Shown: piece after piece, positions 1 through 64,000 of the stretch | Position numbering within the stretch: the first letter of the stretch is position 1 | Layout of the letters: every line of letters starts with the position of its first letter | DNA from: a virus | DNA length: 64,000 nt | Virus record (IMG/VR): IMGVR_UViG_3300016665_000824 | Location: 32,001 to 96,000 of that record | Strand: one strand, 5' to 3' | Position numbers and translations under genes: made by a program | Notes under the pieces: model-generated | Databases searched by the model: none | What the model saw: only the letters and a program-made list of their open reading frames with translations | What the model was told of the DNA's origin: nothing

Positions 1-1756
1 ATATTGAGCTAAATACCTGTGGCTTGCTTGAATCGTAATCATAGACCTTTCGGATCACGCTGTTGTAAGCCTCTTCTCCCGCAAAAATAAATTCAGGACG
101 ATTATCGCCAGCCTTCCTTGTTGTAGTTGGCAAATACGGGTTAAATACAGGGCTTTTAGCAAAAGTAAAACAGCTTTTAAAACTACTCTCACTCTTAATC
201 CAAAAAGGTTCGGAGTCGGTCGGACTAGCAGTAATAATGCCTACAACATATTCAGGATCGATAACCGTAGTGCCATTTTGAGTGATATACGAGGGAGGAA
301 TATTTCCCCTAGCCACAATGTCTTGGGGAATATCAGTGTATTTTTGGACTTCAATCTGAAATGGGAAAGGAGTAGATACGGGATACAGCGATCGTATAGG
401 CGCAATCTCAAAGCCAGACCTCCCGTTAATTGGAATCTTTTTCCAGTCACAAAGCTCGGCTGCATAGCGAGATGTATTGTAAACATTGTCAGAAACTGCG
501 GGTGGAGTACTGTATATGGACTCGTACTTACCTTCCGTCTCTTTTTGGAGTCGGACGTACTTCCATCCACGAATCGTTGTGCCAATTAAATATTTGGCAT
601 TGTCAAGAATGGTCTGAAACCCATTCCCTTTCAGTACATTTGCCGAGTCTGGGTTAATATAAATTGGCGCTACTCTACCTGTGGAGGTGGCGTAAACATT
701 GAAATAGGCAAGAATAGAAGAATATTCATAGGTTACTTCTTGTTCTTCAACCTGAGTCCACCATAAGCTAGGAGAACCATTTAGTTTTAAAACGGTTCTT
801 TTACCCTCGATTGTCCCAAACTCAGCGACATCTACTGCCCTAAATTTATATCCGTAAATACGAGTTAATTCGCTCTGAACAACGCCATCGACAATTACGG
901 TGCGAGTATAAACTTTCTTAGGTCCCGATACGTCAAAATTCATATCAAGCGACTTAAGCGTTCCACTTGCTTCTTTAGATGAAAGTTGACTAGCATCGTC
1001 CCCAGTGTCGCCACCTCCATTCTGGATAACAATTTCTGTTTGAGGGGAAATTGGTAAAAGCAATTTATCTTCTTGGTCGAAAGGATCTTTGGAGAACTTA
1101 CCTGTGATCGCCACGTTGTCGATAATTGGCAGTACAGGACTGCGCTTCCTGCTCCCGTCATCGACGACCAAGTAATCGGGGAAAGCCCAAGAGCCAACCC
1201 CATCTATAGGAAGCATCTTTACAGCATCAACATCAGAAAACCGAACAAAACATCCTAGTCTGCGGCAGTTAGTTTTTAAGATCTCTTCAAAGGTTGTTTC
1301 GAGATTATCTGGGGAGAAAAATATTGCAGGTCCAGAGTAGGCAATACCTAGAAACGCGGCGATCGCTGCCACATTTACGCCAGTGGCATATTTAAACCTT
1401 GAAAAATTATCAGGTTGCACGAACGGGCTAACACTAAACTTTCTCTGGCACTTGGCTTTCCACTTTGAATCAAGGTTGACCACAACCTCATAGGTTTCAA
1501 TATCTCCACGACCATGACGTGATCGCTTGATCGACACCCCACTCGGCATCACGATAAAGCCAATGCCTTCGATATTTACAGTCGTTAAGTTTGGGTATGC
1601 AGTGGCGATCGTATTGGCAAGATCTAAAGTACACCCCTTATAAGTGATCGTCCCCGAAGGATAGTCTTCTAGCTTGTCAGACCACTGCAAATTACCTACT
1701 TGTAGCGGGTAGGGCAATTGAGGGTAACTCGTAAGCTGTTGAGAGATCGTAGGCAT
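1..1756 (-). CDS. Virion structural protein, tail fiber/baseplate-like; 3' partial, continues beyond window start
   Basis: Open minus-strand frame from ATG at 1756 to window edge, not in ORF track because no stop in window; TAATG stop/start overlap with upstream ORF; Ser/Thr/Gly/Asn-rich beta-type composition. Confidence 0.5.
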   Translation of the reverse strand, partial: MPTISQQLTSYPQLPYPLQVGNLQWSDKLEDYPSGTITYKGCTLDLANTIATAYPNLTTVNIEGIGFIVMPSGVSIKRSRHGRGDIETYEVVVNLDSKWKAKCQRKFSVSPFVQPDNFSRFKYATGVNVAAIAAFLGIAYSGPAIFFSPDNLETTFEEILKTNCRRLGCFVRFSDVDAVKMLPIDGVGSWAFPDYLVVDDGSRKRSPVLPIIDNVAITGKFSKDPFDQEDKLLLPISPQTEIVIQNGGGDTGDDASQLSSKEASGTLKSLDMNFDVSGPKKVYTRTVIVDGVVQSELTRIYGYKFRAVDVAEFGTIEGKRTVLKLNGSPSLWWTQVEEQEVTYEYSSILAYFNVYATSTGRVAPIYINPDSANVLKGNGFQTILDNAKYLIGTTIRGWKYVRLQKETEGKYESIYSTPPAVSDNVYNTSRYAAELCDWKKIPINGRSGFEIAPIRSLYPVSTPFPFQIEVQKYTDIPQDIVARGNIPPSYITQNGTTVIDPEYVVGIITASPTDSEPFWIKSESSFKSCFTFAKSPVFNPYLPTTTRKAGDNRPEFIFAGEEAYNSVIRKVYDYDSSKPQVFSSI

Positions 1757-2124
1757 TAGCTAACTTCACCACCTGAAATCTTGACATCGGAAAAATATGC
1801 GTAGCCATGCCCAAGAAATCGACTATCCACAGAGTCAAAGGAATAATAGTCGTCCTGAACTTTATAGCTTGATATTTCTAGTTCAATCCCAGCTTGCCCC
1901 AACTGCTTTTTTTCTGGTACTAAAGCCTCGGAGTCTACTGGGTAGCGCTTAAGCTCGGTGTCCTTGAGTATTCTGAGTTTCAATTTATTTGATAGAGATC
2001 GCTGCATTGATGACCCCAAAATTCTCTTTACAGGCTTGCATATTATGACCACTGCTTTTCTCTTTGTGTCATTCTTGCGATCGCTAAGCATTGTAGGTAA
2101 TACTGCCAACCGTCTGCCTGCCAT
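1756..2124 (-). CDS. Hypothetical protein in structural operon
   Basis: 122-aa ORF coupled to flanking minus-strand genes. Confidence 0.4.
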   Translation of the reverse strand: MAGRRLAVLPTMLSDRKNDTKRKAVVIICKPVKRILGSSMQRSLSNKLKLRILKDTELKRYPVDSEALVPEKKQLGQAGIELEISSYKVQDDYYSFDSVDSRFLGHGYAYFSDVKISGGEVS

Positions 2125-2935
2125 TTACAGGGGAAGGCTGTTCAACCTGAGATCCCGCAAACAATGCCATTGGCATGTATAGCGTCACATATTTTTCATC
2201 GTCGGATAAAAATTCGTAGACTTCGGGCGATCGCATGTTTAAAGCCCTCAAATAAGTACGCCCCGCAAAGTCAGAAACGAGTGTAAATTCTGGTAGTTCA
2301 TAAGTAGCGATCGCGGCGACAGGCTCCAACGTTAAATCTTGATGTAAATGTAGCATTGTTGCGCCCGTAGGGAATGGGGCTGTCGGATAGACAAAGATTG
2401 CATCGGTATCAACACCATAGGTTCCTACTACGCCGAGAGTTGGCGAGTACGGGAACGAGATGCCGTCTACGGCAATGGGGCTGGGACTAGTGAATGTACC
2501 CCATGTCGAAGTGTCGATACGATATACGTTTGCATTGTTTGTGGCGATCGCAGTGGCAGACACTGCCATATCTACTGAGATACTGACTGCTTTACTGCCT
2601 TCATATATGTGGACAGTGTTGGAATCAGTATTGAACCAAAATGAATGCGGTACAGCGAGCTTTGGTTCAACTTCATTTGAGCCAGCCACCGATACCGCTT
2701 CGACGGTGAACGGGAAGGTATGGCGGTAGTGAACACCCGAATAAATAGGGTTGACTGCGTGATAAACGACAGGTTGCAACCCGATCGCATTGGCATAAAG
2801 TACGGTGTAGTTACAACTGGCGATCGGAGCCATGCTGCGTGATGAGCCTTGCCATAACCTCATGACACTAGTACTGGTTTGTGATGGACTAGGTAGTGCG
2901 GTAGTAGGCAAGTCGTTGGACACGAGTTTAAACAT
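2084..2935 (-). CDS. Putative tail/baseplate structural protein
   Basis: 283-aa ORF; 16-bp palindrome immediately upstream of ATG; context downstream of giant tape-measure-like gene. Confidence 0.5.
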   Translation of the reverse strand: MFKLVSNDLPTTALPSPSQTSTSVMRLWQGSSRSMAPIASCNYTVLYANAIGLQPVVYHAVNPIYSGVHYRHTFPFTVEAVSVAGSNEVEPKLAVPHSFWFNTDSNTVHIYEGSKAVSISVDMAVSATAIATNNANVYRIDTSTWGTFTSPSPIAVDGISFPYSPTLGVVGTYGVDTDAIFVYPTAPFPTGATMLHLHQDLTLEPVAAIATYELPEFTLVSDFAGRTYLRALNMRSPEVYEFLSDDEKYVTLYMPMALFAGSQVEQPSPVNGRQTVGSITYNA

Positions 2936-2951
2936 AATTCAGATCTGAATT
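2936..2951. repeat. Perfect 16-bp palindrome AATTCAGATCTGAATT filling the intergenic gap before an ATG
   Basis: Member of ATTCAGATC[TG]GAAT family, also at 28783-28798, 36955-36969, 43314-43329, 53273-53290. Confidence 0.6.
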
Positions 2952-4403
2952 TTAATAATTCCAGTCAAGGGATTCGTAAACCAGAGTCATCGACTCGATC
3001 AGCTTCTCCGCGCCGACAAAGTATTCCTTCCCAGACGGCGTAGCGCCAATCAGGTAACAGTTTCTCAGTGTCGCGCCAAGCAAGCTAATTGTTCTCACTG
3101 CGGGGGTAGATCCTTTTGACAGGGCGGTGCGAGATGCGTTAGCTAGCGATCGCCATGCAATCACATCACTCGCTTTAACCCCTGACAACCCCAATGTTAC
3201 TGATTGGCGAGCGAGGGCTACCTGTGTTTGCACTCCATTGCGATTAAGGAGGATCTGTGAGTTATCGGCATCGGCAAAAGAGATCGAATCAACCTCATAG
3301 CCATCGAAGAAGTTTGCTGCGCCCGCACCCGTTTGATCGTAAGACCAATATTTGCTGATAAATTCAAGCTGGGTTGATGCTCGTATTTCCCGCCCGCTTA
3401 CGGTTACGGTTTCTGAAGGAGTGACATTAGTAAGAATTGCCGAGGGGATTGTGTAGCCAGCAACAGTTAACGAGATGACTTCAGGATTAAGAGCATCGGC
3501 AACATTTTCGACCTTGTGGATATAGTTGACTGCATATTCTGCGGGTGTGCCAATTACCGAGAAGGATATCCGCCGCTTAAAGGTTGGGACTTCGCGACGA
3601 CCCGAACCTGCTTGGTTAATTACAAATATCTTTGTATCAGCGCCAACATTAATATTCGCGATCGGGTAGCCATCGAAAGTCCCCTGAGAGAATGGGACAT
3701 CATAATTTCGAGTTTCATATTCAAGCACCAGTGCATCACTAATTTTGCCCAGCCCCGTAGTAATCGAAGCGGTCGGTGTTACTGATGTCAGTACTGCATT
3801 ACTTAAAGTAATACCGCCAATAGTAATGTCTTCAGTTAGTGGCGCAAGCAGGTCTGTATTCAGTAAGTTTAAAAATTTCTGATAGTCGGCTGGTGAAGTA
3901 CCTTTCAGGGTAATCGTCACCTTGCGGCGCTTAACTACGGCAGTACGAACTATGCCTGCATCGGCATACTGGACGCTAATCGAATCACCATCACCGAACT
4001 GAACCCCGTCTAACTCGACCGTATAACCTTTAAAGTGGTCGAAGGCTACACCATGCGTCCAAGTATTACTTTCGTAGAGCAGTCTTAAAGTCTCAACTAT
4101 TTGAGCTTCACCTACCTGCAAAATACCCGTTATTTCTGCGGAGACAAGGCGACATCCCGACAAACTGCGTCCACCATAGGAGATACTGTCACGGAGATCA
4201 GATCCTGCTTCTGCTGCGGACTGATAGTAAAGAACGTCGGCATCTGAGACCCCAGTAATGGTTATCCCGATGTTTGGGCGATAAGCCTTGAATTTTTGGA
4301 GCGTAGACCCGTCCTGCTTGGTGAATTCCCTAGACTCCGCCTCGCCAAACTGAATACCATCTGGCGCGATCGCAAATCCATCAAATTGTAAAAGCGAAAT
4401 CAT
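2952..4403 (-). CDS. Putative tail/baseplate structural protein
   Basis: 483-aa ORF, beta-rich composition, first large gene after tape-measure-like gene. Confidence 0.5.
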   Translation of the reverse strand: MISLLQFDGFAIAPDGIQFGEAESREFTKQDGSTLQKFKAYRPNIGITITGVSDADVLYYQSAAEAGSDLRDSISYGGRSLSGCRLVSAEITGILQVGEAQIVETLRLLYESNTWTHGVAFDHFKGYTVELDGVQFGDGDSISVQYADAGIVRTAVVKRRKVTITLKGTSPADYQKFLNLLNTDLLAPLTEDITIGGITLSNAVLTSVTPTASITTGLGKISDALVLEYETRNYDVPFSQGTFDGYPIANINVGADTKIFVINQAGSGRREVPTFKRRISFSVIGTPAEYAVNYIHKVENVADALNPEVISLTVAGYTIPSAILTNVTPSETVTVSGREIRASTQLEFISKYWSYDQTGAGAANFFDGYEVDSISFADADNSQILLNRNGVQTQVALARQSVTLGLSGVKASDVIAWRSLANASRTALSKGSTPAVRTISLLGATLRNCYLIGATPSGKEYFVGAEKLIESMTLVYESLDWNY

Positions 4404-4472
4404 TGGCGCATCAAAAAGGCGATCGCTTTATTTAATGTGCGATCGCCTTTTTGATATTTAATTGTTGCGGAA

Positions 4473-4715
4473 TTAGGAAGCCTTGAGACCCTCCAATACG
4501 ATCTGAGATTCTTCGAGCATCTGACGATCGCCTGTTCGCTGGCAGATATAAAAATAGCTGTCAGCATCATAATCATATAAACGCCGCTTGATCGTATAAG
4601 ACTTATTGGCGTACAAAATCCTTGTTCCTAGTTGGTATTTGGGAATTCCAATCGCGTAGCTTGCACTTTTTGCTGTCATATTGTGTTCGTGGGGATATCG
4701 CCACAAATCTACCAC
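4473..4715 (-). CDS. Small hypothetical protein (GTG start, or ATG at 4679)
   Basis: 80-aa ORF; start overlaps CCACAAA operator-like element. Confidence 0.3.
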   Translation of the reverse strand: MVDLWRYPHEHNMTAKSASYAIGIPKYQLGTRILYANKSYTIKRRLYDYDADSYFYICQRTGDRQMLEESQIVLEGLKAS

Positions 4716-4718
4716 AAA
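4699..4718 (+). promoter_or_regulatory. Operator-like direct repeat CGCCACAAATCTACCACAAA
   Basis: Two CCACAAA half-sites 11 bp apart, ~68 nt upstream of 4788 ATG; 19/20 identical to 27933-27952. Confidence 0.5.
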
Positions 4719-4787
4719 AATAGGTTAAAATAATTTATTCGCCGCAGCGTTGTAGCGCTCGGCGTGTGAATCACCAACCATAACTTA

Positions 4788-5321
4788 GTGACTACACATA
4801 TGATACGAGCAATTCGTGCAATCGTCGAGCTTGATGATTTTTCTTTCGATGCGTACCAAATGCCAGACGGTGAAAAGCGCATTGGGTTTTTGGGAGCTTC
4901 CAACGTTTTAGGCTATGCTGACAACTGGTTGGGCAGGTTACATAAAGGCGATTCTCGGCAGCTAAAGGCTATACAGGGTATGGGTTATAGCGGCTTACAA
5001 ACCGAGGTCGAAATCATTCAACGGGGTAGGGAGATTAGCGCCTACGGGACTCGTGCAAATACTATCTCTCTTCGGGATTTTATTAAACTTGTAACTTATG
5101 AGGCTATCAAGAAAACAAATACCCGCGCAATTACTATTCTTGCCTCAATGGCTGAGTTTGGTTTTGAGCAAGTCATTGACATGGCTTTTGCTGGCAACCC
5201 AATGGATGAAATCCTTTCAAAGATCGTTCACTTTAGTCTATGGACTCAAGAAGAATGGGAGCAAGCTTTGGCGGATAACAGGGAAGACTTAGCTAATTTG
5301 CGACTTGGGATGTGGCGATAA
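4788..5321 (+). CDS. Accessory (moron-like) protein, unknown function
   Basis: 177-aa ORF on opposite strand between structural genes; preceded by CCACAAA direct-repeat element; convergent with giant ORF. Confidence 0.55.
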   Translation: MTTHMIRAIRAIVELDDFSFDAYQMPDGEKRIGFLGASNVLGYADNWLGRLHKGDSRQLKAIQGMGYSGLQTEVEIIQRGREISAYGTRANTISLRDFIKLVTYEAIKKTNTRAITILASMAEFGFEQVIDMAFAGNPMDEILSKIVHFSLWTQEEWEQALADNREDLANLRLGMWR

Positions 5322-5352
5322 GGTAACAAGGACTTGAGTCCTTGTTACCTTA
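5319..5352. terminator. Strong hairpin (15-bp stem, 4-nt loop) spanning the stop codons of two convergent genes
   Basis: TAAGGTAACAAGGAC-TTGA-GTCCTTGTTACCTTA; no flanking U-tract. Confidence 0.45.
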
Positions 5353-8300
5353 CTCCGCTAGTAACACCCGCTACTCGTCTCAAGACATTATTAAGCGTGT
5401 CATTAACAGCCTTCTGGACATCATTGCCCACACCCGCCGCAGAACTAATGTTGCTTTGAGTATTGATAGCGATCGGGGCATTAACCGTAATATTTCCACT
5501 TGTACCCAGAGCCGCACCCGTAGGATTGCCCTGTTGCTGAGGAACAAGATCTTTACCGCCAAGACTACCGAAAGCCTGCGCCAATGCCTCCGCTCTTTGA
5601 AGTTGTCCTTCGTCAAGCAAGGCGATCGGCTTGTCGAGTTTCTTCTGGGCTTCCTCAAATGCCTTGTCGTCGATCTTCAATGTCACGGGGTTCTCGGAGA
5701 TTTGCTTCGACACACGGTTAAATTCCGCTTCCAGTCCTGCGGTTAAATCTTTAACCTTGAGATCTGGGGCAACCAACACCTTGGAGAAGCCTTCATCGAT
5801 TTGCTGAGTTAACTTGTCGAACGAAGACGCGATCGCCTGTTCTGGCTTTGCTTCCTCCGTAGGTTTGCCACCGTACTTAGCGTTAAGCTCCTCAAACGAG
5901 TTGGCTTGAGCAGGATACTTCTTGTTAAGCTCCTCAAAGCTGCCTGCCATGCCCTTGTCGGGATATTTCTTGGCTAACTCCTCAAAGCTAGTAGCGAACG
6001 GTGCGTTATCAGGCTTTGGTTCGGGTGCAGCCGTAAATACTCCGCCCTGCTCAACCTGCCCAAGCAATGCCGAGGTGGGGTTCTTAAACGAAGCACCGCG
6101 AACATTAACAGGTTGGCTTGCCGCAGCCACAGCATTACTTACATCCGTGGTAGTCAATGCTGCTGTACCCGTATTTTGAGTTAAGCGAGCAAGCTGCTCT
6201 CGTTGTAGGCGCTCTTGCAGCGCAGGATCTCTAGTTGCGCCAATAACATCGCCGATCGCCGTATTAGTTTCGCCTTGCTGTTTATTGGCAAGAGCTTGAC
6301 GATCATTCTTGTTGACAATCTCGTTAACCTTGGCTTCGTCGGCAATGAAACCCTTTTCTTGCTGCAATCCACCCAATTCAAGAAAGTTCTTCTCCTGTCC
6401 AAGCTTGGCTTGAGCAAGTTTAAGCTTCGCCTCTTCGGACTGGGGACGTAGTTTAACCTCCAACTCGGCGGCTTTGATAGCAGCATCCTGTGAGGCAATG
6501 TCCACCTTCTTCTTGGCGATCGCGATTTCATTTTCGACCTTCTTGCGTTCAAGCAATAGGTCACGCTTCTGGATTTCCCGCTCCAAGGACTCGGCTTCAA
6601 ACTTTTGCTGTTGCTTGAGGGAATTAAGCTTAAGAACGGCAAGTTTTTCCGCAAGAATCAGCTTTTTCTCTTCGAGTTCGAGATCGGCAAAGTTGCCCTG
6701 ACCACCTGCGGCACGGATGGCAGCTTGTTGGCGATCGTAGATCTTGTTGAGAGCAGCAAACTCTGACTCGCGTAATGCCACTGTAGACTGGGCAAGTTTA
6801 TTTGCCGACTCGGATAGGCGGCTTTGATTCTCAAGCCCCTTTTCTAGTGCGGTGAATAATAGTTTTTGACGTTCAAGCTTGAGGTTTTGCTGCTCAATCG
6901 TGACCGCATACTTTTGTGATTCCAAGACTAGGCGATCGCGCACTGCGGAAACTAATCCTTCAATCGCCGCGAGTTCGGCTTCAGCGAGCTGTTTGGATAG
7001 TTCAGCAACCTTGATTAGATTAGCGTTCTTAGTTTCCTTGCTAACACCAACGCCCTTCTTCTCAAGATCGGCGATCGCCTTCTGCTTTTGTTGTTCGAGT
7101 TGCAGCTCTAAAGTGATACTGCGTTTACGTTCGGCAGTTTCTTGAAGCTTAATTTCAGATTCAAGCTTAATTCCCGACTTGCGGAGTTGAGCTATCTGAG
7201 CAAGACGCTGAGTCTCGCCAACCTTTTCGGCGGCAAGGGTCTCCTTAATCTGTGCATCCAATCCCTTAACAAAGCGCTCGGAACGGGCTTTGGCTATTTT
7301 TGCCTCAGCGTCCTTCCGTTTGTTGTCGGCATCCTCTTCTAATCGCGCTTTCTGGGCGGCGGTAGCCTTAACTAGATCAAGCTCTTTTTTGTTTGCGTCA
7401 GCAATAGAGTTTTTCGCCAAGTTTTGACGTTCGGCATCTGGCTTTGCGATTGAGGAAAGTTGATCCCTCTTTGTCTGCAACGTCCGAAGTTCAGACTCTT
7501 TCTTGGCGATCGCGTCCTGTTCCGCCTTGATCTGTGCGGTGTACTCCGAGGAATTAAAAAATGGCGCGTCTTTTACGGTGTTGAATCGCTGTAATGTCTC
7601 CGCATTCCCAGCTTTCAGACTAGACAAGGCTTTTTCCCCATCTTCAATCTGCTTCGTAATTCCCTCTAGCTGTCCCTGAGTATCCTCTGACAACTTTAAG
7701 GTGCTATCCAAGGTTCCTTTCTGGCTCTGGAGGCTATTAAGTCTTGATTGCAACACAGCAAGCTCGTCCGTTACTTTCTTAACGTCCTCGGCAGCGTTAT
7801 CTCCCGCAACACCCGTACTTATAGACTCTTGGAGAGCCTTCTTCCTTGCCTCTGCATCTTTGATCTGTTGACTGGTATCGTCGATCTTTCCTTGCAAGAC
7901 AGGAGCTTGAGCTTCCCTGACCTGCCGTATCTTTGAAGGATCTCCAGTTGCAGCAGCTAACTGCGCTTCCGCCAACTCGCGATCGCGCTTAATCTGTTGT
8001 TTCTGCTCATTAGCGTTGGTCTCCAAGATCTGCTGTCTTGCTCTTAGAGCCTTTTGATCGGCTTCAGACTGGGCTTGAATCTTCTTCTCCTCTAATTGTC
8101 CAGAGAGGGCGATCGATTCAGACTCAGAGATTCGCCCCGTGGCGAGCAAAGCTTGAATCTGGGAAAGTTGAGCGTCATAAATAGCTATGCGGCGATCCGC
8201 CTCCTTTTTGTACGCGGCAGTAATCGCTTCTTGAGCCTTTATCTGTAAATCGCGATCGGCAGAGACATTCGTAGCTACTTTTTGAAACGCTCCCGCAACT

Positions 8301-11300
8301 TCGTCTGCACGGAGAATCCCTGCATCTTGAAGGGCGTTAGCCGTTTCAAGCAACTCGCCCAACTTCGCCTTAAATAGCGCAGGATCTCCCGCAGACTTGT
8401 TTAAAGCGTCAAGGGCTGCATTATATTTTGAAGTTGCCTGCTCGATCGCATTACCAATACGAGGAAGATCAATAGCCTGAATTTGCAGGTTTACCGACTT
8501 GTAGGATTCTTGAAGTTTTCTAAGGGCTTCAAGTTCTCGATCTCTTTCTGCGTCTAAACCTTCTACAGCTTGAACCTGATTAATGATTGCCTCGATATTG
8601 TTGTTTCTTTCGGCGATCTCCTTCTTCTTATTCTCGATCTGAATATCAAAACGCGCAGCACCATCTTTGTCGCTTAGCGCTTCCGCCTTGGACTTTTCCT
8701 GCTCTAATTTAATTAAATCCTCTTGGAGTTTCTTCTGAGCAGACAGTCCTATTCCTAGATCAACCCGCCGAGAAGCTGACTGATTTAAGACGTTTTTATT
8801 ATCTTGCAATCTTATTTGGACGGCTTTCTCTTCAAGATTTCCTGCGCGATCGCCTAGACCTAACTTGTCGGAAGCGCCAAACGTTACCGTTCTTAGCCCC
8901 TCTCTTGCCGCGTCACCTGTAAGAGCAAAACCTTCTGTAACGCGAGTACCAATATTGTCTCTCTCTTTTTTAACCTTCTCCCTCAACGCGTCTTCGGAGT
9001 TGGTTGGTTTGCTTTGTAATCCCCTCAACTCTTTGAGTTTTGCGAGCTGTTGATCATACAGCTTTAAAGTGGGGTCATCTTGGAGGATGCTCTTGTCTTG
9101 GATTGAGGCAACATATTTTTCGCGTTCTGAGGTTAGGTTTGCTAGCTCAGAAGCGGCATCCTTTCCTTGCGATTTGTTTAGGATCGCAACCCTTGCGTCA
9201 CTATCTTTGAGCGCATCGTTGAGTTTGTCTACATTGGCTGTAGCTGCTTTTGTTTCCTGATCGACGTAGCCAACCAAGGTTGTTATTGCGGCGAAAGCTG
9301 CGCTTAACAATAATGTAGGACCAATTTCTGCGGCGAGGGCGGCGAAGGATTTGCTGATACCTTTGACATTCTCGGAAATAAACGAGGTAGCGCCTACAGC
9401 ACCCTTTTTGAGGTTTGAATAAAGTCCACCGACACTAACGTTCGCGTTTTGAGTGAAATCAGCAAAGCTAGACTTAGCTCGCGAGCCAAAATCTTTGACA
9501 CCAGAAAGAGCATCTTGGAAACCTGTCTTTAACCCAGCACCTAAATTTTTGAGGCTTAAATCGGGGAGAGAAATAGACTTGACTTGATTGACAAACTTAT
9601 CTATAGCGATACGAGAATTAGCCAAAGAAGCGGGAATATTTAGCTCTCTAAAGAACTTATCGAGTCCCAGTCTCGCGTTTGCAAGAGAGGTAGGGACGTT
9701 GATCTGGGAAAATGCTTTTTCAACCCCGTTGCGGAGGTTTACCAGCGAGGCAGGAATGTTGATATTTGCAAAGGCGTTCCGAATGCTAGCTTTAGTATTC
9801 TCAATTTGCGCGGGGAGATTTGCAAAGATACCAGTTTTTTGACTCGAATCCTGACTGAACCTTCCCTTAATGTCAGATATAAAACTACCAATAGAGTCGC
9901 CCAAGGACTTCAAAGAAGTTTTTGTCTTTGTGGCGATCGCTCCAATATCTTCTGCGAACTGTTTTGTGAACGGGACGGGAATTGGATTGGCAATAATCTG
10001 ACTTCGGAGCGACTTGATTCTGTCGGTAGTCTCCTGATAACTTTTAAGAGCCGCCGCACGAGCTTCGGGGGTTAACGACAGATCTGTAGAGTCTTTTTGG
10101 CTCACGATCGCCTGCTGTTTTAGTCCAGAGACCTCTCGTTTAGCGGCGACAACCTGAGTAGGATTTAGAGTCGTTGACTGAACTGGCTTGCCCCCAAGTA
10201 TTTCTCGAACACTATCGTTTAGCTTCTTGATGCGCCCAAAGGTTTCGCCAATACTGGCTCCAGCACCGCTAATTCCCGTGTTAATTGTCTTAAATACATT
10301 GGAGATTGTGCCACCAAACAGCTTGGTAACAGCGATCGCGATTAGCAATCCGCCAACTACTTTTTGAAAAGGATTGGAGTTCTCGCCAAAAGTAAAGAAC
10401 GGCAATATCGTGTCTGCAACCACCTTAATTACTGGTGCTAATACCGACCCTACCGTATCCGCAAACTTACGAATAGCTGCGGTTACATCCTGAATGATTT
10501 TTTGTAGACCTTTGTTCTTCAGGATTAACTGATCGAAGAAGACAAAACCAACAAATGTTCCAGCACCCAACAAGGCTGTTGATACGGCAAAAGACCTTGC
10601 CGCAGCTCCTGCCGCTTTTAATGAATTAGAGAAGATGCTGTTTACTTTCTCGGTATTTGTAGCGACATCGGCAAACTTGCCCAAGCTCTTGGCTGCGTCC
10701 GCAATCAACGGGCTAAACGAGCCAAATAGTTGGGACTTACCAACAATGCCTGAGAAAGCTGTTAAGGCGATCGGCGCTGCCTTCGTAAATCCTTGCAGTG
10801 CGGTTCCTAGCGCAGGAAATGCTTGAGTAAGTCCAATCAGTTTTACCCCAAAGCCACCTAGTGTTGGCAAAGCGGCAGTTATAACTCCCGCGAATGGCGA
10901 GAACGCACCGAGAACTTTGCCCAACTCTTTTTGGACTAAGCCAGCAGCACCAGGGATCTTGTTTAGATTCTCCGCCAACAACAGGAATCCAGCAGACCCT
11001 CGACCGACAACCGAACTTAAATTAGCAAAAGTGTTGACAACCCCGTTAGTACGCTTGTCAAGCAGGAAGAGAACTTCTCCCAAACCTGGTACAAGATTAA
11101 ACATCAACGAGAAGCCTTTGTTTAATGCCCCGATCGCGCCCGAAAGAACTTTTGCGCCGACGGAGATGCCGATCCAAATCCCTCCAAGAGGACCTACAAC
11201 ACCTGCAATTTGTTCAAACACATTAATAGCTGGCTGAACAACAGCAAGAGTAAGGCTCATCGCATCGGAAAAAGCCTTTACTGCGCCAGCGAGAGACTTG

Positions 11301-13780
11301 AATAGGTATTCTGGAACCTGCCCAAAGATCTGGAAGAATGGCCCCGCGAGACTTTTTAGGGTCGCAATCACGTTCTTGAATACGTCAAACAGTATTCCTG
11401 CGAGACTCCCTACTTGAGCAGCGATCGCGTCTTTATTCTTTGAGAAATACTGGTAAAACCCGTCAAGTTCCGCTACTAAAGGTGCGAGGAATTTCTCCCC
11501 AGCGAGTCTGCCGATCTCATCAACTAGCTCTTGAATATTGCTAACAATCCCACCCACGGACTGAGCAGCTAGCTTGTTTCCAGACTTAAATGCTTCTAAT
11601 CGACCTAAAAGCTCTTTGACGAAGGTTCCTTGAGACTTCCACTTAGCCACCATCTCATTGTTGAGGTTAAGCGATTTGGCAAGAGCTGAGTTTTGGTCAA
11701 TAGTTCCCGAAGTTATACTAACAACCTCTTGACGGGCTTGATATAAAGGTATGCCAAGCGTTCCGAGTGCGGCGGCGAACGAGGTTGTAATATTAGCAGC
11801 GTCATTCAAGGACGCGCCAATGTTGCTTGCCTGCCCAGCAACGATCTGAAAAACCCCGACAAGATCTTTACTGGTTACGCCGACCAGCTCTAACGAGTCT
11901 TTACGAATTTTATCGATCGCCCCTTCAACCGCAGGGCCAACCGCCTTGATCGCTTGAGTTGGATCTGATACGCGATCGCCATTAACTACGATTCTATTGG
12001 TTGCCGCTAAGCTCGCCTGAGTAGAGAGTAGTTGCTCTTGGAGCCTGATGTTTTGCCCAATCAACAGATCGAAAGGGCCGTTTTGTACAAATCCTTGGAG
12101 TGCCTGCAATCCCAATCCCAAGAAAGCAAGTCTCTGAGATACTTCAAAGATCGCGTTGGTTGCCTTGCCAGCACCTTCGCTAATTAGATTGAATACTTCT
12201 AGTGGTTCCGTCGCCCCCGCCACTGGAGCAACCACTGCGGCGGCAATATCTACAGGTTCTTGCAGCTTCGGGGCTATCTCTTGAGTCTTTTGAAACCCCT
12301 TAACGATAACATCATCAACACTATCGATGACAGTACCGACTTCGGCAAGGATTGTTGATCTCAGTCCATCAACAAAATTCTTACCTGCGATCGCGCCAGT
12401 ATCTTTTAAAAGCGAACTAAATGTTCCGCCAAAAAACTCGTCAATCTTGGTTGCAAGTTTTTGCAGTGAGCCATCCCCGCTTCCGATAGAATCAATCGCC
12501 GCGCCCAACCCTCCGTCAATAGCATCGACAGCTTTTAGGGCTAAATTCCTGAGAGGCGCAAGGATGCTAGTATCTTCTACGCTAAACAAGCTATTGAGAG
12601 CCTGTCCAACGCCTCCCTTTTGAGTCTCTATTAAAGGGCGGAGGATGGCAAAAGCGGATCTTAAATCCTCTGGAATTGCTTTTTCTAGTCCATTAAATAA
12701 CTGTCCAGACAACGCATTTCCAAAATCTTGCAACTCATTAGAGGCAACAATCGACCCCAAATTTGCCACCCCGATCTTGTTGGCAATCAGTTTTGCTAGT
12801 GGTGGTAGTGGCAACTTATCTACAAGCTGAGGGATTCGCCCCGCTAGGCGGTTGATCAGCTCAGATACAGAGCCGCCTAACTGTTCGTCAAGAATTTTAA
12901 ATTGATCGGTCGCCTCAGATCTGCTGCCGACGATTGCCCTGCCGACCGATCCTCCTAAAGCGCTAGATAAGCGCCCTACAACTCTTTGTCCGTCCTCAAC
13001 GTTTGGCGCGATTGCGTTAACGGCAAAAGCTTTAGCAGCACCCGATACCGACCCACCAGCCAACTGCTTCGACACTTCCGACAGCAATCCAGTTTTTGCC
13101 GCAGTCCGAAATGAGTTGGCGACAATTGAGGTTAAATCCGCCCCGAAAGCTTGGTTAACAATACCTTTTAAAGCGTCGGGGAGTCCTCCCCCAACAACGC
13201 CCGAAATGAGTGAGTCGGCGATCGCGTTATCTAGCGTTCCAGTAAAAGCCTCAACTCCCACTCCAAGCTTGCGCTGAATTTCTTGATTTAGCTTTGAAGC
13301 CCTAACATTTGCTTCTAACGCTTTACCGAAACTGTTTGCAGAATCGCTAAGTATCTGCGTAATTCTCTTGCCGTTATCCGAAAATATTGCAGACTGAGCT
13401 TGCTCTGCCGACTGCTTAGATAAGAATCCTCCTCCGACATCTTTTCCTGCAGAGGTAATCCCCTTGATTACCTTTGAGAGCGGAGCTAGTTTTGAAACTG
13501 CACTGTCGGCGACATTCGAGATCTGTTCTAAAAATATTTTGCCCGACTGCGTATCTAGTACATCTCGAACCGACTGAATTGCGTCTCTCAGCCCTCCAAA
13601 CGTGCCAATCGCGGTTGCCCCTACCGTGCTGATCGTTCCGCCAAGGGCTTGTACAGATCCCTTTGTTACGTCCGCAACAACACCAACACTTTTTAGACCA
13701 GCAGCTATCTCCGAAACTTGTTTGCTTGCTTGATCTTTCGCCTGTATTAAGATCTCAACAATATTGGTTTGCGGAGCCAT
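5345..13780 (-). CDS. Giant virion protein, tape-measure-like (tail length tape measure or ejection/internal virion protein)
   Basis: Uninterrupted 2811-aa ORF; Gly/Ala/Ser-rich hydrophobic N-terminal third, long E/K/Q/A/L-rich coiled-coil centre, internal tandem repeats, position between head and tail-fiber genes. Confidence 0.6.
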   Translation of the reverse strand: MAPQTNIVEILIQAKDQASKQVSEIAAGLKSVGVVADVTKGSVQALGGTISTVGATAIGTFGGLRDAIQSVRDVLDTQSGKIFLEQISNVADSAVSKLAPLSKVIKGITSAGKDVGGGFLSKQSAEQAQSAIFSDNGKRITQILSDSANSFGKALEANVRASKLNQEIQRKLGVGVEAFTGTLDNAIADSLISGVVGGGLPDALKGIVNQAFGADLTSIVANSFRTAAKTGLLSEVSKQLAGGSVSGAAKAFAVNAIAPNVEDGQRVVGRLSSALGGSVGRAIVGSRSEATDQFKILDEQLGGSVSELINRLAGRIPQLVDKLPLPPLAKLIANKIGVANLGSIVASNELQDFGNALSGQLFNGLEKAIPEDLRSAFAILRPLIETQKGGVGQALNSLFSVEDTSILAPLRNLALKAVDAIDGGLGAAIDSIGSGDGSLQKLATKIDEFFGGTFSSLLKDTGAIAGKNFVDGLRSTILAEVGTVIDSVDDVIVKGFQKTQEIAPKLQEPVDIAAAVVAPVAGATEPLEVFNLISEGAGKATNAIFEVSQRLAFLGLGLQALQGFVQNGPFDLLIGQNIRLQEQLLSTQASLAATNRIVVNGDRVSDPTQAIKAVGPAVEGAIDKIRKDSLELVGVTSKDLVGVFQIVAGQASNIGASLNDAANITTSFAAALGTLGIPLYQARQEVVSITSGTIDQNSALAKSLNLNNEMVAKWKSQGTFVKELLGRLEAFKSGNKLAAQSVGGIVSNIQELVDEIGRLAGEKFLAPLVAELDGFYQYFSKNKDAIAAQVGSLAGILFDVFKNVIATLKSLAGPFFQIFGQVPEYLFKSLAGAVKAFSDAMSLTLAVVQPAINVFEQIAGVVGPLGGIWIGISVGAKVLSGAIGALNKGFSLMFNLVPGLGEVLFLLDKRTNGVVNTFANLSSVVGRGSAGFLLLAENLNKIPGAAGLVQKELGKVLGAFSPFAGVITAALPTLGGFGVKLIGLTQAFPALGTALQGFTKAAPIALTAFSGIVGKSQLFGSFSPLIADAAKSLGKFADVATNTEKVNSIFSNSLKAAGAAARSFAVSTALLGAGTFVGFVFFDQLILKNKGLQKIIQDVTAAIRKFADTVGSVLAPVIKVVADTILPFFTFGENSNPFQKVVGGLLIAIAVTKLFGGTISNVFKTINTGISGAGASIGETFGRIKKLNDSVREILGGKPVQSTTLNPTQVVAAKREVSGLKQQAIVSQKDSTDLSLTPEARAAALKSYQETTDRIKSLRSQIIANPIPVPFTKQFAEDIGAIATKTKTSLKSLGDSIGSFISDIKGRFSQDSSQKTGIFANLPAQIENTKASIRNAFANINIPASLVNLRNGVEKAFSQINVPTSLANARLGLDKFFRELNIPASLANSRIAIDKFVNQVKSISLPDLSLKNLGAGLKTGFQDALSGVKDFGSRAKSSFADFTQNANVSVGGLYSNLKKGAVGATSFISENVKGISKSFAALAAEIGPTLLLSAAFAAITTLVGYVDQETKAATANVDKLNDALKDSDARVAILNKSQGKDAASELANLTSEREKYVASIQDKSILQDDPTLKLYDQQLAKLKELRGLQSKPTNSEDALREKVKKERDNIGTRVTEGFALTGDAAREGLRTVTFGASDKLGLGDRAGNLEEKAVQIRLQDNKNVLNQSASRRVDLGIGLSAQKKLQEDLIKLEQEKSKAEALSDKDGAARFDIQIENKKKEIAERNNNIEAIINQVQAVEGLDAERDRELEALRKLQESYKSVNLQIQAIDLPRIGNAIEQATSKYNAALDALNKSAGDPALFKAKLGELLETANALQDAGILRADEVAGAFQKVATNVSADRDLQIKAQEAITAAYKKEADRRIAIYDAQLSQIQALLATGRISESESIALSGQLEEKKIQAQSEADQKALRARQQILETNANEQKQQIKRDRELAEAQLAAATGDPSKIRQVREAQAPVLQGKIDDTSQQIKDAEARKKALQESISTGVAGDNAAEDVKKVTDELAVLQSRLNSLQSQKGTLDSTLKLSEDTQGQLEGITKQIEDGEKALSSLKAGNAETLQRFNTVKDAPFFNSSEYTAQIKAEQDAIAKKESELRTLQTKRDQLSSIAKPDAERQNLAKNSIADANKKELDLVKATAAQKARLEEDADNKRKDAEAKIAKARSERFVKGLDAQIKETLAAEKVGETQRLAQIAQLRKSGIKLESEIKLQETAERKRSITLELQLEQQKQKAIADLEKKGVGVSKETKNANLIKVAELSKQLAEAELAAIEGLVSAVRDRLVLESQKYAVTIEQQNLKLERQKLLFTALEKGLENQSRLSESANKLAQSTVALRESEFAALNKIYDRQQAAIRAAGGQGNFADLELEEKKLILAEKLAVLKLNSLKQQQKFEAESLEREIQKRDLLLERKKVENEIAIAKKKVDIASQDAAIKAAELEVKLRPQSEEAKLKLAQAKLGQEKNFLELGGLQQEKGFIADEAKVNEIVNKNDRQALANKQQGETNTAIGDVIGATRDPALQERLQREQLARLTQNTGTAALTTTDVSNAVAAASQPVNVRGASFKNPTSALLGQVEQGGVFTAAPEPKPDNAPFATSFEELAKKYPDKGMAGSFEELNKKYPAQANSFEELNAKYGGKPTEEAKPEQAIASSFDKLTQQIDEGFSKVLVAPDLKVKDLTAGLEAEFNRVSKQISENPVTLKIDDKAFEEAQKKLDKPIALLDEGQLQRAEALAQAFGSLGGKDLVPQQQGNPTGAALGTSGNITVNAPIAINTQSNISSAAGVGNDVQKAVNDTLNNVLRRVAGVTSGVR
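5872..6000 (-). repeat. Three imperfect tandem ~42-48-bp repeats near the 3' end of the giant ORF
   Basis: Encodes SFEELAKKYP / SFEELNKKYP / SFEELNAKYG. Confidence 0.65.
9581..9820 (-). repeat. Four tandem 60-bp (20-aa) repeats inside the giant ORF
   Basis: Encodes NIPASLVNLRNGVEKAFSQI / NVPTSLANARLGLDKFFREL / NIPASLANSRIAIDKFVNQV / NLPAQIENTKASIRNAFANI. Confidence 0.7.
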
Positions 13781-13823
13781 AAGAATAACCGAGAGAGAGT
13801 CTTCTCAGTTATTCTTGTGGGGT

Positions 13824-14171
13824 TTACTTTTGCTTTAGCTTTTCTGGCTCATATCGCGACACCAAGGCGATAAGCAGATCTTGAGACGGCTTTATTTCTG
13901 AGTCAGCCCATTCTTTGAAATACTTGTGATATCTAGAACAGCTAGCCTCGGCTTTAGCGGTTTGCTCTAGGGCTAGCTGCTTCGTGGGGTCGCTATCAGG
14001 GAGGGTCTTTAACCCCTCCTCTTTTCCTAGCAGACTATACGAAGTCGAGCAATACCTGTAATCTTCGGCGATCGCTGTCGCTGCCGACTTGGACTGAAAA
14101 GACCTTACAGCGCCAACTGAAAGCAACGCTAGCACGACTACCGCCCCTAATGTGATTGGATTAAGCTTCAT
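13824..14171 (-). CDS. Small protein with N-terminal signal/anchor sequence
   Basis: Likely start at MKLNPITLGAVVVLALLSVGAVRS (ATG 14171) rather than track start 14288, which overlaps upstream gene; two Cys. Confidence 0.4.
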   Translation of the reverse strand: MKLNPITLGAVVVLALLSVGAVRSFQSKSAATAIAEDYRYCSTSYSLLGKEEGLKTLPDSDPTKQLALEQTAKAEASCSRYHKYFKEWADSEIKPSQDLLIALVSRYEPEKLKQK

Positions 14172-14220
14172 TGATTTTTGTGATTTCTTCACGAAGATTA
14201 TAGCGCGATCGCCTCGCAAT

Positions 14221-16428
14221 TTATCCCTTACCGTTACTGGGTTTTGAGGTTGGCTTATAGACATCATAGAGAGAGCCAATCTTCCCATTCTTCTTAGAGG
14301 CGTATAAAATCATAGGATCTTGACCCTCCATAGGGGCGAAGCCAGCCTTTTCGTAAATACTCTTACGCTTACTGCCAGCCCCATCTTTGTCATAAGCCCC
14401 AGCCGTAAGAATAGAGTTGTCGGGCATAGCCTCAATATGCTTGGCAAACGAAGCCTTTGTCATGCGAATAATTTGTTTTGCTCCAGAAGCCCCAAGGTTG
14501 GCGGACTCCTCCTTGTTATTGGATTCGTTTATGGCGAAAGAAACCTCGTAGACACTTCCTCCAGAAGCTTCTTTTTTGTACACAGTCGTAAAGGTGTACA
14601 AGGCTGGTCCAACAGAAGCTACAGTATAAACCCCACCATTCTTTCTATCCCTGTAAGTGAAGCTGTTCGATTCTTTGTCTACGTCAATAAGATCCCGACC
14701 CTTAATAGACTGAGTTTTTCTTGCCAAGGCGAGCTTGGTCATTCCGATAAGACCTTTTGCTTTGTCTTTAAGGGCTGGGCTTAAATCAGATCTATCCAAA
14801 GCCCGATCCGCCACTTTCCCCAAGGCTAAACTCTGCTTGTAGGTCATAATCAGTGCAACATCTGAAATCTTGTAATCTTTTGTCGCTTGAATATTGCCAA
14901 TACCGACGACTCCAGCTACCACTGAACCTACGCTACCTGCGACGATCGCTGCCTTGCGAGCGCCTTTGTTAGAAAGTAGTCCGATAGCCTTGTCTACTGG
15001 TGTCTCCTTTTTTTGTAGGGGCGGCTGAGGTATAGAGAATTCCGTTTTTGGTTGTTGTGACTCGCTTGGATTACCCCCTTTTGTTGACTTGCCTCGGTTT
15101 GCAGCGATCGCCGCCGCACCACCAACTAAGGCAGCAGCACCTAAACCAGTACCAACATTTCGGGCTAAATTATTCTCGCTTTTTTTCTCGCCGATCTTTT
15201 GACAGGCGTTTCCACGCTGGACATAGCCTTCCTTGCATTTGAGCGTTCTACCCTTGTCGTAGCGCAAAGATACCGACATACGCCCCTCAAGATAAGACGA
15301 ATCATTCTGTAGATCGGCATCAGTCCGCCTTGTAGTTGCACTTTGATAGATGTTGCTAAATAGGTAAAGAACTTCGATATCCTCGTCATCCTCAACCGAG
15401 TCTCCCCTCTTCTCATTTATCTGGGATATCTTCTCGTTTGTTTTAGCCTCTACGTTTTCTCTAAAGTCCTTGAGTCCACCCCTCTTTGTTGCGAGGGTGA
15501 GAGCAGTGCCAAGAAGAATGGTGTCTCGCTCAGCTCTTCTTAGAACCTTCTGAAAAGGAGATAAGGTAGATTCATTCTTACCACCCGAAATCGACTTGGA
15601 CACATATTCTCCCGCAATGCGTTGAATTTCAGGATCTTTAGACCACTCGGAAGCTACGGATGAGCCATATTTCAAGGCTGCGCTACGAGCTTTTGGATTG
15701 GTCAGCACCTCTTTTGCGATAACCATAGAGGCTTTTTTCTTTGCTTCAACTAAGTTTGTTTCGTTACTAAATTCAGGAGCGACAAAAGTTCCGACAGCGC
15801 TGGCTACTTCTGGCTTTTCCGCAAGAATACTCAAAATTGCGGTAGCTTTATCTCTGTAAGCAGGATTGTTTAAATCCTTGATGCGCCTTTTAATCAATAC
15901 TTGAGATAAATTGTCTCCCTCACTTTTGATTTCACCTTTCTTCTCTTTTGACAAAAGGTTTGCCACTACAGAGACAGTCTTGTTCACCGCCACCGAAGCC
16001 GCCTTTTTCGTTGCGCCCAATATAATCTGATTCTTTTTCTGAGAGATCGCAGCCCCAGTTACCGCAACAACGGTACTGGCTCCAGCCGCCAAATACCTCT
16101 TCGCCAGAGGAAGTCCTTTCTCCCCTTTTTTGGAGGCAGTAGAACTCGAAAGAAGGGCAACAGGGGCGGGATCTACGGCTCTGTTTTCTTGCGGAGATCT
16201 TCTCGATGCGATCGCCGCCACACCGCCGACTAAAGCCGCAGCCCCTAGCCCTGCGCTAATATTTCGAGCTAAATCACCCCCAGCCTTCTTCTCGCCAATC
16301 TTCTGGCAAGCAGCCCCGCGCTGTACATAACCTTGCTTACACTTAATCTTCTTCCCCGCATCTTGACGTAGAGCGACAGACACCTGCCCCTCAAGATAAG
16401 CTAAGTCACTGGCTAAATCTCTCGTCAT
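14221..16428 (-). CDS. Cys-motif/hydrophobic-helix protein with duplicated anchor module and GNAT-like C-terminus
   Basis: 735 aa; two copies of CK[QE]GYVQRGxAC followed by GLGAAALVGG-type hydrophobic segment; C-terminal GASGAK...IYEKAGF resembles GNAT acetyltransferase motifs. Confidence 0.6.
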   Translation of the reverse strand: MTRDLASDLAYLEGQVSVALRQDAGKKIKCKQGYVQRGAACQKIGEKKAGGDLARNISAGLGAAALVGGVAAIASRRSPQENRAVDPAPVALLSSSTASKKGEKGLPLAKRYLAAGASTVVAVTGAAISQKKNQIILGATKKAASVAVNKTVSVVANLLSKEKKGEIKSEGDNLSQVLIKRRIKDLNNPAYRDKATAILSILAEKPEVASAVGTFVAPEFSNETNLVEAKKKASMVIAKEVLTNPKARSAALKYGSSVASEWSKDPEIQRIAGEYVSKSISGGKNESTLSPFQKVLRRAERDTILLGTALTLATKRGGLKDFRENVEAKTNEKISQINEKRGDSVEDDEDIEVLYLFSNIYQSATTRRTDADLQNDSSYLEGRMSVSLRYDKGRTLKCKEGYVQRGNACQKIGEKKSENNLARNVGTGLGAAALVGGAAAIAANRGKSTKGGNPSESQQPKTEFSIPQPPLQKKETPVDKAIGLLSNKGARKAAIVAGSVGSVVAGVVGIGNIQATKDYKISDVALIMTYKQSLALGKVADRALDRSDLSPALKDKAKGLIGMTKLALARKTQSIKGRDLIDVDKESNSFTYRDRKNGGVYTVASVGPALYTFTTVYKKEASGGSVYEVSFAINESNNKEESANLGASGAKQIIRMTKASFAKHIEAMPDNSILTAGAYDKDGAGSKRKSIYEKAGFAPMEGQDPMILYASKKNGKIGSLYDVYKPTSKPSNGKG

Positions 16429-16763
16429 TTCTTGCTCCGCTTTTTAATCATCTTGCTAATAGCTTCAGCTCCATTAGCCACTTTAGACTCAACCTTGCCC
16501 GTAGCTCGACCCGTGTTAAAGATTGCCTTACCAGTATTAAAATCCTCTTTCAATCCTGTTTTACCTTTATCGGCAAGTTTGGCGATCGCCACAGCAGTCA
16601 GTCCCGCGATCACGCCACGACCAACTGCGCCAGCAACACTCTTAATCGCTGTTTTAAGTTTGCCTTTACCACAAGTAGCGCCTTGAGGGATGCAGTAGGT
16701 TTTACCATCTTCTCCTTGGCAGGGTTTGCCGCGATCGCACGTTGTGTCTAGTCTAATCTTCAT
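16425..16763 (-). CDS. Small Cys-knot/hydrophobic-helix protein
   Basis: 112 aa; CDRGKPCQGEDGKTYCIPQGATCG then Gly/Ala-rich hydrophobic helix; 4-nt overlap with neighbours. Confidence 0.55.
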   Translation of the reverse strand: MKIRLDTTCDRGKPCQGEDGKTYCIPQGATCGKGKLKTAIKSVAGAVGRGVIAGLTAVAIAKLADKGKTGLKEDFNTGKAIFNTGRATGKVESKVANGAEAISKMIKKRSKK

Positions 16764-18468
16764 ACTTATTTTTCACCGCTTTTTCCACCGCAAGTCTGGC
16801 TGCAATACCAATCGCGATCTTAACTATGGGATGAGAACCTTCTGCGTAAGAAGGAGAGGCTTTTTGTAACGCTGCAAATGAAGCTTTCGTGCCTACATAT
16901 TGCGTTGCCGCGTCAGAAAACATCAATAGCGCAGTTTTTTCTGTCTGACCTAACGAGGAGTCGGACAACGTTCTCTCTGTCGCATCACGAGCAACTTTAC
17001 CTCCAAAGGCTCCAACCAAACTAGAACCAATCTCATATCCAAGCATCTTGAGTTTGTCTTTTTCTTGCCTCCCAATCGATTTTAAGGTGACAAAATCGCC
17101 CACTTGCTGGACAAAGTTCTTTTTCGCTTGCGGAGTTTGAATCATGGCTTGGAGGCTTCTGCCTGCGCTTGAATTGCGGAGTTTTCCAATAGAGCGGGTT
17201 AAGCGATCTCCTAGTCCGCCCCTTCCTTTTACTGTGGATAGAATAGCCTCCCCGACCTGCATCCCGTCCCTAGCCTTCTGCCTTAAGTCGTGTTGCTTCC
17301 CCTTAGGGGCATTAGCGATTAGGGCTAGCGTAGTCGCCGAGGCTGCTGCTACCCCTATTGTTGCCAAGGTTCTTGAGGAAATAAAAGGTTTTCTCTTTTC
17401 TGACCCGCAGGTTGCGTTTTTTGGGATACAGTAAGTCTGACCGTCCTCGCCCTTGCACGGCTTTCCGCGATCGCAGGTAGAATCTATTCTATTTTGAATA
17501 GATCTTGTTTTTTTGTAGATGTATCCGCTAGTCCTCCCCGTCTTAGATCTCAAAAAAGAATCTGTTTCTGTACTGATTTTGCGTGCAAACCCCTGATAAT
17601 CCTGAAAACGATCGGTCACAGTTCTGGGTTGCTTGTCCTGCCATTTTTCTGTTAATTGCCTGTTTAGATTGGCGTGAACGTCAGCCAACTCTTTAGCTAG
17701 TGAGCTACTAGGAGAAAATGCCCCCTCTCTTTTAGCCTGTAATACAGAGGTGGTTTCCGCTCCAGTCGCACGAATTTCTTTGATGTTACTAAAAAACGCT
17801 CCTACTTTTAAGTCGGCGGGACTAAAGGCTGACGTATCTCCAACCCCAGCAATATCTGGGTGATTGTGAGTCATCAGTACTGTGTTTTTTGCGGCTTTTT
17901 GATTATACGCATCGGTTATTCCAAGAGAGACCGAGCCTATCTGCCCTTTTCTGATCAGTGAAGGCTTGCCATCCACGTCAAAAGCAAAAAGAGTCTCGAA
18001 ATCATTATGCTGGATCTTTCTTTCTGCCGCGTAAACACTAATTGCAAGTTCTTTGGGGAGGTGGCTATATGCAGGAGCATCTCTTGCGGGAATGCCATTC
18101 TTGGCTACGTCTTCTCGTTCTTTCGCAAACTCCTTATAGGTTTCAACATCATCAAGCTTCTCTCTTATAACCTTATTGGCAATCATGGCTCCCACCCCCA
18201 GCGCTAAAAACTTAGCCGCCGCCTGAGGATCTTTAGAAGCTAATGCGGCTCCTGCCGCTAGTACAGTCAGTTTTGCAAGAGTTCCAGTTCCATCGCCCTT
18301 ACTAGCTGTGGATAGGGAACCAGTTCTAGATATCGGATGACAGGCGGAGCCTCTTTGGACATAACCTTGCCGACAATTGATTTTTTTGTACTCATCCCGC
18401 CTCTCCACATATCGCGATCGCGACAGTAGATACCCCATTTCGTACTCGTTCTTGTTATCTAGTCTCAC
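16753..18468 (-). CDS. Cys-motif/hydrophobic-helix protein with JAB/MPN-like (JAMM) signature
   Basis: 571 aa; N-terminal CRQGYVQRGSAC plus hydrophobic segment; central THNHP...SPAD (aa 200-219) resembles RadC/JAB HxH...SxxD; C-terminal CDRGKPCKGEDGQTYCIPKNATCG plus hydrophobic segment. Confidence 0.55.
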   Translation of the reverse strand: MRLDNKNEYEMGYLLSRSRYVERRDEYKKINCRQGYVQRGSACHPISRTGSLSTASKGDGTGTLAKLTVLAAGAALASKDPQAAAKFLALGVGAMIANKVIREKLDDVETYKEFAKEREDVAKNGIPARDAPAYSHLPKELAISVYAAERKIQHNDFETLFAFDVDGKPSLIRKGQIGSVSLGITDAYNQKAAKNTVLMTHNHPDIAGVGDTSAFSPADLKVGAFFSNIKEIRATGAETTSVLQAKREGAFSPSSSLAKELADVHANLNRQLTEKWQDKQPRTVTDRFQDYQGFARKISTETDSFLRSKTGRTSGYIYKKTRSIQNRIDSTCDRGKPCKGEDGQTYCIPKNATCGSEKRKPFISSRTLATIGVAAASATTLALIANAPKGKQHDLRQKARDGMQVGEAILSTVKGRGGLGDRLTRSIGKLRNSSAGRSLQAMIQTPQAKKNFVQQVGDFVTLKSIGRQEKDKLKMLGYEIGSSLVGAFGGKVARDATERTLSDSSLGQTEKTALLMFSDAATQYVGTKASFAALQKASPSYAEGSHPIVKIAIGIAARLAVEKAVKNKYED

Positions 18469-21083
18469 TGGCTTTGCTTCCTCGCTTTACGGCGTTGAGT
18501 TAATGTTGCATTGAGTTTTTTGGCGATCGCGTCAGCAGCATTTACCGACAGGTAATCCACTGCGCTGCCGTTAGTTCCTGAGAAGCTATCGGGGTTTTTG
18601 CCCTTGAATGGAGTTCGACTCCAGAGATCGCCGTCCGACCACAGATCGGTCTTTGGAGTTTTTAGCAGATCTGTATCTACTTTTTTCTTATCTACCTTCT
18701 CTCCCCCAAAACCCAGCTCAGGAGTTCCCAAAGTAACAAGGTGAATTTGTTTAGCAATATAAGTCCCAGCAACATTTCCTTGCGAACCTGTTTTTTGCAT
18801 TGACTCCAAGATGTCCAAAGCCCTTTTTGCTGTTTCTCCACCTTGCTTTAGCCCAATAACAGAAATAGCTGGGTATTCAGTTGAGCTTCCCTCGTATGAG
18901 CTGTTTCCGATAGCGTAAAGTTCCGCAGCCAACTTTACAGCTTCAGGGTCTCGTCCCGCTTTGAGGGTCTTACTCATCACGGCTTCGTAGCTTCTTGCCA
19001 TAGTGTCAATAACACCCATAACCCTGCCCCTAGACTGAGGCGGGAGGGTTCGATCAAAAGAAACCACGTCGCTTTGATCGTAGAAGTCTTTCTCTGCTTG
19101 AGACTGAAGCTTTGATCCGTTACTTTTAATTGATTTGCCCAGAACATCGCTAGGAGTTTCTCCATCTCCTATTGCGATAATGACGCTGGGATTTATTGGG
19201 GTAGGCAAAGTCGTTCGTCCACTTGCTACAATCTCTTGAGCCTCAAGAGCAGACTTCGCTATATTGTTGTTGTATTTAACCCTCGCAGCCACAGCAGCAG
19301 TCACCGTTACTTGACCAAGTACGGCTACAGTATTAATCGCTGCTGCTGTGGGATTGTCTTGATATTTATCCTTGATCGCAGAAACCAGATTCCACGTCTT
19401 TCCTAGCGTTGGGTTTACCGCAGTGATCGCCGCCGCTATTTCTTTTGCCCCCTTGTCGCTAGACTTGCTTCCCGCAACAGAATTAGAGAAAAATCCAAAC
19501 GTCTCGCGGATTTTATCTCTGACCGTGCTATCGGTTAAGTAGTCCTCAATCTCATGCCCCTTGACCGAGCTGACAAACTGCGAAAACCTCTTAGGCAGGA
19601 TTGAGAAAGGATCGTTTTTGGAGGTAATAGTGCGGTTGTTAATGTTCGCCCAGTTCTTGTCGTCTTGAGTTGTGCCACCCGTCAAACCGAAGGATGCACC
19701 GCCAAGTCTGGCGATATTGAGGCGCTTCAGAACTTCTCCACCATCAAGCCCCCTAGCAGGCTTGATCCGACTCAAAATTTCGGCAGCTTCATCAACAACG
19801 TTGCCCCCAGAACCGTGACTAACTACGTTCAAAGGCTTGTCACGATACTTAGAGCCATAAGCATACAATTTAGAAGCCAGATCCACCGCAGCTTCGTTTC
19901 TGCCACCGACAATATTGCTTAGATATTTGCCAAAACTTTCTTTAGCTACATACCCCAGATACAAGGGATTGTAGTTCCCGTTTTTATCCTTTGGGAGAAT
20001 ATCGGTTGGAGGAACATTAAACTCCGAATTGTTGAAGGGGATGACCTGCTGGGTCTTGTTAAACCACTGTTCCCGTTTTGAAGTGTCAAGCGGAGTTTTT
20101 AAATATTCAGCGAGCTTATCACCAGAAGAGCCAAGGTTGGAAAATCCTCCTACAGCAAAAGTTAGTTGAGGTTTGGAGGTTGGCTCGACAGGAGTAGTTT
20201 GTGCTCTTTGGTACGCCATTAGCGCCGATTCAGGCAAGCCTTCTTTGTAGCGATCGCGAGCGGTCATCATTACCGATGAGGGAATGCCCAGCAGTACGCT
20301 TGCCGCTAATATGCCTGCCGCAGGGCGATTGTCTCCAAAAAACTTGCTAATCTTTTCGATATCTTTCCATGCGCCAGCAACGGGTTGGGGTAGCAAACTC
20401 TTAAGAGCTTTCTTGCTAGACTCTGCGCGATTCAAGCCTTCACGAACAATCTTCTGGCGATCGGGATTGGCTTTTTGCAGGCGAATTGATTCTCGCAATT
20501 GAGCCTGACTCATATACGAGTAGCGATACACGCCTCGTTTGCGAGCTTCTTCCTTTAATTCCCGAATATTCTTGTTATCAAGATCGTCCTCAACTGGGGC
20601 AACGCCAACAAATTTCGCTTTTTGAACTTGGTTTACCGCATCATTCAGATCGGAAATCTCTTGTCTATTTAAAGCTTCAGGAACGTCAATACGGCAGGTG
20701 TCCGTCTTTGCAATACAAGCGCCTTTGCAGGATAGTCCAACCTTACAGTTCTTGGGCTTAGAAATTTTATCGGTACGTTGACCGATATTGTTTGCATAAG
20801 CAAGTAAGTACTGATCTGCGTCAGTATCTACTGCATCAGTGCGACCATCCTGTACCTGCTTATACTCAATGCGATCTCCTAATTCCAGCCGAATCAGCTT
20901 TTGATCCTTGTCATCATCACGAAACAGACAAGTGATAAGCCCGTCATTACCGATATTGATATTAAGGATCTGATCGATACTCCCGTAGGCGCGAGAAATA
21001 ATGCGAGTTAATAGCCTCGCAATCGTTCTTCTTGCGGCGAGAGGATCTGTGGTTTGAATTGGTGGTGGTGCGATCGCGTACAT
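18465..21083 (-). CDS. Large virion/effector-like protein with possible alpha/beta-hydrolase-like region
   Basis: 872 aa; CKVGLSCKGACIAKTDTC motif; VVSHGSGG (aa 421-428), NDPF (aa 490-493), KGHE (aa 508-511) in the order expected of a Ser-Asp-His hydrolase, not canonical GxSxG. Confidence 0.5.
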   Translation of the reverse strand: MYAIAPPPIQTTDPLAARRTIARLLTRIISRAYGSIDQILNINIGNDGLITCLFRDDDKDQKLIRLELGDRIEYKQVQDGRTDAVDTDADQYLLAYANNIGQRTDKISKPKNCKVGLSCKGACIAKTDTCRIDVPEALNRQEISDLNDAVNQVQKAKFVGVAPVEDDLDNKNIRELKEEARKRGVYRYSYMSQAQLRESIRLQKANPDRQKIVREGLNRAESSKKALKSLLPQPVAGAWKDIEKISKFFGDNRPAAGILAASVLLGIPSSVMMTARDRYKEGLPESALMAYQRAQTTPVEPTSKPQLTFAVGGFSNLGSSGDKLAEYLKTPLDTSKREQWFNKTQQVIPFNNSEFNVPPTDILPKDKNGNYNPLYLGYVAKESFGKYLSNIVGGRNEAAVDLASKLYAYGSKYRDKPLNVVSHGSGGNVVDEAAEILSRIKPARGLDGGEVLKRLNIARLGGASFGLTGGTTQDDKNWANINNRTITSKNDPFSILPKRFSQFVSSVKGHEIEDYLTDSTVRDKIRETFGFFSNSVAGSKSSDKGAKEIAAAITAVNPTLGKTWNLVSAIKDKYQDNPTAAAINTVAVLGQVTVTAAVAARVKYNNNIAKSALEAQEIVASGRTTLPTPINPSVIIAIGDGETPSDVLGKSIKSNGSKLQSQAEKDFYDQSDVVSFDRTLPPQSRGRVMGVIDTMARSYEAVMSKTLKAGRDPEAVKLAAELYAIGNSSYEGSSTEYPAISVIGLKQGGETAKRALDILESMQKTGSQGNVAGTYIAKQIHLVTLGTPELGFGGEKVDKKKVDTDLLKTPKTDLWSDGDLWSRTPFKGKNPDSFSGTNGSAVDYLSVNAADAIAKKLNATLTQRRKARKQSQ

Positions 21084-21085
21084 GA

Positions 21086-22492
21086 CTATTTTTTAGCTTG
21101 CTTCTGGTTTTCTTCTTCCGCCTTGTTTATGGCGTGGGCTGCGAGAGCTAGAGATCCAGCAGTTGCCGCAACGTTCGCTCCGATCGCGCCAGCAACAGAT
21201 GCTCCGCGACCATGACCACGCGATCGTAAAGCTCTGTAAGTGCCGCTACCGATCGGCCCAGCCAGCGCCTGTACCGCCCCCTTTCCAAAAGCTTTGGCAG
21301 TCTCCCCAGCACAATTCTTTTCTTGAGGAATACAGATCTTTCCGCAAGGCTTAGTACCTGAACCGCACTTTGCGTCTTCACGAAGCTGCTCGACGAATGA
21401 GTCGATGCGCTCATCTAAGGATTCGTATCGACGACTTGTTTTATTCCACACTCTATTTGTAGTCATATTCGCTCTTCTAATTCGTTTTGGCATCTCCCTC
21501 CGAGTTGTTTTAACCTCAGATGCTTTTACGTCTACCGTATTATTCTTGTCAACAAAAGTCTGCATAAAACTTCTAGCGAAATTGTCTACGGCGTTAAGAG
21601 TTGATCGGGTGGTAGATCCCGCCTTTTTTGCCGCCTCGTTTAGGTCGATAGTTTTGTCGGCAAGATTCTTCCTCGCGACGCGATCGCGTTCTAGCCTTTC
21701 TTTTGTTTTTCGATACAACTTACCCGCCGCCGCACCTGCGGAACCAGCAGCTCTTGTTAATAGTGGCTTCTGAGGTTCGGCGATCGCACTACCACTACTC
21801 TTGCCCGATTCACTCGCAGCAATAGTTAATCCACCAGTAGATACCTTGGAAGCAGGAGGGTTGTATGGCAGTCGAGTTGGAGGTGGGGGTGTAGGAGTTT
21901 CAGGTTTATTGACGGGGACTAGTGCTCCACCGATTTCTGGCTTGGGCTTGGGTGATGGAAGGCGATCGGGCGGGGCTAGCCTCCTGCTTTCTATCTCGCC
22001 TTGCCGAGCTGCTTCTCGCTCAAGATCTTTCTTAGCCTTATATCGAAAATACTCCTCTTCTGCCGCAGCTTCCTCTGCTCTCCACCGCGCCCTCCGAGTT
22101 TCGCTATCCTTTTCGCCAGCCTTGTTTGCGCCCTTCTCGATAATGGGGCGAAGACCTACGGTGATGGCTTTATTCGCAATTACACCTGCGCCGAGTGATG
22201 CGGCAGTTCCACCGACCTTGATCGCCGCTTTCTTAGCAAACTCACCAACCTTATTGGGAGGTGACTGAGGAAGTATAGAAGCAGGCTCCGTCACAGGGAT
22301 AGGCTTCTGTTCTTCTGGCTTCTTCCTTAGCGCGATCGCTGCTGCCCCCAACCCACCCAAGGCAAGTGCAGCGCCAACACCCGCAGCCCCTTTCTTTGCT
22401 GCACTGGCATTGCGGAAGTATGAATAAGCCTTACGTCCATTTTGCGCTGGGACTTTAACTTCTACCTGTGCGTCCTGTCTTTCAGTACTCAT
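21086..22492 (-). CDS. Low-complexity basic/Pro-rich protein with Cys-knot motif and Gly/Ala-rich hydrophobic segments
   Basis: 468 aa; CGSGTKPCGKICIPQEKNCAG near C-terminus; several GAAGVGAALALGG-type segments. Confidence 0.5.
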   Translation of the reverse strand: MSTERQDAQVEVKVPAQNGRKAYSYFRNASAAKKGAAGVGAALALGGLGAAAIALRKKPEEQKPIPVTEPASILPQSPPNKVGEFAKKAAIKVGGTAASLGAGVIANKAITVGLRPIIEKGANKAGEKDSETRRARWRAEEAAAEEEYFRYKAKKDLEREAARQGEIESRRLAPPDRLPSPKPKPEIGGALVPVNKPETPTPPPPTRLPYNPPASKVSTGGLTIAASESGKSSGSAIAEPQKPLLTRAAGSAGAAAGKLYRKTKERLERDRVARKNLADKTIDLNEAAKKAGSTTRSTLNAVDNFARSFMQTFVDKNNTVDVKASEVKTTRREMPKRIRRANMTTNRVWNKTSRRYESLDERIDSFVEQLREDAKCGSGTKPCGKICIPQEKNCAGETAKAFGKGAVQALAGPIGSGTYRALRSRGHGRGASVAGAIGANVAATAGSLALAAHAINKAEEENQKQAKK

Positions 22493-22875
22493 CTGTTTGG
22501 CATCCTCGTTAAAATAATTTCCCAGCTAAAACTTTTGTTCTCAATAGTCCCCATTACCTCATTACACTTGATCGAACCATCGACAATGTAATACTTGCCC
22601 TTGCCCGTAAGCTGAGCCTCGGTGTATGCCGCAGATATACCGCTCACCTGATAGTCGTCAATACCAACCTTGATATTAGTGCTTTCAAACAAGGCGACAG
22701 TACGAGGGTTAACCCGTAGAATCGTGGGGTGAGGCAATATCTCTAGCCTTGTTTCTCCCGACGTAGTGCGAGTCACTACTGTTAATGGCAGCACATTAGG
22801 CGCACCGATCGCATCTCCTGCTAGGCGATCGCGCAGTGGTTGAAGTTTGGCAATAATCTTTGAGGCTAGTGACAT
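22489..22875 (-). CDS. Hypothetical virion protein (head-tail joining region)
   Basis: 128-aa ORF, 4-nt overlap with downstream gene. Confidence 0.4.
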   Translation of the reverse strand: MSLASKIIAKLQPLRDRLAGDAIGAPNVLPLTVVTRTTSGETRLEILPHPTILRVNPRTVALFESTNIKVGIDDYQVSGISAAYTEAQLTGKGKYYIVDGSIKCNEVMGTIENKSFSWEIILTRMPNR

Positions 22876-22968
22876 ATCGCTATTGTTTGATGCTCACAAG
22901 CAAACAGGCGATCGCTTGATGAATTAGCGATCGCCTGTTAGATCTCCTTGTACACATGGCACATGAGG

Positions 22969-23388
22969 CTAGAAGGCAATGAATGGTGGCACGGCAGGGA
23001 TACTGTCACCCATAAAACCGCCCGTTAGAACCAATTCCTTAAGCATTAGAAATTGCTGCCCATAGGTGGTTCGAGATAGATACACATCGGAGAATCTGCC
23101 ATTACCGTTTGCGGGGGTGGAGGTTCTCCGATTAGACATAGACTCACCAGTGTCGATCGCCTTAGCATTTGACACAGTGACAGTACCTTCCTCGGTATTG
23201 AGCGCCAAATAGTGAGCAGTCAGCAACATTACCGCCATTTCCGCATTGTCACCCCACTCTTCAATCGAGCAAAACCGCGAATAGAAATTCAGCCAGTTCT
23301 GGATAAAGATCAGCGACTCCCCAACAAAGTCAGAGAATGCTGCCTCGGAAGTGAAAGTATCTGCGGAAACGACGGGGTATGTTGCCAT
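22969..23388 (-). CDS. Putative head-tail adaptor/connector protein
   Basis: 139-aa ORF after capsid gene; AEMAVMLLTAHYLAL segment reminiscent of head-tail adaptor families (from memory). Confidence 0.35.
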   Translation of the reverse strand: MATYPVVSADTFTSEAAFSDFVGESLIFIQNWLNFYSRFCSIEEWGDNAEMAVMLLTAHYLALNTEEGTVTVSNAKAIDTGESMSNRRTSTPANGNGRFSDVYLSRTTYGQQFLMLKELVLTGGFMGDSIPAVPPFIAF

Positions 23389-23392
23389 GTAT

Positions 23393-24019
23393 TTAGACTG
23401 TTTCTACGTGAGCTCGTTCAGCACTGCGGAGGCTTTCCAGTTCATCATTCTTGATCTCTTCGAGTCTCGCCTTAATTGCACGGGCAATCTCTGGACGGGC
23501 TTGAGATTCACGACCATGCCAAAGCTCCAACTCAGCCTTGTCGTAGGAAGCCTTAATCAGAGCCTTCGCCTTTTCGGGGGTGAAGTGAATCGACATTGCC
23601 GTATCGTTGGCAATACCTTCAATATCTGCGCGATCGGGGGTAAGGATTTCTAGAACACCTTCTTTAATGAGGCGTTCAAGGTGCTCGGCGCTAGGACGAT
23701 GAGATTGGATGGCGCGAGCTGTTTCGAGAGGGATTTGATTGGGGCCAAAGTTAATCCAGATATCAGTCAAGGGCAAGGAACTCATTCCCTTGGGCACGTT
23801 AATATCGGCAAGAATATCCTTGGCGCGATCGGTTGGAGGGTATTGGAGATTGATTGGCGCGTTATTGCGAGTTTCATTGTGCTTAAACGACCAAACCACA
23901 TAAGCATAGGGATCTTCGGTCTTGTATTCTGGCTCTGCGACAGAAGGGTCCAAGACGGCGGTTGTAGATTTTGCCTTGGGAACCTTAATTTCGGTTGTTG
24001 GAGTAATATCTTCTGGCAT
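23393..24019 (-). CDS. Hypothetical virion protein
   Basis: 208-aa ORF in head-completion position. Confidence 0.4.
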   Translation of the reverse strand: MPEDITPTTEIKVPKAKSTTAVLDPSVAEPEYKTEDPYAYVVWSFKHNETRNNAPINLQYPPTDRAKDILADINVPKGMSSLPLTDIWINFGPNQIPLETARAIQSHRPSAEHLERLIKEGVLEILTPDRADIEGIANDTAMSIHFTPEKAKALIKASYDKAELELWHGRESQARPEIARAIKARLEEIKNDELESLRSAERAHVETV

Positions 24020-24029
24020 GATTTCTTCT

Positions 24030-24467
24030 TTAAGCTGGGAGGTAAAGGATATCTGATTTTGGTTTTTGAAGAGCGTTGCTTTTGGCTACATACTCATAAA
24101 GCTTGGTAATGGGCACTGCTTCGGCATGGGATTGACTATCCCAACCAACGTGCATCACCACGATCGCCTCAGATGGGTTGTAGCTACTTAGCGCTGTATG
24201 AGCTTCGCCCTGAACACCATCTGCCTGCTCTCGTAGTGCTTCTGGGTACATAAACCTTGCAATTACACCGAACTGATCGCTAATGCAGGACATAACAATG
24301 CCCTTCTCGCCAATATGGTTTCTATTGGCGTGGAGCAGGGTTTCAGCGTGGTTCTTGATTACAACATCGAATTCATCGGCGATCGTGCCGACAATTACGC
24401 GATCGCAATAGGCAAAGTTCCGCAGAAGCGGTGCGTTGAGGAGGAGATGATCAGGGTTTTGTTTCAT
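24030..24467 (-). CDS. Hypothetical virion protein
   Basis: 145-aa ORF in head-completion position. Confidence 0.4.
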   Translation of the reverse strand: MKQNPDHLLLNAPLLRNFAYCDRVIVGTIADEFDVVIKNHAETLLHANRNHIGEKGIVMSCISDQFGVIARFMYPEALREQADGVQGEAHTALSSYNPSEAIVVMHVGWDSQSHAEAVPITKLYEYVAKSNALQKPKSDILYLPA

Positions 24468-24528
24468 AATTCAATAGATATAAAAATATCGAGCGCAGGT
24501 ATTCCCACGCTCGATATTGGCGATCGCC

Positions 24529-25440
24529 TTACAATCCGTGCAACCAGAGTACGGAGTAGGGACGCTTGATAATCAAGCCGCCGTACTTCATACGGGCGGT
24601 GCGCTGCATCCCACGAGGAAGCTCAATCCACTTCTTGAAGGAGAAAGGCTCGGTAATGCGGAACTTGATTTTGTTCGGATCGCGCTTGTAGTAACAAGCA
24701 ACGTTAGAACCGCCATCACCAACACCTTCGAGAGGGAGTAAGGGGAAGTAATCCTTAATGTAAGTTGCCTTACTCAAGTAGTAATCAAGAACAGAATCAC
24801 TGTTGAAGTCACTGAGACGACGGAAGCTGATTTCATCGTGAGTTGCCTGAGCAAACAAGATCGTGTCAGGGGTCTCAATATTGCGGGTCAAACGACGCAT
24901 GGCGTTGCCAGTGTTGTTCAATACCGCAAGAAGCTGAGCTACCGTAGCATTGCTGTCAAAAGCGTATGCAGAGTAGGACTTCAAAGTATCAGGATGGTTG
25001 AAGAAACCGCGCAATTGACCGTCACCCAAGAACACCATCTTGTCGAGGTATTGTTGACCTGCTTCAAGCACGATCTGGACTTTTTCCGCCTCAATGCCAG
25101 TACCAAACTTTTGAGAAAGTTCGATTTCTTTGTCATTAAGGGTATAAGCACCAATATGCTCAGAAACTCTTTGGCGGAATTCTCTCGACACGATCTCGAC
25201 GTTAGGAACGTGAGTGGTGTAGTCGCGAGCAGCTTCCCACCGACCGATACCAGTTACCTTGCGATAGCCAGTTTCTTCGAGTTCAGGTTTGTTCCAATCT
25301 TCGCGAGGAAGGAGAGTGCCGTTAGCCCAGTAAAGCTGTTCGTACTCTTCTTTTTCGAGAGACTGTTCTAGTTCGACGAGCTGCTCTTTGAAGTAGCCCA
25401 CCGACCAATCATCATTCTTAATTTCAGTAGCTGTGGTCAT
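24529..25440 (-). CDS. Putative major capsid protein
   Basis: Start reassigned to ATG 25440 (MTTATEIKND), preceded by AGGAGG; track start 25728 runs through upstream gene; ~303 aa, downstream of protease/scaffold-like gene. Confidence 0.45.
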   Translation of the reverse strand: MTTATEIKNDDWSVGYFKEQLVELEQSLEKEEYEQLYWANGTLLPREDWNKPELEETGYRKVTGIGRWEAARDYTTHVPNVEIVSREFRQRVSEHIGAYTLNDKEIELSQKFGTGIEAEKVQIVLEAGQQYLDKMVFLGDGQLRGFFNHPDTLKSYSAYAFDSNATVAQLLAVLNNTGNAMRRLTRNIETPDTILFAQATHDEISFRRLSDFNSDSVLDYYLSKATYIKDYFPLLPLEGVGDGGSNVACYYKRDPNKIKFRITEPFSFKKWIELPRGMQRTARMKYGGLIIKRPYSVLWLHGL

Positions 25441-25450
25441 TGGACTCCTC

Positions 25451-26323
25451 CTAGAAGTTCGCGTAAACTTTGACAACCCTGTTGTTGTTGATGTCGATAA
25501 CAACATCGGAGCGGAAACTGGCGCGGGTCGAAGCGTCGATCGCGCTGTTCGCATTGGTCTTTTGGGCATAACCCTTAGAGCCAGCAGCAACAGAGATATA
25601 AACGGTGTCGGACTCGGCGATACTGGTTTCCAAAGTAGGAACCCAAATACCAGAGAGATCACCCAATCGTCGTTGAACATCAACCGCCAACTGGTTAGCT
25701 TCGTATCCAGCAGTCGCCGCTTCGCCAACCACGTCTTTTTGAACGGAGGTGTTTAGGCGGGTGATGCCGCAGATAGCGGAGATTGCGTCACCACTGTTAG
25801 GAAGGCGAATGCTGCCACCATTGAGAGTTCCAGTCACACGAGGAGTTGTGCCTGCGACCTTGGTGACAAACAATCCAAAGCCAATGCGAGATGGGGCTGC
25901 GGCTGCGGTAGTTGGAGTGGTAGGCACGGTTAAAGGTGCTGCACCGCCACCACTGACGCTCACAAACATCGGGGTATTATCCTTGCGATGAGTGAAGACC
26001 AAAGTTGAGGTGTTATTTACCACCGAGGCAATCTGGCTGGCGCGAAGGTTAGCGCGGAACGCTGCGTACAAGCCTGCGGCAAGGTCGGCGCGAACAGTTG
26101 AAGCGGTGGTAAAAGAGAAGGTGATTGGGTTATCGGAGGTATCAGCATCATAGATAGTGATGCTGTACACAGTGGCTGTAACGGGAGTTGCAGGAGTTGT
26201 AACCGTCCAAACTTCCTTAACGTAGCCACTGTCATTGTGATAGGCTTCAACAGAGCCAACACCCATGCCCTCAACCATTCCAGCGAGAGCCTGTGTGTAA
26301 TACTGGCGATAATTCTTTTGCAT
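25451..26323 (-). CDS. Ala/Thr-rich head structural protein (decoration or capsid-associated)
   Basis: 290-aa ORF between scaffold-like and capsid-like genes. Confidence 0.4.
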   Translation of the reverse strand: MQKNYRQYYTQALAGMVEGMGVGSVEAYHNDSGYVKEVWTVTTPATPVTATVYSITIYDADTSDNPITFSFTTASTVRADLAAGLYAAFRANLRASQIASVVNNTSTLVFTHRKDNTPMFVSVSGGGAAPLTVPTTPTTAAAAPSRIGFGLFVTKVAGTTPRVTGTLNGGSIRLPNSGDAISAICGITRLNTSVQKDVVGEAATAGYEANQLAVDVQRRLGDLSGIWVPTLETSIAESDTVYISVAAGSKGYAQKTNANSAIDASTRASFRSDVVIDINNNRVVKVYANF

Positions 26324-26336
26324 TGTTTAGTTGCTC

Positions 26337-27827
26337 CTATTTTCTAGTGGAACGAGCTAAGGGTTTGGAGTAGTTCTTGCCGTAGCGCTCGTTATTGCGT
26401 TCTGCGGCATCCTTCTTCTCCTCGGAATCTTTACGCTCAGTGCGACCAACCTTTACGGCGGTCTCTAGGCGATCTGCGTAGCTAGGCGCAGGAACAAGAG
26501 TTGCGTACTCAGCCGCGCTATCGAAACGGGCTTCGATGTAGCTATCGTTGCGATCGCTTAAATCAACTTCAGGATGAATAGCCTTCAGTGCAGCGCGACG
26601 AATCTCGGTGGAGTCCATCGTGGTTTCGATACCTGCATCCTCGATGTTGATACCCTTAGAGGTAAGAAGGTCGTGAGCCTTGCCAATTGCATCGAGGCGA
26701 TCGGCAGTCTGGCGATTGATTTCTTCAGCGAGGAATTCACGGACTTCATCGGAGTCAAGAACGACTGCCAACTCAGAAGAGTCCATCTTCTTGCCCTTCT
26801 TCATCTTTTTCTTGATGAAGTCAGGCATCTTGCTTTCACCCTCGGATTCCTCATCGTCAGGCTCGCCTTCGCCGTCTTCCTTGTCACCACAAGAAGCATC
26901 CTGACGGATAGTTTCGAGTTGAGTTAGGGTTTCGGTTAGCTCATCTTCAAGAGCGTCAGCACGACCCTTGGTGCGATTAACTTCGGAAGTAAGGTCGGCG
27001 ATCGCGTCAGCCTTCTCTTTGAGTTCAGCCTCAAGAGAATCCACGCGAGACTTATATTTAGATAGTTCTTCGAGTTTTTGCGACAGGGGGTAGAGCGCGA
27101 TGTCCTCCACCTGAAACTCGCCAGCGCCATCCACGCGCAATGTTTTTGTTTTCAAATCGGACATAGCGGAGCTACCCTCATTTTTAATTGTTGGAATAAC
27201 GACAACGCTGTTCGGAGCAGAGGCTTTAACTTGGATCGAGTCAAAGCGAACTAGCTCAACAACCTCATCCCCATCGGCATCGGCACTATCGAGGTGCATC
27301 CTCACAGTGCTCCCCCCGCGTGGGTTGTCAGTTGCGGCGCAATGGTCTGGTCGAATCTTGGTTTGAACACGGTCAAAATCGCCCCGATAGGTGATCTGGT
27401 CGATCGCGTCGAACCATTCGCCATTCGGGGCTTCTACGATTTCGCATTCATATCCAAGAGAAAGACCGTTCTTTTTGCCTGCCTTTACGGACTGGGCAAA
27501 ATCGGGGTTAGAGATTCGGGCAATATTCTGTACAACCCCCTCGTTATCGTTGTACTCACCCGCCCTTGTTAATTCACCAACAGCGCTATCTCGTTTTCCC
27601 CGCAATAGCGAAGATGGATGCTCGACAGTCATCGGCAATCCTTTTAGGGACTCAAGGAAATCGCGATCGCGGTTTGCCGAAGCAGGTCGCAATTCACGAA
27701 CTCGCTTTCCGTCACCTCGAAAGTATGTCAATATGCCGTCTCGACAAACCGTGCTGTACGCATACAGCCCGTCCGCACGTTCTTCAGTGCGGGTCGCGAA
27801 ACTTACGTCATCAAAACGAAATGCCAT
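26337..27827 (-). CDS. Putative head maturation protease/scaffolding protein
   Basis: 496 aa; globular N-terminal half, coiled-coil and strongly acidic C-terminal half typical of scaffold; precedes capsid genes. Confidence 0.45.
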   Translation of the reverse strand: MAFRFDDVSFATRTEERADGLYAYSTVCRDGILTYFRGDGKRVRELRPASANRDRDFLESLKGLPMTVEHPSSLLRGKRDSAVGELTRAGEYNDNEGVVQNIARISNPDFAQSVKAGKKNGLSLGYECEIVEAPNGEWFDAIDQITYRGDFDRVQTKIRPDHCAATDNPRGGSTVRMHLDSADADGDEVVELVRFDSIQVKASAPNSVVVIPTIKNEGSSAMSDLKTKTLRVDGAGEFQVEDIALYPLSQKLEELSKYKSRVDSLEAELKEKADAIADLTSEVNRTKGRADALEDELTETLTQLETIRQDASCGDKEDGEGEPDDEESEGESKMPDFIKKKMKKGKKMDSSELAVVLDSDEVREFLAEEINRQTADRLDAIGKAHDLLTSKGINIEDAGIETTMDSTEIRRAALKAIHPEVDLSDRNDSYIEARFDSAAEYATLVPAPSYADRLETAVKVGRTERKDSEEKKDAAERNNERYGKNYSKPLARSTRK

Positions 27828-27932
27828 TGGCTAATTCAACTTAGGTCAATGGCATTACTTTCTTGTTTTGTCAAGATGAATATTCGGTTTTATGGAAATT
27901 AGCGATCGCTTTTCTTTAAATACGCTCAATAC

Positions 27933-27952
27933 CGCCACAAATCCACCACAAA
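27933..27952 (+). promoter_or_regulatory. Operator-like direct repeat CGCCACAAATCCACCACAAA
   Basis: Same element ~38 nt upstream of 27991 ATG. Confidence 0.5.
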
Positions 27953-27990
27953 GCCACGTTTCAATGCGAAAATCCGAGTAGAGTTACCAG

Positions 27991-28554
27991 TTGAATATGG
28001 CAGTAAAAAGTAAAGTCAAGCTCGGCGCGTATATCGGGCGAAGGCTGGAGCAGGAACGTACCGATGCCGATTACGGTCAGCAAGAAGTCATTAATGAGAT
28101 CCACAGAATAACGTCATCCCCAGAAGTTATTGCTGCGCTAGAGATATCTGTCGCCGCAAACCTAACCAAGTTTCGAGAGTTTCGAGGCAAACGCCAGAAA
28201 GATTTAGCCGCAGATCTAAACAACTTGCGCGATACCTTGCATGGCGTAGGTATAGATACTGAAGTGTCTGGCGATGTGTCTTGGATGTCTAAGGTTGAGA
28301 ATAGCGATCGCATCATGCAGGCGGTCGAACTACGACTCTTTAGCCTTGCTTTGGGTGTTCCGATGGAGGCATTTTTCCCTAATGAGTTAAACGTACTAGC
28401 AGAAAGTAATGACCCGTTCGCCCCTTACCGATATCTGGGACGCAGTATCGAGGGTATTCAAAAGTATCGACATGTCAGCGATCGCAACAAAATTGCGATC
28501 GTTTATTGTTCAGAAGGGTTGTCTTTACCTGATGGTGTGGGGAAATATCTATGA
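27991..28554 (+). CDS. Hypothetical protein, first gene of accessory island
   Basis: 187-aa ORF; CCACAAA direct-repeat element ~40 nt upstream; ATGA overlap with next gene. Confidence 0.5.
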   Translation: MNMAVKSKVKLGAYIGRRLEQERTDADYGQQEVINEIHRITSSPEVIAALEISVAANLTKFREFRGKRQKDLAADLNNLRDTLHGVGIDTEVSGDVSWMSKVENSDRIMQAVELRLFSLALGVPMEAFFPNELNVLAESNDPFAPYRYLGRSIEGIQKYRHVSDRNKIAIVYCSEGLSLPDGVGKYL

Positions 28555-28784
28555 GTGTTTATTCAAGCCCCGAATTCACTGGTACAATCATTCGAGAAAG
28601 CCATGAGAGTGGCGTTTTGCTAGTCACGGTCGTAGAGTTACCAGGGCTAGTCTTAGTGCTCAACTCCCATAGCGAAGAAGAAATCGTATTGCCCCAAGCT
28701 ATTAGATCGTATCTAAGTCTTGAGGAGCAATTGAAGATTAAGCGATCGCGACCCAAAGTCACAGCAGTAAAAATATCCATCTAA
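28551..28784 (+). CDS. Small protein with HicB-like (UPF0150-type) features
   Basis: 77 aa; VTVVELPGLV resembles the PELPGC motif of HicB-type antitoxins (from memory). Confidence 0.35.
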   Translation: MSVYSSPEFTGTIIRESHESGVLLVTVVELPGLVLVLNSHSEEEIVLPQAIRSYLSLEEQLKIKRSRPKVTAVKISI

Positions 28785-28812
28785 TTCCGATCTGAATCAC
28801 CACGAAGAAATC

Positions 28813-30786
28813 ATGTCCTATGAAGCCCTGCCGTCGGGAAGCTTAGTCAAAGCTCCCATCGATCTGATCGAAACTCATCCACAGAACCCCGCCCCTACAT
28901 CACAGAGGTATAGCGAAATATTGGGGTATCCCGTCAGGGTTGAGGATGCTCAGGTCGAGTCCCTGATTGAACTACTAAGGGCGGAGGGCTACAACCCCAA
29001 TAAGCCTATGCTGCTCAGACCAGTTGGCGATCGCCTCCAAGCCGTTGAGGGCAACCACCGTTTTGTGGCAATGTGGATGCTCACCAAGGTACTCAGAGAG
29101 TTTGAACAGGACTATATTCCCGCGATCGTGGATGAAGATCTATCCGAAGAGGACGCTCTGATTAAGTTGAGTACTCTTAATACTCAGCGCAGGATGGAGG
29201 GTTGGCGGTTAGCTCGATTGGCTTACTACACTTGCGTTGAGAAAGGCATGTCTCAGCCTGAGTATGCGGCAAAGGTGGGATACGTCCTTGAGGGTGGAAA
29301 GCCAAATGGTCCACGGATTTCTAAGTTGATTCAAGCCTGTCGATTTGTTGACTATATTGCTGCCAACTCACCGATTGAAGAACTGCAAGACGTTGAGGCT
29401 TTAACCGAACCTAAGAACGGTTTGTTTAGGTCAGTTGATCGCGTCGTTGAGTTTATGTACCTCGACCAAGAGGACTGGTTATGGATTGCAGAGTTCTACC
29501 TCCGTCATCACATGCAGATCTCGGCAAAACAACGAGTCAACCTAGCCAAGGCGATCAAAGATACAAAGGATTTGCTCAACAGATCTACCTCGTATCCCGA
29601 TCGCTGGAGTCAATGGTTGCGCTGGGAGTATATACGCGGAGAGGTCGCTAGTCAGTGTGCGGCAAACGAGGAGTCCCAATTAGCCAAGAGTTTATTACCC
29701 CAACTAATTTCTGAGGCGAATAAAACCTACGAGTCGGACGACTTGCCATTCATTCACAACTATCACGAAGTTACTGGTAACAGGGTTGAAGAGAAAACTG
29801 CCAATCTCAAGGAGGAATTTCGTGCTGAGTTAATCAAGCAGATCGAAGGGCGTAGTGCCAAGTTTTACAGGCTTGTTGATGTTGCTGAAGCTGCGCGGAC
29901 TGTGATCGATCGCTATGCGTTTATCGATCAGAAGTACGAAAACTTCAAAAAGATCGAAAACACGGTACATATCGAGCAAGAGATTGTTGCGATCGCACCT
30001 CCGACGACCTCAAAGTCAAAATCTACGCCAACAACATCTACGCGATCGCCTGTTGCAGAAACAAAGCCCAAGCTTGATACCGAAAAGCGAGTGTGGATTG
30101 AGGAACAATATCAGCCAAAAGGCATGGTTTCTTCTCTAGAAGATTATGCTTTCCACGGCGGCAAACAGTACGGGCTGATATTCTCCCGTCTTGGCAATAG
30201 CGGCATGGAGGACTTCTTTCAAAATACCGACTATATCTATAGAACGCTTACCGAAGATGGAGTATTCGCACTGATATTGCCGCATAAATATTCCTTCGCG
30301 GTAATTGAGGAGCTTGAGTATAAGGTAGCTAACTCTAGTCGCTTACACCTTCGAGGGTTGGATGGCGGCATATATTCCGATGATGAAAAGCCGAGATTGG
30401 CGATCGCCGCATCAAACCGTACATTGATTCATCAAGAGTACGAAGAATTATTATTGTTCACCACTCAAGACGATACTCCTCTGCCATTGCGATCGCCTCT
30501 CCCTCGGATGGCGCTGGAGCCAGTTCACGATATTCTGACCGCTTTTGGCGACCTGAGCGAGCCGTTCTTAGATCCGTTCGCCTTCAGTGGTGAGGTCGTA
30601 GTCGCAGCAAAAAGTCTTGGGTATCGGTGCGACTATCTCGTACAGACTCCAAACCAGTTGGACTTGGTTACGCGCTGGTGCGATCGGACTGAGTTTCCTG
30701 AGAGTCTACTTAGATTTGCGGAAGAGTTTACTCATTTTGATGAGGCACTGTTTAGTGATCGAGCAACTACTCGTGCAAGATCCTGA
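28813..30786 (+). CDS. ParB-like nuclease domain protein with degenerate methyltransferase-like C-terminus
   Basis: 657 aa; N-terminal LLRPVGDRLQAVEGNHRFVAMW fits ParB/Srx fold; C-terminal LDPFAFSGEVVVAAKSLGYRCDYL aligns to MTase motif I (DPFxGSGTT) with glycines replaced; no DPPY motif. Confidence 0.55.
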   Translation: MSYEALPSGSLVKAPIDLIETHPQNPAPTSQRYSEILGYPVRVEDAQVESLIELLRAEGYNPNKPMLLRPVGDRLQAVEGNHRFVAMWMLTKVLREFEQDYIPAIVDEDLSEEDALIKLSTLNTQRRMEGWRLARLAYYTCVEKGMSQPEYAAKVGYVLEGGKPNGPRISKLIQACRFVDYIAANSPIEELQDVEALTEPKNGLFRSVDRVVEFMYLDQEDWLWIAEFYLRHHMQISAKQRVNLAKAIKDTKDLLNRSTSYPDRWSQWLRWEYIRGEVASQCAANEESQLAKSLLPQLISEANKTYESDDLPFIHNYHEVTGNRVEEKTANLKEEFRAELIKQIEGRSAKFYRLVDVAEAARTVIDRYAFIDQKYENFKKIENTVHIEQEIVAIAPPTTSKSKSTPTTSTRSPVAETKPKLDTEKRVWIEEQYQPKGMVSSLEDYAFHGGKQYGLIFSRLGNSGMEDFFQNTDYIYRTLTEDGVFALILPHKYSFAVIEELEYKVANSSRLHLRGLDGGIYSDDEKPRLAIAASNRTLIHQEYEELLLFTTQDDTPLPLRSPLPRMALEPVHDILTAFGDLSEPFLDPFAFSGEVVVAAKSLGYRCDYLVQTPNQLDLVTRWCDRTEFPESLLRFAEEFTHFDEALFSDRATTRARS

Positions 30787-30822
30787 TCGGTTAAGCGTGG
30801 GTAGCCACGACGCTTGTTCAAG

Positions 30823-30863
30823 GCAATAAAAAAGGAGTCCAATTGAGACTCCTTTTTTATTGC
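30823..30863. terminator. Bidirectional intrinsic terminator
   Basis: 17-bp perfect stem GCAATAAAAAAGGAGTC / GACTCCTTTTTTATTGC with 7-nt loop, A/T tracts on both sides, between convergent genes. Confidence 0.7.
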
Positions 30864-30869
30864 TGTAGT

Positions 30870-31595
30870 TTAATCAAAGAATTTTCTAACCGCCGCTTCT
30901 ACATCCTTGTTTGGCATCGGGTAGCACCAAATCGGCATCATCCGACCATTGCAAATCCTTTCTTCTTGTTTGCCAAGAGCCTCGCAAGTAGCTTTGACAA
31001 ATTTTCCTAATGTGGTGCGGTTTTTAGCTGTTACGGGCAAACTCAAAGATTCAGCAATTTCTACGGCTCCCATCCACTTTGTCTCCGAGGCTGGAGCGAT
31101 CGCCTTGATAACAGCCATTGCGTCGTTGATCGCAACATCTACAAGCATTTGACATAAGCGAGGGTCGGAATCAGCAAGCATATCCTTGATCTCAAAGACT
31201 GACTTCGCTGTTTCGAGTGCTATTACACGAGAGGGCAATGCGGGAACAGGAGTGGGGGTAGTAGGCACTGATTGTAACAATGCCTTCGCCTTAGAGAAGG
31301 CTTCAACCAGATCGAGCTTGCTCTGAACAACGGCTACCGTGTTTCGGCTCAGGGTCATTAAAGCGGTCGCTTGGTCTTCGTTGAGTAGCGCAAATTTAGG
31401 AGGGTTCCCTGTCGCCTTTTCGGGGACTCCGATTTTAAATCGGATACCCGCGAACCTTGCTTCAATCATGTCTTGGTACTTCTTGATGTTCCGCATAAAG
31501 CTCTCGTGATCAATCCCAAGTCGCTCGGCAATCAGTCGAGAGTCAACAAGCAATTCGCCATCTTCATTGATGATTGGTACAATACTTTCGGACAT
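30870..31595 (-). CDS. Rha-family phage regulatory protein
   Basis: 241 aa; N-terminal LLVDSRLIAERLGIDHESFMRNIKKY matches Rha domain pattern. Confidence 0.6.
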   Translation of the reverse strand: MSESIVPIINEDGELLVDSRLIAERLGIDHESFMRNIKKYQDMIEARFAGIRFKIGVPEKATGNPPKFALLNEDQATALMTLSRNTVAVVQSKLDLVEAFSKAKALLQSVPTTPTPVPALPSRVIALETAKSVFEIKDMLADSDPRLCQMLVDVAINDAMAVIKAIAPASETKWMGAVEIAESLSLPVTAKNRTTLGKFVKATCEALGKQEERICNGRMMPIWCYPMPNKDVEAAVRKFFD

Positions 31596-31678
31596 ATAAT
31601 CTACCTTTTCTAGGTTATGTGTTACGCGATCGCACCTTCAAAAACTTGCGATCGCTATCCTTAATATTATACCTTGAT

Positions 31679-31697
31679 CTTGTGGCGATTTTGTGGG
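31679..31697 (-). promoter_or_regulatory. Operator-like CCACAAA-N4-CCACAAG dyad, inverted orientation
   Basis: Reverse complement reads CCCACAAAATCGCCACAAG; between Rha gene start and 31727 ATG. Confidence 0.4.
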
Positions 31698-31726
31698 AGT
31701 ATTAATAAACGTCACAGGAATTTTTT

Positions 31727-32686
31727 ATGTCTGAATACTATTTATACGGCGATCGCGAAGGTAATGCTCTTGATCGGTTAAAAGCTTCTCGCCCTCAGCT
31801 AATCAATAAGCTTTACTACTGGGCTGGCAAACGGCTTGACTATCGGGTTAAGCATTCGCTTATGGCGGAGCAGGATGTTTCCAAGCAGGTTGATCGATAT
31901 CTAGAGGCGATTGCATTTGCTTCGTCGGAAAAGGATCTGCTAAACACGCTCAACAGTTGGAACCTCCTGTCACCTCAAGAGAAGGCGATTATGGCAAAGC
32001 TGTTCCCCTTCAAACCAAATCATCGGTTTGATCCTACAAATTTACAGTTTGAAGGATGGTTTACTGGGTGTAATTGGTACGAATTGAGAAAGGGCGAGTA
32101 CATCACCGCAGAAGAGGAAGTTCTTGACGGCATTGCCTATCAAGGACAGGAAGTAGCGATCATCACAAAGAATGCTTACGAGGCAGAAGTTTTGAACGCC
32201 AAGAATATGATGATTGTTGACGTGGATCTTGAGGGTGATCAGGCGATCGTGCAGAATGCTCAGTTCGCTCTTGACGTACTTCGATCTTTTATTAGCAACA
32301 CAAAAAATTGGGATCTAGGCTTTAGGGTTTACAAAACTGCGGCAGGTTTGAGATATATCTGCACGACCCATGAATTTGAAGCGACAGATCCTCTTAGCGA
32401 CAAGATTATGCGTAATTTACTCGCTGATGATCGCTACCGAGCTTTGTGTAAATTCCAAGATACCTATCGCGCTCGATTAACTCCAAAACCTTGGCGAGCT
32501 TCTGACATTGCGTGGCGTAATCGCGGAGTGTGGGATGTTTCAGGCGAATGGGTGGAATATTTCAGGGTGTGTGACTCGCTTAGCCTCTACGGAAATACTA
32601 ATATCCTTCCCCAGTTCGCCAAGGCGATCGAATACCATGATCGAATCACAAATGTCTTTGCCGATCCAAAACTAATCCTCGCGTAG
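31727..32686 (+). CDS. Hypothetical protein
   Basis: 319-aa ORF; inverted CCACAAA dyad ~30 nt upstream. Confidence 0.5.
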   Translation: MSEYYLYGDREGNALDRLKASRPQLINKLYYWAGKRLDYRVKHSLMAEQDVSKQVDRYLEAIAFASSEKDLLNTLNSWNLLSPQEKAIMAKLFPFKPNHRFDPTNLQFEGWFTGCNWYELRKGEYITAEEEVLDGIAYQGQEVAIITKNAYEAEVLNAKNMMIVDVDLEGDQAIVQNAQFALDVLRSFISNTKNWDLGFRVYKTAAGLRYICTTHEFEATDPLSDKIMRNLLADDRYRALCKFQDTYRARLTPKPWRASDIAWRNRGVWDVSGEWVEYFRVCDSLSLYGNTNILPQFAKAIEYHDRITNVFADPKLILA

Positions 32687-33109
32687 ATACTCTTCCAGAA
32701 TAATCCCGATCTCTACCTCATCCTCTTTGGATACACCCAAGAACTTACGCACGGGTAAACCCTCTAGTCCTAATTGATGCTTCCGCATATAGTCCACATT
32801 AGTACCCACAACCACGCGATCTTTAGTTGCCGCATAGTTAATCGAAGCTCGACCTCGACCTGACGCTTGGAGGATTTTATCGATATACCCCTTAGCCTTC
32901 TTTAGTCGCCTTGTATAGGGCGTATTAGCCTTCCAAGGGTTTCCGTCGGGGTCAACCTCTTTCTCGAATCTCTGGTCTGTACTCAATAGAAGTTGCTGTC
33001 CGATCTCATTCATTACTGGAGTGAGGTCGGATGTTTTTTTGATCAACTTTCGGAGTTGCTCTTGGATGGCTTTGTCATTATAAGTGAGCGAGATGATTGG
33101 ATCAGCCAT
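32672..33109 (-). CDS. Phage virion morphogenesis protein (Mu G-like)
   Basis: 145 aa; DPDGNPWKANTPYTRRLKKAKG...VVVGTNVDYMRKHQLG resembles Mu G-family pattern; adjacent to Mu F-like gene. Confidence 0.55.
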   Translation of the reverse strand: MADPIISLTYNDKAIQEQLRKLIKKTSDLTPVMNEIGQQLLLSTDQRFEKEVDPDGNPWKANTPYTRRLKKAKGYIDKILQASGRGRASINYAATKDRVVVGTNVDYMRKHQLGLEGLPVRKFLGVSKEDEVEIGIILEEYLRED

Positions 33110-33812
33110 TGACTTTCGCCTTGATTTGCTTCTTGACTTGAGTTCTCAGGTCTGGGGATAGTCGCTTCAGTCCCTGATTCAATATTTGCTGAGTTGTCTT
33201 CGCGTCTGTACCGCGACGAAAGTTGACACCCATGATCGTGTCGGGATCTGGTGGGTTTTCCAAGATTTCAATACCATTTCGCTCGCAGTAAGCGCGAGAC
33301 ACAGCGATCGCAGTACACTTGCAATTCCAATCACATGGAAATCCTATTCGCCTCCAGAAAGGAGAGGCTGCGGGAATCCCTTTATTGTGTAAAGCCTTAT
33401 GTGCTGGACGAGGCACTACCGAGTCGCGATGTCTCCATACCCATATATCGAGTTTCGCCATCACTTCAGGACTCCGCATCACCTTCTCCCTACCCTGCCA
33501 ATAAGACTTGTTGATATTCGTATCAAAAATCAACTTAATCTTCTGACCATTCGGCTGATATCCTGCGCGACCGATACGACGGTTAAAGCTACGAGTAAAT
33601 TGCTCGAAGGACGTGCCATCTTCAAGGGCTTTACCGATTAACCACTTAGTTGCTTCAAGTAAATCTGCTCGCATTAATCCAGATACCATAAAAGCGTGGT
33701 CGTGGATACGGGCATCTAAACCTTTGTAGTCGGATATAGGTAGAGCTAACCGATCGCGTAAGGCTGCGATCGCATCAACAGGTTTTAACTTCAAATACTC
33801 AGGGGTTGCCAC
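33102..33812 (-). CDS. Phage head morphogenesis protein, Mu F-like / SPP1 gp7 family
   Basis: 236 aa; WVWRHRDSVVPRPAHKALHNKG matches Mu F-like signature. Confidence 0.65.
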   Translation of the reverse strand: MATPEYLKLKPVDAIAALRDRLALPISDYKGLDARIHDHAFMVSGLMRADLLEATKWLIGKALEDGTSFEQFTRSFNRRIGRAGYQPNGQKIKLIFDTNINKSYWQGREKVMRSPEVMAKLDIWVWRHRDSVVPRPAHKALHNKGIPAASPFWRRIGFPCDWNCKCTAIAVSRAYCERNGIEILENPPDPDTIMGVNFRRGTDAKTTQQILNQGLKRLSPDLRTQVKKQIKAKVNG

Positions 33813-36394
33813 TAGCTCACCCTCCGAAACTTGTCGCGGGTTTCCCAGTAGGCTGCGAGGTAGACTTCCGATGTGGCGATCGCGTCGTTATTGAGTTGAC
33901 TGTCAATGAAGTCGCGTCCCTCCTTCTGCTTTTTCTGGATTTGCTCTTGTTGATAGGCGATCGCTTTTTGTAGTTTTGAGATCTGCTTCTCAGGGGTTAG
34001 TGTTCCAAATCCAGTTATATCTATCCCCATATTGGTTAGTGCTGTTTGAGATGCAGCTAGCGGCTTCTTCCCTGACTGAATTCGAGCAAGGGTCGCCTCT
34101 AAGGTCTTAGTGGTTGCCTCCATCTTGCTGATGTTGTTTTGAAGCGTTTTCAAGTCTATAGGCGGAGTAGCAGTCTTTGATTCAGTACTTGCAGCAGTAT
34201 CCACTGATTTATTTTTACGCGATCGTTTTTGGGTTGCGGTAGTACTGGTTGCAGTACTTACTGATTTACTGCTAGGCGATCGCGTAGAACTTTTTGAAAG
34301 GGGTGGCGCGGCGGAAGACTTAGCTCCGTAGTTTTCGGGATATCGGGCTTTGTTTTCTTGCACCAGTGATTCGTAGTAATCGGCGAATCCGTCTGCCGCT
34401 TCTTTTGCCTGTTCAAGGGAAAAGAAGCGGGTTTTATCTCTGTTCCTACCGCTAAACATATCGGCTAAATCTTCAGGTTCGTGCTCTTCGGTATAAACCA
34501 TCCACCCATCATCTTCTTTTTGGATGGAAATAAAGAGTGATGCGTCTTTGTCTGAAGCCTTTTTTCTTGCGTTGGAGCTGTATCTGTCAGCAGAGTCTGG
34601 ATCTTTAACCCACTCTCCAGCAATAACCTTGTCCAGCTTTTTATTGTATGTTTCTCGTGCTTTCTGTCTTCTCTCTGCGGCTTTCTGTTTTTTGGCAAAC
34701 TCTGCCAGTGTTTTTTCGGCGCTAGATACTAAACTGTTGGACTGACTTGAAGTCAAGTTGTCGGGTTTGCTGCTAGGCGATCGCTCTTGAGGGGTTTCGG
34801 GTTCTGCTTTAGGTGGTTTCGGAGCAACATACTTTTTACCAATCATCGCCTCATGCAGCAGCATTAATTCCTTGGCTTCAGAAGTATCAACACCTAGTGT
34901 CTCGATATCCCTAGCAATGACGGAGGCAAGCTTAGACTTTTGTTCTGGGGTAGCCTTGTCCGCAAACACCTCCTGATCCGACTGAGGAAACTTCTTGGTG
35001 TTTCTCAGCTCGTAAGCCGCATTTATGTTTGCTATCCCATCAACAGCCTTGGAAATCCTAACAGCTTCTTCCTGTGCTATTTCTTTCTTGCTTTTAGGTT
35101 TGACTGGAACATTCGCCTCCTGAGCGATCGCCGCTACTGGCTGGATAACTTCTTCAGTTTTTGGTTTTACCGCCCTGCTGCGACTCTTCTTAGGCTCGCC
35201 CTCTACGGGGTTTTTGGTTGATCTTTCTGTGTTAGGAGTCTCGTCTACCTGAGTTTTTGGAGGCTTAGCCGCTTTCTCTGTCGATCGAGACTTCGCCCGT
35301 GGGTTCTTGATGTTCTCGGCGATCGCCTCTTGAATCTTGTCTTGATTACGAGTAAACCGCATCTCGCCTACACGAATAACTCCTTTCCCATCCCTAAGAT
35401 CGATAGAGTATTGATTTGCACTCTCGGCAAGAGGAGTTCCTTTTTTCTTGTCAATGGCTCCACGAAACTGGATAGAGTCCTCAAGTCCATGTTCTTTAAG
35501 CTTGTCGTATAGTCGCTGCAAATCGACAGACTGTTTTTCGCGAGCAACCTTGTTTACAATACCGTTTCCTGCGCGAGCCTTTACGTCGTCGATACGGACA
35601 TATCCCTCATCATCAGCTAACTCAAGGTTCTGCTTCTTCCTCTCGATCTCTTCTGGGAGGAGTTGCTTACGTTTCAGTTCCGCAGCTAGAGCTAGTTCAT
35701 ACCCCCTCTTTTGGGCGGGGTAATTAACCGAAACTAGCTCCTTCAGGGCTTGAATCTTGGGTTGCTCAGCTTCGTATGCGGACTGGGCTTCTGGAGTTCT
35801 AACCTCTTGAGTCTTCTGCGGTTTTGTTACAGGAGTAGACTCAACCTGTTCAACTATGGGTTCAACCTCTTTAATATCTGTGTTTGCGGGTGGAGTTGAC
35901 TTGTTTGCGATCGCCGCACCAACACCCAATCCAACAGTCGCAGCCGCACCAACACCTACCGCAACATTTCTTGAAGTATTAGAGGGCGGAAGAGTTGGTC
36001 TCTGCCTAACGGGTTCCTGATAAGGTTCACTAGAACGCCCTGCGTTCACCACTGCGCCAGTCAAGGCTAGTCCGCCAACAGCTAATCCCGCACCGATCGC
36101 CGCTTTACTAAGAAAGCCCATCTCAGATTTTGGTGGTTCCTGCGATCGCGCCAATGCTCGCTCTAATTTTGATGGTGGTAGTACATTTACGCCCTGTCCT
36201 TGTGGAGCTTTCCGATAATAAAAACCACCCCTAACACGTCTATCCTGAACGCAAACATAACCTGCCCGTGGAGCGCAAGCATCGTAGCGCAACTTAACTT
36301 CTAGAGCCGCATCAATATACTCTTGAGGCATTACATCAAGAGTAATTTCGTCTAGATACAGACCAGCAAGGTAGTTCTTATCGAGATCTGGCAT
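33812..36394 (-). CDS. Large virion protein with N-terminal Cys-motif/hydrophobic module
   Basis: 860 aa; CAPRAGYVCVQDRRVRGG motif then AAIGAGLAVGGLALTGAVV and NVAVGVGAAATVGLGVGAAIA segments; Pro/Lys-rich low-complexity remainder. Confidence 0.55.
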   Translation of the reverse strand: MPDLDKNYLAGLYLDEITLDVMPQEYIDAALEVKLRYDACAPRAGYVCVQDRRVRGGFYYRKAPQGQGVNVLPPSKLERALARSQEPPKSEMGFLSKAAIGAGLAVGGLALTGAVVNAGRSSEPYQEPVRQRPTLPPSNTSRNVAVGVGAAATVGLGVGAAIANKSTPPANTDIKEVEPIVEQVESTPVTKPQKTQEVRTPEAQSAYEAEQPKIQALKELVSVNYPAQKRGYELALAAELKRKQLLPEEIERKKQNLELADDEGYVRIDDVKARAGNGIVNKVAREKQSVDLQRLYDKLKEHGLEDSIQFRGAIDKKKGTPLAESANQYSIDLRDGKGVIRVGEMRFTRNQDKIQEAIAENIKNPRAKSRSTEKAAKPPKTQVDETPNTERSTKNPVEGEPKKSRSRAVKPKTEEVIQPVAAIAQEANVPVKPKSKKEIAQEEAVRISKAVDGIANINAAYELRNTKKFPQSDQEVFADKATPEQKSKLASVIARDIETLGVDTSEAKELMLLHEAMIGKKYVAPKPPKAEPETPQERSPSSKPDNLTSSQSNSLVSSAEKTLAEFAKKQKAAERRQKARETYNKKLDKVIAGEWVKDPDSADRYSSNARKKASDKDASLFISIQKEDDGWMVYTEEHEPEDLADMFSGRNRDKTRFFSLEQAKEAADGFADYYESLVQENKARYPENYGAKSSAAPPLSKSSTRSPSSKSVSTATSTTATQKRSRKNKSVDTAASTESKTATPPIDLKTLQNNISKMEATTKTLEATLARIQSGKKPLAASQTALTNMGIDITGFGTLTPEKQISKLQKAIAYQQEQIQKKQKEGRDFIDSQLNNDAIATSEVYLAAYWETRDKFRRVS

Positions 36395-36953
36395 AATGTC
36401 TTTTCACTTCTAGATAGGCGGCTTGGTACTCAAGGGGTTTGGTTGAGTCAACTCGTTTAGATTTTGCGAGTGGTTTCTTATAGTTCGGAGCCTTGTCTTG
36501 ACCACCACAAGCGCATTGAGCTTTAGTCAACCCTTTCTTCTTGCAGTCCGAACATCCGCATTTATCGTTCATACCCATAGAATCCACCTTGTATTTATTA
36601 CTGCCGTTAGCAGGAAGGCTCTTTGACCACAAATCTTTCCTTGCCCAATGATTGGGACTAAACACGTCGTTTGCTGTGGACTGCCCTGATTTGTTTTTAA
36701 TCCCCGCCGATCGCGCTAAGTAGCTCTTCTTCGCCTCGGCGCTGTAGTTGTTCTGATATCCAGTTGCGCCATAGTGGACAACCTTGATGCGATCGCCTTT
36801 TTTCACGAGTACAGCCCGTTTCTTGCCTGGTCGCCATGACTTGATGGGTTTGTTAAAAGCGGGAAAGGTATGCCCAGCATAGTTAATACCGCCACCTTCC
36901 TTCTTGAGGCAGCGCTTGCCTGCCGAGATATATCCTTTGCCGCATTGAGCCAT
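36378..36953 (-). CDS. Cys-rich basic protein
   Basis: 191 aa; CGKGYISAGKRC motif; C-terminal CGCSDC...CACGG cluster; near-palindrome directly upstream of ATG. Confidence 0.5.
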   Translation of the reverse strand: MAQCGKGYISAGKRCLKKEGGGINYAGHTFPAFNKPIKSWRPGKKRAVLVKKGDRIKVVHYGATGYQNNYSAEAKKSYLARSAGIKNKSGQSTANDVFSPNHWARKDLWSKSLPANGSNKYKVDSMGMNDKCGCSDCKKKGLTKAQCACGGQDKAPNYKKPLAKSKRVDSTKPLEYQAAYLEVKRHYARSR

Positions 36954-37039
36954 GATTTAGATCTGAATACGTTGTCCGATAATAAGCGATCGCCAATTCA
37001 GCTTCATTTAAAATCTCCGAAGGCGCGATCGCTAAGATT

Positions 37040-38593
37040 TTGGCATTTAGTTGTGCGATCGCTATGGCAAAATTTACAACAGGAGATCAGGCTTCAACTG
37101 CTGCTCTGTCGCGAGTTGACACTCTTCTCCAAACTATAAATACCGACGCAGACTATGCGCTTTGGCGGGAATGGATTTATGACAGGGCGATCGCCAAACT
37201 AGCACTAGGCTTAACTGGCGGAGGTGGAAGCTCCACTTCAATTCTTGCGGGTTTCAAGGCGATCGCTAATGGCACTGGCTACAGTATTGGCGATTTGATA
37301 TTTTTGCGGCAAACAGGAACTAACCAAACCGAATATTACAACGGTACTACAGGTTTAGTTATTACACCTGCCCCACCTAGCAGCGATCTTGGCTCTATTA
37401 TCTCTTCTAGTAATGTTGCTGTTACATCACTTCCTCCATTGCCGTCTGGCGCAAATACCATTGGCGCTATATCAAATGCTAGTTTTGGTATTAGTGGTAG
37501 CTTGCCAGCATTTGCTAGCACACCCACAGTAAATATTGGTACTACTGGCGCGATCGCCACTGATAGCACCTTACAGCAAGTAAGGGACGCGATCAAAGCA
37601 CAGATCGATATCGCCTCAACAATTTGGACAGATAACACAGATACTTTTTATGTACGACGAGATCTGGTAAACGAAGGAACGGGAGTAATCACTGTATCTT
37701 TTACTTTGCCAGACGGTACGGCGGCTACACCTAGCGCTGGACTTAGACCTCTAGCAACCGTAGATAAAGATGTTCTTAGTGATTATTACGATGTATTGAT
37801 TGCGGGTACTGGCTATGCGATCGGGGATTTATTAGCAAGGGTTGCGATCATTGATGCAAACGGTGCTTCTCCAACATCAACATTTATCTGGCTGAATTTG
37901 ACGGCAGGGACAATCCTCGGAACAGCACCTAGTTCTGCAAATATTGAAAGAGCGAACGAAACTATCGGTGCTAGGCAAAGCGGTACATGGAATATCACCA
38001 ATATTAGTGGTACGGTATCACTACCTACGGGAGCCAGTACATCGGCTAATCAGGCTACAGCGATCTCAAGCCTTGGCAGCATTGACGGAAAACTCCCTGC
38101 GAGTTTAGGGGTAAAAACTGCTGCTAATTCACTTGCTGTAACGCTTTCAACGGATGGAATCGCGAGTGGAATTGACACAAAAATTGGCGAAGTCCAAACA
38201 ACTCCAACTGCTAATACTGTTTTGGCGAGATTAAAAAATATTGCTGATGCGTTGGTGTTTGGGGCAAAATCACCAGCTAATAGTATTTCAGTTACCCAAG
38301 CTTTCGCCGCAACATCTACCCTAGCGAATGTGGCTAGTAGTGCGACATCAGTTAGCTTGTTAGCTGCCAACAATAACCGCAAAACAGCAATCATTCTAAA
38401 TGATTCGACTTCAGATTTATACGTTACTCTCAACGCAAGCGCCGCCAGTACGACGAATTATTCATTATTTTTAGCCGCTAAAGTTGGTAACACGCCATCA
38501 TTTTTAGCTATAAATGGTGATGATTATTCGGGCGAAATTCGTGGAATTTGGAGTAGTGCTAATGGTTTCGCAAGAATTACGGAGGTCGTGTAA
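37040..38593 (+). CDS. Tail fiber-like protein
   Basis: 517 aa, Ser/Thr/Gly/Ala/Asn-rich beta-type composition; precedes second fiber-like gene. Confidence 0.55.
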   Translation: MAFSCAIAMAKFTTGDQASTAALSRVDTLLQTINTDADYALWREWIYDRAIAKLALGLTGGGGSSTSILAGFKAIANGTGYSIGDLIFLRQTGTNQTEYYNGTTGLVITPAPPSSDLGSIISSSNVAVTSLPPLPSGANTIGAISNASFGISGSLPAFASTPTVNIGTTGAIATDSTLQQVRDAIKAQIDIASTIWTDNTDTFYVRRDLVNEGTGVITVSFTLPDGTAATPSAGLRPLATVDKDVLSDYYDVLIAGTGYAIGDLLARVAIIDANGASPTSTFIWLNLTAGTILGTAPSSANIERANETIGARQSGTWNITNISGTVSLPTGASTSANQATAISSLGSIDGKLPASLGVKTAANSLAVTLSTDGIASGIDTKIGEVQTTPTANTVLARLKNIADALVFGAKSPANSISVTQAFAATSTLANVASSATSVSLLAANNNRKTAIILNDSTSDLYVTLNASAASTTNYSLFLAAKVGNTPSFLAINGDDYSGEIRGIWSSANGFARITEVV

Positions 38594-39498
38594 TGATTAT
38601 TGTTAATAATTCCACTAGTGCTGCTGGCATTGGGAAAAACTATTTTAAGAATCCCAATTTTCAAGTAATCCAAGGCACTGCATCAGGGACGCTCGCCAAT
38701 TCCACAGCATTACCCACAGCATCACTAGGATACCTAGGTGAGACTGAATGGGGTATTGCGGCGGCGGGTGGCACTCCTGCTTATGCTTTTAGCTCAGCGA
38801 ATGAATCTGTTACCTTTACGGGTGCAGCATCAACTACCGCTATTTATTTGCTTCAAAGACTTGAAAGCAGAGATATTACTACTCTAGCCAACAAACTGGC
38901 GACAATTACTTTTAGTGCTGAGATATCTAATTCGCTGCTTACTTCGGTAATTTGGGAAGTATTTCGCCCTACTACCACTGCTGACACTCATGGCACAATT
39001 GGCACACCTACGCAGACATTGATTGCTAGTGGAACGTTCACCGTAAACTCAACGCTGACAAAGTATAGCGCCACATTTACCCTTCCTGCATTAGCTGCTA
39101 ATGGACTGGAGGTAAGACTAAGAGTAGGGGCGCAAACTTCTGGAACTTGGGTGGTGTCAAGGTTGCAATTAGAAGAAGGTAGTGTTGCTACTAACTTCAT
39201 TTGTGATGATTATTTGACTGAATTGAATCAATGTCAAAGATACTTTAGAAGATTATCAGATTATCTATATGTTTATTTTGGTACTACTGGTGTATTAAAT
39301 AGTGAACGAATGCATTTAAATATGTTTGGTACTACTAGAATTAGAAATTTAATAGCACAAAATTCAATAGGTGGAACTGGAGTTACTATATCAGCAGGAC
39401 TTAATGAAGATTCAACTAGAGCTAATTATATAAATAATGCTGGAGCTGGTTACTATGGTGGCAATCCATTATATACAGTGTCAGCACACATCCCTTAA
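38593..39498 (+). CDS. Tail fiber protein (receptor-binding candidate)
   Basis: 301 aa; [11 protein letters not shown]...LNQCQRYF motif typical of phage tail fibers; AT-rich 3' third. Confidence 0.6.
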
Positions 39499-39515
39499 AA
39501 ATACAAATAAAAACA

Positions 39516-39896
39516 ATGGAATTTACATATAAACTAATACAAAATCAACCAAACTCCATCATAAGACTTGAAGATGGAGCAATTATCCCAGAAGGGCATA
39601 ATGGTGATTGGCAACTTTACGAGGCATGGTTAGCTGAAGGAAATACGCCTGAAGCCGCTGATGCGCTGCCTATTGTAGTGCGGGAAATCGATGCTCGTAA
39701 ACTGCGATTAGCTTTGCTTCAATTAGGGCATCTATCTACCGTCACTAGCGCTATTTCTAGCCTTGGTGAGGCTGCAATCATTGATTGGGAATATGCCACA
39801 ATCATTCGCGAAGATTACCCTTTGGTACTGGCTTTGGCAAGCAATTTAAATTTGGATATTAAAGCAATATTTGATTTAGCGAATTCATTGGTGTAA
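39516..39896 (+). CDS. Hypothetical protein (possible fiber chaperone)
   Basis: 126-aa ORF immediately after fiber gene. Confidence 0.4.
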
Positions 39897-39898
39897 TT

Positions 39899-40444
39899 GT
39901 GGCAGGAGATCTAATCCCAATCTTAAAGAGCTATTTTGATTTTGCGGTGATCGCGCAAATATCGGACAATAGAGGTACGGTTGGGATACCTTCTCAATCA
40001 AATCCCCCCGACAGCAGCATCAGCCAGATCAGCACTGCTGCTGTCGGTAGTGCTGTCGTTGTTACTGCTCTTTTTAAATTGTTTGAAAAATTTGGAACAA
40101 ATGTAATTGATGGGCAAAAAAGCAGGCTTAGCCTTGATTTAAAGGCTAAAGAGCTAGAGCTAGAATTTGAAAAGGCTGAAAAGTTGGCAGCCAGAAAAGA
40201 GGAAGAGCGCAAAACTGAACTAATCGAACAAATACTGAATAACGCACTGTCACACGTTTACAGCACAGCCAAAGAAAACAAAGAAATTTACCATGAATTG
40301 CTTGAAAAATTCCAAAAAAGTAACGAAATTAACGAGAAAGCTTGGAGCAAAATAGAAGAACAAAGCCAAGAAATCCATTTGTTAAACCAAACTTTAAAAG
40401 ATGTTTTAGCGACGCTAAGTTTGAAAGATCGTCAAAAAACCTAA
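39899..40444 (+). CDS. Hypothetical protein with hydrophobic segment and coiled coil
   Basis: 181-aa ORF; AAVGSAVVVTALF hydrophobic stretch then K/E-rich coiled coil. Confidence 0.4.
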   Translation: MAGDLIPILKSYFDFAVIAQISDNRGTVGIPSQSNPPDSSISQISTAAVGSAVVVTALFKLFEKFGTNVIDGQKSRLSLDLKAKELELEFEKAEKLAARKEEERKTELIEQILNNALSHVYSTAKENKEIYHELLEKFQKSNEINEKAWSKIEEQSQEIHLLNQTLKDVLATLSLKDRQKT

Positions 40445-40510
40445 AACAAAAGCCCAACTCAAGCTATGGCAAGAATTGGGCGTAGGTTACGGACAGGGGT
40501 GGCTATGGGG

Positions 40511-40930
40511 TCAGGCCATTCCTACTTGATCTTGACCAGATAACGTAGCGATCGCCAACCACTCCGCTAGTCCATCGGCAAATCCTTTGTCACTGTATTC
40601 GTCAAGGCTGTAGATAGAGTCGATGCGATCACGCACCTCTTCTAGCGTCAAACCTTCTTTTTGCCATTGTTTTAGCTTTCGCCCAATCACTTGATTGAAC
40701 TTCTCGATTTGTGGCGCTAGATTTTCTCTCGCCAACTCAGAAATGCGATCGCGCAAATCATTCTCTTCGATTTCGGAGATCTCATCGTCAAACCGTTGCA
40801 GATATTCGGGATTTTCTTGAGCAATGCGAACGCGGAGTAGCTGTATCGCATCATCGAACAGGATGTCGATTTCGTTAGGTGCGATCGCGTCAGTCCTATA
40901 GCCAAGCTTTTCTAATACTTCGAGTTTCAT
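40511..40930 (-). CDS. Hypothetical protein
   Basis: 139-aa ORF, ATGA overlap with upstream gene. Confidence 0.45.
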   Translation of the reverse strand: MKLEVLEKLGYRTDAIAPNEIDILFDDAIQLLRVRIAQENPEYLQRFDDEISEIEENDLRDRISELARENLAPQIEKFNQVIGRKLKQWQKEGLTLEEVRDRIDSIYSLDEYSDKGFADGLAEWLAIATLSGQDQVGMA

Positions 40931-41337
40931 ACCTCTACCGCCTTAACACCATAATCGAAACTGAGAAGCTTGATCAAAAAGCTTGGCAACTCATCTTCAA
41001 GTCTAGTAAATCCAGTCTCTGACTGCCCTTCAAGATACGTGTAAACGTAGTAGGGAGCTTCTTCTTGGAGTAAGAAATAAAATTGATATCCTTGATGATC
41101 GTAAAAAACAATAGCTTCGTCAGGAAGTTCCTTTAAAAACCCATCCTCTTTGAGCAAAGATTTAAAAGCTGCTTTTACTTCGGAGCAAGAGTGAACAAGC
41201 AGGGCTATCAACTTGTTGTTCTCGCCTAGTAGTAGTTCTGTACTCATAGACTGATGGAGTCGCTCAAACTCTTCGGTAGGAGCGTCGGAAAAATTTATTC
41301 TTAGGAGATCCTGAACCTTATCGAAAACTATATACAT
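40927..41337 (-). CDS. Hypothetical protein
   Basis: Start reassigned to ATG 41337 (MYIVFDK); track start overlaps upstream gene. Confidence 0.4.
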   Translation of the reverse strand: MYIVFDKVQDLLRINFSDAPTEEFERLHQSMSTELLLGENNKLIALLVHSCSEVKAAFKSLLKEDGFLKELPDEAIVFYDHQGYQFYFLLQEEAPYYVYTYLEGQSETGFTRLEDELPSFLIKLLSFDYGVKAVEV

Positions 41338-41552
41338 TTTAATCCTAAATCCTTGGTGGCTTTGATAGCGTCCTTTTCTGAGTCGGCGGCGTACAGGCAA
41401 AACTTGTCGGCGATCGCCTGTACCTTCCATAGCCCTGCCCATCCCTGCTCGATCTCAACTGGTTCCTGTGTATTCACAATGTTGGTGGCACGAATCAAGG
41501 TGTTGCTGAGCAGGTGGGAGTTTTGAATATCTTCGAGTGTTAATTTTGCCAT
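41328..41552 (-). CDS. Small hypothetical protein
   Basis: 74-aa ORF directly after portal-like gene. Confidence 0.4.
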   Translation of the reverse strand: MAKLTLEDIQNSHLLSNTLIRATNIVNTQEPVEIEQGWAGLWKVQAIADKFCLYAADSEKDAIKATKDLGLKCI

Positions 41553-43208
41553 TTATTTGAGTCGTCCCTCAACCCACATCTTAGCAAAGGGAGAGTCCAA
41601 ATCCTTAAACAACCGAGAAGCAATTTCTACAGCCGAAACGGAATCCTGTTTAACACCTTCTTCGGGAGGTGTATCTGCTTGACCCTGATCTGCACCTTGA
41701 TCGCCAAAGTAGTCGCCACCTTGATCGCCGCCATATCCCTGTAGAGCTGCAAGCTCTTGTTGCTGCTTGGCTAATTCTTCATCCTGCTTCAGTTTTTCCC
41801 ACGCTTCCTTATCGAGAGAGACCTCATAGGAGTACTCTGTTCCACCGTAGAGGCTAGCGCGAACTTCATCCTTAGTAATTGCTCCCGACTGGGTTTGCAG
41901 AGCGATAAGCATATTAGTGTGAGCAGTTTGGTTGGCTACTTCATCTTTGCGACTCTCTACATAGAGGGGTTTAAACTTATAAGACCATCCTTCAGGGATC
42001 TTACCCTTCGTAGGGCCATCTTGAGCGAGCCAAATATACTTGTAAAGCATATCCAACTTGCGGTGGCGATAATTCTGCTCTTGATAGGCAGCAACGGTCT
42101 TTGACCAAACCTGATCTTCGGTTTCTCCAGTACCACCTGCCGCTAACCCTTTTGGTCCACGCCCAAAGATCATTGTGTAAGGAATCCCCACCGCAGCAAC
42201 CAAATCTTCTTGAAAGCTCGCTTTCATGTCGGACAAGCCTTGGTAGTTCCGCACTAGATAAGTAAGGTCATCTTCCGAGTCTACCGACACCGCCCCCAGC
42301 TTCCGCATCTGCATCTTCATGGCGCGAAACTGTTCTGAAAGAATGGTTAAAGCTTTTGGCACTCCATTGGTAGTGGCAGCTCCACCAGCAGCTTTTTCTT
42401 GGGCAAGATTTTGTTTGATCAGGTTTTGCAGGTTCTTCATCTTGTGGAGAAGAATCGTGTGATCTTGAATCATCTCCGCCATTGCGTCGGAGACTTTTGT
42501 GTAGCGAGCAATTTCTTTGAGTGCTGAGACGATTAGCGGATCGCCCCATCCACCCGTCGATCGCAACAATCTTGGAGGTAATCGAGAACCATCAAATCGA
42601 ATAATCCGCGATTTGTGAATTAAGTTGAACGAGGTGTAGTTTGAGCCTAACTTATCTATCTTGGATTTCGATTCTTGGGAGTAAAAGACCTGATAAAAGT
42701 CGGGGTCATCAGAGGGTGCATCAAGGTTTGGGAAATACGGGCGGATATCCTGCGGGTCAAGCTCGTAGATACCCTTGATGGTTTTAATTTTTGCCGTGTT
42801 AACTGGCTCGTTTGGGGGTAGCCCATCATCGATATTGACGAGAATAGCTGCGCCGCCATAAATATTCGCTAGCCAGTCAGCCTTATTAAATTTGTATTTC
42901 GCTTCTATCCTTTCTTCGTACTGTTCAAAGGCTGTGGCAATCTTGCGATCAGTGTCCTTAACTAAGCTAATCTCAGTCCATTTTCTTGTTGCCTCGTCAG
43001 GAAACACCGAGACAATTTTCTTTCCTAGCCAGTCCCTAGATAGTTCTTCGAGGGCTTTGTAGCTTAGTCTGCGCCGATCGCCTGTGCTATTCATCCCCAG
43101 ATCATTCTGAGCGAGCAGGTTGTTGTTGTACTCAGCCTCATAGAGCGCATCGATAATGGCTCCGTCTTGTCTCACATAGACTTCGGGATAATCTGTTTCT
43201 TTGGACAT
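41553..43208 (-). CDS. Putative portal protein
   Basis: 551 aa; no Walker A, so not terminase large subunit; Gly/Asp-rich acidic C-terminal tail; AVGIPYTMIFGRG segment; structured 5' leader. Confidence 0.45.
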   Translation of the reverse strand: MSKETDYPEVYVRQDGAIIDALYEAEYNNNLLAQNDLGMNSTGDRRRLSYKALEELSRDWLGKKIVSVFPDEATRKWTEISLVKDTDRKIATAFEQYEERIEAKYKFNKADWLANIYGGAAILVNIDDGLPPNEPVNTAKIKTIKGIYELDPQDIRPYFPNLDAPSDDPDFYQVFYSQESKSKIDKLGSNYTSFNLIHKSRIIRFDGSRLPPRLLRSTGGWGDPLIVSALKEIARYTKVSDAMAEMIQDHTILLHKMKNLQNLIKQNLAQEKAAGGAATTNGVPKALTILSEQFRAMKMQMRKLGAVSVDSEDDLTYLVRNYQGLSDMKASFQEDLVAAVGIPYTMIFGRGPKGLAAGGTGETEDQVWSKTVAAYQEQNYRHRKLDMLYKYIWLAQDGPTKGKIPEGWSYKFKPLYVESRKDEVANQTAHTNMLIALQTQSGAITKDEVRASLYGGTEYSYEVSLDKEAWEKLKQDEELAKQQQELAALQGYGGDQGGDYFGDQGADQGQADTPPEEGVKQDSVSAVEIASRLFKDLDSPFAKMWVEGRLK

Positions 43209-43257
43209 ATTCAGTGGCGATCGCGTATGTCCATCTGACAGGCGATCGCCACTGAAT
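43209..43257 (-). promoter_or_regulatory. 16-bp-stem hairpin directly upstream of the portal-like gene start codon
   Basis: ATTCAGTGGCGATCGC...GCGATCGCCACTGAAT ending 1 nt from ATG at 43208. Confidence 0.45.
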
Positions 43258-43281
43258 CAGGAGTATTTGCTAAAAAAGCAA

Positions 43282-43307
43282 AACAGGACTGCGTTGGCAA
43301 TCCTGTT
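43282..43307 (-). terminator. Intrinsic terminator, minus strand
   Basis: 11-bp stem (one G-U) with CAAC loop, then U-rich tract on minus strand; between 43329..44063 and portal-like gene. Confidence 0.55.
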
Positions 43308-43328
43308 TTAGGTGATTCAGATCGGAAT

Positions 43329-44063
43329 CTATTCTGGGATGTCTATATCCCCAAGCGCTCTTATCTTCTCTCTAAACTCTATAAATGTCCTTACCACGCC
43401 TATGTAGTCACTAAATCGAGTCTTAAGCTCAGAGACTTCTTTCTGGCTTAGCTGTAGAGACTCAATATAGTTTTGTTCTCGATCCTTGAGGTTCGCGTTC
43501 TCTTCCTTAAGATCCGCAATCTGTCTGCGTAGATCGGCGATCGCTATTAGGATCTGATCAATCTCCTCCTTTGTTATTGCGCTTGGAGGATCTTCAAACT
43601 CCCCATTCTGTAGGGCGATCGCGCCAATCTTCCGAATAGCTTCGCGGTACTGAAGTCTTTCTTTCTGGAGGTCGTAGGCACTTTTCTCGATCTTTGTATA
43701 CTCTGCGTCAGTCACGTATGGAGGGGACTCCACTTCGACACACAGAAAGTTCGTGCCAATTCTTGCTAATCTATACCCAATCTCGGACTTAGCTCGACGG
43801 ATATGATTTATCTGGGATTCCAGCTTTGTATAGAACTCGTCGGTCTCAACGTCGGACGGAGAAAAACCTTCGTCTAGCAAGAGCCTGCCAAGATAATCAA
43901 TCTTTTTAGCGAATAGCTTCTTGGTTTCTACTGCTCGTTCGTAGTCTTCTAGCTGCTCAACATAGGTCTGTGCAAGCGTCTGAATACTCTCGTACTGCGA
44001 TCGCGGAACGAACCACTTGGAAAGGATGTCGTTAATTAGATTCAAATCAATCCTCCAGCTCAT
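43329..44063 (-). CDS. Coiled-coil hypothetical protein
   Basis: Start reassigned to MSWRID (ATG 44063); followed by minus-strand terminator. Confidence 0.4.
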   Translation of the reverse strand: MSWRIDLNLINDILSKWFVPRSQYESIQTLAQTYVEQLEDYERAVETKKLFAKKIDYLGRLLLDEGFSPSDVETDEFYTKLESQINHIRRAKSEIGYRLARIGTNFLCVEVESPPYVTDAEYTKIEKSAYDLQKERLQYREAIRKIGAIALQNGEFEDPPSAITKEEIDQILIAIADLRRQIADLKEENANLKDREQNYIESLQLSQKEVSELKTRFSDYIGVVRTFIEFREKIRALGDIDIPE

Positions 44064-44736
44064 CTGCGTCTGGGGGTGCGGGAGTGCTAACCACAGTAAG
44101 CCAATTAGCTTTTTGCTCAACTAAAGCCGCTTGATAGTCCTGCTCCTCAAGAGTGGAGAGATCGGGGCGCAACTCGGCTAGTTTTTCGTCAGGAATGGCA
44201 ATCAATTTTTCGGCAGTTTTGACTGCGGCGATTTCTTCGGGAGTTACTTGCTGCCCAGTGAGATCTTCTAGGGTTGGCGCTTCAGGAGTTTTTTCGCCGA
44301 AGCCTTTTTTCTTGCGAGATTTCTTTTCTGGTTGAGGCTCCTCCACTGCGGCTTCCGTATTTTGAGGTAACACCGCATTGATAAATTCAATCAGTTCAGT
44401 TGCACCCAAACTTGCTGGCAAGGTGGGGATTAGCTTTCTGAGATTATTCTCCAATGCTACGCGGGGATTCTTGGCGGGGTCTGGCTCGATTTCAGGGTCT
44501 AGGTTTAGAGAGAACAAGAAAGCCGAGTCGCGATCGCTAGATTGTGTTTCCACCATTAGATCCTGAAAGGCTTTTACGGGATCTTTGGTTGTTAGCGCCG
44601 ACTCATAGGCTTTGGCGGACGAAATTTTTAAAAGCGACCAAATAATCTTGGTGGCAGGATCGATCGCGGCATCGCCAGAAACGAAGGGGTACTCAACGCC
44701 GCGCACGGTGATAGTGTTACTCAACGAATTCTCCAT
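44047..44736 (-). CDS. Acidic hypothetical protein
   Basis: 229-aa ORF, coupled to neighbours. Confidence 0.4.
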   Translation of the reverse strand: MENSLSNTITVRGVEYPFVSGDAAIDPATKIIWSLLKISSAKAYESALTTKDPVKAFQDLMVETQSSDRDSAFLFSLNLDPEIEPDPAKNPRVALENNLRKLIPTLPASLGATELIEFINAVLPQNTEAAVEEPQPEKKSRKKKGFGEKTPEAPTLEDLTGQQVTPEEIAAVKTAEKLIAIPDEKLAELRPDLSTLEEQDYQAALVEQKANWLTVVSTPAPPDADELED

Positions 44737-45247
44737 AAATATTTAGGTTTGACTGATATCGAAAAATCACGCCGAAGGGGATATCGACTATCCATGCAGG
44801 TGACTGCTCATACTGCGTCCTTATGGGCTGTCTTGGTACAGGGGTAATATCCCGTCCGTCCCATTCGACTCCTAAGAAGTTTTTGCTGGGGATTTTAAAT
44901 CTGTTGTACTTCGCGATCGCGTGAGAGATGAACGCCAGTTCGACAGGAACTTTTTGTTTGTATTCAGTCTCGTTGGCATATCCTTTGATCGCCAAAACCT
45001 CAATCCTTTGCATTCGATAAGCCCTGTTTGGGCTGTCGGGACGCTCAGAATCTTTGCCGTGGTCGCCAATTGAAGCTATGCCGACGGTCTCGCCTTCGAT
45101 CACGTTGTAGTAATCCCCACTAGTGTCTAAGTGCAGCTCACTGATAATGTGTGCGACAAAGTGATTTATCGACTCGGTTATAAGCCCTTTGTAATAGTCT
45201 TCAAAGTTCATCGTGGCGATCGCAAAATATTGCCTTGATATTACCAC
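44717..45247 (-). CDS. Hypothetical protein
   Basis: 176-aa ORF. Confidence 0.4.
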   Translation of the reverse strand: MVISRQYFAIATMNFEDYYKGLITESINHFVAHIISELHLDTSGDYYNVIEGETVGIASIGDHGKDSERPDSPNRAYRMQRIEVLAIKGYANETEYKQKVPVELAFISHAIAKYNRFKIPSKNFLGVEWDGRDITPVPRQPIRTQYEQSPAWIVDIPFGVIFRYQSNLNIYGEFVE

Positions 45248-45262
45248 AGAAATGCGTTATGG

Positions 45263-45805
45263 TTGTTATGCGATCGCCAAGTCTCAATTGGCAGGAAGAA
45301 TGTCACTGGCGACAAACATAAGGATACGCGGCGAGATACTGGCGATCATCTTAAAAGAAATCGTAAAAACCACATGAAAGAACTTGAAAACAATAAAGAT
45401 CTTGAATCTTTTCTAAAAGAGCTGCGAGAGCAGGCGGTTGCGGGTGACTTTGGTGTGGATGCTCTGCTTAACGAAGTAAGGAAAGCCGCAAAAAAGTGTG
45501 AAGAATTTAGGAATACAGAGTCTAGTCAGCCCAAGGATATTGAGTTTATTCAAGCTCTAATGCGATTTGCCGCTAACCAGCCCAGTCTTGCATTTCTAAC
45601 CCCTTATTTTGGCAAACAAAAATCAGAAGAAGAAGTTCAGGCTATTTTTAAATCGTTGCTGCTTAGGGAGTTAGGAGAACTCAAACTCTCTGCTAATCAC
45701 CACAAAGCCAGTATTCAGTTCTATCAATATGAACTAAAAAGGAACGAGAGATATCGAGCAGACATAGAAGAAGCGATCTCCAGAAATTATCCAAACCTAA
45801 AATAA
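45263..45805 (+). CDS. Hypothetical protein (plus-strand insert; start may be ATG ~45376)
   Basis: 180-aa ORF followed by small membrane protein. Confidence 0.4.
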   Translation: MLCDRQVSIGRKNVTGDKHKDTRRDTGDHLKRNRKNHMKELENNKDLESFLKELREQAVAGDFGVDALLNEVRKAAKKCEEFRNTESSQPKDIEFIQALMRFAANQPSLAFLTPYFGKQKSEEEVQAIFKSLLLRELGELKLSANHHKASIQFYQYELKRNERYRADIEEAISRNYPNLK

Positions 45806-46050
45806 TGAACTTGTATATTTCAATTCTGTCGTACCTATCCCTTGGAGTTGCCTATACTCTTCTGAGGTACAAATACCTTGAAGACAACTGTATTAGGGCT
45901 TTGCGAGACAATTTTTCTTATCTGGATTCACGAACTCAAAATCTTCTGCTAAAACAGGTTCTTTTCTCCGTCGTCTTGACTTATCCTCTGTTTATTCTTG
46001 GAGGCATTTGGGACTGGATATGCGATCGCTTTAATCCGCCCGAAGACTAA
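45805..46050 (+). CDS. Small membrane protein (two predicted TM helices)
   Basis: 81 aa; hydrophobic segments ISILSYLSLGVAYTLL and VLFSVVLTYPLFILGGIW. Confidence 0.45.
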   Translation: MNLYISILSYLSLGVAYTLLRYKYLEDNCIRALRDNFSYLDSRTQNLLLKQVLFSVVLTYPLFILGGIWDWICDRFNPPED

Positions 46051-46781
46051 AACCCATCGGGGAAACAAACTCCCCGATCGCGCAGAATTCCCGCAATATC
46101 ATCCTTAACCCCTTCCCAGTATTCCCGATCAATCTTGCCGACTGCGACAGTCCGAGAAGTGGTCGGGAATTTTTGATCTTTCTCGGCATCTTTAGGATCT
46201 CGCTGGAGGTTAGCAGCTTCCTCAAGAATATCCATGACCATGCCCATGCCAAAACTCTTAAGCACCGTATCGCCAGAGCCTTTGAAATTTAGATGTACTG
46301 CGGCAATGATGCGAGCGTCCAAATTGCCTGTCGAGAGCGGTGCGGAAGGCTTGTCTTTGGACTGTTTGGGTTGACGACTTTGCTTGGCGGGATAGGTCAA
46401 ACCCATCAACAATTGCAGTTGTGATAGACCAGGCATTTCCTGCTCGTAGCCAACGGGTTTAACTGGCTCGGTACAGAAGAAAAAGTTGTGGCGGGACTTA
46501 GTGGTGAGATTGTCGATATTTAGGAGGCAGTCTGGCTGGGTGCGGCGAAATATCAGCGCGATCGCCTCTAAATGTTTGCGCGATCGATATACCAAGAACT
46601 GATGCACCGTAATTTCATCCTTTAATACTGCGTCGGGCGGATATACTGGTACACCCCTGATGAGTTCGAGCATGTCGTCGATAACAGGGATTAACTCGGA
46701 ACGGGTATGAAAAGATGGTTCGCGAATAAATTCCCACGACTCGTCTTCATAGTTAATTTTCTGAGGATAAATTAAGGGCAC
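46047..46781 (-). CDS. Hypothetical protein
   Basis: 244-aa ORF. Confidence 0.45.
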   Translation of the reverse strand: MPLIYPQKINYEDESWEFIREPSFHTRSELIPVIDDMLELIRGVPVYPPDAVLKDEITVHQFLVYRSRKHLEAIALIFRRTQPDCLLNIDNLTTKSRHNFFFCTEPVKPVGYEQEMPGLSQLQLLMGLTYPAKQSRQPKQSKDKPSAPLSTGNLDARIIAAVHLNFKGSGDTVLKSFGMGMVMDILEEAANLQRDPKDAEKDQKFPTTSRTVAVGKIDREYWEGVKDDIAGILRDRGVCFPDGF

Positions 46782-47508
46782 TTACGGCTAAATTGTTGTT
46801 ATCGAAAGCTAATCTCAAGGTGATGTTCTGCGCGTCGGCATCAAAAGCCTCAATTACGGGCAAAACATCCTTGATGACAACATGGTACGGCACTTCGCTT
46901 TTTATTGCCACAAGATTTAATTCGATGGGGGGTAAGGGCTGATTAGTGTTAACAACAACATCGTCCACCAAAACAACTGCCATTTGAGAGACGATCCGTT
47001 TGCCATAAAAGCTCCTGTTAACTTGAAAAGTACCATCGGGTGCGATCGCCACATCATTCCCATCGGTGTATTTGTCAGCAATCCGTAACGAAATATTGTC
47101 GCAAAGAACTTTGGGCTGGTCGGTTGTATCGAGCTTATAGTTAGCCGTCAATCGCTGAGTTGGTTCTAGCCTGCCCGTACCATCTTGATTGACGTTGGCT
47201 TGAAACAAGTAGCGTTGGCGGTAGTTTTTGTGGACTTTGTAATCTGAGCCAGAGGCGATCGCCACAATCTCCGCGCTATTAACAGTCTCAAATGACAATG
47301 CGACCACAGGCATTTTTACTGGCGTACTTTCCTGTGATCGCATCTTACCGAAAAACATTTTGTCCGAGCAGGCATCTCGAAAGATCTCCTGCTCGGAGAT
47401 GGCGATCGCGCCCAAGGACGGATACGCCGAAACTACTCGGCTTGGCTCCAATACAAGCCAAGCGCGGTAGAACACCATATCGTCGAGACTAGACTCCACG
47501 GGCAGCAC
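46753..47508 (-). CDS. Hypothetical virion protein
   Basis: 251-aa ORF. Confidence 0.45.
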   Translation of the reverse strand: MLPVESSLDDMVFYRAWLVLEPSRVVSAYPSLGAIAISEQEIFRDACSDKMFFGKMRSQESTPVKMPVVALSFETVNSAEIVAIASGSDYKVHKNYRQRYLFQANVNQDGTGRLEPTQRLTANYKLDTTDQPKVLCDNISLRIADKYTDGNDVAIAPDGTFQVNRSFYGKRIVSQMAVVLVDDVVVNTNQPLPPIELNLVAIKSEVPYHVVIKDVLPVIEAFDADAQNITLRLAFDNNNLAVSALNLSSEN

Positions 47509-48202
47509 GTAAAGCCTTGATAGACTTGGCGTGTTTAGCAGGTGCTAGGGTAACAACACCACTAGCACTTGCGGCGGTGGGTTGAGCACCGTCGAAGGAC
47601 TGGAAGTCCACGCTGACTTGGAAGTAAGCATCGGCATCACCAGAAACACCAGCATTGATATTGGTGGTAAAGATCTTGCCGTAGTTGGGTACACCGCTCG
47701 CAGCCGTCGCAACGGTCGTACTGGAAATTGTAAAAGATGTGCCAGTCTCGGTAACAGCGATCGTGTGGGCTTGACCAGGAACTACCGAGGTTACGGTAAT
47801 CGTGTAAGGACTAGCGACAGAAGCGGTGCTGGCGTAGAGATAAGGATTGAGGTTGATTAGAGCCAAGACAATTTCGATTACATCAGCAAGGCTGTCGCCA
47901 GACTGAACCGTGTAAGTCAACTCGCGAGTCTTGGGAGATCCAGAACCGTCGGTTGCCGAGACAATAACAGTGTCGCCTGCGGTAGGAGATGTTGCGGCAA
48001 TAGTAAAGGTGGAAACTTGAGCGATCGCGCTAGGGTTGAAAGATAGGTAGTGGTCAACTGTGTTGCGCTTGTTGGAGCCTACAAAGTTGACACTAGTTTG
48101 AGCGGTCAGAGGCAGTGTTGTAGGGGTCGAAGTGGTCGCGGTTTGACCGTAAGTAATCGAAGATACTGCTTGAGCCGAAGCTTCGGGGCTGTAGGAAGGC
48201 AT
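47489..48202 (-). CDS. Thr/Ser/Ala-rich putative virion structural protein
   Basis: 237-aa ORF, first gene after 150-bp intergenic region. Confidence 0.45.
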   Translation of the reverse strand: MPSYSPEASAQAVSSITYGQTATTSTPTTLPLTAQTSVNFVGSNKRNTVDHYLSFNPSAIAQVSTFTIAATSPTAGDTVIVSATDGSGSPKTRELTYTVQSGDSLADVIEIVLALINLNPYLYASTASVASPYTITVTSVVPGQAHTIAVTETGTSFTISSTTVATAASGVPNYGKIFTTNINAGVSGDADAYFQVSVDFQSFDGAQPTAASASGVVTLAPAKHAKSIKALRAARGV

Positions 48203-48351
48203 TGAAAGTAATCCTCATGAGGGAATCCCCCGATACTTTCAGTTAAATAAGAAGGCTGTTTTTTTTTAGAGGAATTAGCGAATGTTATTCCCTATTTACC
48301 CTCGTTCTTGAGGTAGAATTACTTCAATCGATAACAAGCAGGGGTCTTCAC

Positions 48352-48630
48352 TTGGTGATTACGCAACAACTACGGGGGCTAGAAAGCTTCCTGTCGGAAC
48401 TATGCCCGTCACACGGATCTGGAATTGAATTAACTTCGATAGGCGATCGCGTCGTTAAAATTGCGTGTCAATACGAGGGTCACGCAAGAATTATTAGTGA
48501 TCTGCTAAAGCTGCAAAAAAACATAGCCAAGCTCGAAGGGCTTGGCTATGAAAAAGCAATAATTGTCTTTGCCAGCGCGACAAAGAAAGAAGTTATCTTG
48601 ACCGTAGAGACCTGTGACTATCTTCCCTGA
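48352..48630 (+). CDS. Small hypothetical protein
   Basis: 92-aa ORF. Confidence 0.3.
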   Translation: MVITQQLRGLESFLSELCPSHGSGIELTSIGDRVVKIACQYEGHARIISDLLKLQKNIAKLEGLGYEKAIIVFASATKKEVILTVETCDYLP

Positions 48631-49471
48631 TTGGCTCAAAGCCTAGTGGCGTTGCTAGCAGCTCCGCCACTGAATAGGGATCTCCATTCTCTTTCTTAAG
48701 GACTTCGAGCTTTGCTAGTTGCTTAACAATGCTCCTGATTTGTCCTAGATAAGAGCTTTCAGAGATTTTGTTTATGATCAGTTCTAGCTCCATCCTCACA
48801 AAGTTTTGTCCATCTTCGTTCATCTGATCGACTAGCGATCGCAGAACCCCGTCTTGAGTTATTCCTCTTAACGTCATTTGCTCTCTAACGTACTTACTCA
48901 GCAAGTCAGAGATGGTTGTCTCGGATTCCATGCGGTTTTCTTTTGTAGGTATTGTCTTCGACTCTATAGCCTCGACCTTCTTCCGCGAGTCGGCGGAAGG
49001 CGCTTTACTGGCAACTATTAGCGGGATCTCCTTCCTTATCCACGCATTTTTGGGTAGTTTGCCATCATCATTCGTGTCTAAATAATCAAAAACGTTGTAA
49101 TCCGAATCCACACTTCCCGTCATACAGAAGAGGAGGAATAATTTAGTCCAAGCTTCGTTCACTTTCGAGTCAGAATATCTTTGTTCTATTTCAAATCCGC
49201 GAGCCATCTCAGTAAGCTCCCCCCGCAGCCTTTCCTGAGCGGAAAATCTGTCCTTAGCTGTCAAGTTTGTGCCGTCTAGTTTGAGCAGATAGATAATAAA
49301 CTGCTGCATGTAATTACCAAACTCCGCTTGGCTCATTACCATTACATCTTTACGATAGCGCGAGAACCATCTTGAAAATGCCTTAGATCGAATTTTTGTT
49401 CTAGGGTCGTCCTTCCCCTTCTTGAGACTGCCTTGCTTTTCTTTGTCTTTCACCATAGTTGCCGAAGGCAT
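48593..49471 (-). CDS. Hypothetical protein with basic N-terminus
   Basis: ATG at 49471 (MPSATM) preferred over TTG at 49495; divergent from plus-strand genes. Confidence 0.45.
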   Translation of the reverse strand: MPSATMVKDKEKQGSLKKGKDDPRTKIRSKAFSRWFSRYRKDVMVMSQAEFGNYMQQFIIYLLKLDGTNLTAKDRFSAQERLRGELTEMARGFEIEQRYSDSKVNEAWTKLFLLFCMTGSVDSDYNVFDYLDTNDDGKLPKNAWIRKEIPLIVASKAPSADSRKKVEAIESKTIPTKENRMESETTISDLLSKYVREQMTLRGITQDGVLRSLVDQMNEDGQNFVRMELELIINKISESSYLGQIRSIVKQLAKLEVLKKENGDPYSVAELLATPLGFEPIREDSHRSLRSR

Positions 49472-49487
49472 AATTTTCCTCTTGTTT

Positions 49488-49498
49488 TGCCACAAAAT
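49488..49498 (+). promoter_or_regulatory. TGCCACAAAAT half-site motif
   Basis: One of three exact copies of the 11-mer (49488, 49613, reverse at 61932). Confidence 0.4.
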
Positions 49499-49522
49499 TA
49501 AAACATTTTTACGTTATATATG

Positions 49523-49573
49523 GTATCCTTATGAGGTGTCCATATATTGGATCAAATCCTAGTATAAGGATAC
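49523..49573. promoter_or_regulatory. Nested palindromes in divergent intergenic region (candidate operator)
   Basis: GTATCCTTAT...ATAAGGATAC 10-bp inverted repeat around TCCATATATTGGA and GGATCAAATCC palindromes. Confidence 0.4.
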
Positions 49574-49595
49574 ACCAAAAAACGGAAAAACGAGT

Positions 49596-50051
49596 ATGTC
49601 TAACTCTAGTTCTGCCACAAAATTGGCGATCGCAAGATTAAAAGGATCTGACCTGCCTATTTTTGTTCCAGTTTCAGTCTCTGAGAAAGTCGCAACCCTA
49701 GTCAGGGAGTGTATTTTACAGTCCGACAGTTTAAAGATATTAAAAGTTACTACTACAGTTTACAACGAGCTTACTAAGCATTTAAAGCAGTACGAAAAGC
49801 CAAAATATACCATTCCTCAGTATCTTTTGATGCTCCTATATACGGTTTCTACTACTTCAGAATTGATCGAAAAACACAACAAGGGTTTAATTTCAGATGA
49901 CGAGTTTATTAACTGTATCAAAAACAACAAAAACGCAAACGGGACTAAAACCTCCCGCAAAATGGGTCGGAAGAAAGCAAGCGTTGATGCCAGCGATCGC
50001 GCAGTACTTCCCCGCGAGGTTCACAAAAGAACCAGTTCCAAGGTTTCTTGA
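49596..50051 (+). CDS. Hypothetical protein; 3' end overlaps methyltransferase start
   Basis: 151-aa ORF; ~155-nt overlap with next gene in another frame. Confidence 0.35.
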   Translation: MSNSSSATKLAIARLKGSDLPIFVPVSVSEKVATLVRECILQSDSLKILKVTTTVYNELTKHLKQYEKPKYTIPQYLLMLLYTVSTTSELIEKHNKGLISDDEFINCIKNNKNANGTKTSRKMGRKKASVDASDRAVLPREVHKRTSSKVS

Positions 50052-50814
50052 TTTCAAAAAGGGTGTCGGCAATTTCCACGACCCTTTCGTTGGTACTGGT
50101 AGTGCATTTTTGTATTTTGCGGATGGATTTCGAGGCGATCGCAAGATTTTTATTAGTGACAGTAATCCTGAACTCATTAATATTTGGCTGTGCATTCAAG
50201 CCGATCCTCTAAGGCTTTTAAGATCCTTGCTTGAATACAAGCGCCCTGTATTTAACAGCGCCGAATCGTACTATCACGAAAGGCAGATCTTCAATCAGCA
50301 GTTTAAAGGTTCTTACGACTACGAGCTAGCAGCAAGAATGATCTACTTAATTCAGGCTGGTTTCAATAGCCTATGGAGGGTTAACAGCGACGGTGAAATG
50401 AACACGCCTTTTGGCTCTCAGAAGCAAATTGCCCTTCTTACCGAGAATGATTTGACCGCGCTTTCGGTTCTCCTTCAAAAAGCGACAATCAAACATCAGC
50501 CTTTTGAAGAGTCGCTAAAAGATGTACAACCCAATGATGTCGTCTATCTCGACCCGCCATACATTGAAGTCAAAAAGAATTCCTTCAATAAATACACCAC
50601 AAAAGGTTTTAGCAGAGAGCAGCAGATACTCCTCCGCCAAGAAGCCGATCGCCTGCACGATCTAGGCGCTTATGTATACGCCAGTAATAGCGATACCCCC
50701 TTGAGTCGCGAAATTTGGTCGGGCTGGAAAATCGCAGAACTGACGAGATCGGGCTGCATGAACTCAGATGCAACCAAGCGTCAACGGGTTGGAGAGTTGT
50801 TATTTTATAAATAA
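49897..50814 (+). CDS. dam: DNA N6-adenine methyltransferase, Dam (D12) class
   Basis: KWVGRK N-terminal motif, FVGTGS motif I, VYLDPPY motif IV. Confidence 0.8.
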   Translation: MTSLLTVSKTTKTQTGLKPPAKWVGRKQALMPAIAQYFPARFTKEPVPRFLDFKKGVGNFHDPFVGTGSAFLYFADGFRGDRKIFISDSNPELINIWLCIQADPLRLLRSLLEYKRPVFNSAESYYHERQIFNQQFKGSYDYELAARMIYLIQAGFNSLWRVNSDGEMNTPFGSQKQIALLTENDLTALSVLLQKATIKHQPFEESLKDVQPNDVVYLDPPYIEVKKNSFNKYTTKGFSREQQILLRQEADRLHDLGAYVYASNSDTPLSREIWSGWKIAELTRSGCMNSDATKRQRVGELLFYK

Positions 50815-51418
50815 AAAAAGCCAGTCGCGGGACTGGCTACAGGTAAAACAACAAAAGACAACTAAGCGGAAATCAACATATACCGAGCATTTGTGGAGAA
50901 CAGCTCAGGCACTTATGGATATTAGCACAGAATTAAAACAAATCACTGTGAGATCGATGCGAGGAGGCAGCTTTTCGTTCGGTCCTCACGATATTCGAGT
51001 CGATCGCGGGTCGATCTTAGGCAATCCCTACGAGATGGCGAAAGATGAATCCAATCGCGATCGCGTATGCCTTGCCTACAAGCACTGGCTATTTGCAAAT
51101 ATTCGGTACTGGCTGGACATGAAAGAAAAAGGCATTGCAAAGGCTCTCTGGTGGCATATCGATCCAAAGAGCATAGCGATCGCCTCGGATTTAAGAATTG
51201 CTCCGTCGTGGAAGCAGTTCACTGTTGCTCAGGTGGAGAGTGAATTTACTCGCCTCTGCTATGAAGCAACCCAGCACGATATCAACCTCATTTGCTGGTG
51301 CTTTCCAAAAGCTTGCCATGCGGATGTACTGCGAGCAGCCTTGATCTGGTACTACGAGGAGCATTACTTAAAGGAGTGCTCACGGATTGAAACGACTATT
51401 AAAGAATTTTTTAGGTAA
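50768..51418 (+). CDS. DUF4326-like small protein (real start probably ~50908-50956)
   Basis: GSILGNPY and LICWCFPKACHADVL motifs recalled from DUF4326-type proteins; N-terminal part of track ORF spans a hairpin. Confidence 0.4.
   Translation: MQPSVNGLESCYFINKKSQSRDWLQVKQQKTTKRKSTYTEHLWRTAQALMDISTELKQITVRSMRGGSFSFGPHDIRVDRGSILGNPYEMAKDESNRDRVCLAYKHWLFANIRYWLDMKEKGIAKALWWHIDPKSIAIASDLRIAPSWKQFTVAQVESEFTRLCYEATQHDINLICWCFPKACHADVLRAALIWYYEEHYLKECSRIETTIKEFFR
50819..50838 (-). terminator. Terminator-like hairpin oriented for the minus strand
   Basis: AGCCAGTC-GCGG-GACTGGCT preceded by A7 on plus strand (U7 after hairpin on minus); directly after Dam stop. Confidence 0.35.
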
Positions 51419-51423
51419 ACACT

Positions 51424-51690
51424 ATGAGAAAACAAGTCCACTATGCCGTTCGCGCCGTTAAAGCCTTGATGGATGGCGATGTTGTAACAATCGATGGGAT
51501 GGATTATATCTATCAAGACGGGCAGATACTGATAAGGGCTACTCGCATTGAAGACGGCGTTGAGTCTGAAGTATGGCTGGGAGGAATGTGCTCCGAAATG
51601 AGTCTCGACTACTTTTTGAATTACTGCGCCAACAAAACTTTTGAAGATCAAGTTCTCGATTTTCCCGTAAAAATTCCATCACGGTACTAA
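51424..51690 (+). CDS. Small hypothetical early protein
   Basis: 88 aa, tightly packed array. Confidence 0.45.
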   Translation: MRKQVHYAVRAVKALMDGDVVTIDGMDYIYQDGQILIRATRIEDGVESEVWLGGMCSEMSLDYFLNYCANKTFEDQVLDFPVKIPSRY

Positions 51691-51691
51691 T

Positions 51692-51901
51692 ATGAATACA
51701 CAAATTAAGCTCAGGCATTCCGTTGTTTTACCTACACCCCTAAAAGTTGGCGATCGCGTAGAAATCGCAGGTCCATCTCGCCACGTTGGAATTATTACGG
51801 AGATTAAAGATAGTCCATATTCGGGGCTATCCTACAGCGTCAAGTTTGGCAGCAATATCCGTCTTGACCGTATCGCCCCAGAAGCCTTGACAAAGTTATG
51901 A
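51692..51901 (+). CDS. Small hypothetical protein (SH3/KOW-like composition)
   Basis: 69 aa; GDRVEIAGPSRHVGIITEI. Confidence 0.45.
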   Translation: MNTQIKLRHSVVLPTPLKVGDRVEIAGPSRHVGIITEIKDSPYSGLSYSVKFGSNIRLDRIAPEALTKL

Positions 51902-52230
51902 TTAAGAAGCGTCCAGCGATCGGGCGGCTAGTAAGGTTGCCAAGTAAAATCGTCACTGTTGTGGGGTATAAGGATGGGGTTTTTCTAGTCCGCGTCGGCA
52001 CGGGAAAGACTCAGAAAATCACGGAATCGTTTCTTATGGCGCACGGCGTTCTTGTCGAGAAGGAGTGGCGCGAGGAGAAGAAGTCTGCACCCAAACAGGA
52101 ATACGTGAACCGAGAGTTTAAACGCTTCTTTGAGGAGCGAGCCGAAAGGGACTACCAAGAAAAAGTTCTTAAGGGCTTTAAGATTGAGGATGAAGTTATC
52201 GAAGGATTTGAGGCGATCGCGGAGGAATAA
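51898..52230 (+). CDS. Small hypothetical protein
   Basis: 110 aa, ATGA overlap with previous gene. Confidence 0.45.
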   Translation: MIKKRPAIGRLVRLPSKIVTVVGYKDGVFLVRVGTGKTQKITESFLMAHGVLVEKEWREEKKSAPKQEYVNREFKRFFEERAERDYQEKVLKGFKIEDEVIEGFEAIAEE

Positions 52231-52437
52231 ATGGATATCGAAGAACTTGTTGCCGCAGCATCCGTAAGTCGGCATATATATCTTGAGCGCGTCGGCAAAG
52301 GTAGGCTACCAAAAGGATTTCCCTGTGGTGAGCTAATGTGCGTTAATTCGGACGGCAACCGAACTTATTTATTTGATTCGGCGAAAGTCTTAAAGTGGTG
52401 TCGAAAGCAAAATAATCAGGCGATCGCGGAGGAATAA
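52231..52437 (+). CDS. Small hypothetical protein
   Basis: 68 aa, abuts neighbours. Confidence 0.4.
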   Translation: MDIEELVAAASVSRHIYLERVGKGRLPKGFPCGELMCVNSDGNRTYLFDSAKVLKWCRKQNNQAIAEE

Positions 52438-52703
52438 TGCGAAAAATAGACAAGGACTACAGTTTTACAGAACGAGAGATTCAGGCGTTAATGTTGATAT
52501 GCACTATTGGACGAGAAGACTGGCTCACTAAAGAGGTGAAGGAGATATTGTCGCAATACATAAGCAGAAAGATGTATCACAGGACTGCTTCTCAAGTCTT
52601 TGCTCACAGAAAAAGAGTTCTGGGTTCTTTCCCTAGCAATGCGGGTAAATACTTACTTGAAAGGCGAACTAGCTTTATTGAGCGATCGCGGAGGAGTGAG
52701 TAA
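52437..52703 (+). CDS. Small hypothetical protein
   Basis: 88 aa; stop lies in bidirectional terminator. Confidence 0.4.
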   Translation: MRKIDKDYSFTEREIQALMLICTIGREDWLTKEVKEILSQYISRKMYHRTASQVFAHRKRVLGSFPSNAGKYLLERRTSFIERSRRSE

Positions 52704-52753
52704 AAATATAAAAAGACGATCCGACGTGAGATCGGATCGTCTTTTTATATTTT
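52703..52753. terminator. Bidirectional intrinsic terminator
   Basis: 22-bp stem AAAATATAAAAAGACGATCCGA / TCGGATCGTCTTTTTATATTTT between convergent small-gene array and primase. Confidence 0.65.
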
Positions 52754-52874
52754 GGTAGGCTGTGAAACAACTAATACAAAAGGGTTTTAGGGTATTGGAA
52801 GGAATTTTGGTAAGGTGTGAATCTCGCTGCTTTTTAATTACGCGAATACACGTAATTCATATTTACCAATACCT

Positions 52875-54632
52875 CTAGCTAGCGATCGCCATTAATTTAG
52901 TCAACCCAGCCTTCCGCAACATCTCTTGCTGGAGCTTGGTTTGAAAATATGGCTTATCCTCAGCACTTGCTACTCGATACAGTTCCAGCCAGTATTTCTC
53001 CCGCTTCTCGCAGTGTATATGCTGAATCTTGGCGATCGCACGGTCAACCACTGCCTTGACATCGCCAGCGATCGCCTCTTGCATTGCGTAAGGTATGTCC
53101 GAAAAGTCATCGTTCAGGAATTTATCCCACAGCGCACAGTGATCGTCATGGGCAAATTCGATCTCTTGAAGCAGGATATACCCCCGCAAATCGGGATGAT
53201 GGACAAAGGCTTTTAGTATCTGCATTTCGGCTAGTTGCAGAGCAGTATAACTGGGTTTTGCGGCAACCTGTGGTGATTCAGATCGGAATACCGATCGCGC
53301 AAGTCGATGTAAATCCTCCTCAATGCGTACGGCAAGGCGAGCATTTCCCTGAGCTAACTTCTGAGCACACTTATGGGTATAGTGGCTACGTCGGGCATCC
53401 ATCGGCAATGGGGCGAGTATTTGCGCGATCGCTTGATTAGCTCGCTGGAAGTCGGCAGAATTGTTAAGGTCTTTGCCCTTAATCTCAAGGTCAATTAACC
53501 AGTCAAGGTATAGCGGCGCTTCGCGGAGCAGCGATAAGTACGCTTCAGAACCATAAGTGGTTAGGTACTCGTCGGCATCTTTTTTGCCCTCAATGGTTAG
53601 TATCCGTAGATTTACCGTACCATCCAGAACTAGCTCTAGGACTTGACTTACGGCTTTTTTAGTTGCCGTAACACCTGCTTTGTCCGAGTCGAAGTTGCAA
53701 ACTATACGCTTCGACTCAGTATGGCGTAAAACCTGTTTAATTTGAGCGGCGCTAAGCGCTGTGCCCATTGAGCCGACTGCATGGGTAATTCCATTTTGGT
53801 GCAGGGAAATCACGTCGAGGTGTCCTTCGACAATTACCGCCTCGTCGTTCTTGGCGATCGCCTCACAAGCTTTGTCTAGTCCAAACAGTAGTTCACCCTT
53901 TTTGAACAACTCGGTTTCGGGCGAGTTGATATACTTTGCGCCGTCGTCCTCACCGCTTAGCGATCGCGCAGAAAATCCAACCACGCGACCACGGATATCG
54001 GCGATCGGGATAATCAGGCGATCGCGAAATCGGTCATAGTAGCCTTCGTTTTCTTTGCGAGGTATCGCCAACCCCAATTCTTCAAGAGTTTGAACGGGGA
54101 TATTTAACTCGGCAAGGTTACTCCACCCCGCAGGCGCGTAACCGAGCTTGAACTTATTGCAGGTATCTCTGGTGATTTTGCGTTTTTCTAAGTAGGCAAG
54201 GGCTTTGGTGTTGAGCTGTTGCTGGTAGTAACGAGTGACTTTAGCTATTTGATCGAAGAGGTATTCCCTGTGCGATCGCTCCTTAACGATTTGCTCGGCA
54301 TGTTCTGGCTCTTCGGTTCTTACTTCAACCCCGTAACGACCAGCCAAATCTAGTACGGCATCTGGGAACGATTTATGACCAATCTCCATCATAAACTTGA
54401 TCGCACCACCCGACGCACCGCAGTTATGGCAGTAATACATGCCTTTGCTGGGGTCTACCGAGAGGGCGCTGGGATTCGTGCCGTTGTGAAATGGGCAAGC
54501 GCCACGAAATGAGTGACCCGACCGCTTAAGTACGACGTTTTCGCTAACGACATCAACGATGTCGGCTTTGTCGTTTACTGCGGCGATCGTATCAGCATGG
54601 ATTCGGAATGATTTAGGTTTGGCGGATTGCAT
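52875..54632 (-). CDS. dnaG: DNA primase, DnaG-type
   Basis: N-terminal CHC2 zinc finger (CPFHNGTNPSALSV...YYCHNCGASGG), central polymerase region, TOPRIM-like EGHLDVISL and DSDKAG. Confidence 0.85.
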   Translation of the reverse strand: MQSAKPKSFRIHADTIAAVNDKADIVDVVSENVVLKRSGHSFRGACPFHNGTNPSALSVDPSKGMYYCHNCGASGGAIKFMMEIGHKSFPDAVLDLAGRYGVEVRTEEPEHAEQIVKERSHREYLFDQIAKVTRYYQQQLNTKALAYLEKRKITRDTCNKFKLGYAPAGWSNLAELNIPVQTLEELGLAIPRKENEGYYDRFRDRLIIPIADIRGRVVGFSARSLSGEDDGAKYINSPETELFKKGELLFGLDKACEAIAKNDEAVIVEGHLDVISLHQNGITHAVGSMGTALSAAQIKQVLRHTESKRIVCNFDSDKAGVTATKKAVSQVLELVLDGTVNLRILTIEGKKDADEYLTTYGSEAYLSLLREAPLYLDWLIDLEIKGKDLNNSADFQRANQAIAQILAPLPMDARRSHYTHKCAQKLAQGNARLAVRIEEDLHRLARSVFRSESPQVAAKPSYTALQLAEMQILKAFVHHPDLRGYILLQEIEFAHDDHCALWDKFLNDDFSDIPYAMQEAIAGDVKAVVDRAIAKIQHIHCEKREKYWLELYRVASAEDKPYFQTKLQQEMLRKAGLTKLMAIAS

Positions 54633-54861
54633 CTTGATCTTCCCTATCTACGCGAGCTTCTCCCTCTAAAACTTTTTGCAGGTCTAAAACTCTGAAGCCG
54701 ACTGGGTTGCACTGAGTTAACTTGGCTGCGTCATGGATGGCATGACCATACTCTTCGTAAATCTTTCCCTCTTCTACCCCCGCTTCGGCGCAGGCAGGGC
54801 CAGAATAAGGCTCGGAGGTGTAACGACTCGATTTATTGATGATGTACTTAGGCATATTCAC
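54613..54861 (-). CDS. Small hypothetical protein
   Basis: 82-aa ORF upstream of primase. Confidence 0.4.
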   Translation of the reverse strand: MNMPKYIINKSSRYTSEPYSGPACAEAGVEEGKIYEEYGHAIHDAAKLTQCNPVGFRVLDLQKVLEGEARVDREDQDAIRQT

Positions 54862-54896
54862 CTCTTGAGAATCTTTTGTACGATCGCTTGTTGTCG

Positions 54897-55199
54897 TTAA
54901 ACAAATAGGAAGGACTGAACTTCATCAGCCTTGGTTGCGACCAACGGCAAGTGCTGACGCAGTATCTTGTACCCTTGCATCTCCCAAGTCAAAGCAATCC
55001 TCTCCGCTAGCTCTAAAGCGTCATAACAAGGATTTAATCGATGAAAAACACCGCTCAGTAATTCGTACCCACACTCAGGGGGGAGTTGCTCAAGATCTTG
55101 GATTAGCTGAGTAATTTTAGTACTTACCGTGATACCACCTTGATTAACAAAAATAGTCGCGTCAAATGTTTTGCTTAGACCTTTCAAATTGATTGTCAT
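54897..55199 (-). CDS. Small hypothetical protein
   Basis: Start at MTINLKG (ATG 55199) with AGGAAG 6 nt upstream. Confidence 0.45.
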   Translation of the reverse strand: MTINLKGLSKTFDATIFVNQGGITVSTKITQLIQDLEQLPPECGYELLSGVFHRLNPCYDALELAERIALTWEMQGYKILRQHLPLVATKADEVQSFLFV

Positions 55200-55209
55200 T
55201 TTGTTCTTC

Positions 55210-55674
55210 CTATATCTTTTGCGCGATCGCTTGCTTATGGATGCGATCGCTATGTGTTTGCACTGCCGCCAATTCCCGCTCAAGCTGATCGAATGTCACT
55301 CCATCCCTCTTGTCGCCGTCAACCACTGGGGTTAGTACGGGGTTGATAACTGGGGAGTAGACACACCAGCAGATAGCGATCATGTCGAACTCGGAAGACA
55401 ATCCTTCAGCCTTAAAGACCTCTACCGAATCAACAACCCAATCGGACTTACGAGAATGTGTAGTCCCATCGTCACGCTGATGGGACTTGAGAGACTCGGT
55501 TACTGTTACTGGGTGGATAGGTCGATCGCCTTTCTTTGGCACGGGTTTTGATGAGTAGCTAAGAACCGTGTAGAGGATGTCGGTAAATAGATTGCAGTGA
55601 GTTAGCTTGCGATCGCTAGCACCCTCAGTTTGTCCCACTTTTGCCTTATAGATAATATATTTACTCACTGTCAT
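55210..55674 (-). CDS. Hypothetical early protein
   Basis: 154-aa ORF. Confidence 0.45.
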   Translation of the reverse strand: MTVSKYIIYKAKVGQTEGASDRKLTHCNLFTDILYTVLSYSSKPVPKKGDRPIHPVTVTESLKSHQRDDGTTHSRKSDWVVDSVEVFKAEGLSSEFDMIAICWCVYSPVINPVLTPVVDGDKRDGVTFDQLERELAAVQTHSDRIHKQAIAQKI

Positions 55675-55882
55675 TGTCTCCGTATGTTCTGGGGAATTTT
55701 GCTTCGCCTTTGTAGAAGCAGTTGTGTGTCAGGATTGGATCTCTTGTCAGCTCGTAATGAGAGTAATCCCAATCGTATTTCTTAGCCATTTTTATACATC
55801 TTTCTTCGCTTGACGCGCTGTGAGTTGTATAAAACTCCTGTTCTTCGTCGTCGTCATTCTGTGGCAAAATCTCGTTAGCCAT
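55661..55882 (-). CDS. Small acidic hypothetical protein
   Basis: 73-aa first gene of leftward early operon. Confidence 0.4.
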   Translation of the reverse strand: MANEILPQNDDDEEQEFYTTHSASSEERCIKMAKKYDWDYSHYELTRDPILTHNCFYKGEAKFPRTYGDNDSE

Positions 55883-56027
55883 TAGACCTCTCAGATAGGT
55901 TTGTTTGGTTAGAGGTGATTGCTTGTTGAGAGCAGGCGATCGCCTCGATAGAAATATTATTGCAGAAGTATTGCCAAAACGTCAACTATTGTTTTACACT
56001 TAGAGCATATTAATTCGGTGTAGCGAT

Positions 56028-56261
56028 ATGACTAGTTCTACTTTTGTTGTTGAAGTACCTGTAGAGGTCGGAGACCTACCCCAAAAAATATGGGAGGCTC
56101 GGAGACTTTGCCGACGCAATCATGTTGATTTGTGTAGGGATGCTGGCATAACCCGACAATATTGGACACAAATTGAGAAGGGGCAACGCAAATCAATCCC
56201 TTTACACACACTAAGAAAAATAGAAAAAGCTTTAGGCGTTGATTTTGGTATTCAGGCTTAG
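56028..56261 (+). CDS. XRE-family helix-turn-helix transcriptional regulator (Cro/CI-like)
   Basis: 77 aa; LCRDAGITRQYWTQIEKGQRKSIPLHTLRKIEKALGV HTH pattern; heads rightward operon. Confidence 0.75.
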   Translation: MTSSTFVVEVPVEVGDLPQKIWEARRLCRRNHVDLCRDAGITRQYWTQIEKGQRKSIPLHTLRKIEKALGVDFGIQA

Positions 56262-56266
56262 AAATT

Positions 56267-56623
56267 ATGAAAAAGTTAGACCCCGATGAAATTATCAACA
56301 TCAGCTTTGGCTGGTGCTACTTACTTAAAAATGGCGATCGCGTCTGGGAGCAGGACGACGAAGCTATCTGGGCGCATGATGGTGAGGGTGAAATTCGGTG
56401 GGATCGTGTCAAGGATATTGAGGCGATCGCTGCTCAAGACCCCACCGCCAGATACTTGCTAGTTGTAGACGGAGCCATGTATTCGCGAATATACGAGCGC
56501 TTTGCAACTGGCTGGGTGCAGATTAGGCAGATGCTCGGATTTGCGGATGACTACAGCGCTGAGCTTTTTCAAGAAGAGTTGGAGCGGATTGTTCGTGAAA
56601 AGACATTGTGTTTTGTTGAATAG
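56267..56623 (+). CDS. Hypothetical protein
   Basis: 118-aa ORF. Confidence 0.5.
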   Translation: MKKLDPDEIINISFGWCYLLKNGDRVWEQDDEAIWAHDGEGEIRWDRVKDIEAIAAQDPTARYLLVVDGAMYSRIYERFATGWVQIRQMLGFADDYSAELFQEELERIVREKTLCFVE

Positions 56624-56655
56624 GCTGCGATCGCATAAAAATCGAGGAGAAAACC

Positions 56656-57102
56656 ATGAGTTACGACGGGAACATTTACGAGGATGCTATGGAATCAATT
56701 TCACAGTTATCCTCAACGGAAAATCTTTTGTCTTGGGCTAAGAAACTGCGAGAGGCGGCTGAAGTCGAAACGTATCGCAGTCAGTTTTTGATAAATACAG
56801 CGTGGAATCTTGAGGAGTGCGCGTGGATGCCTGAGCTATTACAGCAGCTTGAGGATATGGGGATCAAAAGAAACACAATGTTTGGCGGCGCTCCGACTGG
56901 GAGGGGGCAGACAGGATACTGGACCCATTTAGCCCCCAAGGACTGCGATTTCGATCCTTGTATCTCACCCGTGTTTGGTAAGACTGAGTATGAGTCACTG
57001 AAAGAGGCGATCGCGCTGGAGGTACAAATCCGAGAGTATATGACTGGTTGGAGCAAAATACCCTTTGCTTGTTCTATACCTGCGGAAGTAGGCGATCGCT
57101 AA
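56656..57102 (+). CDS. Hypothetical protein
   Basis: 148-aa ORF. Confidence 0.5.
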   Translation: MSYDGNIYEDAMESISQLSSTENLLSWAKKLREAAEVETYRSQFLINTAWNLEECAWMPELLQQLEDMGIKRNTMFGGAPTGRGQTGYWTHLAPKDCDFDPCISPVFGKTEYESLKEAIALEVQIREYMTGWSKIPFACSIPAEVGDR

Positions 57103-57397
57103 TTTTTAATCCGCAACGTAATTTTGTTGTGCTATTGTTGTAATCACCAAAGAAGCAAATGAGAGACCCACCTGCTAAAAATAAGCAAAAAATAAAAGAG
57201 CCAACCGCCAAGTCGCTCTTTCATTCTTTGAAAATGATTGTTTGTTTCACTTCAGTTTCGGTTGTTCCTTCCACCTCGTCGTTTACACGCCTTGGCTGTT
57301 TGTGTTCAACACGACACTAATTTCCTGAATACTCTAACACATGGCGATCGCTTTGTGAAGGGGAATTTACGGAATTGGTGAAAAAACTGGAAGACAA

Positions 57398-57997
57398 GTG
57401 GTTTCTTGGGAATCTCAAGAACGCTTTGGTTGTTTTTTACACTTTAGTTTCGTAGGAAATTTAGTTATGCTCTCAAGCGAAGAATACATACGCGACAGAC
57501 AAGACTTCGGTTGCTGGGAAGCCCGTATATTTTACTCCCCAGAATTAGATGCCGTTGTTGCGGCAGGTTTTATGGATGGGTTGATCTTCAACAAGGAAGA
57601 ACTCTTCCAGCTAGGCTCATTACTCCTTGATGCCTCAATTAACGTTTCGGGTAAAGACATCTGCCACCTCAATAATCGGACATCGGCGAGAGGTCGTTCT
57701 GACAAGGATTTTTGGCTACAGCGCAAGAATAGATCTGGACTCGTGTATCTAATCAAGGCGATCGGGACTAACTACTACAAAATTGGTAGAACAAAAGATA
57801 TTGAGACTAGATTAGAGACCCTGCAAAAGTCATCTCCATTCGACCTCTCGCTGATTCTTGCCATAGAAACATCAGACTCTTTGGCTCTAGAGAGGTACTT
57901 CCACGATAAGTACAATGATTGTCGAGTTAGGGGTGAGTGGTTTGAGCTAGATGAGTATGCGATCGCTGAATTTATGAGCTACGAGGAGGTCGCGTGA
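57398..57997 (+). CDS. T5orf172 (GIY-YIG-like) domain protein
   Basis: GLVYLIKAIGTNYYKIGRTKDIETRLETL matches T5orf172/MUG113 pattern; start may be internal. Confidence 0.6.
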   Translation: MVSWESQERFGCFLHFSFVGNLVMLSSEEYIRDRQDFGCWEARIFYSPELDAVVAAGFMDGLIFNKEELFQLGSLLLDASINVSGKDICHLNNRTSARGRSDKDFWLQRKNRSGLVYLIKAIGTNYYKIGRTKDIETRLETLQKSSPFDLSLILAIETSDSLALERYFHDKYNDCRVRGEWFELDEYAIAEFMSYEEVA

Positions 57998-59220
57998 TGA
58001 AAGGATACGAACAGACCTGCCCCAAAGTCGAAGCGATCGGGCAAATCAACTTTCACGGCGACGGTGTTTTTACGCCAAACAACTGGTATCACAACATCTG
58101 TCACAAGAACGGTAAACCCTATCTCGAAGCAATAATTCTTCTTGCGGATATTGTTTCTTGGTATTTGCCCATCTACGAAAGAGATGAAGTCACTGGCAAG
58201 ACGATTGGGGTCAGGAAAAAATTCAAGGCAGACAAACTCCAGCGAAACTACGACTCTTTTGCGGACCATTATGGCATGACCAAAGATCAAGCTAGAAATG
58301 CTCTGAAACACCTAGAAAGAGACGGACTCATAGACCTAGAGCTAAGAACAGTCGAAACTTCAGTACAAAAGCTTGGAAATGTTTTGTTTATCGGTGTTTA
58401 CCCAGAAAAAATCAAGGATTACACTTTCACCCTCTCGCCAAAAGAACAGACCCCTGTGCTCACAGAAACCGATAGGGGTATCGACAGAAAAGCAGAGGGG
58501 TCTGCACAGAAACAGACAGCACTCCCCACAGAAGCCCAGACAAATACAGATCAATCTACAGATCTTTCTACTGATCAATCTACTAAAAATATAAGAGCGG
58601 ATGAATTTTTTGCGATCGCTCCTTCGTCGCAAATCCAAGAAAATTCTTTTCCCGCACAAACAGAAAATCCGAGAATTGAAGAAACCCCAACACCCCCTAC
58701 CCCCTCTTCCCCTTCCGCGCCCGAAAATATCGGCAAGGCGATCGCGCCCTCGGTAGCCACCTCAAAACAGGCAGAAGCGTATATGCAGTTTGAGCAGCGC
58801 TTTAGCCAACCAAAACCTCAAAACCGCCACGTACCCAAACTGCTTGTGGAGGCTGGCTATGCAGAATGGCACAACGGCAAACACCCGAACGACTGGCGCA
58901 AATCCTTGATAGATGTTTGCATCCAAAGGAAGAAAAAGCGTGGCGATGAAGCGACTGTAGGTGCAGCCACCGACTTTATTTTTAACGTAATGAAAGACTG
59001 TATTTCCCTCGGATTCTGGGGTAAGTTCCAAGAGCTTGTTGATCAAGCCCTAAAGCTCGAAGCCGTCGAAGCGATCGCCGCACAACAAAAACAAATTGAA
59101 GATCAGCGATTCGAGCAACAGCCAGTTGAATCTAACGCCCCCACAATGACTCTTGAACTTCGCAAGCAATATGCTGCCGAATTGAGACGTAAAGCCAACA
59201 ACATGAGACTAATTGCTTAA
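57994..59220 (+). CDS. Putative replication initiation / replisome organizer protein
   Basis: 408 aa; globular N-terminal domain, Thr/Pro/Ser-rich linker, C-terminal domain; immediately upstream of DnaB-like helicase. Confidence 0.45.
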   Translation: MMKGYEQTCPKVEAIGQINFHGDGVFTPNNWYHNICHKNGKPYLEAIILLADIVSWYLPIYERDEVTGKTIGVRKKFKADKLQRNYDSFADHYGMTKDQARNALKHLERDGLIDLELRTVETSVQKLGNVLFIGVYPEKIKDYTFTLSPKEQTPVLTETDRGIDRKAEGSAQKQTALPTEAQTNTDQSTDLSTDQSTKNIRADEFFAIAPSSQIQENSFPAQTENPRIEETPTPPTPSSPSAPENIGKAIAPSVATSKQAEAYMQFEQRFSQPKPQNRHVPKLLVEAGYAEWHNGKHPNDWRKSLIDVCIQRKKKRGDEATVGAATDFIFNVMKDCISLGFWGKFQELVDQALKLEAVEAIAAQQKQIEDQRFEQQPVESNAPTMTLELRKQYAAELRRKANNMRLIA

Positions 59221-60952
59221 AACTATGAAAGACCCACAACAGATCCAAAGACTCAACGCTCAGATCGAACCTAGCAACGTTGAAGCCGAACAAACGATCA
59301 TTGCGGGGGTTTTTGAAGGTGGAAGCCTTCTTAGCCTAGTCGCCGACGCAATCACACCTGAGATGTTTTTTTCGAGCCTTCTAGGGGCATTTTTTAGGGC
59401 ATCGTTGTTTTTGAGAAATAGCGATCGCGACATAAACACCCTAACCTTAGCCGCCGCGCTACAGGAGATGGGTTTTAAAGACTTTTACGGCTTTGACAGT
59501 ATCTCGGCGCTAGTCCACAACACCTATGCCGACATTATGGGCAGCACGTATATTCAAAGTCCAGCCCACTACGAATCTGCCGCCGCCCTAATCCGTGAAG
59601 CCTCCGTAAGGCGAGACCTGATTAAAGCTGGCAGAGCAGCGATCGCCGCAGCCTACGATCAAGAAATATCTGTGCTTGATGCCTGTACTAAAGCTCAAGA
59701 TTTGATTGGGGATGCTATGACATCATCTCAGGTTCGTAGTACCGTGTTTGAGGTTGGTACAACCTACACAAACATGTGTGCGGAACTTCTCGATCCTCAA
59801 ATTGGAGAGTTCAATCCCGTAATCCCCAGTGGTTATGCGGCGTGGGATGAAATGCTTGAAGGTGGTTTTCGGGGTGCTGAACTCGCGGTTATTGGTGGAG
59901 ACTCGGCGATCGGTAAGTCGATGCTCTTGTTTGGTGCGGCATGGAATATGGCGAAATTCCTTTCGGATCAAGGTAGGGTGGGTTATATCGGCTCGATGGA
60001 AATGTCCACTCGTAGCGTTGTGCATCGCTGGATTGCTTCCGAAGCGCAAGTGGCTTTATCTCGGATGCGTCGCCGAGAATTAAGCGAAGCCGATTGCGAA
60101 AGGATTATGAAGGCATCTAGCGCTGGCGAAATGTTGAATAACCTTGTAATTGACGAGGACAACAAGGCTACTATCCCCCAAATGCTTAACCGAGCCAAAG
60201 AATTTGCACGTAAACATGCTAGAAAATATGGCGGTAGCGGCGAGCTTGGCTTTATGGTTATCGACAACATCAAGATCGCCGAAAAAGGTGGTGACGATTT
60301 CAACTTGGTTAACCGATACCTCAAAGATCTCAAGGGGATTGCAAAGGATTACAACATCCCGATAATCTCTTTGTCTCAGCTAACTAGAGAATCCCTGTTA
60401 AAAAGTTCTGACAAACGCCCTACTGTTGAGGGGTTGTATGGCGGCAAAGCGATTGAAGAAAATGCTGACGACATTTTTGGCTTGTATCGAGGTGTTAAGT
60501 ACGACGATTTCTCTATCCCCACAAACCGAGCTGAGATTATTCGTCTGAAAGGTCGAAACTCAGACCAGTCAAAGGAAAATAGAACGATTTTGCTTGGCTT
60601 CAATGGCGCTCTTTCTACTTTTTACGACCTTGGCGAACCAAAACTAGCCCAAAAATCGGAGCAAAAACAAGCGATCGCCACACCAGTCACCGAAGACATT
60701 AACTACTTCGGCGATCTCGAAGATGGATGTCAAGTTGTTCTGGATATTTCCTACTCAACACCTGAAGAAAAATCGGAGATCAGCGATCGTATCAACGCAA
60801 AGCAGCTACCAAAGCCCAATGAAGTCTGTGGAGTAACCCGCCTAAGCGTTTGCGAAACTCCTGAAGTAGGTAAATTTGGGGTTGCCCACCTAATACTGCC
60901 CGACAACTCCGAAATGAAGGTTGCAGTAGACGAATTGCGCCGAGTCAGTTAG
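59213..60952 (+). CDS. dnaB: Replicative DNA helicase, DnaB-type
   Basis: N-terminal IEPSNVEAEQTIIAGV motif; Walker A GGDSAIGKS; RecA-like C-terminal domain. Confidence 0.85.
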   Translation: MLKTMKDPQQIQRLNAQIEPSNVEAEQTIIAGVFEGGSLLSLVADAITPEMFFSSLLGAFFRASLFLRNSDRDINTLTLAAALQEMGFKDFYGFDSISALVHNTYADIMGSTYIQSPAHYESAAALIREASVRRDLIKAGRAAIAAAYDQEISVLDACTKAQDLIGDAMTSSQVRSTVFEVGTTYTNMCAELLDPQIGEFNPVIPSGYAAWDEMLEGGFRGAELAVIGGDSAIGKSMLLFGAAWNMAKFLSDQGRVGYIGSMEMSTRSVVHRWIASEAQVALSRMRRRELSEADCERIMKASSAGEMLNNLVIDEDNKATIPQMLNRAKEFARKHARKYGGSGELGFMVIDNIKIAEKGGDDFNLVNRYLKDLKGIAKDYNIPIISLSQLTRESLLKSSDKRPTVEGLYGGKAIEENADDIFGLYRGVKYDDFSIPTNRAEIIRLKGRNSDQSKENRTILLGFNGALSTFYDLGEPKLAQKSEQKQAIATPVTEDINYFGDLEDGCQVVLDISYSTPEEKSEISDRINAKQLPKPNEVCGVTRLSVCETPEVGKFGVAHLILPDNSEMKVAVDELRRVS

Positions 60953-60958
60953 TAAAAA

Positions 60959-60983
60959 GCCCACGAGACCCATTCTTGTGGGC
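60959..60983 (-). terminator. Terminator-like hairpin oriented for the minus strand
   Basis: 9-bp stem GCCCACGAG / CTTGTGGGC with A-tracts both sides; directly after DnaB stop. Confidence 0.3.
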
Positions 60984-61559
60984 AAAAACACACAAAATTA
61001 CAACAAAACTATGCAAGAAGAAATCTCACAACAGGAAATCGCTGCGATCGCAGCCGCAAAACTGAAAAGAATGCAGCGATCGCAACAACAAGAGCCGATA
61101 ACGAAGGTCGAGCCAAAAACTCCAAGTCCCGCACCAGCAAAACAGTCAAAATCAGCAACAAACAGCTACTGGAACAAACCTCAAAGCAGCATCGACATCG
61201 TGAAAAACCCCAAGCACGTTGCCGATATTTACACCATGACCCCGTGGATACCCCAGCCACAGGTAGATGATATCTGCGCGATCGCCGAAAGACCCTACGG
61301 CGACTGGATAGACCTCGAAGCGCAGCATATCGAAGGCAAGTGGGATAGGCAAAGATTCATTGAGTCAGCCTATAACTGGCCTTTCCGCGCCAAGATGCGA
61401 TGTGTTGAAATTTCTGAGGACGGACTGATGGCAACAGTATCCGTCTCAGGAGTCCGCAAACGATTACCACTAGTGTGTTTATGGGAGATGAATGAAATAG
61501 TTGACACTATGACTAATAGTGAGTATGATGAATCTTGGTTTCAGGTAAGACAATTATGA
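60978..61559 (+). CDS. Hypothetical protein
   Basis: 193-aa ORF; 3' end contains consensus promoter for next gene. Confidence 0.5.
   Translation: MGKNTQNYNKTMQEEISQQEIAAIAAAKLKRMQRSQQQEPITKVEPKTPSPAPAKQSKSATNSYWNKPQSSIDIVKNPKHVADIYTMTPWIPQPQVDDICAIAERPYGDWIDLEAQHIEGKWDRQRFIESAYNWPFRAKMRCVEISEDGLMATVSVSGVRKRLPLVCLWEMNEIVDTMTNSEYDESWFQVRQL
61501..61529 (+). promoter_or_regulatory. Sigma70-type promoter, consensus TTGACA-17-TATGAT (copy 1)
   Basis: TTGACA 61501-61506, 17-nt spacer, TATGAT 61524-61529; ATG at 61556. Confidence 0.6.
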
Positions 61560-61870
61560 CAAAGACTTTAATCTGTAGAGAGATTAAGTGCCTGTATTTC
61601 GACGTTTCAGACCCAATGAGTTCTGGTTGTAAATTCTACGAAAGCGCTCGTCAATGTCACCTACTGTCTGGGATGCTTTCTACTGAAAAGACAGCACTGG
61701 CGACTGACTACGAAATAATTGCTGAAGATTTGTATACGGCTGAAGACCTGATCAGGGTTGAAAACGATTTTTACATTAAATGTTCTGAAAAGTATTTACG
61801 CGATTGTGAGCTTCAGGGGCTTACACCTGAACCCGTAAGAGAAAATGTTCGAGCATGGTTTCGTAGATGA
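61556..61870 (+). CDS. Cys-containing small hypothetical protein
   Basis: ATG at 61556 preferred over TTG at 61535. Confidence 0.5.
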   Translation: MTKTLICREIKCLYFDVSDPMSSGCKFYESARQCHLLSGMLSTEKTALATDYEIIAEDLYTAEDLIRVENDFYIKCSEKYLRDCELQGLTPEPVRENVRAWFRR

Positions 61871-61957
61871 CTCCAGCAACTAAAGCAAGATTCACAAATA
61901 GGCGATCGCCTTCTCTGCCTCGTTTTTTAACATTTTGTGGCAGTTAAAAGAAAATGT

Positions 61958-61986
61958 TTGACAGTATGCCTAGTAGTGTGTATGAT
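61958..61986 (+). promoter_or_regulatory. Sigma70-type promoter, consensus TTGACA-17-TATGAT (copy 2)
   Basis: TTGACA 61958-61963, 17-nt spacer, TATGAT 61981-61986; ATG at 62012; ~65 bp similar to copy 1. Confidence 0.6.
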
Positions 61987-62011
61987 GGTATTTAGTTTCA
62001 GGTAAAACAAT

Positions 62012-62530
62012 ATGACGAATAGCTTGGCTGTGACCTACCAATCGCTCCCACAGAAAGAACAGCTTGAGATACTAGCAGGAGTATCACACCTTATGATAAA
62101 GGTAATGGCAGGTAAAATCCCAACAACAGAAGAGATGGACTTGGCTTCAAAAGCCCAGACCCATCCAAGCCTATTTTTAAAATGCTTCTCTGCCGAACTT
62201 ATGGGAGAGGAGTGGAGACCAAAGCTATTGCCTCAAGGCGGAGAAGGGTATATTATTCGCTGGAAATCCGATGAATACGAAGAGGTAGAGACCGACTCCT
62301 ATCCCTTTAAAAAGAGGGTTTACAAAGAAGAGGGCAATGGACTTGAAATCCAAAGCTACGAGCAGGCGATCGCCAATTGTGAATTTCTAAATAAGCAATA
62401 CCCAGAGAGGACTTACTGGCACTTCTGGGTAAACCAAGACATCCTCAACAACGCAGAAAGCGAGGGTCTTCAACTCATAGACACTGTTGCTCAGCATCTC
62501 TTTGAGGCTCTATCACAGGCTCATGGTTAG
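62012..62530 (+). CDS. Hypothetical protein
   Basis: 172-aa ORF preceded by duplicated consensus promoter. Confidence 0.55.
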   Translation: MTNSLAVTYQSLPQKEQLEILAGVSHLMIKVMAGKIPTTEEMDLASKAQTHPSLFLKCFSAELMGEEWRPKLLPQGGEGYIIRWKSDEYEEVETDSYPFKKRVYKEEGNGLEIQSYEQAIANCEFLNKQYPERTYWHFWVNQDILNNAESEGLQLIDTVAQHLFEALSQAHG

Positions 62531-62533
62531 TTT

Positions 62534-62824
62534 ATGACCCCAGAAACTAGAGCGCGATTCAAAGAATGGGCGATCGCCTACTGGAAGAAAAATCCAAAGT
62601 TACTGAAGCCACCCGATGACTTTCTCACGCAAGGACAGCAGTTGGCGATCGCTATCTACCATGCCATTCCCGCCGATGGGAAGTTTATTAAAGCTGATGC
62701 GATCGCTACTAAGCTCAAACGCAAAACCAGACAAATAGAAGAGATTCTGGGGCTAATCAAAGAGCCGTGGCATCTCAAGTCAAGTAAAAACAACAAGGAA
62801 GGAGGATATACGAGAAATGAGTGA
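62534..62824 (+). CDS. Small hypothetical protein
   Basis: 96-aa ORF. Confidence 0.5.
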   Translation: MTPETRARFKEWAIAYWKKNPKLLKPPDDFLTQGQQLAIAIYHAIPADGKFIKADAIATKLKRKTRQIEEILGLIKEPWHLKSSKNNKEGGYTRNE

Positions 62825-63089
62825 CACAGTTGGTTTGATTTTTGGTAAGGAAGATAGCAGGACAGAGCAGGAAATCTCTGAGCTTGCGGAGGTCGTAAAA
62901 GCGGCTGGAATTAAGAGAAACCCTGCCATGTTTGCAAGATTTATTTACACACTCGACAAGACAAAAACCTGTCACCCGTCGATTGACCGTGAAGCCTTTC
63001 TGCTAACACTTCAAGAAGTATGGGAAGAGAAGGGACTCCAAGGACTTTCTCTCGCTGAAGAAATATATCAAAGAGGTTTTACAAGATGA
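62817..63089 (+). CDS. Small hypothetical protein
   Basis: 90-aa ORF. Confidence 0.5.
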   Translation: MSDTVGLIFGKEDSRTEQEISELAEVVKAAGIKRNPAMFARFIYTLDKTKTCHPSIDREAFLLTLQEVWEEKGLQGLSLAEEIYQRGFTR

Positions 63090-63823
63090 TTGAAAGGCAA
63101 GTTAAACTGCTGGTTCTAGACAAAGACGGTACACTCGTTCGCCCCAAATCTGGCAATACCTTCGTCCAGCACCCCGAAGATCAGGAGCTAATCGAAGGAG
63201 TGGCTGAAGCTATTCAGAGGTATGTTGCTGATGGATGGCAGTTGGCGATCGCGTCAAATCAGGGTGGATGCGAAGTGCGATGGTGTCACCCCGCCGAATT
63301 ACCTGTAGGTAGTTACTGCAATGTAGATAACATTGCCATCAAGGTTGAATACCTTCAAGACACTGGTGAGTTTATACTCGTAAATGGGCATCACCCACTA
63401 CCAAAAACTAGGTTTGCGAAGTTCCAATACAAGACTCTCGGCATAGCGATCGCAGAGATGCAGTATGCGATGAAGCTGATCGGCATTCAGTATCATGGTC
63501 TATTCTGTCCAGACATGCAAGGGAATGAATGCTACATGACTTCGGACTTTGCTGCTCCGCCATTACACAAGGTTGATAGATACAAACACTTAATAGGCTC
63601 GTTCCGTAAGCCCAGTGGTGGAATGTTGCTAGCATTAAAGCAGCACTTTGAAACACATCTTGATGATGTTGATCGGCTGCTCATGATCGGCGATCGTCCC
63701 GAAGATTTGGGATCGGCTCAAGCCGCAGGATTCGATTTTGTGTGGGCAGAAGACTGGCGAAATAACGAACTAGACAAAGTTCTGCCCTACAGGAGCGAAG
63801 AATGGATCGCTCTGAACTCCTAA
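63086..63823 (+). CDS. HAD-superfamily phosphatase (polynucleotide 3'-phosphatase/GmhB-like)
   Basis: LVLDKDGTL (DxDGT motif I), IASNQ, MIGDRPEDLGSAQAAGF. Confidence 0.7.
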   Translation: MIERQVKLLVLDKDGTLVRPKSGNTFVQHPEDQELIEGVAEAIQRYVADGWQLAIASNQGGCEVRWCHPAELPVGSYCNVDNIAIKVEYLQDTGEFILVNGHHPLPKTRFAKFQYKTLGIAIAEMQYAMKLIGIQYHGLFCPDMQGNECYMTSDFAAPPLHKVDRYKHLIGSFRKPSGGMLLALKQHFETHLDDVDRLLMIGDRPEDLGSAQAAGFDFVWAEDWRNNELDKVLPYRSEEWIALNS

Positions 63824-64000
63824 CTCGCATCCAAGTCCAGCGAATGTGGCTAGAGGACATCCGTGGCAAGTCTCTAGCTCCTCAGTTGGAGATTTGGAAG
63901 AACAAATACCTTGCCGCAAATAATCTCACGCATCTGGATGCTCAGGGGCTGGAGCAACTGCTTAAGGCTCTTGAGTCTATGACTAAGGCTACGGTGAGTA
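63812..64000 (+). CDS. Hypothetical protein, 5' partial view (continues beyond window end)
   Basis: ATG at 63812 overlaps previous stop; open to window end. Confidence 0.35.

Follow-up and report, generated by a model that had tools for sequence, protein, structure and literature searches.

The largest gene of the window, a 64,000-nucleotide stretch of viral DNA (IMG/VR record IMGVR_UViG_3300016665_000824, positions 32,001 to 96,000) that belongs to a phage-like contig of ~134 kb, very likely codes for the tail tape measure protein of a siphovirus, as yet uncultured, that infects filamentous cyanobacteria. This role is supported by the slot that distant family members occupy, by a gene with a tail-tube fold lying downstream, and by an all-helical core whose structure model finds its matches almost exclusively among viral tape measure proteins. 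In this way the biggest gene of the uncultured cyanophage (~134 kb) gains a firm functional label, and a flexible tail of 420–480 nm is predicted. Otherwise, the giant protein is large but unremarkable for its family, which was known before from isolated phages.

Architecture of the giant open reading frame

The giant open reading frame (ORF) begins with ATG and runs through 2811 codons to its stop on the minus strand. The same 2811-aa product was called on two contigs, a 134,398-bp ENA contig (ERZ27292652 k141_20893) and a 21,299-bp Logan contig. Two homologues that are 60% identical to it, P0002 with 2840 aa and P0003 with 2917 aa, could be aligned in full, from residue 1 or 6 through the last residue, and other uninterrupted homologues have 2991 and up to 4212 aa. 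Because the two assemblies and the end-to-end homologues agree, assembly error, a frameshift and an over-extended start are all excluded as the origin of the ORF, and the single uninterrupted 8.4-kb ORF of the preliminary description is borne out. The features of the ORF and its immediate neighbours are as follows (window coordinates).

2952..4403, minus strand: next gene on the same strand, 483 aa, with four tandem ~120-aa units (homology to CL131 gp030, structure comparison)
5345..13780, minus strand: giant ORF, putative tail tape measure protein, 2811 aa plus stop
5348..6280, minus strand: C-terminal region, aa 2501–2811
5858..5989, minus strand: three SFEEL(A/N)(K/A)KY repeats, aa 2598–2641
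6281..9283, minus strand: charged, Pro-poor, coiled-coil-like zone, aa ~1500–2500 (composition and heptad score)
9263..9346, minus strand: isolated transmembrane-like segment, aa 1479–1506 (19-aa windows)
9281..10183, minus strand: lineage-specific middle segment, aa 1200–1500, holding the 20-aa repeats
9584..9823, minus strand: tandem 20-aa repeats, a degenerate copy (aa 1320–1339) and three clear copies (aa 1340–1399)
10292..11209, minus strand: cluster of transmembrane-like hydrophobic segments, aa 858–1163 (19-aa windows)
10781..12208, minus strand: family-defining conserved core, aa 525–1000 (homology, model)
12209..13780, minus strand: N-terminal Gly/Ala/Ser-rich region, aa 1–524 (composition, family comparison)
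13824..14288, minus strand: small ORF with an N-terminal hydrophobic helix, directly upstream of the giant ORF

The protein contains no Cys, no His and two Trp residues. A hydrophobic N-terminal third rich in Gly, Ala and Ser had been described earlier; the composition was confirmed, but the region extends over the first ~1200 residues, or 43% of the protein, with a mean hydropathy of zero to positive and a Gly+Ala+Ser content of 27–39%. Its outermost part (aa 1–524) is common to only 22 of the 156 collected proteins, a count that includes the window's own. Similarly, the supposed ~1500-aa coiled-coil centre shrinks to about 1000 residues. K/R/D/E account for 28–39% of this charged zone, and a crude heptad score exceeded the 99th percentile of shuffles solely within it, so composition and heptad score suggest that it is probably helical. 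The middle segment was matched in none of the other family members examined. Conservation of the C-terminal region is limited to four close relatives, and Pfam detected no enzymatic domain there.

Internal repeats came out only by a lag-scan of the giant protein with shuffles; neither Tandem Repeats Finder on the DNA of the ORF nor self-BLASTP of the protein found any. The BLOSUM score at a lag of 20 was 70, compared with a shuffle mean of 33 and a maximum of 42. Three of the four tandem 20-aa repeats proposed before are clear (9584–9763; pairwise identities of 50% for protein and 50–57% for DNA), and the fourth, upstream of these, is just 20–30% identical. The SFEEL repeats are also present in three copies, starting at aa 2598, 2614 and 2628, together with a decayed SFDKL copy at aa 2653; with 46 and 42, their scores lie at or barely over the shuffle maximum and make them marginal.

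Protein family and remote similarities

BLASTP connected the giant ORF with three proteins, all annotated as tape measure proteins: gp049 of Aphanizomenon phage vB_AphaS-CL131 (37% identity over 773 aa, E 3e-139), ORF088R of Planktothrix phage PaV-LD (43%, E 2e-99), and 2AV2_176 of Nodularia phage vB_NpeS-2AV2 (38%, E 4e-76). Over aa 525–1000, the identity to the three cores is 38–43%. The giant protein carries the hallmarks of the cyanophage giant tape measure family, namely a ~470-aa helical core followed by a hydrophobic cluster, and the family shares the core motifs SLELVGVTS and QARQEI.SI..GTIDQNS.LAK. A word-indexed homologue search was weak on this low-complexity protein (5 and 3 matches), and an exhaustive search of representatives was needed: phmmer identified 1218 cluster representatives at E<=1e-3, 354 of them at E<=1e-30. 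Among the best 148 of the 1218, lengths reach 4212 aa, with a median of 1828 aa. The tail implied by 2811 residues would indeed be unusually long, as first thought, in comparison with typical phages, but not within the family, where 25 of these best 148 representatives are at least 2811 aa long. Proteins of the same family and size are thus already known, and the giant ORF is a large but ordinary example.

The core lies anywhere between residue 1 and residue 2295 across the family members. A fixed core at a shifting position indicates that the flanks vary freely, as expected of a ruler. It starts at residue 525 in the giant protein, at residue 1643 in the 2AV2 protein, and at residue 32 in the PaV-LD protein, and the flanks of the latter two are unrelated or only weakly similar to those of the giant ORF. 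CL131 gp049 (2131 aa), which was found in virions by LC-MS/MS with 84 peptides (PMC6293099), has the same conserved core, hydrophobic cluster and coiled-coil zone. Compared with gp049, the giant protein is 680 aa longer, with a ~390-aa extra N-terminal region and the unique aa 1200–1500 insert carrying the 20-aa repeats.

We searched Pfam, NCBIfam and PHROGs with the whole protein and with five segments of it. None of the curated tape measure families (Pfam PF10145, PF06791, PF20155 and PF09718; NCBIfam TIGR01760 and TIGR02675) reached the threshold for the full giant protein. Pfam gave no tape measure match in 34 shorter family members, nor in the cores of the CL131, PaV-LD, 2AV2 and P0005 homologues or full-length P0004 and P0005. 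The sub-threshold matches of the giant ORF and its family were to tape measure families only: phrog_305 matched aa 1–524 weakly (E 3e-4), Pfam TMP_3 matched the giant ORF with an E-value of 0.006 but stayed at 16.7 bits where 41 are required, and five PHROGs of the tape measure type were matched among the 34 members. At E<=5, Pfam returned neither a lysozyme nor an SLT or peptidase domain in any of the five segments. The HMM check proposed in the preliminary description therefore returned no lysozyme or peptidase domain, and its tape measure matches stayed below threshold. Neither the giant ORF nor any of four neighbours had a match in the PDB at sequence level. By hhalign, the core profile, built from 94 sequences, showed weak similarity to the TP901-1 tape measure protein (P 0.002) and none to lambda gpH. 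A very large tape measure family from phages of filamentous cyanobacteria hence escapes all curated HMMs, so that metagenome annotation passes its genes over; this gap would be closed by a profile of the aa 525–1000 core.

The AF2 model of aa 501–1200 is helical throughout, with aa ~570–770 at a pLDDT of 70–85. Foldseek with this model identified 54 matches in BFVD at E<=1e-3 and none in the PDB at the same threshold. Past the three homologues, the named BFVD matches are nearly all tape measure proteins, with low TM-scores (~0.2) that indicate similarity of helical pattern and not a rigid fold match. With the helical model covering aa 501–1200, the giant protein is thus predicted to be predominantly helical, elongated and of low complexity, as is characteristic of the tape measure class.

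Gene neighbourhood

Each ~120-aa unit of the 483-aa protein encoded downstream is homologous to the CL131 virion protein gp030, and structure comparison revealed a tail-tube fold in the unit. Profile comparison by hhalign of the unit with lambda, TP901-1 and L009 tail proteins gave no informative signal, and structure comparison alone showed the tube fold. The four-unit protein may serve as tube initiator, distal tail protein or tube protein. Homologues of CL131 gp031, gp032 and gp035 come next, which places the giant ORF directly upstream of a tail-tube-fold gene in a tail module, the context of a tape measure gene. The head module that precedes the family member (DUF2213 scaffold, cement, DUF2184 capsid, DUF4054) is also the same as in CL131. 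However, the tail-tip module is directly downstream of the giant ORF here and upstream of the head genes in CL131, and the gp030 unit is repeated fourfold in one polypeptide here, unlike in CL131.

The genes upstream of the giant ORF in the window encode low-complexity, Cys-motif proteins. One of them, a 468-aa protein considered as a T5-like tube protein, was rejected on account of its low complexity, its richness in Pro and Lys, its Cys motif and a stretch resembling a transmembrane segment. The small ORF at 13824..14288, whose C-terminal two-thirds (aa 62–154) are kept beside the giant gene in L005, is not recognisable as a tail chaperone. We found neither a recognisable major tail protein nor a frameshifted or overlapping chaperone pair upstream of the giant ORF in the window, nor any homologue in the window of the L009/L012 tail protein or chaperone-like pair.

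The distant members P0005 and P0008 are preceded, in order, by portal, MuF, scaffold, cement, capsid and DUF4054 genes, three small genes, a gene for a 202-aa or 335-aa (Big_5) protein, and an overlapping pair of 78 aa and 172/180 aa. From its position and the Big_5 match, we read the 202-aa/335-aa protein as sitting at the major tail protein position, although it has no recorded match to a tail-protein family; the overlapping pair is chaperone-like. Downstream of the family member follow a 156-aa and then a 1992-aa gene in L009, and a 493-aa gene running to the contig end in L012. In the L009 and L012 tail modules, no long helical protein occurs besides the family member. These arrangements support the view that distant family members occupy the canonical tape measure slot of siphoviruses.

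Tail length, proposed role and alternative explanations

Lambda gpH, TP901-1 TMP and T5 pb2 are likewise long and helical with hydrophobic segments and are encoded just upstream of distal-tail genes, and their tail lengths scale with protein length. They are 3–4 times shorter than the giant protein, which also differs from classical tape measure systems in having no upstream G/GT chaperone pair and from T5 pb2 in having no C-terminal peptidase. By analogy with these three, a few copies of the giant protein, mostly α-helical, might be anchored by their C-terminal region in a tail-tip complex, which would comprise the 283-aa and 819-aa proteins together with the tube-fold protein encoded downstream. 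Around the extended protein, the tail tube would polymerise until it reaches the protein's end, and tail length would then follow protein length. During infection, the protein might be expelled before the DNA, and the hydrophobic segments at aa 858–1163 and 1479–1506 might help to form a conduit through the envelope.

A straight helix is expected to span 0.15 nm per residue, which predicts a tail of ~420 nm. The ratios are 0.17 nm per residue for CL131, 0.156 for Microcystis phage Mic1 and 0.23 for 2AV2; the Mic1 and CL131 values predict ~440–480 nm. The 2AV2 ratio is far off that of a straight helix. Tails of 361–795 nm have been recorded for relatives carrying family members, 361 nm for CL131 and 795 nm for 2AV2, whose homologue gp176 has 3404 aa (PMC6293099) and is encoded among replication genes. 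The Nodularia phages kac65 and kac68 are further isolated carriers of family members. The Mic1 tape measure protein ORF35 (2572 aa, 400-nm tail) is a functional analogue of similar size from a long-tailed cyanophage; it also contains no Cys, and its gene likewise opens the tail module, with the tube gene far downstream. Homology between ORF35 and the giant ORF was not detectable (best BLASTP E 0.03; hhalign P 0.11).

Counted against the tape measure reading are the failure of every curated HMM to reach threshold, the weak TP901-1 and missing gpH profile matches, the lack of an upstream tail protein and chaperone pair, the reported taillessness of PaV-LD, the 2AV2 ratio and the low TM-scores. 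Several of these would suit an internal or ejection protein packaged in the head, comparable to podovirus T7 gp14–16 or the N4 vRNAP cargo, which would be delivered with the DNA, form a trans-envelope channel and not set tail length. PaV-LD, described as tailless (PMC6293099, PMC7156551), has a 1584-aa homologue, the upstream genes in the window resemble virion cargo and not tail parts, no canonical chaperone pair or curated tape measure HMM match is present, and the giant protein has transmembrane-like hydrophobic segments. Yet the putative cargo proteins share a Cys motif that a Cys-free protein cannot have, and no lytic transglycosylase, lysozyme or peptidase domain marks it as a podovirus internal protein of the T7 gp14–16 type. 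Moreover, tails of 361 nm and 795 nm are found on isolates that carry family members, the BFVD structural neighbours are tape measure proteins, a tube-fold gene comes right after the giant ORF, and in the distant members a tail-tube-like gene and then a chaperone-like pair lead up to the family member exactly as they would to a tape measure gene. We therefore regard this alternative, raised in the preliminary description, as quite unlikely in its head-packaged, non-ruler form. Since tape measure proteins are themselves ejected, the two readings are not really exclusive.

It is very unlikely that the giant protein is a tail protein other than the ruler, such as a central fibre, a needle or a plug of the tail lumen, with length set by another protein, for example, a relative of CL131 gp048. 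A second giant gene does lie just upstream of the family member in CL131 (gp048, 1811 aa) and in Nostoc linckia (1748 aa), and the ratios of the relatives are unequal (0.17 vs 0.23). Nevertheless, the counterpart of gp048 in the window has only 872 aa, with hydrolase-like motifs instead of a long helix, and L009 and L012 offer no second long helical candidate in their tail modules. A fusion of two or more genes by assembly or sequencing error, for which the unusual length is the sole ground, is extremely improbable in view of the identical ORF on two assemblies, the uninterrupted homologues of up to 4212 aa and the end-to-end alignments.

We consider it possible, though unlikely, that the core marks a tape measure lineage not yet catalogued in Pfam or NCBIfam, whose >1200 clusters, with proteins of up to 4212 aa, specify the longest siphovirus tails known. 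Such a lineage would have lengthened as short helical units were inserted and duplicated in tandem, and aa 1200–1500 with the 20-aa repeats would be a preserved example. In a more radical, likewise unlikely version, the giant protein would be mainly a conduit-former across the thick cyanobacterial envelope and not a simple helical ruler, given the spread of 0.17–0.23 nm per residue among the relatives and the reported lack of a tail in PaV-LD.

Integrity and internal organisation of the giant ORF

The giant ORF, which encodes a putative tail tape measure protein, adds a new member, from an uncultured phage, to the giant cyanophage tape measure proteins, a family that had been described before. 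Other members are longer, and its architecture is not different in kind.

Main features of the giant ORF in the window
5345..13780 (-): giant ORF, ATG start, 2811 codons, stop
10781-12208 (-): conserved core, aa 525-1000
9584-9763 (-): 20-aa repeats, three copies with 50% pairwise identity, aa 1340-1399
5858-5989 (-): SFEEL repeats, three copies, aa 2598-2641

The single uninterrupted ORF reported in the preliminary description was borne out. Two public contigs, one from an ENA metagenome (134,398 bp) and one from Logan (21,299 bp), encode an identical 2811-aa product, and homologues of 2840 and 2917 aa (60% identity) align with it end to end, which also supports the start. The giant ORF is therefore no fusion artefact, and an artefactual origin is effectively excluded. 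Cys and His are absent from the protein, and Trp occurs only twice. The Gly/Ala/Ser-rich hydrophobic N-terminal part was confirmed, but it spans aa 1-1200 (Gly+Ala+Ser 27-39%, mean hydropathy zero to positive) instead of the third originally described. A group of transmembrane-like windows occupies aa 858-1163, and a single further one lies at aa 1479-1506. The coiled-coil-like centre likewise stands with a shorter length, about 1000 aa instead of ~1500 aa, as supported by the charge of aa ~1500-2500 (K/R/D/E 28-39%, few Pro) and a crude heptad score above the 99th percentile of shuffles in this zone only. The final ~310 aa have a mixed character. Three of the four tandem 20-aa repeats were recovered, scoring 70 at lag 20, where none of 100 shuffles exceeded 42, whereas the fourth, upstream copy is degenerate. 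The three C-terminal SFEEL repeats are present but marginal because their scores equal or only slightly exceed the highest value from the shuffles. No repeats are visible at the DNA level in the giant ORF.

A fixed core with variable flanks

Wide conservation is limited to aa 525-1000; the hydrophobic cluster, as far as aa ~1200, shares in it to a lesser degree. The core is 37-43% identical to CL131 gp049 (2131 aa), PaV-LD ORF088R (1584 aa), and 2AV2_176 (3404 aa), each annotated as a tape measure protein. An exhaustive phmmer search with the core against 1.84 billion cluster representatives retrieved 1218 proteins at E<=1e-3, 354 of them at E<=1e-30. The best 148 of the 1218 matches have a median length of 1828 aa, 25 of them are no shorter than 2811 aa, and lengths go up to 4212 aa; by this distribution, 2811 aa is not exceptional in the family. 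The core begins anywhere between residue 1 and residue 2295 among these 148 proteins. The N-terminal 520 aa are common to 22 of the 156 collected proteins, including the window's own, the C-terminal 310 aa to four close relatives only, and aa 1200-1500 with the 20-aa repeats were matched in none. Across the family, then, the core is constant while the helical flanks vary freely. The insert at aa 1200-1500, whose repeats have diverged, looks like a trace of length change through tandem duplication.

This core-defined family, comprising at least 1218 clusters at 50% identity, is covered by no Pfam or NCBIfam model, and PHROGs models for other tape measure families reach it only marginally. The complete absence of such a large family from curated HMM libraries constitutes an annotation gap in cyanophage metagenomics.

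Probable tape measure identity, predicted tail length, and rival readings

Because the tape measure label in databases is a product of BLAST propagation, we tested this identity independently. The HMM searches gave a divided answer: no curated model reached its threshold for the giant protein or 34 shorter family members, and the sub-threshold matches point to tape measure families, namely phrog_305 (E 3e-4) and Pfam TMP_3 (E 0.006) for the giant protein and five tape measure PHROGs for the 34 members, the sole other match being phrog_30701, which has no assigned function. Neither a lysozyme nor a peptidase domain is present in the giant protein. Against the label, too, a profile of 94 cores matched nothing in lambda gpH and reached no better than P 0.002 with the TP901-1 TMP. 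The AF2 model of aa 501-1200 is helical throughout (mean pLDDT 56; 70-85 at aa ~570-770). At E<=1e-3, Foldseek found 54 matches among viral models and none in the PDB; beyond three homologues, the named matches are almost all tape measure proteins from unrelated phages. Since TM-scores are low (~0.2), this predicted likeness is at the level of pattern, not of a rigid fold.

For two distant members, P0005 and P0008, the surrounding genes follow textbook siphovirus order: portal, MuF, scaffold, cement, capsid, DUF4054, three small genes, a 202-aa or 335-aa protein, an overlapping pair of 78 aa and 172/180 aa, and the family member. We take the 202/335-aa protein, by its place in this order, for the major tail protein; the 335-aa form has a weak Big_5 Ig-like match. 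In L009, a contig of a distant member, 156-aa and 1992-aa genes come after the family member. CL131 gp049 was found in virions (84 peptides, 38% coverage), and tails measure 361 nm in CL131, 795 nm in 2AV2, and 400 nm in Mic1, whose 2572-aa tape measure is non-homologous to this family (PMC6293099, PMC7156551). The sub-threshold HMM matches, the gene order of distant members, the helical model, and the CL131 and 2AV2 tails together favour the tape-measure-like reading proposed earlier.

By analogy with lambda gpH, the TP901-1 TMP, and T5 pb2, we infer a ruler mechanism. The C-terminal region is common to the four close relatives only, and the 2840-aa homologue, the one of the four with an examined contig, also has the same downstream tube-fold protein. 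This region would anchor in the tail-tip complex, and the tail tube would polymerise around the extended helical protein and end where its N-terminus lies. The protein would be the first to leave on infection, and its hydrophobic segments might add to a channel across the envelope.

Predicted tail lengths
Straight alpha-helix ratio, 0.15 nm per residue: 422 nm
Mic1 ratio, 0.156 nm per residue: ~440 nm
CL131 ratio, 0.169 nm per residue: ~475 nm

Three observations keep two rivals under consideration. The window has no recognisable major tail protein or chaperone pair upstream of the giant ORF, PaV-LD has been described as tailless (PMC6293099, PMC7156551), and the simple helical-ruler rule does not fit 2AV2, with 0.23 nm per residue. 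The rivals are an ejection protein packaged in the head, which we consider improbable, and a tail protein that is not the ruler, which we regard as somewhat less probable still. For the gene order, Mic1 offers a precedent for the tape measure reading, having its tape measure gene first in the tail module and the tube gene far downstream. On the Trichocoleus contig, the gene immediately before the giant one encodes an 879-aa homologue of the window's 872-aa protein. The 2AV2 homologue (10997-21211 of that phage, 3404 aa, ~510 nm expected at 0.15 nm per residue) sits amid replication and metabolic genes, not structural ones.

The phage genes around the giant ORF

The window is phage DNA, which also codes for a primase, a DnaB helicase, and a Rha regulator; no tRNA genes were found in it.

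Neighbouring and structural genes in the window
2952-4403 (-): 483-aa protein, four tandem tail-tube-fold domains
14221-22492 (-): five consecutive Cys-motif proteins (468, 872, 571, 112, 735 aa)
21311-21367, 20694-20747, 17407-17475, 18340-18375, 16671-16739, 16306-16341 (-): Cys motifs
22969-23388: DUF4054 connector
24529-26323: cement-like protein and DUF2184 major capsid protein
26337-27827: DUF2213 scaffold/protease
32672-33812: MuF and Phage_tail_S proteins
41553-43208: portal

The closest sequenced phages, all distant, are Aphanizomenon phage CL131, Planktothrix phage PaV-LD, and several Nodularia phages, the hosts of which are filamentous cyanobacteria. Family members are also present in assemblies of Nostoc linckia, a second Nostoc strain, and a Trichocoleus MAG.

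More interesting than the giant ORF itself are the absence of its family from curated HMM libraries, the four-fold fusion of tube-fold domains downstream, and the upstream proteins, which have a short Cys motif in common with proteins of CL131 and PaV-LD. The five proteins share short motifs such as CGSGTKPCGKICIPQEKNC, CDRGKPC.GEDG.TYCIP...ATC, and C[KR]QGYVQRG.AC, and transmembrane-like stretches rich in Gly and Ala often come after them. CL131 gp044, gp045, and gp047, each shown by MS to be a virion protein, begin with the same motif, as do PaV-LD ORF078R-081R and 085R. These proteins bear differing enzyme-like domains; this suggests a common packaging or targeting module of virion cargo. 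By sequence reading, the 571-aa protein (16753-18468, -) carries a JAB/RadC-like motif, LMTHNHPDIAGVGDTSAFSPADL, found also in CL131 gp044, and the 872-aa protein (18465-21083, -), homologous to parts of CL131 gp048, has putative GxSxG-like hydrolase motifs (SHGSGG); neither protein matched Pfam.

Directly upstream of the giant gene lies a small ORF (13824-14288, -). Reading it from an ATG inside it, near 14171, gives a hydrophobic helix at the N-terminus, MKLNPITLGAVVVLALLSVGAV. The last two-thirds of the ORF product (aa 62-154) are conserved beside the giant gene of the 2840-aa homologue as well, and the product shows no likeness to a G/GT tail chaperone. Between the giant and tube-fold genes, a 177-aa ORF on the opposite strand (4788-5321, +) matches phrog_32599 (unknown function, E 3e-22) and may be a moron-like insertion; the contig of the 2840-aa homologue has a 170-aa opposite-strand ORF at the equivalent position. 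The capsid ORF as listed mechanically (24529-25728, -; 399 aa, TTG start) extends over part of the 290-aa cement-like gene (25451-26323). Since its homologues have ~305-310 aa and align from residue ~95-135, translation probably begins at an ATG inside the ORF, close to residue 96.

What the first reader, a model, noticed from the sequence alone, without database searches (positions are those of the whole stretch)
13824..22492. Cassette of coupled genes sharing Cys-motif plus Gly/Ala-rich hydrophobic-helix modules fused to different enzyme-like domains
Five to six minus-strand genes with 4-11-nt stop/start overlaps lie between the head genes and the giant tape-measure-like gene, where a siphovirus would carry small tail tube/chaperone genes. 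They share two short modules: type A C[KR]xGYVQRGxAC followed by a GLGAAALVGG-like hydrophobic helix (two copies in 14221..16428, one in 16753..18468), and type B CDRGKPCxGEDGxTYCIPxxATCG followed by a hydrophobic helix (16425..16763, 16753..18468, 21086..22492). The modules are conserved at protein level but diverged at DNA level, which argues for selection rather than recent duplication. The carriers differ in their other domains (JAB/MPN-like, GNAT-like, possible hydrolase-like). I do not recognise this as a described phage module. It could be a set of membrane-inserting ejection/internal virion proteins or virion-delivered effectors.
Basis: partly seen in the sequence, partly recalled or inferred. 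Interest (0 to 1): 0.88.

Follow-up and report, generated by a model that had tools for sequence, protein, structure and literature searches.

The report
Cyanophage virion cargo proteins, shared leader
Between the head genes and the tape-measure gene, this cyanophage carries a block of genes for virion-packaged proteins, each built from one undescribed "leader" (an Arg-x-Asp site, a small cysteine knuckle and a Gly/Ala-rich hydrophobic helix) followed by an exchangeable enzyme domain; this looks like a lineage-wide way of loading enzymes into the phage particle.

Summary
Nearly every cysteine in these proteins lies in a motif.

"Type A" and "type B" are probably one module: invariant R-x-D, a basic linker, a 2- or 4-Cys knuckle, and usually a Gly/Ala-rich hydrophobic helix. 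No Pfam, NCBIfam or PHROG model covers it.

A profile of the module finds 359 protein clusters in 1.84 billion. Most of the best 138 are large multi-module proteins. Every gene context I checked is the same slot of phages related to Aphanizomenon phage CL131 and Planktothrix phage PaV-LD. In one relative the whole cassette is a single 3641-aa protein.

In CL131 the slot's proteins (ORF044-048), plus tape measure ORF049, were found in purified virions by published mass spectrometry.

Cargo domains are shuffled among relatives: lipase-like alpha/beta hydrolases, LRAT, DnaJ, kinases, NUDIX and likely ADP-ribosyltransferases.

R-x-D-[AS] is also strongly enriched in the DUF2213 scaffold/protease protein and lies at major capsid protein N-termini. 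I infer it is the head-maturation cleavage site.

Best reading: head-internal, protease-processed ejection and effector proteins. Cleavage, membrane insertion and delivery are untested.

The parts
21086..22492 (-). F468: basic (pI 10.1) protein. N-terminal RQDA (aa 5-8) plus a Gly/Ala helix (aa 37-55). Full leader module near the C-terminus plus a second helix (aa 433-451).
   Evidence: ORF and translation. All 4 Cys lie in the module, plus pI and helices. No family hits. The module region aligns with the module of CL131 gp045, a virion protein.
21305..21445 (-). Leader module in F468 (ERIDSFVEQLREDAKCGSGTKPCGKICIPQEKNC), 4-Cys form with tandem R-x-D.
   Evidence: Regex; module HMM 35.7 bits.
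18465..21083 (-). E872: small N-terminal alpha+beta domain (aa 14-80), RTDA and RTDK sites, a 4-Cys knuckle, a helical linker with a hydrophobic helix (aa 255-273), then two alpha/beta-hydrolase-like domains (about aa 300-530 and 630-840).
   Evidence: AF2 with a 22-sequence alignment, mean pLDDT 74.6. Foldseek best PDB hits are Bacillus subtilis lipase A, TM(target) 0.55-0.60. Homologous to the N-terminal part of CL131 gp048, E=6e-17. R103, D105, C113, C119, C123 and C130 are invariant or nearly so in 22 homologues.
20688..20813 (-). Leader module in E872 (QRTDKISKPKNCKVGLSCKGACIAKTDTCRI).
   Evidence: Regex; module HMM 56.9 bits. The R-x-D segment is predicted disordered, pLDDT below 50 at aa 103-109.
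16753..18468 (-). D571: two units in one protein. Unit 1 is a 2-Cys module, hydrophobic helices (aa 60-103) and a RadC/JAB-like domain (aa 139-245; HNHP...SPAD). Unit 2 is a 4-Cys module, a helix (aa 367-385) and a conserved all-helical C-terminal domain.
   Evidence: Alignment of 4 homologues. Cys occur only at 32, 43, 332, 338, 347 and 354. The JAB-like part is homologous to CL131 gp044, a virion protein, E=5e-7. hhalign against E. coli YicR gives P=0.0016, in register. The AF2 model is poor, pLDDT 39.
18313..18438 (-). Leader module 1 of D571 (ERRDEYKKINCRQGYVQRGSAC), 2-Cys 'type A' form.
   Evidence: 40.5 bits.
17401..17526 (-). Leader module 2 of D571 (NRIDSTCDRGKPCKGEDGQTYCIPKNATC), 4-Cys form with a 5-residue insert.
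   Evidence: 37.3 bits.
16425..16763 (-). C112: minimal unit. The module starts at residue 4 (MKIRLDTTCDRGKPCQGEDGKTYCIPQGATC), followed by a Gly/Ala helix (aa 43-64) and a short basic tail. The module spans 16665-16763.
   Evidence: Weak sub-threshold TMP_2 and Flp pilin hits on the helix only.
14221..16428 (-). B735: two units. Each has a 2-Cys module (16279-16404 and 15175-15300) followed by a GLGAAALVGGxAAIA helix, then cargo. The C-terminal cargo (aa about 520-735) is conserved. The middle cargo is replaced in a relative.
   Evidence: Alignment with the L005 and L006 homologues shows the middle cargo swapped in L006. The C-terminal domain recurs fused to other units in P0025, P0027 and P0097. 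No PDB or Pfam match.
13824..14288 (-). A154: small basic protein with one hydrophobic helix (aa 43-61) and no module. It is the last gene before the tape-measure gene; its role is unknown.
5345..13780 (-). 2811-aa tape-measure-like protein bounding the cassette. No Cys, no module, and no R-x-D enrichment.
   Evidence: Weak phrog_305 hit; Cys count and helices; 2 R.D[ASTK] sites in 2811 aa. The syntenic CL131 ORF049 (2131 aa) is a virion protein in a phage with a 361-nm tail.
26424..27248 (-). C-terminal scaffold-like half of the DUF2213 'head maturation protease' gene (whole gene 26337-27827). It carries 8 R-x-D-[AS] sites, the same short motif that precedes every Cys knuckle.
   Evidence: PF09979 and phrog_530. 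8 sites against about 0.3 expected. Homologues in 7 related phages hold 3-11 sites; shuffle p at most 0.0005 in six and 0.0045 in CL131.
24529..25440 (-). Major capsid protein (PF09950). Its N-terminus (MTTATEIKNDDWSVGYF) aligns with the R-x-D-bearing N-termini of related capsid proteins.
   Evidence: CL131 EIRMDAPTIGAF, PaV-LD TTRLDADEIGTF, L010 YRLDDATVGAF, L012 LRTDSPGVMAF.
36251..36289 (-). Degenerate leader (RYDACAPRAGYVC) at the N-terminus of the 860-aa ORF 33812-36394, followed by two Gly/Ala-rich helices. This ORF lies between two MuF-like gene fragments, outside the reported interval.
   Evidence: Translation; phrog_220 hits on the flanking ORFs.

Best explanation
The cassette encodes head-internal cargo and ejection proteins of a CL131/PaV-LD-like cyanosiphovirus. 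The proteins are chains of 'units'.

**Unit structure.** Each unit starts with a leader of about 60-90 residues:
- an aromatic residue and one or two R-x-D sites;
- a short Lys/Arg-rich linker;
- a small Cys knuckle, C-[KR]xG-xx-C-G-xx-C-I-x5-C, or a 2-Cys derivative in which Cys2 becomes Arg and Cys4 is lost;
- 10-40 residues later, a Gly/Ala-rich hydrophobic helix.

Behind the leader sits an exchangeable cargo domain. In this window the cargo includes lipase-like alpha/beta hydrolase, a RadC/JAB-like domain and unknown folds. In relatives it includes LRAT/NlpC-type domains, DnaJ, kinases, NUDIX, histidine phosphatase, InPase and probable ADP-ribosyltransferases.

**Shown**
- The module is real, is under selection, and is specific to this slot of this phage lineage.
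- Units are split, fused and swapped between relatives.
- The homologous proteins of CL131 are in purified virions.

**Inferred**
1. R-x-D is the site cut during head maturation. The same motif is many-fold enriched in the scaffold part of the DUF2213 protein and sits at capsid-protein and DUF2213 N-termini. If so, the proteins are inside the prohead and are cut into single units, each beginning with knuckle plus helix.
2. On infection the units leave with the DNA.
3. The glycine-zipper-like helices insert into or cross the host membranes.
4. The lipase and LRAT domains act on the envelope, and the DnaJ, kinase, ADP-ribosyltransferase and JAB domains act in the cytoplasm.
For: **Module**
- 7 copies in the cassette.
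- 29 copies from 5 phages align in register with R and D invariant.
- A profile built without CL131 or PaV-LD finds 7 copies in CL131 gp044-048. It also finds 6 in PaV-LD (ORF061, 065, 078, 079, 081, 085).
- Synonymous sites between copies are saturated.
- The profile search of 1.84 billion representatives gives 359 clusters at E<=1e-3 and 54 at E<=1e-10.
- Among the 138 newly retrieved proteins in the top-150 list, 93 are large module-bearing proteins. In these, 83% of all Cys lie in modules that make up 7.7% of residues. 52% of modules are followed by a hydrophobic helix, against 19% at random positions. Median module spacing is 376 aa.

**Context**
- Synteny is the same in L005, L006, L013 and L014: DUF2213, cement-like protein, MCP, DUF4054, cassette, giant tape measure.
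- In L013 the whole cassette is one 3641-aa ORF with about 7 modules (6-7 depending on threshold).

**Virion location**
- CL131 ORF044-049 were detected by LC-MS/MS of purified particles. ORF045 has 123 PSMs per 453 aa, about the same per residue as the MCP.
- E872 matches gp048 at E=6e-17. D571 matches gp044 at E=5e-7.

**Shuffling**
- Fusions are seen in P0016, P0017, P0020, P0025 and P0027.
- The middle cargo of B735 is swapped in L006.
- Cassette composition varies across L007-L012.

**Cargo**
- In 36 large module-bearing proteins: LRAT in 9, DnaJ in 7, lipase-type alpha/beta hydrolases in about 7, plus PI3/PI4 kinase, Pkinase, HipA_2, NUDIX and His_Phos_1.
- InPase is significant in P0028, and CL131 gp048 hits DUF676 and Lipase_3 above cutoff.
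- The E872 fold resembles Bacillus lipase A.

**R-x-D**
- 8 sites in the window's DUF2213 protein. 9 in PaV-LD, 3 in CL131, and 6-11 in four other relatives. Shuffle p is at most 0.0005 in six homologues and 0.0045 in CL131.
- R-x-D sits at residue about 9-12 of four MCPs, directly before the conserved xIGxF core, and at residue 4-7 of the DUF2213 proteins.
- There is no enrichment in the tape-measure protein.
- The R-x-D segment of E872 is predicted disordered.
- Many proteins begin within 30 residues of a module: 56 of 93.
- All cassette proteins are basic, pI 9.3-10.1.
Against: - No experiment on this phage exists. Virion location is transferred from CL131 through two domain-level homologies plus the shared module and synteny.
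- Cleavage at R-x-D is untested. The published CL131 data available to me give no N-termini.
[quoted passage not shown] The protease is therefore not identified.
- R-x-D could be a binding motif rather than a cleavage motif.
- The window's own MCP has K-N-D-D rather than R-x-D-[AS].
- Only about half of the modules are followed by a clear hydrophobic helix, and flanking charges show no topology bias.
- Homology of the 2-Cys and 4-Cys forms is only moderately supported: cross-HMM searches are not significant, and hhalign gives P=8e-5.
- The nucleophile Ser of E872 (HGSGG) is V, A or T in most homologues, so that domain may be non-catalytic.
- The tail-tube gene of this lineage is still unidentified. 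A tail role for one abundant cassette protein, such as the CL131 gp045 type, is therefore not excluded.
Confidence: 0.7

Rival explanations
1. Tail-lumen or tape-measure accessory proteins. On this view the proteins are tape-measure-like components, or the missing tail tube and chaperones, assembled into the long tail. The Gly/Ala helices would be the usual hydrophobic segments of tape-measure proteins.
For: - The block sits directly upstream of the giant tape-measure gene, where siphoviruses keep tail tube and chaperone genes.
- C112 has a weak TMP_2 hit.
- CL131 gp047 is annotated as similar to a 'tape measure domain protein'.
- A BFVD hit is labelled 'tape measure domain protein'.
- The major tail protein of CL131 could not be identified by its authors.
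- CL131 gp045 is as abundant per residue as the capsid protein.
Against: - No tail-tube, chaperone or baseplate model hits any of these proteins.
- The proteins carry enzyme and effector domains, and their content is swapped between close relatives. This is unlike conserved tail parts.
- They share the R-x-D motif with the head scaffold and the capsid protein, but not with the tape-measure protein.
- A 3641-aa polyprotein, and the combined mass seen in CL131, would not fit a tail lumen already filled by a tape measure.
Confidence: 0.12
2. Structural ejectosome only. On this view the proteins form the trans-envelope channel, like T7 gp14-16 or P22 gp7/gp20/gp16. The enzyme-like domains would serve only to breach lipid and peptidoglycan layers and would not manipulate host physiology.
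For: - The commonest cargo types are lipase or esterase-like alpha/beta hydrolases and LRAT/NlpC-type domains.
- Glycine-zipper-like helices follow the modules.
- The proteins are basic.
Against: - DnaJ (7 of 36), protein and lipid kinases, HipA-like kinase, NUDIX, histidine phosphatase, InPase, ART-like and RadC/JAB-like cargo point to cytoplasmic targets.
- High turnover of cargo between close relatives fits an arms race better than a fixed channel.
- This rival overlaps the best explanation rather than excluding it.
Confidence: 0.13
3. Non-virion membrane proteins made late in infection (for example lysis, superinfection exclusion or assembly factors). The Cys motif would be a periplasmic disulfide domain, as in the small secreted bacterial proteins that share it.
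For: - The Cys knuckle alone occurs twice in many small signal-peptide proteins of bacteria. The one gene context I checked, P0086, is chromosomal.
- Hydrophobic helices follow the motif.
Against: - The homologous CL131 proteins are in CsCl-purified virions with high coverage.
- The phage proteins have no signal peptides and start directly with the module.
- They lie inside the structural operon with translational coupling.
Confidence: 0.04

Closest known systems
T4 internal proteins IPI-III and Alt, with their capsid-targeting sequence (from my own knowledge of T4 biology)
   Same: Proteins, including an ADP-ribosyltransferase, are packaged in the head. They carry a short N-terminal signal that ends in the consensus site of the prohead protease, and the scaffold shares that site. 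They are injected with the DNA to act on the host.
   Different: - There is no sequence relationship.
- Here the putative site is R-x-D rather than L/I-x-E.
- The leader also contains a Cys knuckle and a hydrophobic helix.
- Several units are chained in polyproteins of up to 3641 aa.
- Cleavage and injection are inferred, not shown.
Polyvalent proteins of phages and conjugative elements (Iyer, Burroughs, Anand, de Souza, Aravind 2017, PMC5512222)
   Same: These are large proteins that string together 2-15 diverse enzymatic domains, are thought to be delivered with the DNA, and vary in composition between relatives. RadC-type JAB, InPase and ART-PolyVal domains belong to that repertoire. InPase is significant in one relative here.
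   Different: - That paper's text has no mention of cysteine motifs, transmembrane segments or cyanophages.
- The window proteins hit none of its Pfam domains.
- Here every unit is preceded by a fixed leader, and the proteins occupy a fixed slot between head and tape-measure genes.
Ejection proteins of podoviruses (T7 gp14/gp15/gp16; P22 gp7/gp20/gp16) (from my own knowledge)
   Same: Head-internal proteins that leave before or with the DNA, have membrane-active segments, and in T7 gp16 include an envelope-degrading enzyme domain.
   Different: - Those sets are fixed and conserved, without a repeated leader.
- This lineage has a long non-contractile tail with a true tape measure.
- There is no sequence or profile similarity.
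MuF-domain polymorphic toxins of temperate phages (Jamet et al. 2017; from my own knowledge)
   Same: Phage head-associated carrier with swappable C-terminal toxin or effector domains. In PaV-LD, and in the window's 860-aa ORF, module-bearing genes lie next to MuF-like genes.
   Different: There the carrier is the MuF domain. The cassette proteins here have no MuF domain and use a different, much shorter leader.
CL131 ORF044-048 and PaV-LD ORF078-085, ORF061 and ORF065 (hypothetical or 'virion structural' proteins)
   Same: True relatives. They have the same module, the same slot and partly homologous cargo, and the CL131 set is proven to be in virions.
   Different: They are annotated only as hypothetical proteins. 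The CL131 paper, the one paper on this lineage I could read, does not describe the module, its repetition or the R-x-D link. Cargo content differs from the window.

Membership tests
Siphovirus tail tube, tail chaperone or baseplate proteins | Profile match to a known tail tube, tail assembly chaperone or baseplate family | tested here: not met
   No such hits in Pfam, PHROGs or NCBIfam for A154-F468 at E<=0.1. No PDB sequence hits.
Virion (structural or internal) proteins of CL131-like cyanophages | Homology and synteny with proteins detected in purified virions | tested here: met
   E872 matches CL131 gp048 at E=6e-17. D571 matches gp044 at E=5e-7. All carry the shared module and sit in the same slot. 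ORF044-049 were found by LC-MS/MS.
Virion (structural or internal) proteins of CL131-like cyanophages | Physical presence of the window's own proteins in particles | not testable with these tools
   The window is a metagenome contig. No isolate or proteome exists for it.
Head-internal proteins processed by the prohead protease (T4 IP/Alt type) | The leader carries the same short motif as the protease's other substrates (scaffold, capsid-protein N-terminus) | tested here: met
   R.D[AS] occurs 3-11 times in the DUF2213 proteins of 8 phages (window plus 7 relatives); shuffle p at most 0.0005 in six of the seven relatives tested and 0.0045 in CL131. It lies at residue about 9-12 of four MCPs and is invariant before every knuckle.
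Head-internal proteins processed by the prohead protease (T4 IP/Alt type) | Demonstrated cleavage at the motif and injection into the host | not testable with these tools
   This needs N-terminal or semi-tryptic mapping and infection assays. The held CL131 supplements give only coverage and PSM counts.
Polyvalent proteins (Iyer et al. 2017) | Several unrelated enzymatic domains in one polypeptide of a mobile element, with variable architecture | tested here: met
   Family members have 2-7 units with LRAT, DnaJ, lipases, kinases, NUDIX and other domains. D571 and B735 each hold two units.
Polyvalent proteins (Iyer et al. 2017) | Presence of the signature Pfam domains (LPD families, ART-PolyVal, InPase, RadC and others) | tested here: inconclusive
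   None in the window proteins. In relatives, InPase is significant in P0028 and ART-PolyVal is only sub-threshold in P0020 and P0021.
JAB/MPN, RadC-like clade (D571 aa 139-245) | E...H-x-H...S-x-x-D metal-binding motif on a JAB fold, matching a RadC or JAB profile | tested here: inconclusive
   E158, H201-N-H203-P and S216..D219 are invariant in 4 homologues, and the HNHP and S..D elements are kept in CL131 gp044 and P0017. There is no Pfam or PDB profile hit. hhalign against E. coli YicR gives P=0.0016, in register at HNHP...S..D, probability 16%. The AF2 model is too poor to use.
Alpha/beta hydrolase, lipase or esterase (E872) | Alpha/beta-hydrolase fold | tested here: met
   AF2 pLDDT is 80-95 over aa 290-530. 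The top Foldseek hits are Bacillus lipase A, probability 1.0, TM(target) 0.55-0.60. CL131 gp048 hits DUF676 and Lipase_3 above cutoff.
Alpha/beta hydrolase, lipase or esterase (E872) | Conserved Ser-Asp-His triad | tested here: inconclusive
   S425 (HGSGG), D491 and H510 are present in the window clade. In most 35-45% homologues the Ser is V, A or T and the His is A or G.
GNAT acetyltransferase (B735 C-terminal domain) | Match to a GNAT profile or structure | tested here: not met
   No Pfam hit. A 5-sequence profile finds nothing in PDB at E<=5. Only a sub-threshold Acetyltransf_10 hit turns up, in the unrelated part of P0030.
Zinc ribbon or treble-clef zinc finger (the Cys knuckle) | Two CxxC-type knuckles with four obligatory metal ligands | tested here: not met
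   The spacing is C-x5/6-C-x3-C-x6/7-C, not CxxC pairs. The 2-Cys form keeps only Cys1 and Cys3. The knuckle also occurs in signal-peptide (periplasmic) proteins, which fits disulfides at least as well as zinc. Metal binding itself cannot be tested here.
MuF polymorphic toxins | N-terminal MuF (SPP1 gp7) domain in the same polypeptide | tested here: not met
   No Phage_Mu_F hit in the cassette proteins. MuF-like ORFs are separate genes elsewhere in the window.

The most novel reading that the evidence does not exclude
The leader (R-x-D site, Cys knuckle, glycine-zipper helix) is a self-contained 'pack, cut and deliver' tag. On this reading, any domain placed behind it is loaded into the prohead and released as a single unit by the maturation protease. 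The helix then carries the unit into or across the host membrane at infection. This would give the lineage of bloom-cyanobacteria phages a plug-in arsenal of injected effectors, evolving like polymorphic toxins. It would also be a natural tag that could be used to load foreign enzymes into phage particles.
Probability: 0.35. Interest if true: 0.85.

Novelty: new variant of a known kind. Interest (0 to 1): 0.7.

Why it matters
- It assigns a concrete role to a large block of "hypothetical" genes in phages of bloom-forming filamentous cyanobacteria (Aphanizomenon, Planktothrix). The block is 8-15 kb per genome. The profile finds 359 clusters in public data; these also include a class of small bacterial secreted proteins.
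- It defines a searchable profile for the module.
- It predicts the cleavage specificity (R-x-D) of the poorly understood DUF2213 scaffold/protease family. That prediction can be checked by re-searching existing mass-spectrometry data.
- It shows a polymorphic, effector-like arsenal (lipases, LRAT, J domains, kinases, NUDIX, likely ADP-ribosyltransferases) that appears to enter the host with the DNA. This bears on host takeover and defence evasion in cyanobacteria.
- If the leader alone is sufficient for packaging, it could be used to load proteins into engineered cyanophages.

Tried and rejected
**Searches that found nothing**
- Pfam, PHROGs and NCBIfam on all cassette proteins gave nothing usable.
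- PDB sequence and profile searches gave no hits. I tried D571, E872 and B735, the B735 C-terminal domain, the JAB-like alignment and the DUF2213 protein.
- Megablast of the 10-kb region against phage genomes found no match.
- A scan of 185,579 reference genomes with the E872 alignment found no relative, so there is no evidence for prophage copies.
- The search for homologous proteins with the 42-residue module alignment returned only 45 candidates and 2 small hits. The word index is unsuitable for so short a query.
- The PaV-LD J Virol 2012 paper is not held, so its virion proteome could not be used.

**Structure attempts that failed**
- AF2 of D571 with 4 close homologues gave pLDDT 39. The Foldseek search on that model was meaningless. 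The JAB assignment therefore could not be settled by structure.

**Ideas rejected**
- A classical zinc ribbon: the spacing and the 2-Cys form argue against it.
- A lipoprotein or signal-peptide reading of the Cys motif: there is no lipobox and no signal peptide in the phage proteins.
- A low-complexity artefact: the module is position-specific, selected and profile-detectable across phages.
- Positive-inside topology prediction: K+R counts are equal on both sides of the helices.

**Weak result**
- Cross-searching type-A-only and type-B-only HMMs was not significant. Only the profile-profile comparison supports a common origin.

Full report
**1. What is in the sequence**

The interval holds six minus-strand ORFs:
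- A154: 13824-14288
- B735: 14221-16428
- C112: 16425-16763
- D571: 16753-18468
- E872: 18465-21083
- F468: 21086-22492

They are joined by 4- and 11-nt start/stop overlaps. On the transcription-upstream side lie a DUF2213 'head maturation protease' (26337-27827) and a cement-like protein. A PF09950 major capsid protein (MCP, 24529-25440), a DUF4054 head-completion protein (22969-23388) and G128 follow. On the transcription-downstream side lies a 2811-aa tape-measure-like protein (5345-13780).

The window is a metagenome contig, seen in Logan SRR6423794 and ENA ERZ27292652. By capsid protein, its nearest cultured relatives are Aphanizomenon phage vB_AphaS-CL131 and Planktothrix phage PaV-LD, at about 33% identity. 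Both have the same gene order. CL131 has a 97-nm head and a 361-nm tail, and its syntenic giant protein is 2131 aa. The giant gene is therefore a genuine tape measure.

**2. Checking the observation**

A six-frame regex scan of all 64 kb finds the type-A motif exactly three times, twice in B735 and once in D571. It finds the type-B motif in C112, D571 and F468.

- 23 of the 25 cysteines in A154-F468 lie in these motifs. The exceptions are E872 C52 and two Cys in A154, which has no motif. The 2811-aa neighbour has no cysteine.
- All the proteins are basic, pI 9.3-10.1.
- Each motif is followed by a hydrophobic Gly/Ala-rich stretch, such as GLGAAALVGGVAAIA. In E872 the stretch lies about 125 residues downstream.
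- The two B735 copies share 46 of 67 residues but only 19 identical codons among them.

**3. One module, with an extra feature**

I aligned 29 copies from the window, two relatives at about 70% identity (L005, L006), CL131 and PaV-LD. Types A and B fall into one register:
- an aromatic residue;
- an invariant R-x-D, often doubled 10-25 residues apart;
- 2-14 mostly basic residues;
- C1-[KR]xG-xx-C2-G-xx(+5)-C3-[I/Q/H]-x5-C4.

Type A is the form with C2 changed to Arg and C4 lost.

Cross-searches with type-specific HMMs are not significant. A profile-profile comparison aligns them in register with P=8e-5. The two forms also occupy interchangeable positions in homologous proteins: P0025 and P0027 use type A where P0016 and P0020 use type B. 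I therefore treat them as probable variants of one module, not as proven homologues.

No Pfam, NCBIfam or PHROG model covers the module.

**4. Distribution**

- D571 has only four close relatives in 5.8 billion proteins.
- E872 has 25 relatives, many with extra units fused on.
- A 42-position profile of the module, built only from window and E872/D571-family sequences, detects seven copies in CL131 gp044-048. It detects six in PaV-LD: ORF061, 065, 078, 079, 081 and 085.

Run against 1.84 billion representative proteins, the profile finds 359 clusters at E<=1e-3 and 54 at E<=1e-10. The listed hits fall into two classes.

*Class 1* has 93 representatives. These are large proteins of up to 3641 aa with 1-7 modules.
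- R-x-D is present.
- 83% of all Cys lie within modules that cover 7.7% of residues.
- 52% of modules are followed by a hydrophobic helix, against 19% at random positions.
- Median module spacing is 376 aa.
- 56 of 93 proteins start within 30 residues of a module.
- The helices are 31% Ala and 20% Gly.

*Class 2* has about 45 representatives. These are small signal-peptide proteins with two bare knuckles (C..G.PCG..CI.....CH) and no R-x-D. The one context I looked up, P0086, is a bacterial chromosomal neighbourhood. The knuckle is therefore an independent mini-domain that also works outside the cytoplasm. This fits disulfide bonding at least as well as zinc binding.

Every class-1 context I looked up has the same synteny: L005, L006, L013 and L014. 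In L013 the whole cassette is a single 3641-aa ORF with about 7 modules (6-7 depending on threshold). It lies between the head-completion genes and a 2059-aa tape measure.

Composition differs among six IMG/VR relatives. One of them, L012, has six consecutive module-bearing ORFs. No relative was found in 185,579 reference genomes.

**5. Units are exchangeable**

- The L006 homologue of B735 keeps both leaders and the C-terminal domain but has a different middle cargo.
- P0017 fuses a JAB-like unit to an E872-like unit.
- P0016 and P0020 append leader plus helix plus an R-S-E-type ADP-ribosyltransferase-like domain.
- P0025 and P0027 append an LRAT unit and the B735 C-terminal unit.

Across 36 large members, Pfam finds:
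- LRAT in 9 and DnaJ in 7;
- lipase- or esterase-type alpha/beta hydrolases in about 7 (DUF676, Lipase_3, Cutinase, PGAP1, Tle3-like);
- PI3/PI4 kinase in 2;
- Pkinase, HipA_2, NUDIX and His_Phos_1 in single members; GNAT only as a sub-threshold hit (E=7e-4, below cutoff) in P0030.

P0028 has a significant InPase domain. P0020 and P0021 have sub-threshold ART-PolyVal hits.

**6. Domains in the window proteins**

*E872.* AF2 with 22 homologues gives mean pLDDT 74.6. The model shows a small N-terminal alpha+beta domain, a disordered R-x-D segment, the knuckle, a helical linker and two alpha/beta-hydrolase-like domains. The best PDB matches are Bacillus lipase A. Ser425, Asp491 and His510 are present here, but the Ser and His are replaced in most homologues. 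Catalysis is therefore uncertain.

*D571.* A segment with invariant E...HNHP...S..D is homologous to CL131 gp044 at E=5e-7. It aligns weakly, but in register, with the RadC-like JAB protein YicR of E. coli, P=0.0016. Pfam, PDB profiles and a poor AF2 model could not confirm this.

*B735.* The 'GNAT-like' guess for the C-terminal domain was not confirmed.

**7. Where the proteins are**

The CL131 paper identified 23 virion proteins by LC-MS/MS of CsCl-purified particles. ORF044, 045, 046, 047, 048 and 049 are all among them (PMC6293099 Table S5). That list is exactly the module-bearing slot (ORF046 itself shows no module copy) plus the tape measure.
- ORF045 has 123 PSMs for 453 aa, about the same per residue as the capsid protein.
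- ORF048 has 175 PSMs at 55% coverage.
- The ORF044-048 proteins have pI 9-10; tape measure ORF049 has pI 6.55.

E872 is homologous to ORF048 at E=6e-17, and D571 to ORF044. BFVD structure matches of the E872 model are led by these CL131 and PaV-LD proteins, ahead of a Nodularia phage protein and generic viral alpha/beta hydrolases. Virion location for the window proteins is thus a well-supported transfer, not a direct observation.

**8. The R-x-D link to head maturation (inference)**

R.D[AS] is expected about 0.2-0.3 times in a 500-aa protein.
- In the window's DUF2213 protein it occurs 8 times, all in the coiled-coil C-terminal half.
- It occurs 9 times in PaV-LD ORF071, 3 times in CL131 gp038, and 6-11 times in four further relatives. 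Shuffle p is at most 0.0005 in six homologues and 0.0045 in CL131.
- It sits at residues 4-7 of the DUF2213 proteins (AFRFDD, AIRFDS, EIRLDA).
- It sits at residues about 9-12 of the capsid proteins of CL131, PaV-LD, L010 and L012, directly before the conserved core. The window has K-N-D-D at that place.
- The tape-measure proteins show no enrichment.

PHROGs annotates DUF2213 as a head maturation protease. [quoted passage not shown]

A short motif shared by scaffold, capsid-protein N-terminus and cargo leaders is the pattern known from T4, where gp21 sites occur in the scaffold, gp23, the internal proteins and Alt. That comparison rests on my own knowledge of T4. I therefore propose that R-x-D is the maturation cleavage site. 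If so, the cassette proteins are in the prohead when the protease acts, and polyproteins are cut into units that begin with knuckle plus helix. Neither the cleavage nor the identity of the protease is shown.

**9. Mechanism proposed**

| Step | Status |
|---|---|
| Synthesis as coupled genes or polyproteins | shown |
| Incorporation into the prohead and cleavage at R-x-D | inferred |
| Presence in mature virions | shown for CL131 |
| Exit with the DNA | inferred by analogy |
| Glycine-zipper helices insert into host membranes; lipase and LRAT cargo acts on the envelope; DnaJ, kinase, ADP-ribosyltransferase, JAB and NUDIX cargo acts inside | inferred from domain types |

Depletion of cysteine outside the knuckles (0.19%) would suit proteins that must pass unfolded through the tail.

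**10. Rivals**

- *Tail-lumen or tail-tube role.* Favoured by position and by the unidentified tail tube of this lineage. Disfavoured by the enzyme content, the cargo turnover, the link to the head motif and the size of the polyproteins.
- *Pure channel-forming ejectosome.* Compatible with the lipase and LRAT cargo but not with the J domains, kinases and similar cargo.
- *Non-virion membrane role.* Contradicted by the CL131 proteome.

**11. Comparison with known systems**

Functionally the closest are the T4 internal proteins and Alt, polyvalent proteins, the T7 and P22 ejection proteins, and MuF polymorphic toxins. The cassette proteins meet no sequence-defined membership test for any of these. 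The polyvalent-protein paper does not mention a cysteine motif, transmembrane segments or cyanophages. The true relatives are annotated only as hypothetical proteins.

I rate this a new variant of a known kind: virion-delivered multi-domain proteins, with an undescribed repeated leader and a predicted protease specificity.

**12. Limits**

- There is no experimental data for this phage.
- Two of three enzyme guesses remain unconfirmed.
- The unity of types A and B is only moderately supported.
- Only four class-1 contexts were inspected.
- The knuckle chemistry (zinc or disulfide) and the role of the helix are open.

Noticed in passing
window 33812-36394 (-), with 36378-36953 (-) and 33102-33812 (-): The 860-aa ORF begins with a degenerate leader (LRYDACAPRAGYVC) followed by two Gly/Ala-rich helices. 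It lies between two ORFs that match consecutive parts of phrog_220 ('minor head protein and DNA pilot', a portal-MuF fusion profile). The portal/MuF protein, which is one 1393-aa protein in CL131, therefore seems split here, with a module-bearing gene inserted. In PaV-LD the module-bearing ORF061 and ORF065 are likewise each followed by a 'minor head protein' gene.
   Followed up: partly
P0086, P0092, P0099, P0100 and others; L016 5001-5225, L017 1662-1886: About 45 small (70-130 aa) signal-peptide proteins carry two bare copies of the knuckle (C..G.PCG..CI.....CH). P0086, the one looked up, lies among bacterial housekeeping genes. There is no Pfam or NCBIfam model. This looks like an undescribed secreted Cys mini-domain shared between bacteria and these phages.
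   Followed up: partly
L005 4363-5589: A relative of the window phage has a 408-aa OrfB_IS605/Cas12f-like TnpB gene inserted in the structural operon, between the DUF4054 gene and the G128 homologue. It is absent from the window.
   Followed up: no
window 19809-19823 (E872 aa 421-425, VSHGS): The nucleophile-elbow serine (HGSGG) of the first lipase-like domain is present only in the window clade. Homologues at 35-45% identity have V, A or T there and often lack the His. The second alpha/beta domain (IGLKQGG) has no serine at all. The domains may be mostly non-catalytic.
   Followed up: partly
L006 6815-9013 compared with window 14221-16428: The segment between the two leaders of B735 is replaced in L006 by an unrelated sequence of about 250 aa (…ETHSTSKENAKKIIEGGGYLDPSK…) with no Pfam match. 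This is a clean example of cargo swapping between fixed leaders.
   Followed up: partly
window 24529-25728 (-) and 25451-26323 (-): The mechanical ORF for the capsid protein (399 aa from TTG) overlaps the upstream cement-like gene. The real start is almost certainly the ATG at 25440 (303 aa), as called on the source contigs.
   Followed up: yes
window 13824-14288 (-): A154 overlaps the end of B735 by 68 nt, has one hydrophobic helix and no module, and sits where siphoviruses keep the frameshifted tail chaperone pair. Relatives have different small ORFs here: 120 aa in L005, 74 aa in L013, and a reverse-strand ORF in L014.
   Followed up: no
window 30870-31595 (-), 52875-54632 (-), 57994-60952 (+): The contig also carries a Rha/antirepressor-like regulator, a primase, a replication initiator and a DnaB-like helicase. 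This confirms a complete phage genome context rather than a prophage remnant.
   Followed up: no

Follow-up and report, generated by a model that had tools for sequence, protein, structure and literature searches.

Residues 553-729 of a 735-aa protein encoded by a metagenomic virus represent a previously uncatalogued phage domain family. The usual acetyl-CoA-binding signature is absent. For this reason the domain is probably no standard acetyltransferase or toxin but an injected enzyme module of divergent type. In the reading that we tentatively prefer, and to which we give nearly an even chance, it has diverged strongly from the GNAT/NAT fold, to which it is related, serves as a cargo module of a modular virion protein and acts as an acyl-transferring effector. 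Acyl-transferase activity of some kind is predicted, at somewhat below an even chance.

The window analyzed here is a stretch of 64,000 nucleotides (positions 32,001 to 96,000 of IMG/VR virus record IMGVR_UViG_3300016665_000824). The protein is encoded on its minus strand, and identical copies are present on metagenomic contigs of 134 kb and 85 kb. The ORF has the following features:

14221..16428, minus strand: whole ORF of 735 aa; its start codon and the stop codon of the preceding 112-aa ORF share nucleotides (ATGA), and GGAG is located about 10 nt upstream of the ATG
16294..16407, minus strand: first copy of the Cys module, residues 8-45 (DLAYLEG...KCKQGYVQRGAACQKIG), with C30 and C41; invariant in four homologues
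16204..16263, minus strand: hydrophobic Gly/Ala-rich segment 1, residues 56-75 (NISAGLGAAALVGGVAAIAS), a putative membrane-insertion helix
15394..16146, minus strand: middle region, residues 95-345, without recognisable family; replaced by unrelated sequence in homologue P0004
15190..15315, minus strand: second copy of the Cys module, residues 372-413, with C398 and C409
15100..15159, minus strand: hydrophobic segment 2, residues 424-443 (NVGTGLGAAALVGGAAAIAA)
14899..14949, minus strand: hydrophobic segment 3, residues 494-510 (AIVAGSVGSVVAGVVGI), 62 aa before the C-terminal domain
14242..14772, minus strand: C-terminal GNAT-like domain, residues 553-729, the sole copy within the window
14461..14493, minus strand: GASGAKQIIRM, residues 646-656, at the N-terminus of a long helix equivalent to GNAT alpha3
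14338..14385, minus strand: family signature DGAGSKRKSIYEKAGF, residues 682-697, comprising the beta5-alpha4 loop and helix alpha4 and corresponding to GNAT motif B

A preliminary description of this DNA had reported a GNAT-like signature at the C-terminus of a protein with a duplicated membrane-anchor module. Its literal observation is correct, and its interpretation is partly supported. Both GASGAKQIIRM and SIYEKAGF are located in the C-terminal part of ORF 14221..16428 (minus strand), and their spacing, given as about 45 aa, was measured as 44 aa. IYEKAGF occupies nt 14338-14358 and the preceding Ser 14359-14361, while IYEKAGFA (residues 691-698) extends over 14335-14358. The duplication is real as well, with 65% identity between residues 4-57 and 372-425 (E 8e-27). 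The four Cys residues of the whole protein (C30, C41, C398 and C409) are distributed as one pair per module copy, each module being followed by an uncharged, Gly/Ala-rich 20-mer. The 62-aa gap between hydrophobic segment 3 and the C-terminal domain is a spacing typical of the family.

The extent of the family was assessed with a profile of the C-terminal 175 aa, which was searched against 1.84 billion cluster representatives. It matched 149 representatives at E<=1e-3, 104 at <=1e-10 and 8 at <=1e-30; clustered at 50% identity, the family has over 100 clusters, and it was found in 16 IMG/VR viral contigs. Only four full-length homologues of the 735-aa protein were found in the word-indexed database, and a word-indexed homologue search with a 40-sequence profile yielded three proteins only. 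Searches of 50,697 phage records by tblastn with the 735-aa protein, the domain and two distant members gave no matches or noise at E>=2, and two sub-alignments, used as patterns against 185,579 reference genomes, did not reveal the family there. Sequence searches revealed no counterpart of the domain family in Pfam, NCBIfam, PHROGs or PDB. Among 40 members scanned against PHROGs there was a single chance match, and Pfam scans of 4, 31 and 40 members up to E=10 gave scattered chance matches only.

Conservation was evaluated in 94 representatives, which are full-length copies of the domain. D682 and Y692 are conserved in 100% of them, R688, F631 and G562 in 99%, K565 in 98%, and G685 and G696 in 96%; position 634 harbors D or N in 99%. 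Within the signature, little or no variation is seen at D682, G685, R688, Y692, G696 and F697. The conserved block has the consensus L-P-D-N...D-G-x-G-x-K-R-x-x-I-Y-x-K-x-G-F. As this consensus contains SIYEKAGF, the string is part of the core motif of the family. The GASGAK loop is variable in both length and sequence and is common only to the closest cyanophage homologues.

The GNAT-like reading of the preliminary description stood with respect to the predicted fold and motif B, but not with respect to motif A, the GNAT sequence models and the order of the N-terminal arm. The HMM search against the GNAT clan that had been proposed there came out negative: Pfam matched no GNAT model at E<=10 for the 735-aa protein, four close homologues, 40 members or 31 distant members. 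No GNAT was found in PDB searches with the 735-aa protein sequence and two profiles. Motif A (Q/R-x-x-G-x-G/A), the pyrophosphate-binding loop between beta4 and alpha3, is not recognizable in the 40- and 94-member alignments, in which no position of the beta4-alpha3 segment exceeds the conservation thresholds. The site reads N-L-G-A-S-G-A-K in the window protein, an imperfect fit to the pattern. As GASGAK is positioned in a variable loop, motif A is not a feature of the family, and the assignment of GASGAK as motif A was rejected because the segment is unconserved.

Motif B (helix alpha4, N-x-x-A-x-x-Y-x-x-x-G-F type) is represented by G-S-K-R-K-S-I-Y-E-K-A-G-F, with an invariant Gly in place of the motif-B Asn. 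Because a loosely defined motif-B pattern has two matches among the approximately 128,000 residues of the six-frame translation, the string alone is no evidence. The likeness of SIYEKAGF to the end of motif B was nevertheless borne out at the level of profiles, where the best-conserved block of the family aligns with motif B. When hhalign was run against a narrow set of aligned RimI sequences, 83-100% identical, the probability was 1.5%. With a diverse RimI-like profile of 14 sequences, built from phage records, a score of 30.4 was obtained (P 4e-4, probability 34.5%). The alignment pairs S686-M700 with A109-A123 of RimI, placing Y692 on Y115, and G685 on N108. Column-shuffled profiles scored 12.0 +/- 2.1, the reversed profile 10.9 and 8-column block shuffles 26.4 +/- 2.8 with a maximum of 36. 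Since the block-shuffled controls scored nearly as high as the real profile, almost all of the score comes from the 15-column motif and not from collinear similarity. This shows that the signal to RimI is real, yet confined to the motif-B segment. For RimI it has been proposed that Tyr115 donates a proton and Glu103 accepts one (PMC3347575). D682 precedes Y692 by 10 residues and Glu103 precedes Tyr115 by 12; due to this similar spacing, the invariant Asp682 is a plausible candidate for the general base.

Structure prediction, which had also been proposed as a check, ranked GNATs first and matched the C-terminal core, but without significance and with a different N-terminal half. AlphaFold2 models of the C-terminal domain reached a pLDDT of 75 with 4 sequences and a pLDDT of 88.5 (pTM 0.82) with 40 sequences, and the order of elements is identical in both. 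In domain numbering, to which 552 is added to obtain the residue number in the 735-aa protein, the N-terminal half of the model consists of a helix (10-23) and antiparallel strands at 26-32, 37-42, 48-54, 57-69 and 72-81. The C-terminal half harbors a short helix, a long helix (94-115), a strand (120-125), a helix (133-142) and a beta-hairpin (155-166). The predicted model is a mixed alpha/beta fold with a beta4-alpha3-beta5-alpha4-beta6 core. The GNAT N-terminal arm beta1-alpha1-alpha2-beta2-beta3-beta4 is not present, as there are no helices between the first strands of the model. The structural-neighbour list contains ODC antizyme (7.6), NatD (7.5), AAC(2')-Ia (7.4), Elp3 (7.3), AcrVA5 (6.7) and TacT2 (6.2), together with many Naa-, RimI- and RimJ-type enzymes. 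Foldseek placed GNATs first for both models at values that are not significant (best E 4.5e-3 and 1.3e-2, TM 0.2-0.37). In these predictions GNAT/NAT is clearly the nearest known fold, at grey-zone strength, with a match that covers the C-terminal core beta4-alpha3-beta5-alpha4-beta6/7.

The virion gene block noted in the preliminary description is real. Upstream of the 735-aa gene the window contains genes for a portal (PF06381; 41553-43208), a DUF2213 protein, a cement protein and a major capsid protein (PF09950), the latter three between 24529 and 27827, and a DUF4054 protein (22969-23388); a 2811-aa tape-measure-like ORF is located downstream. DnaG-type and DnaB-type replication genes are also present. 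The closest cultured relatives of the portal, at 28-31% identity, are those of Synechococcus phage S-CBS4, Aphanizomenon phage vB_AphaS-CL131 and Planktothrix phage PaV-LD, and the window is therefore assigned, from its sequence, to a cyanophage of the loose S-CBS4/CL131/PaV-LD group. After the head genes the ORFs are arranged in the order 468, 872, 571, 112, 735 and about 115 aa, followed by the 2811-aa ORF, and the synteny of this block is kept on three other metagenomic contigs. A 154-aa ORF overlaps the 3' end of the 735-aa ORF. This overlap is an artefact of calling the longest ORF; the homologue in L001 begins at MKLN, which puts the true start near nt 14171. Scans of the 735-aa protein and its neighbours against Pfam, PHROGs and NCBIfam gave nothing relevant, and a JAB/RadC-like H-N-H-P...S-P-A-D string in the 571-aa neighbour was not confirmed by Pfam or PDB sequence searches.

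The unit of Cys residues and hydrophobic segment is found in the window ORFs of 468, 872, 571 (twice), 112, 735 (twice) and 860 aa. In the domain family, an uncharged hydrophobic 17-mer lies within 140 aa upstream in 71 of 103 domain copies (median 63 aa), compared to 25% of random positions in the same proteins, and 60 of the 71 copies with such a segment have at least two Cys just ahead of it. In phage CL131, gp048 (1811 aa) is a chain of Cys/hydrophobic units, each followed by an alpha/beta-hydrolase-like domain (GHSAGG). The 872-aa ORF of the window is homologous to this protein (E 7e-46), and both harbor alpha/beta-hydrolase repeats. All of CL131 ORF044-049 were detected by LC-MS/MS in CsCl-purified virions, ORF048 with 105 peptides and 54.6% coverage (PMC6293099 Table S5). 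CL131 ORF044-049 carry the same Cys and hydrophobic modules as the block of the window. As these CL131 counterparts are found in virions, the block is likely to encode virion proteins, and by this analogy the 735-aa protein is probably packaged in the virion. The same MS detection offers indirect support for a delivery together with the DNA.

Large family members are fused to kinase-like domains (ABC1, APH, Pkinase, RIO1, Kdo) and to LRAT, NlpC/P60, SNF2 and further helicase domains, DnaJ, PPPDE, M90 peptidase and cutinase/lipase-like domains. Several unrelated effector domains thus occur per polypeptide, which is the pattern of polyvalent proteins described by Iyer et al. 2017, who already listed two GNAT families (PMC5512222). 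The window protein itself has, besides the GNAT-like domain, just one middle region without assigned family. The family is positioned among virion genes elsewhere too. On IMG/VR contig L013 the domain is part of a 1148-aa protein with a C-terminal kinase-like domain, and on L005 it forms a solo 280-aa version; both genes occupy the slot between portal and MuF, while that of the window is upstream of the tape-measure-like ORF.

The analysis establishes the family itself, its predicted fold, the conservation of the motif and the setting in genomes and protein architectures. In the mechanism that we infer for the preferred reading, which includes packaging, membrane insertion, catalysis, donor and target, the domain would have retained the beta4-alpha3-beta5-alpha4-beta6 core and the motif-B-like helix G-x-K-R-x-x-I-Y-x-K-x-G-F, with the invariant Tyr692 at the site of the RimI proton donor Tyr115. 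It would have lost the canonical beta4-alpha3 pyrophosphate loop and gained the invariant D-G-x-G-x-K-R loop, and its N-terminal half is different. Ahead of each globular module there is a Cys module, then a Gly/Ala-rich hydrophobic helix and then a linker of about 60 residues. The protein is probably packaged in the virion, beside the giant tape-measure-like protein, and would exit with the DNA at infection. Its hydrophobic helices probably insert into the host membrane on ejection, and early in infection the C-terminal domain could acylate a host target with acetyl-CoA or a different acyl donor.

Two serious rivals dispense with catalysis by a GNAT relative. The domain might have a NAT-like fold and be non-enzymatic, as a binding or assembly module comparable to ODC antizyme that docks to the tape-measure or tail lumen or sequesters a host protein. 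However, active and ligand-binding sites typically contain invariant polar and charged residues such as D682, R688, Y692, K565, N588, S605 and D/N634, the catalytic Tyr of RimI is aligned with the invariant Tyr of the domain, and the family co-occurs with enzymatic effector domains; we regard this explanation as unlikely. Alternatively, the domain could be unrelated to GNATs and form a structural tail or ejection domain, its alpha/beta sandwich and Y-x-K-x-G-F likeness being due to convergence or prediction bias. That every similarity score is in the grey zone and that the profile signal is limited to 15 columns is in line with this, as is the position of the gene among structural genes and directly upstream of the tape-measure-like ORF; moreover, the neighbouring proteins in CL131 are abundant virion components. 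We consider this explanation rather unlikely.

It is improbable that the domain is a NAT-fold enzyme without classical use of acetyl-CoA, which would take aminoacyl-tRNA (as Fem and L/F-transferases do) or acyl-ACP as donor, act on an envelope target (peptidoglycan or lipids) from the membrane and use D-G-x-G-x-K-R as a relocated phosphate site. No element is better conserved than the new glycine-rich, basic loop where alpha4 begins, while the classical loop is variable; hydrophobic anchors are located upstream of the domain, and envelope-active partners occur (LRAT/NlpC-P60, cutinase/lipase-like domains and the alpha/beta-hydrolase repeats of the 872-aa neighbour and CL131 gp048). On the other hand, no such structural neighbour ranks high (FemX at a Foldseek E of 0.59 only), and cytoplasmic-type partners (kinase, SNF2, DnaJ) are equally frequent. 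The toxin-antitoxin analogy drawn in the preliminary description, taken here as a GNAT toxin of the TacT, AtaT or KacT type that would acetylate aminoacyl-tRNA, conflicts with the genomic context and is very improbable; it was rejected, as the domain is the C-terminus of a large anchored virion-block protein whose neighbours lack antitoxin-type domains.

The most far-reaching reading combines two proposals and, as a whole, is unlikely. The family would form a new branch of catalysts with the NAT fold; their phosphate-binding element would have shifted from the beta4-alpha3 loop to the invariant D-G-x-G-x-K-R loop at the start of alpha4, and uncultivated phages would use them as injected effectors anchored in the membrane. 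The Cys module, Gly/Ala-rich hydrophobic helix and linker of about 60 residues would act together as a tag of general use, by which various enzymes are taken up into the virion and, on ejection, set into the host membrane. It is already known that injected phage proteins can contain GNAT domains, thus the kind of system is not new. New are the family, its atypical motif set, the Cys/hydrophobic delimiters and the occurrence in a cyanophage tail-proximal block. If the preferred reading is true, a sizeable domain family would join the enzymes that are carried in the phage particle and delivered at the first moment of infection. Iyer et al. 2017 (PMC5512222) noted that polyvalent proteins are scarce in cyanobacteria; their strategy would then reach cyanophages of bloom-forming filamentous cyanobacteria, which were thought to be poor in such proteins. 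A GNAT-like scaffold with a new invariant loop instead of the canonical CoA loop could reveal other modes of cofactor binding or another acyl donor. The Cys/hydrophobic delimiter, which is present in virion-verified proteins of CL131, may provide a sequence handle for injected cargo in unannotated viral sequence.

Compared to the GNAT superfamily (RimI, NatD/Naa40, AAC(2')-Ia), the phage domain matches no GNAT sequence model, its Q/R-x-x-G-x-G/A is unconserved and its beta4-alpha3 loop is long. Where motif B has Asn, the domain has an invariant Gly, which is part of the D-G-x-G-x-K-R loop, and the N-terminal half is predicted to consist of a helix and a five-stranded meander. ODC antizyme, which has a non-catalytic NAT-like fold, shares 6% sequence identity with the domain and lacks an equivalent of its invariant D, R, Y, K set; this eukaryotic regulator is linked neither to phages nor to a membrane anchor. 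The TacT, AtaT and KacT toxins are small stand-alone GNATs encoded beside an antitoxin gene, unlike the 735-aa anchored protein, and TacT2 is not favoured among the structural neighbours of the domain. The phage anti-CRISPR protein AcrVA5, whose expression follows entry, is a canonical GNAT that depends on acetyl-CoA. It is neither anchored nor virion-associated, and it has no specific sequence similarity to the domain.

The GNATs of phage and plasmid polyvalent proteins (PMC5512222) likewise belong to chains of effectors in large proteins near portal, MuF or virion genes and are predicted to enter the host with the DNA. However, those two families are RimI-like and recognisable from their sequence, whereas the phage domain matches no Pfam model, including the LPD families. 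Phage CL131 differs from the window phage in lacking a GNAT-like domain, as judged by tblastn of the 735-aa protein against the 50,697 phage records, and its cargo consists of alpha/beta-hydrolase-like repeats joined in one 1811-aa protein. Nevertheless, its gp044-gp048 form a block between a DUF4054-type head gene and a tape-measure gene, with Cys modules and hydrophobic segments as delimiters, as in the window.

The virion block of the window is marked by a repeated unit, in which a short Cys module and then a hydrophobic segment, rich in Gly/Ala and free of charged residues, stand ahead of each globular domain. The Cys module occurs in a four-Cys form (e.g. C-x5-C-x3-C-x6-C) or a two-Cys form (C-x10-C). 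At least six ORFs of the block carry the unit, as do gp044, gp045, gp047 and gp048 of Aphanizomenon phage vB_AphaS-CL131 (CL131), which are virion proteins verified by mass spectrometry. No family matching the unit was found in Pfam.

Occurrences of the Cys plus hydrophobic unit
21086-22492, minus strand, window: ORF with the unit
18465-21083, minus strand, window: ORF with the unit
16753-18468, minus strand, window: ORF with the unit
16425-16763, minus strand, window: ORF with the unit
14221-16428, minus strand, window: ORF with the unit
33812-36394, minus strand, window: ORF with the unit
31277-40141, CL131: region with the unit

The unit seems to serve generally as a delimiter or anchor. 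P0004 (6815-9013 of contig L008), a homologue of the 735-aa protein, retains both units and the C-terminal domain, and its middle region is unrelated to window 15394-16146. This suggests that modules are swapped between the delimiters. In the 872-aa ORF (18465-21083, minus strand) a hydrophobic segment precedes each of what appear to be two alpha/beta-hydrolase-like repeats (SHGSGG, GLKQGG). This ORF had no Pfam match; three separate stretches of CL131 gp048 are homologous to it (best E 7e-46). The 571-aa ORF (16753-18468, minus strand) contains the string T-H-N-H-P-D-I-A-G-V-G-D-T-S-A-F-S-P-A-D at residues ~195-220, which resembles the H-x-H...S-x-x-D metalloprotease motif of JAB/RadC; searches of Pfam and PDB sequences did not confirm this identity. 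RadC domains belong to the known content of polyvalent proteins.

The GNAT-like domain is also encoded directly between portal and MuF in two uncultivated phages, fused to a kinase-like domain in a 1148-aa protein (contig L013, 5928-9374) and alone in a 280-aa protein (contig L005, 6804-7646). DnaJ, DUF5872 and a second kinase-like gene lie downstream in both.

At its 3' end the 735-aa gene is overlapped by the longest ORF at 13824-14288 (minus strand, 154 aa). Since the homologue in L001, a related metagenomic contig of 140 kb, begins with MKLN, the real start of this small gene is probably near nt 14171, giving ~115 aa and no overlap. Two Cys are conserved in its product, which also has a hydrophobic segment at the N-terminus. 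L001 also harbors a TnpB/OrfB_IS605 (Cas12f-like) gene (2350-3576) inserted among head-completion genes; the window has no ORF of similar size at the matching position.

The 2811-aa ORF (5345-13780, minus strand), which matched nothing in Pfam or NCBIfam, sits in the tape-measure position; it has long regions resembling coiled coils as well as numerous hydrophobic stretches rich in Gly/Ala. A weak TMP_2 match (E 0.0047) came from the 112-aa ORF upstream of it. At this position L001 encodes 2940 aa; the tape measure of CL131 comprises 2131 aa.
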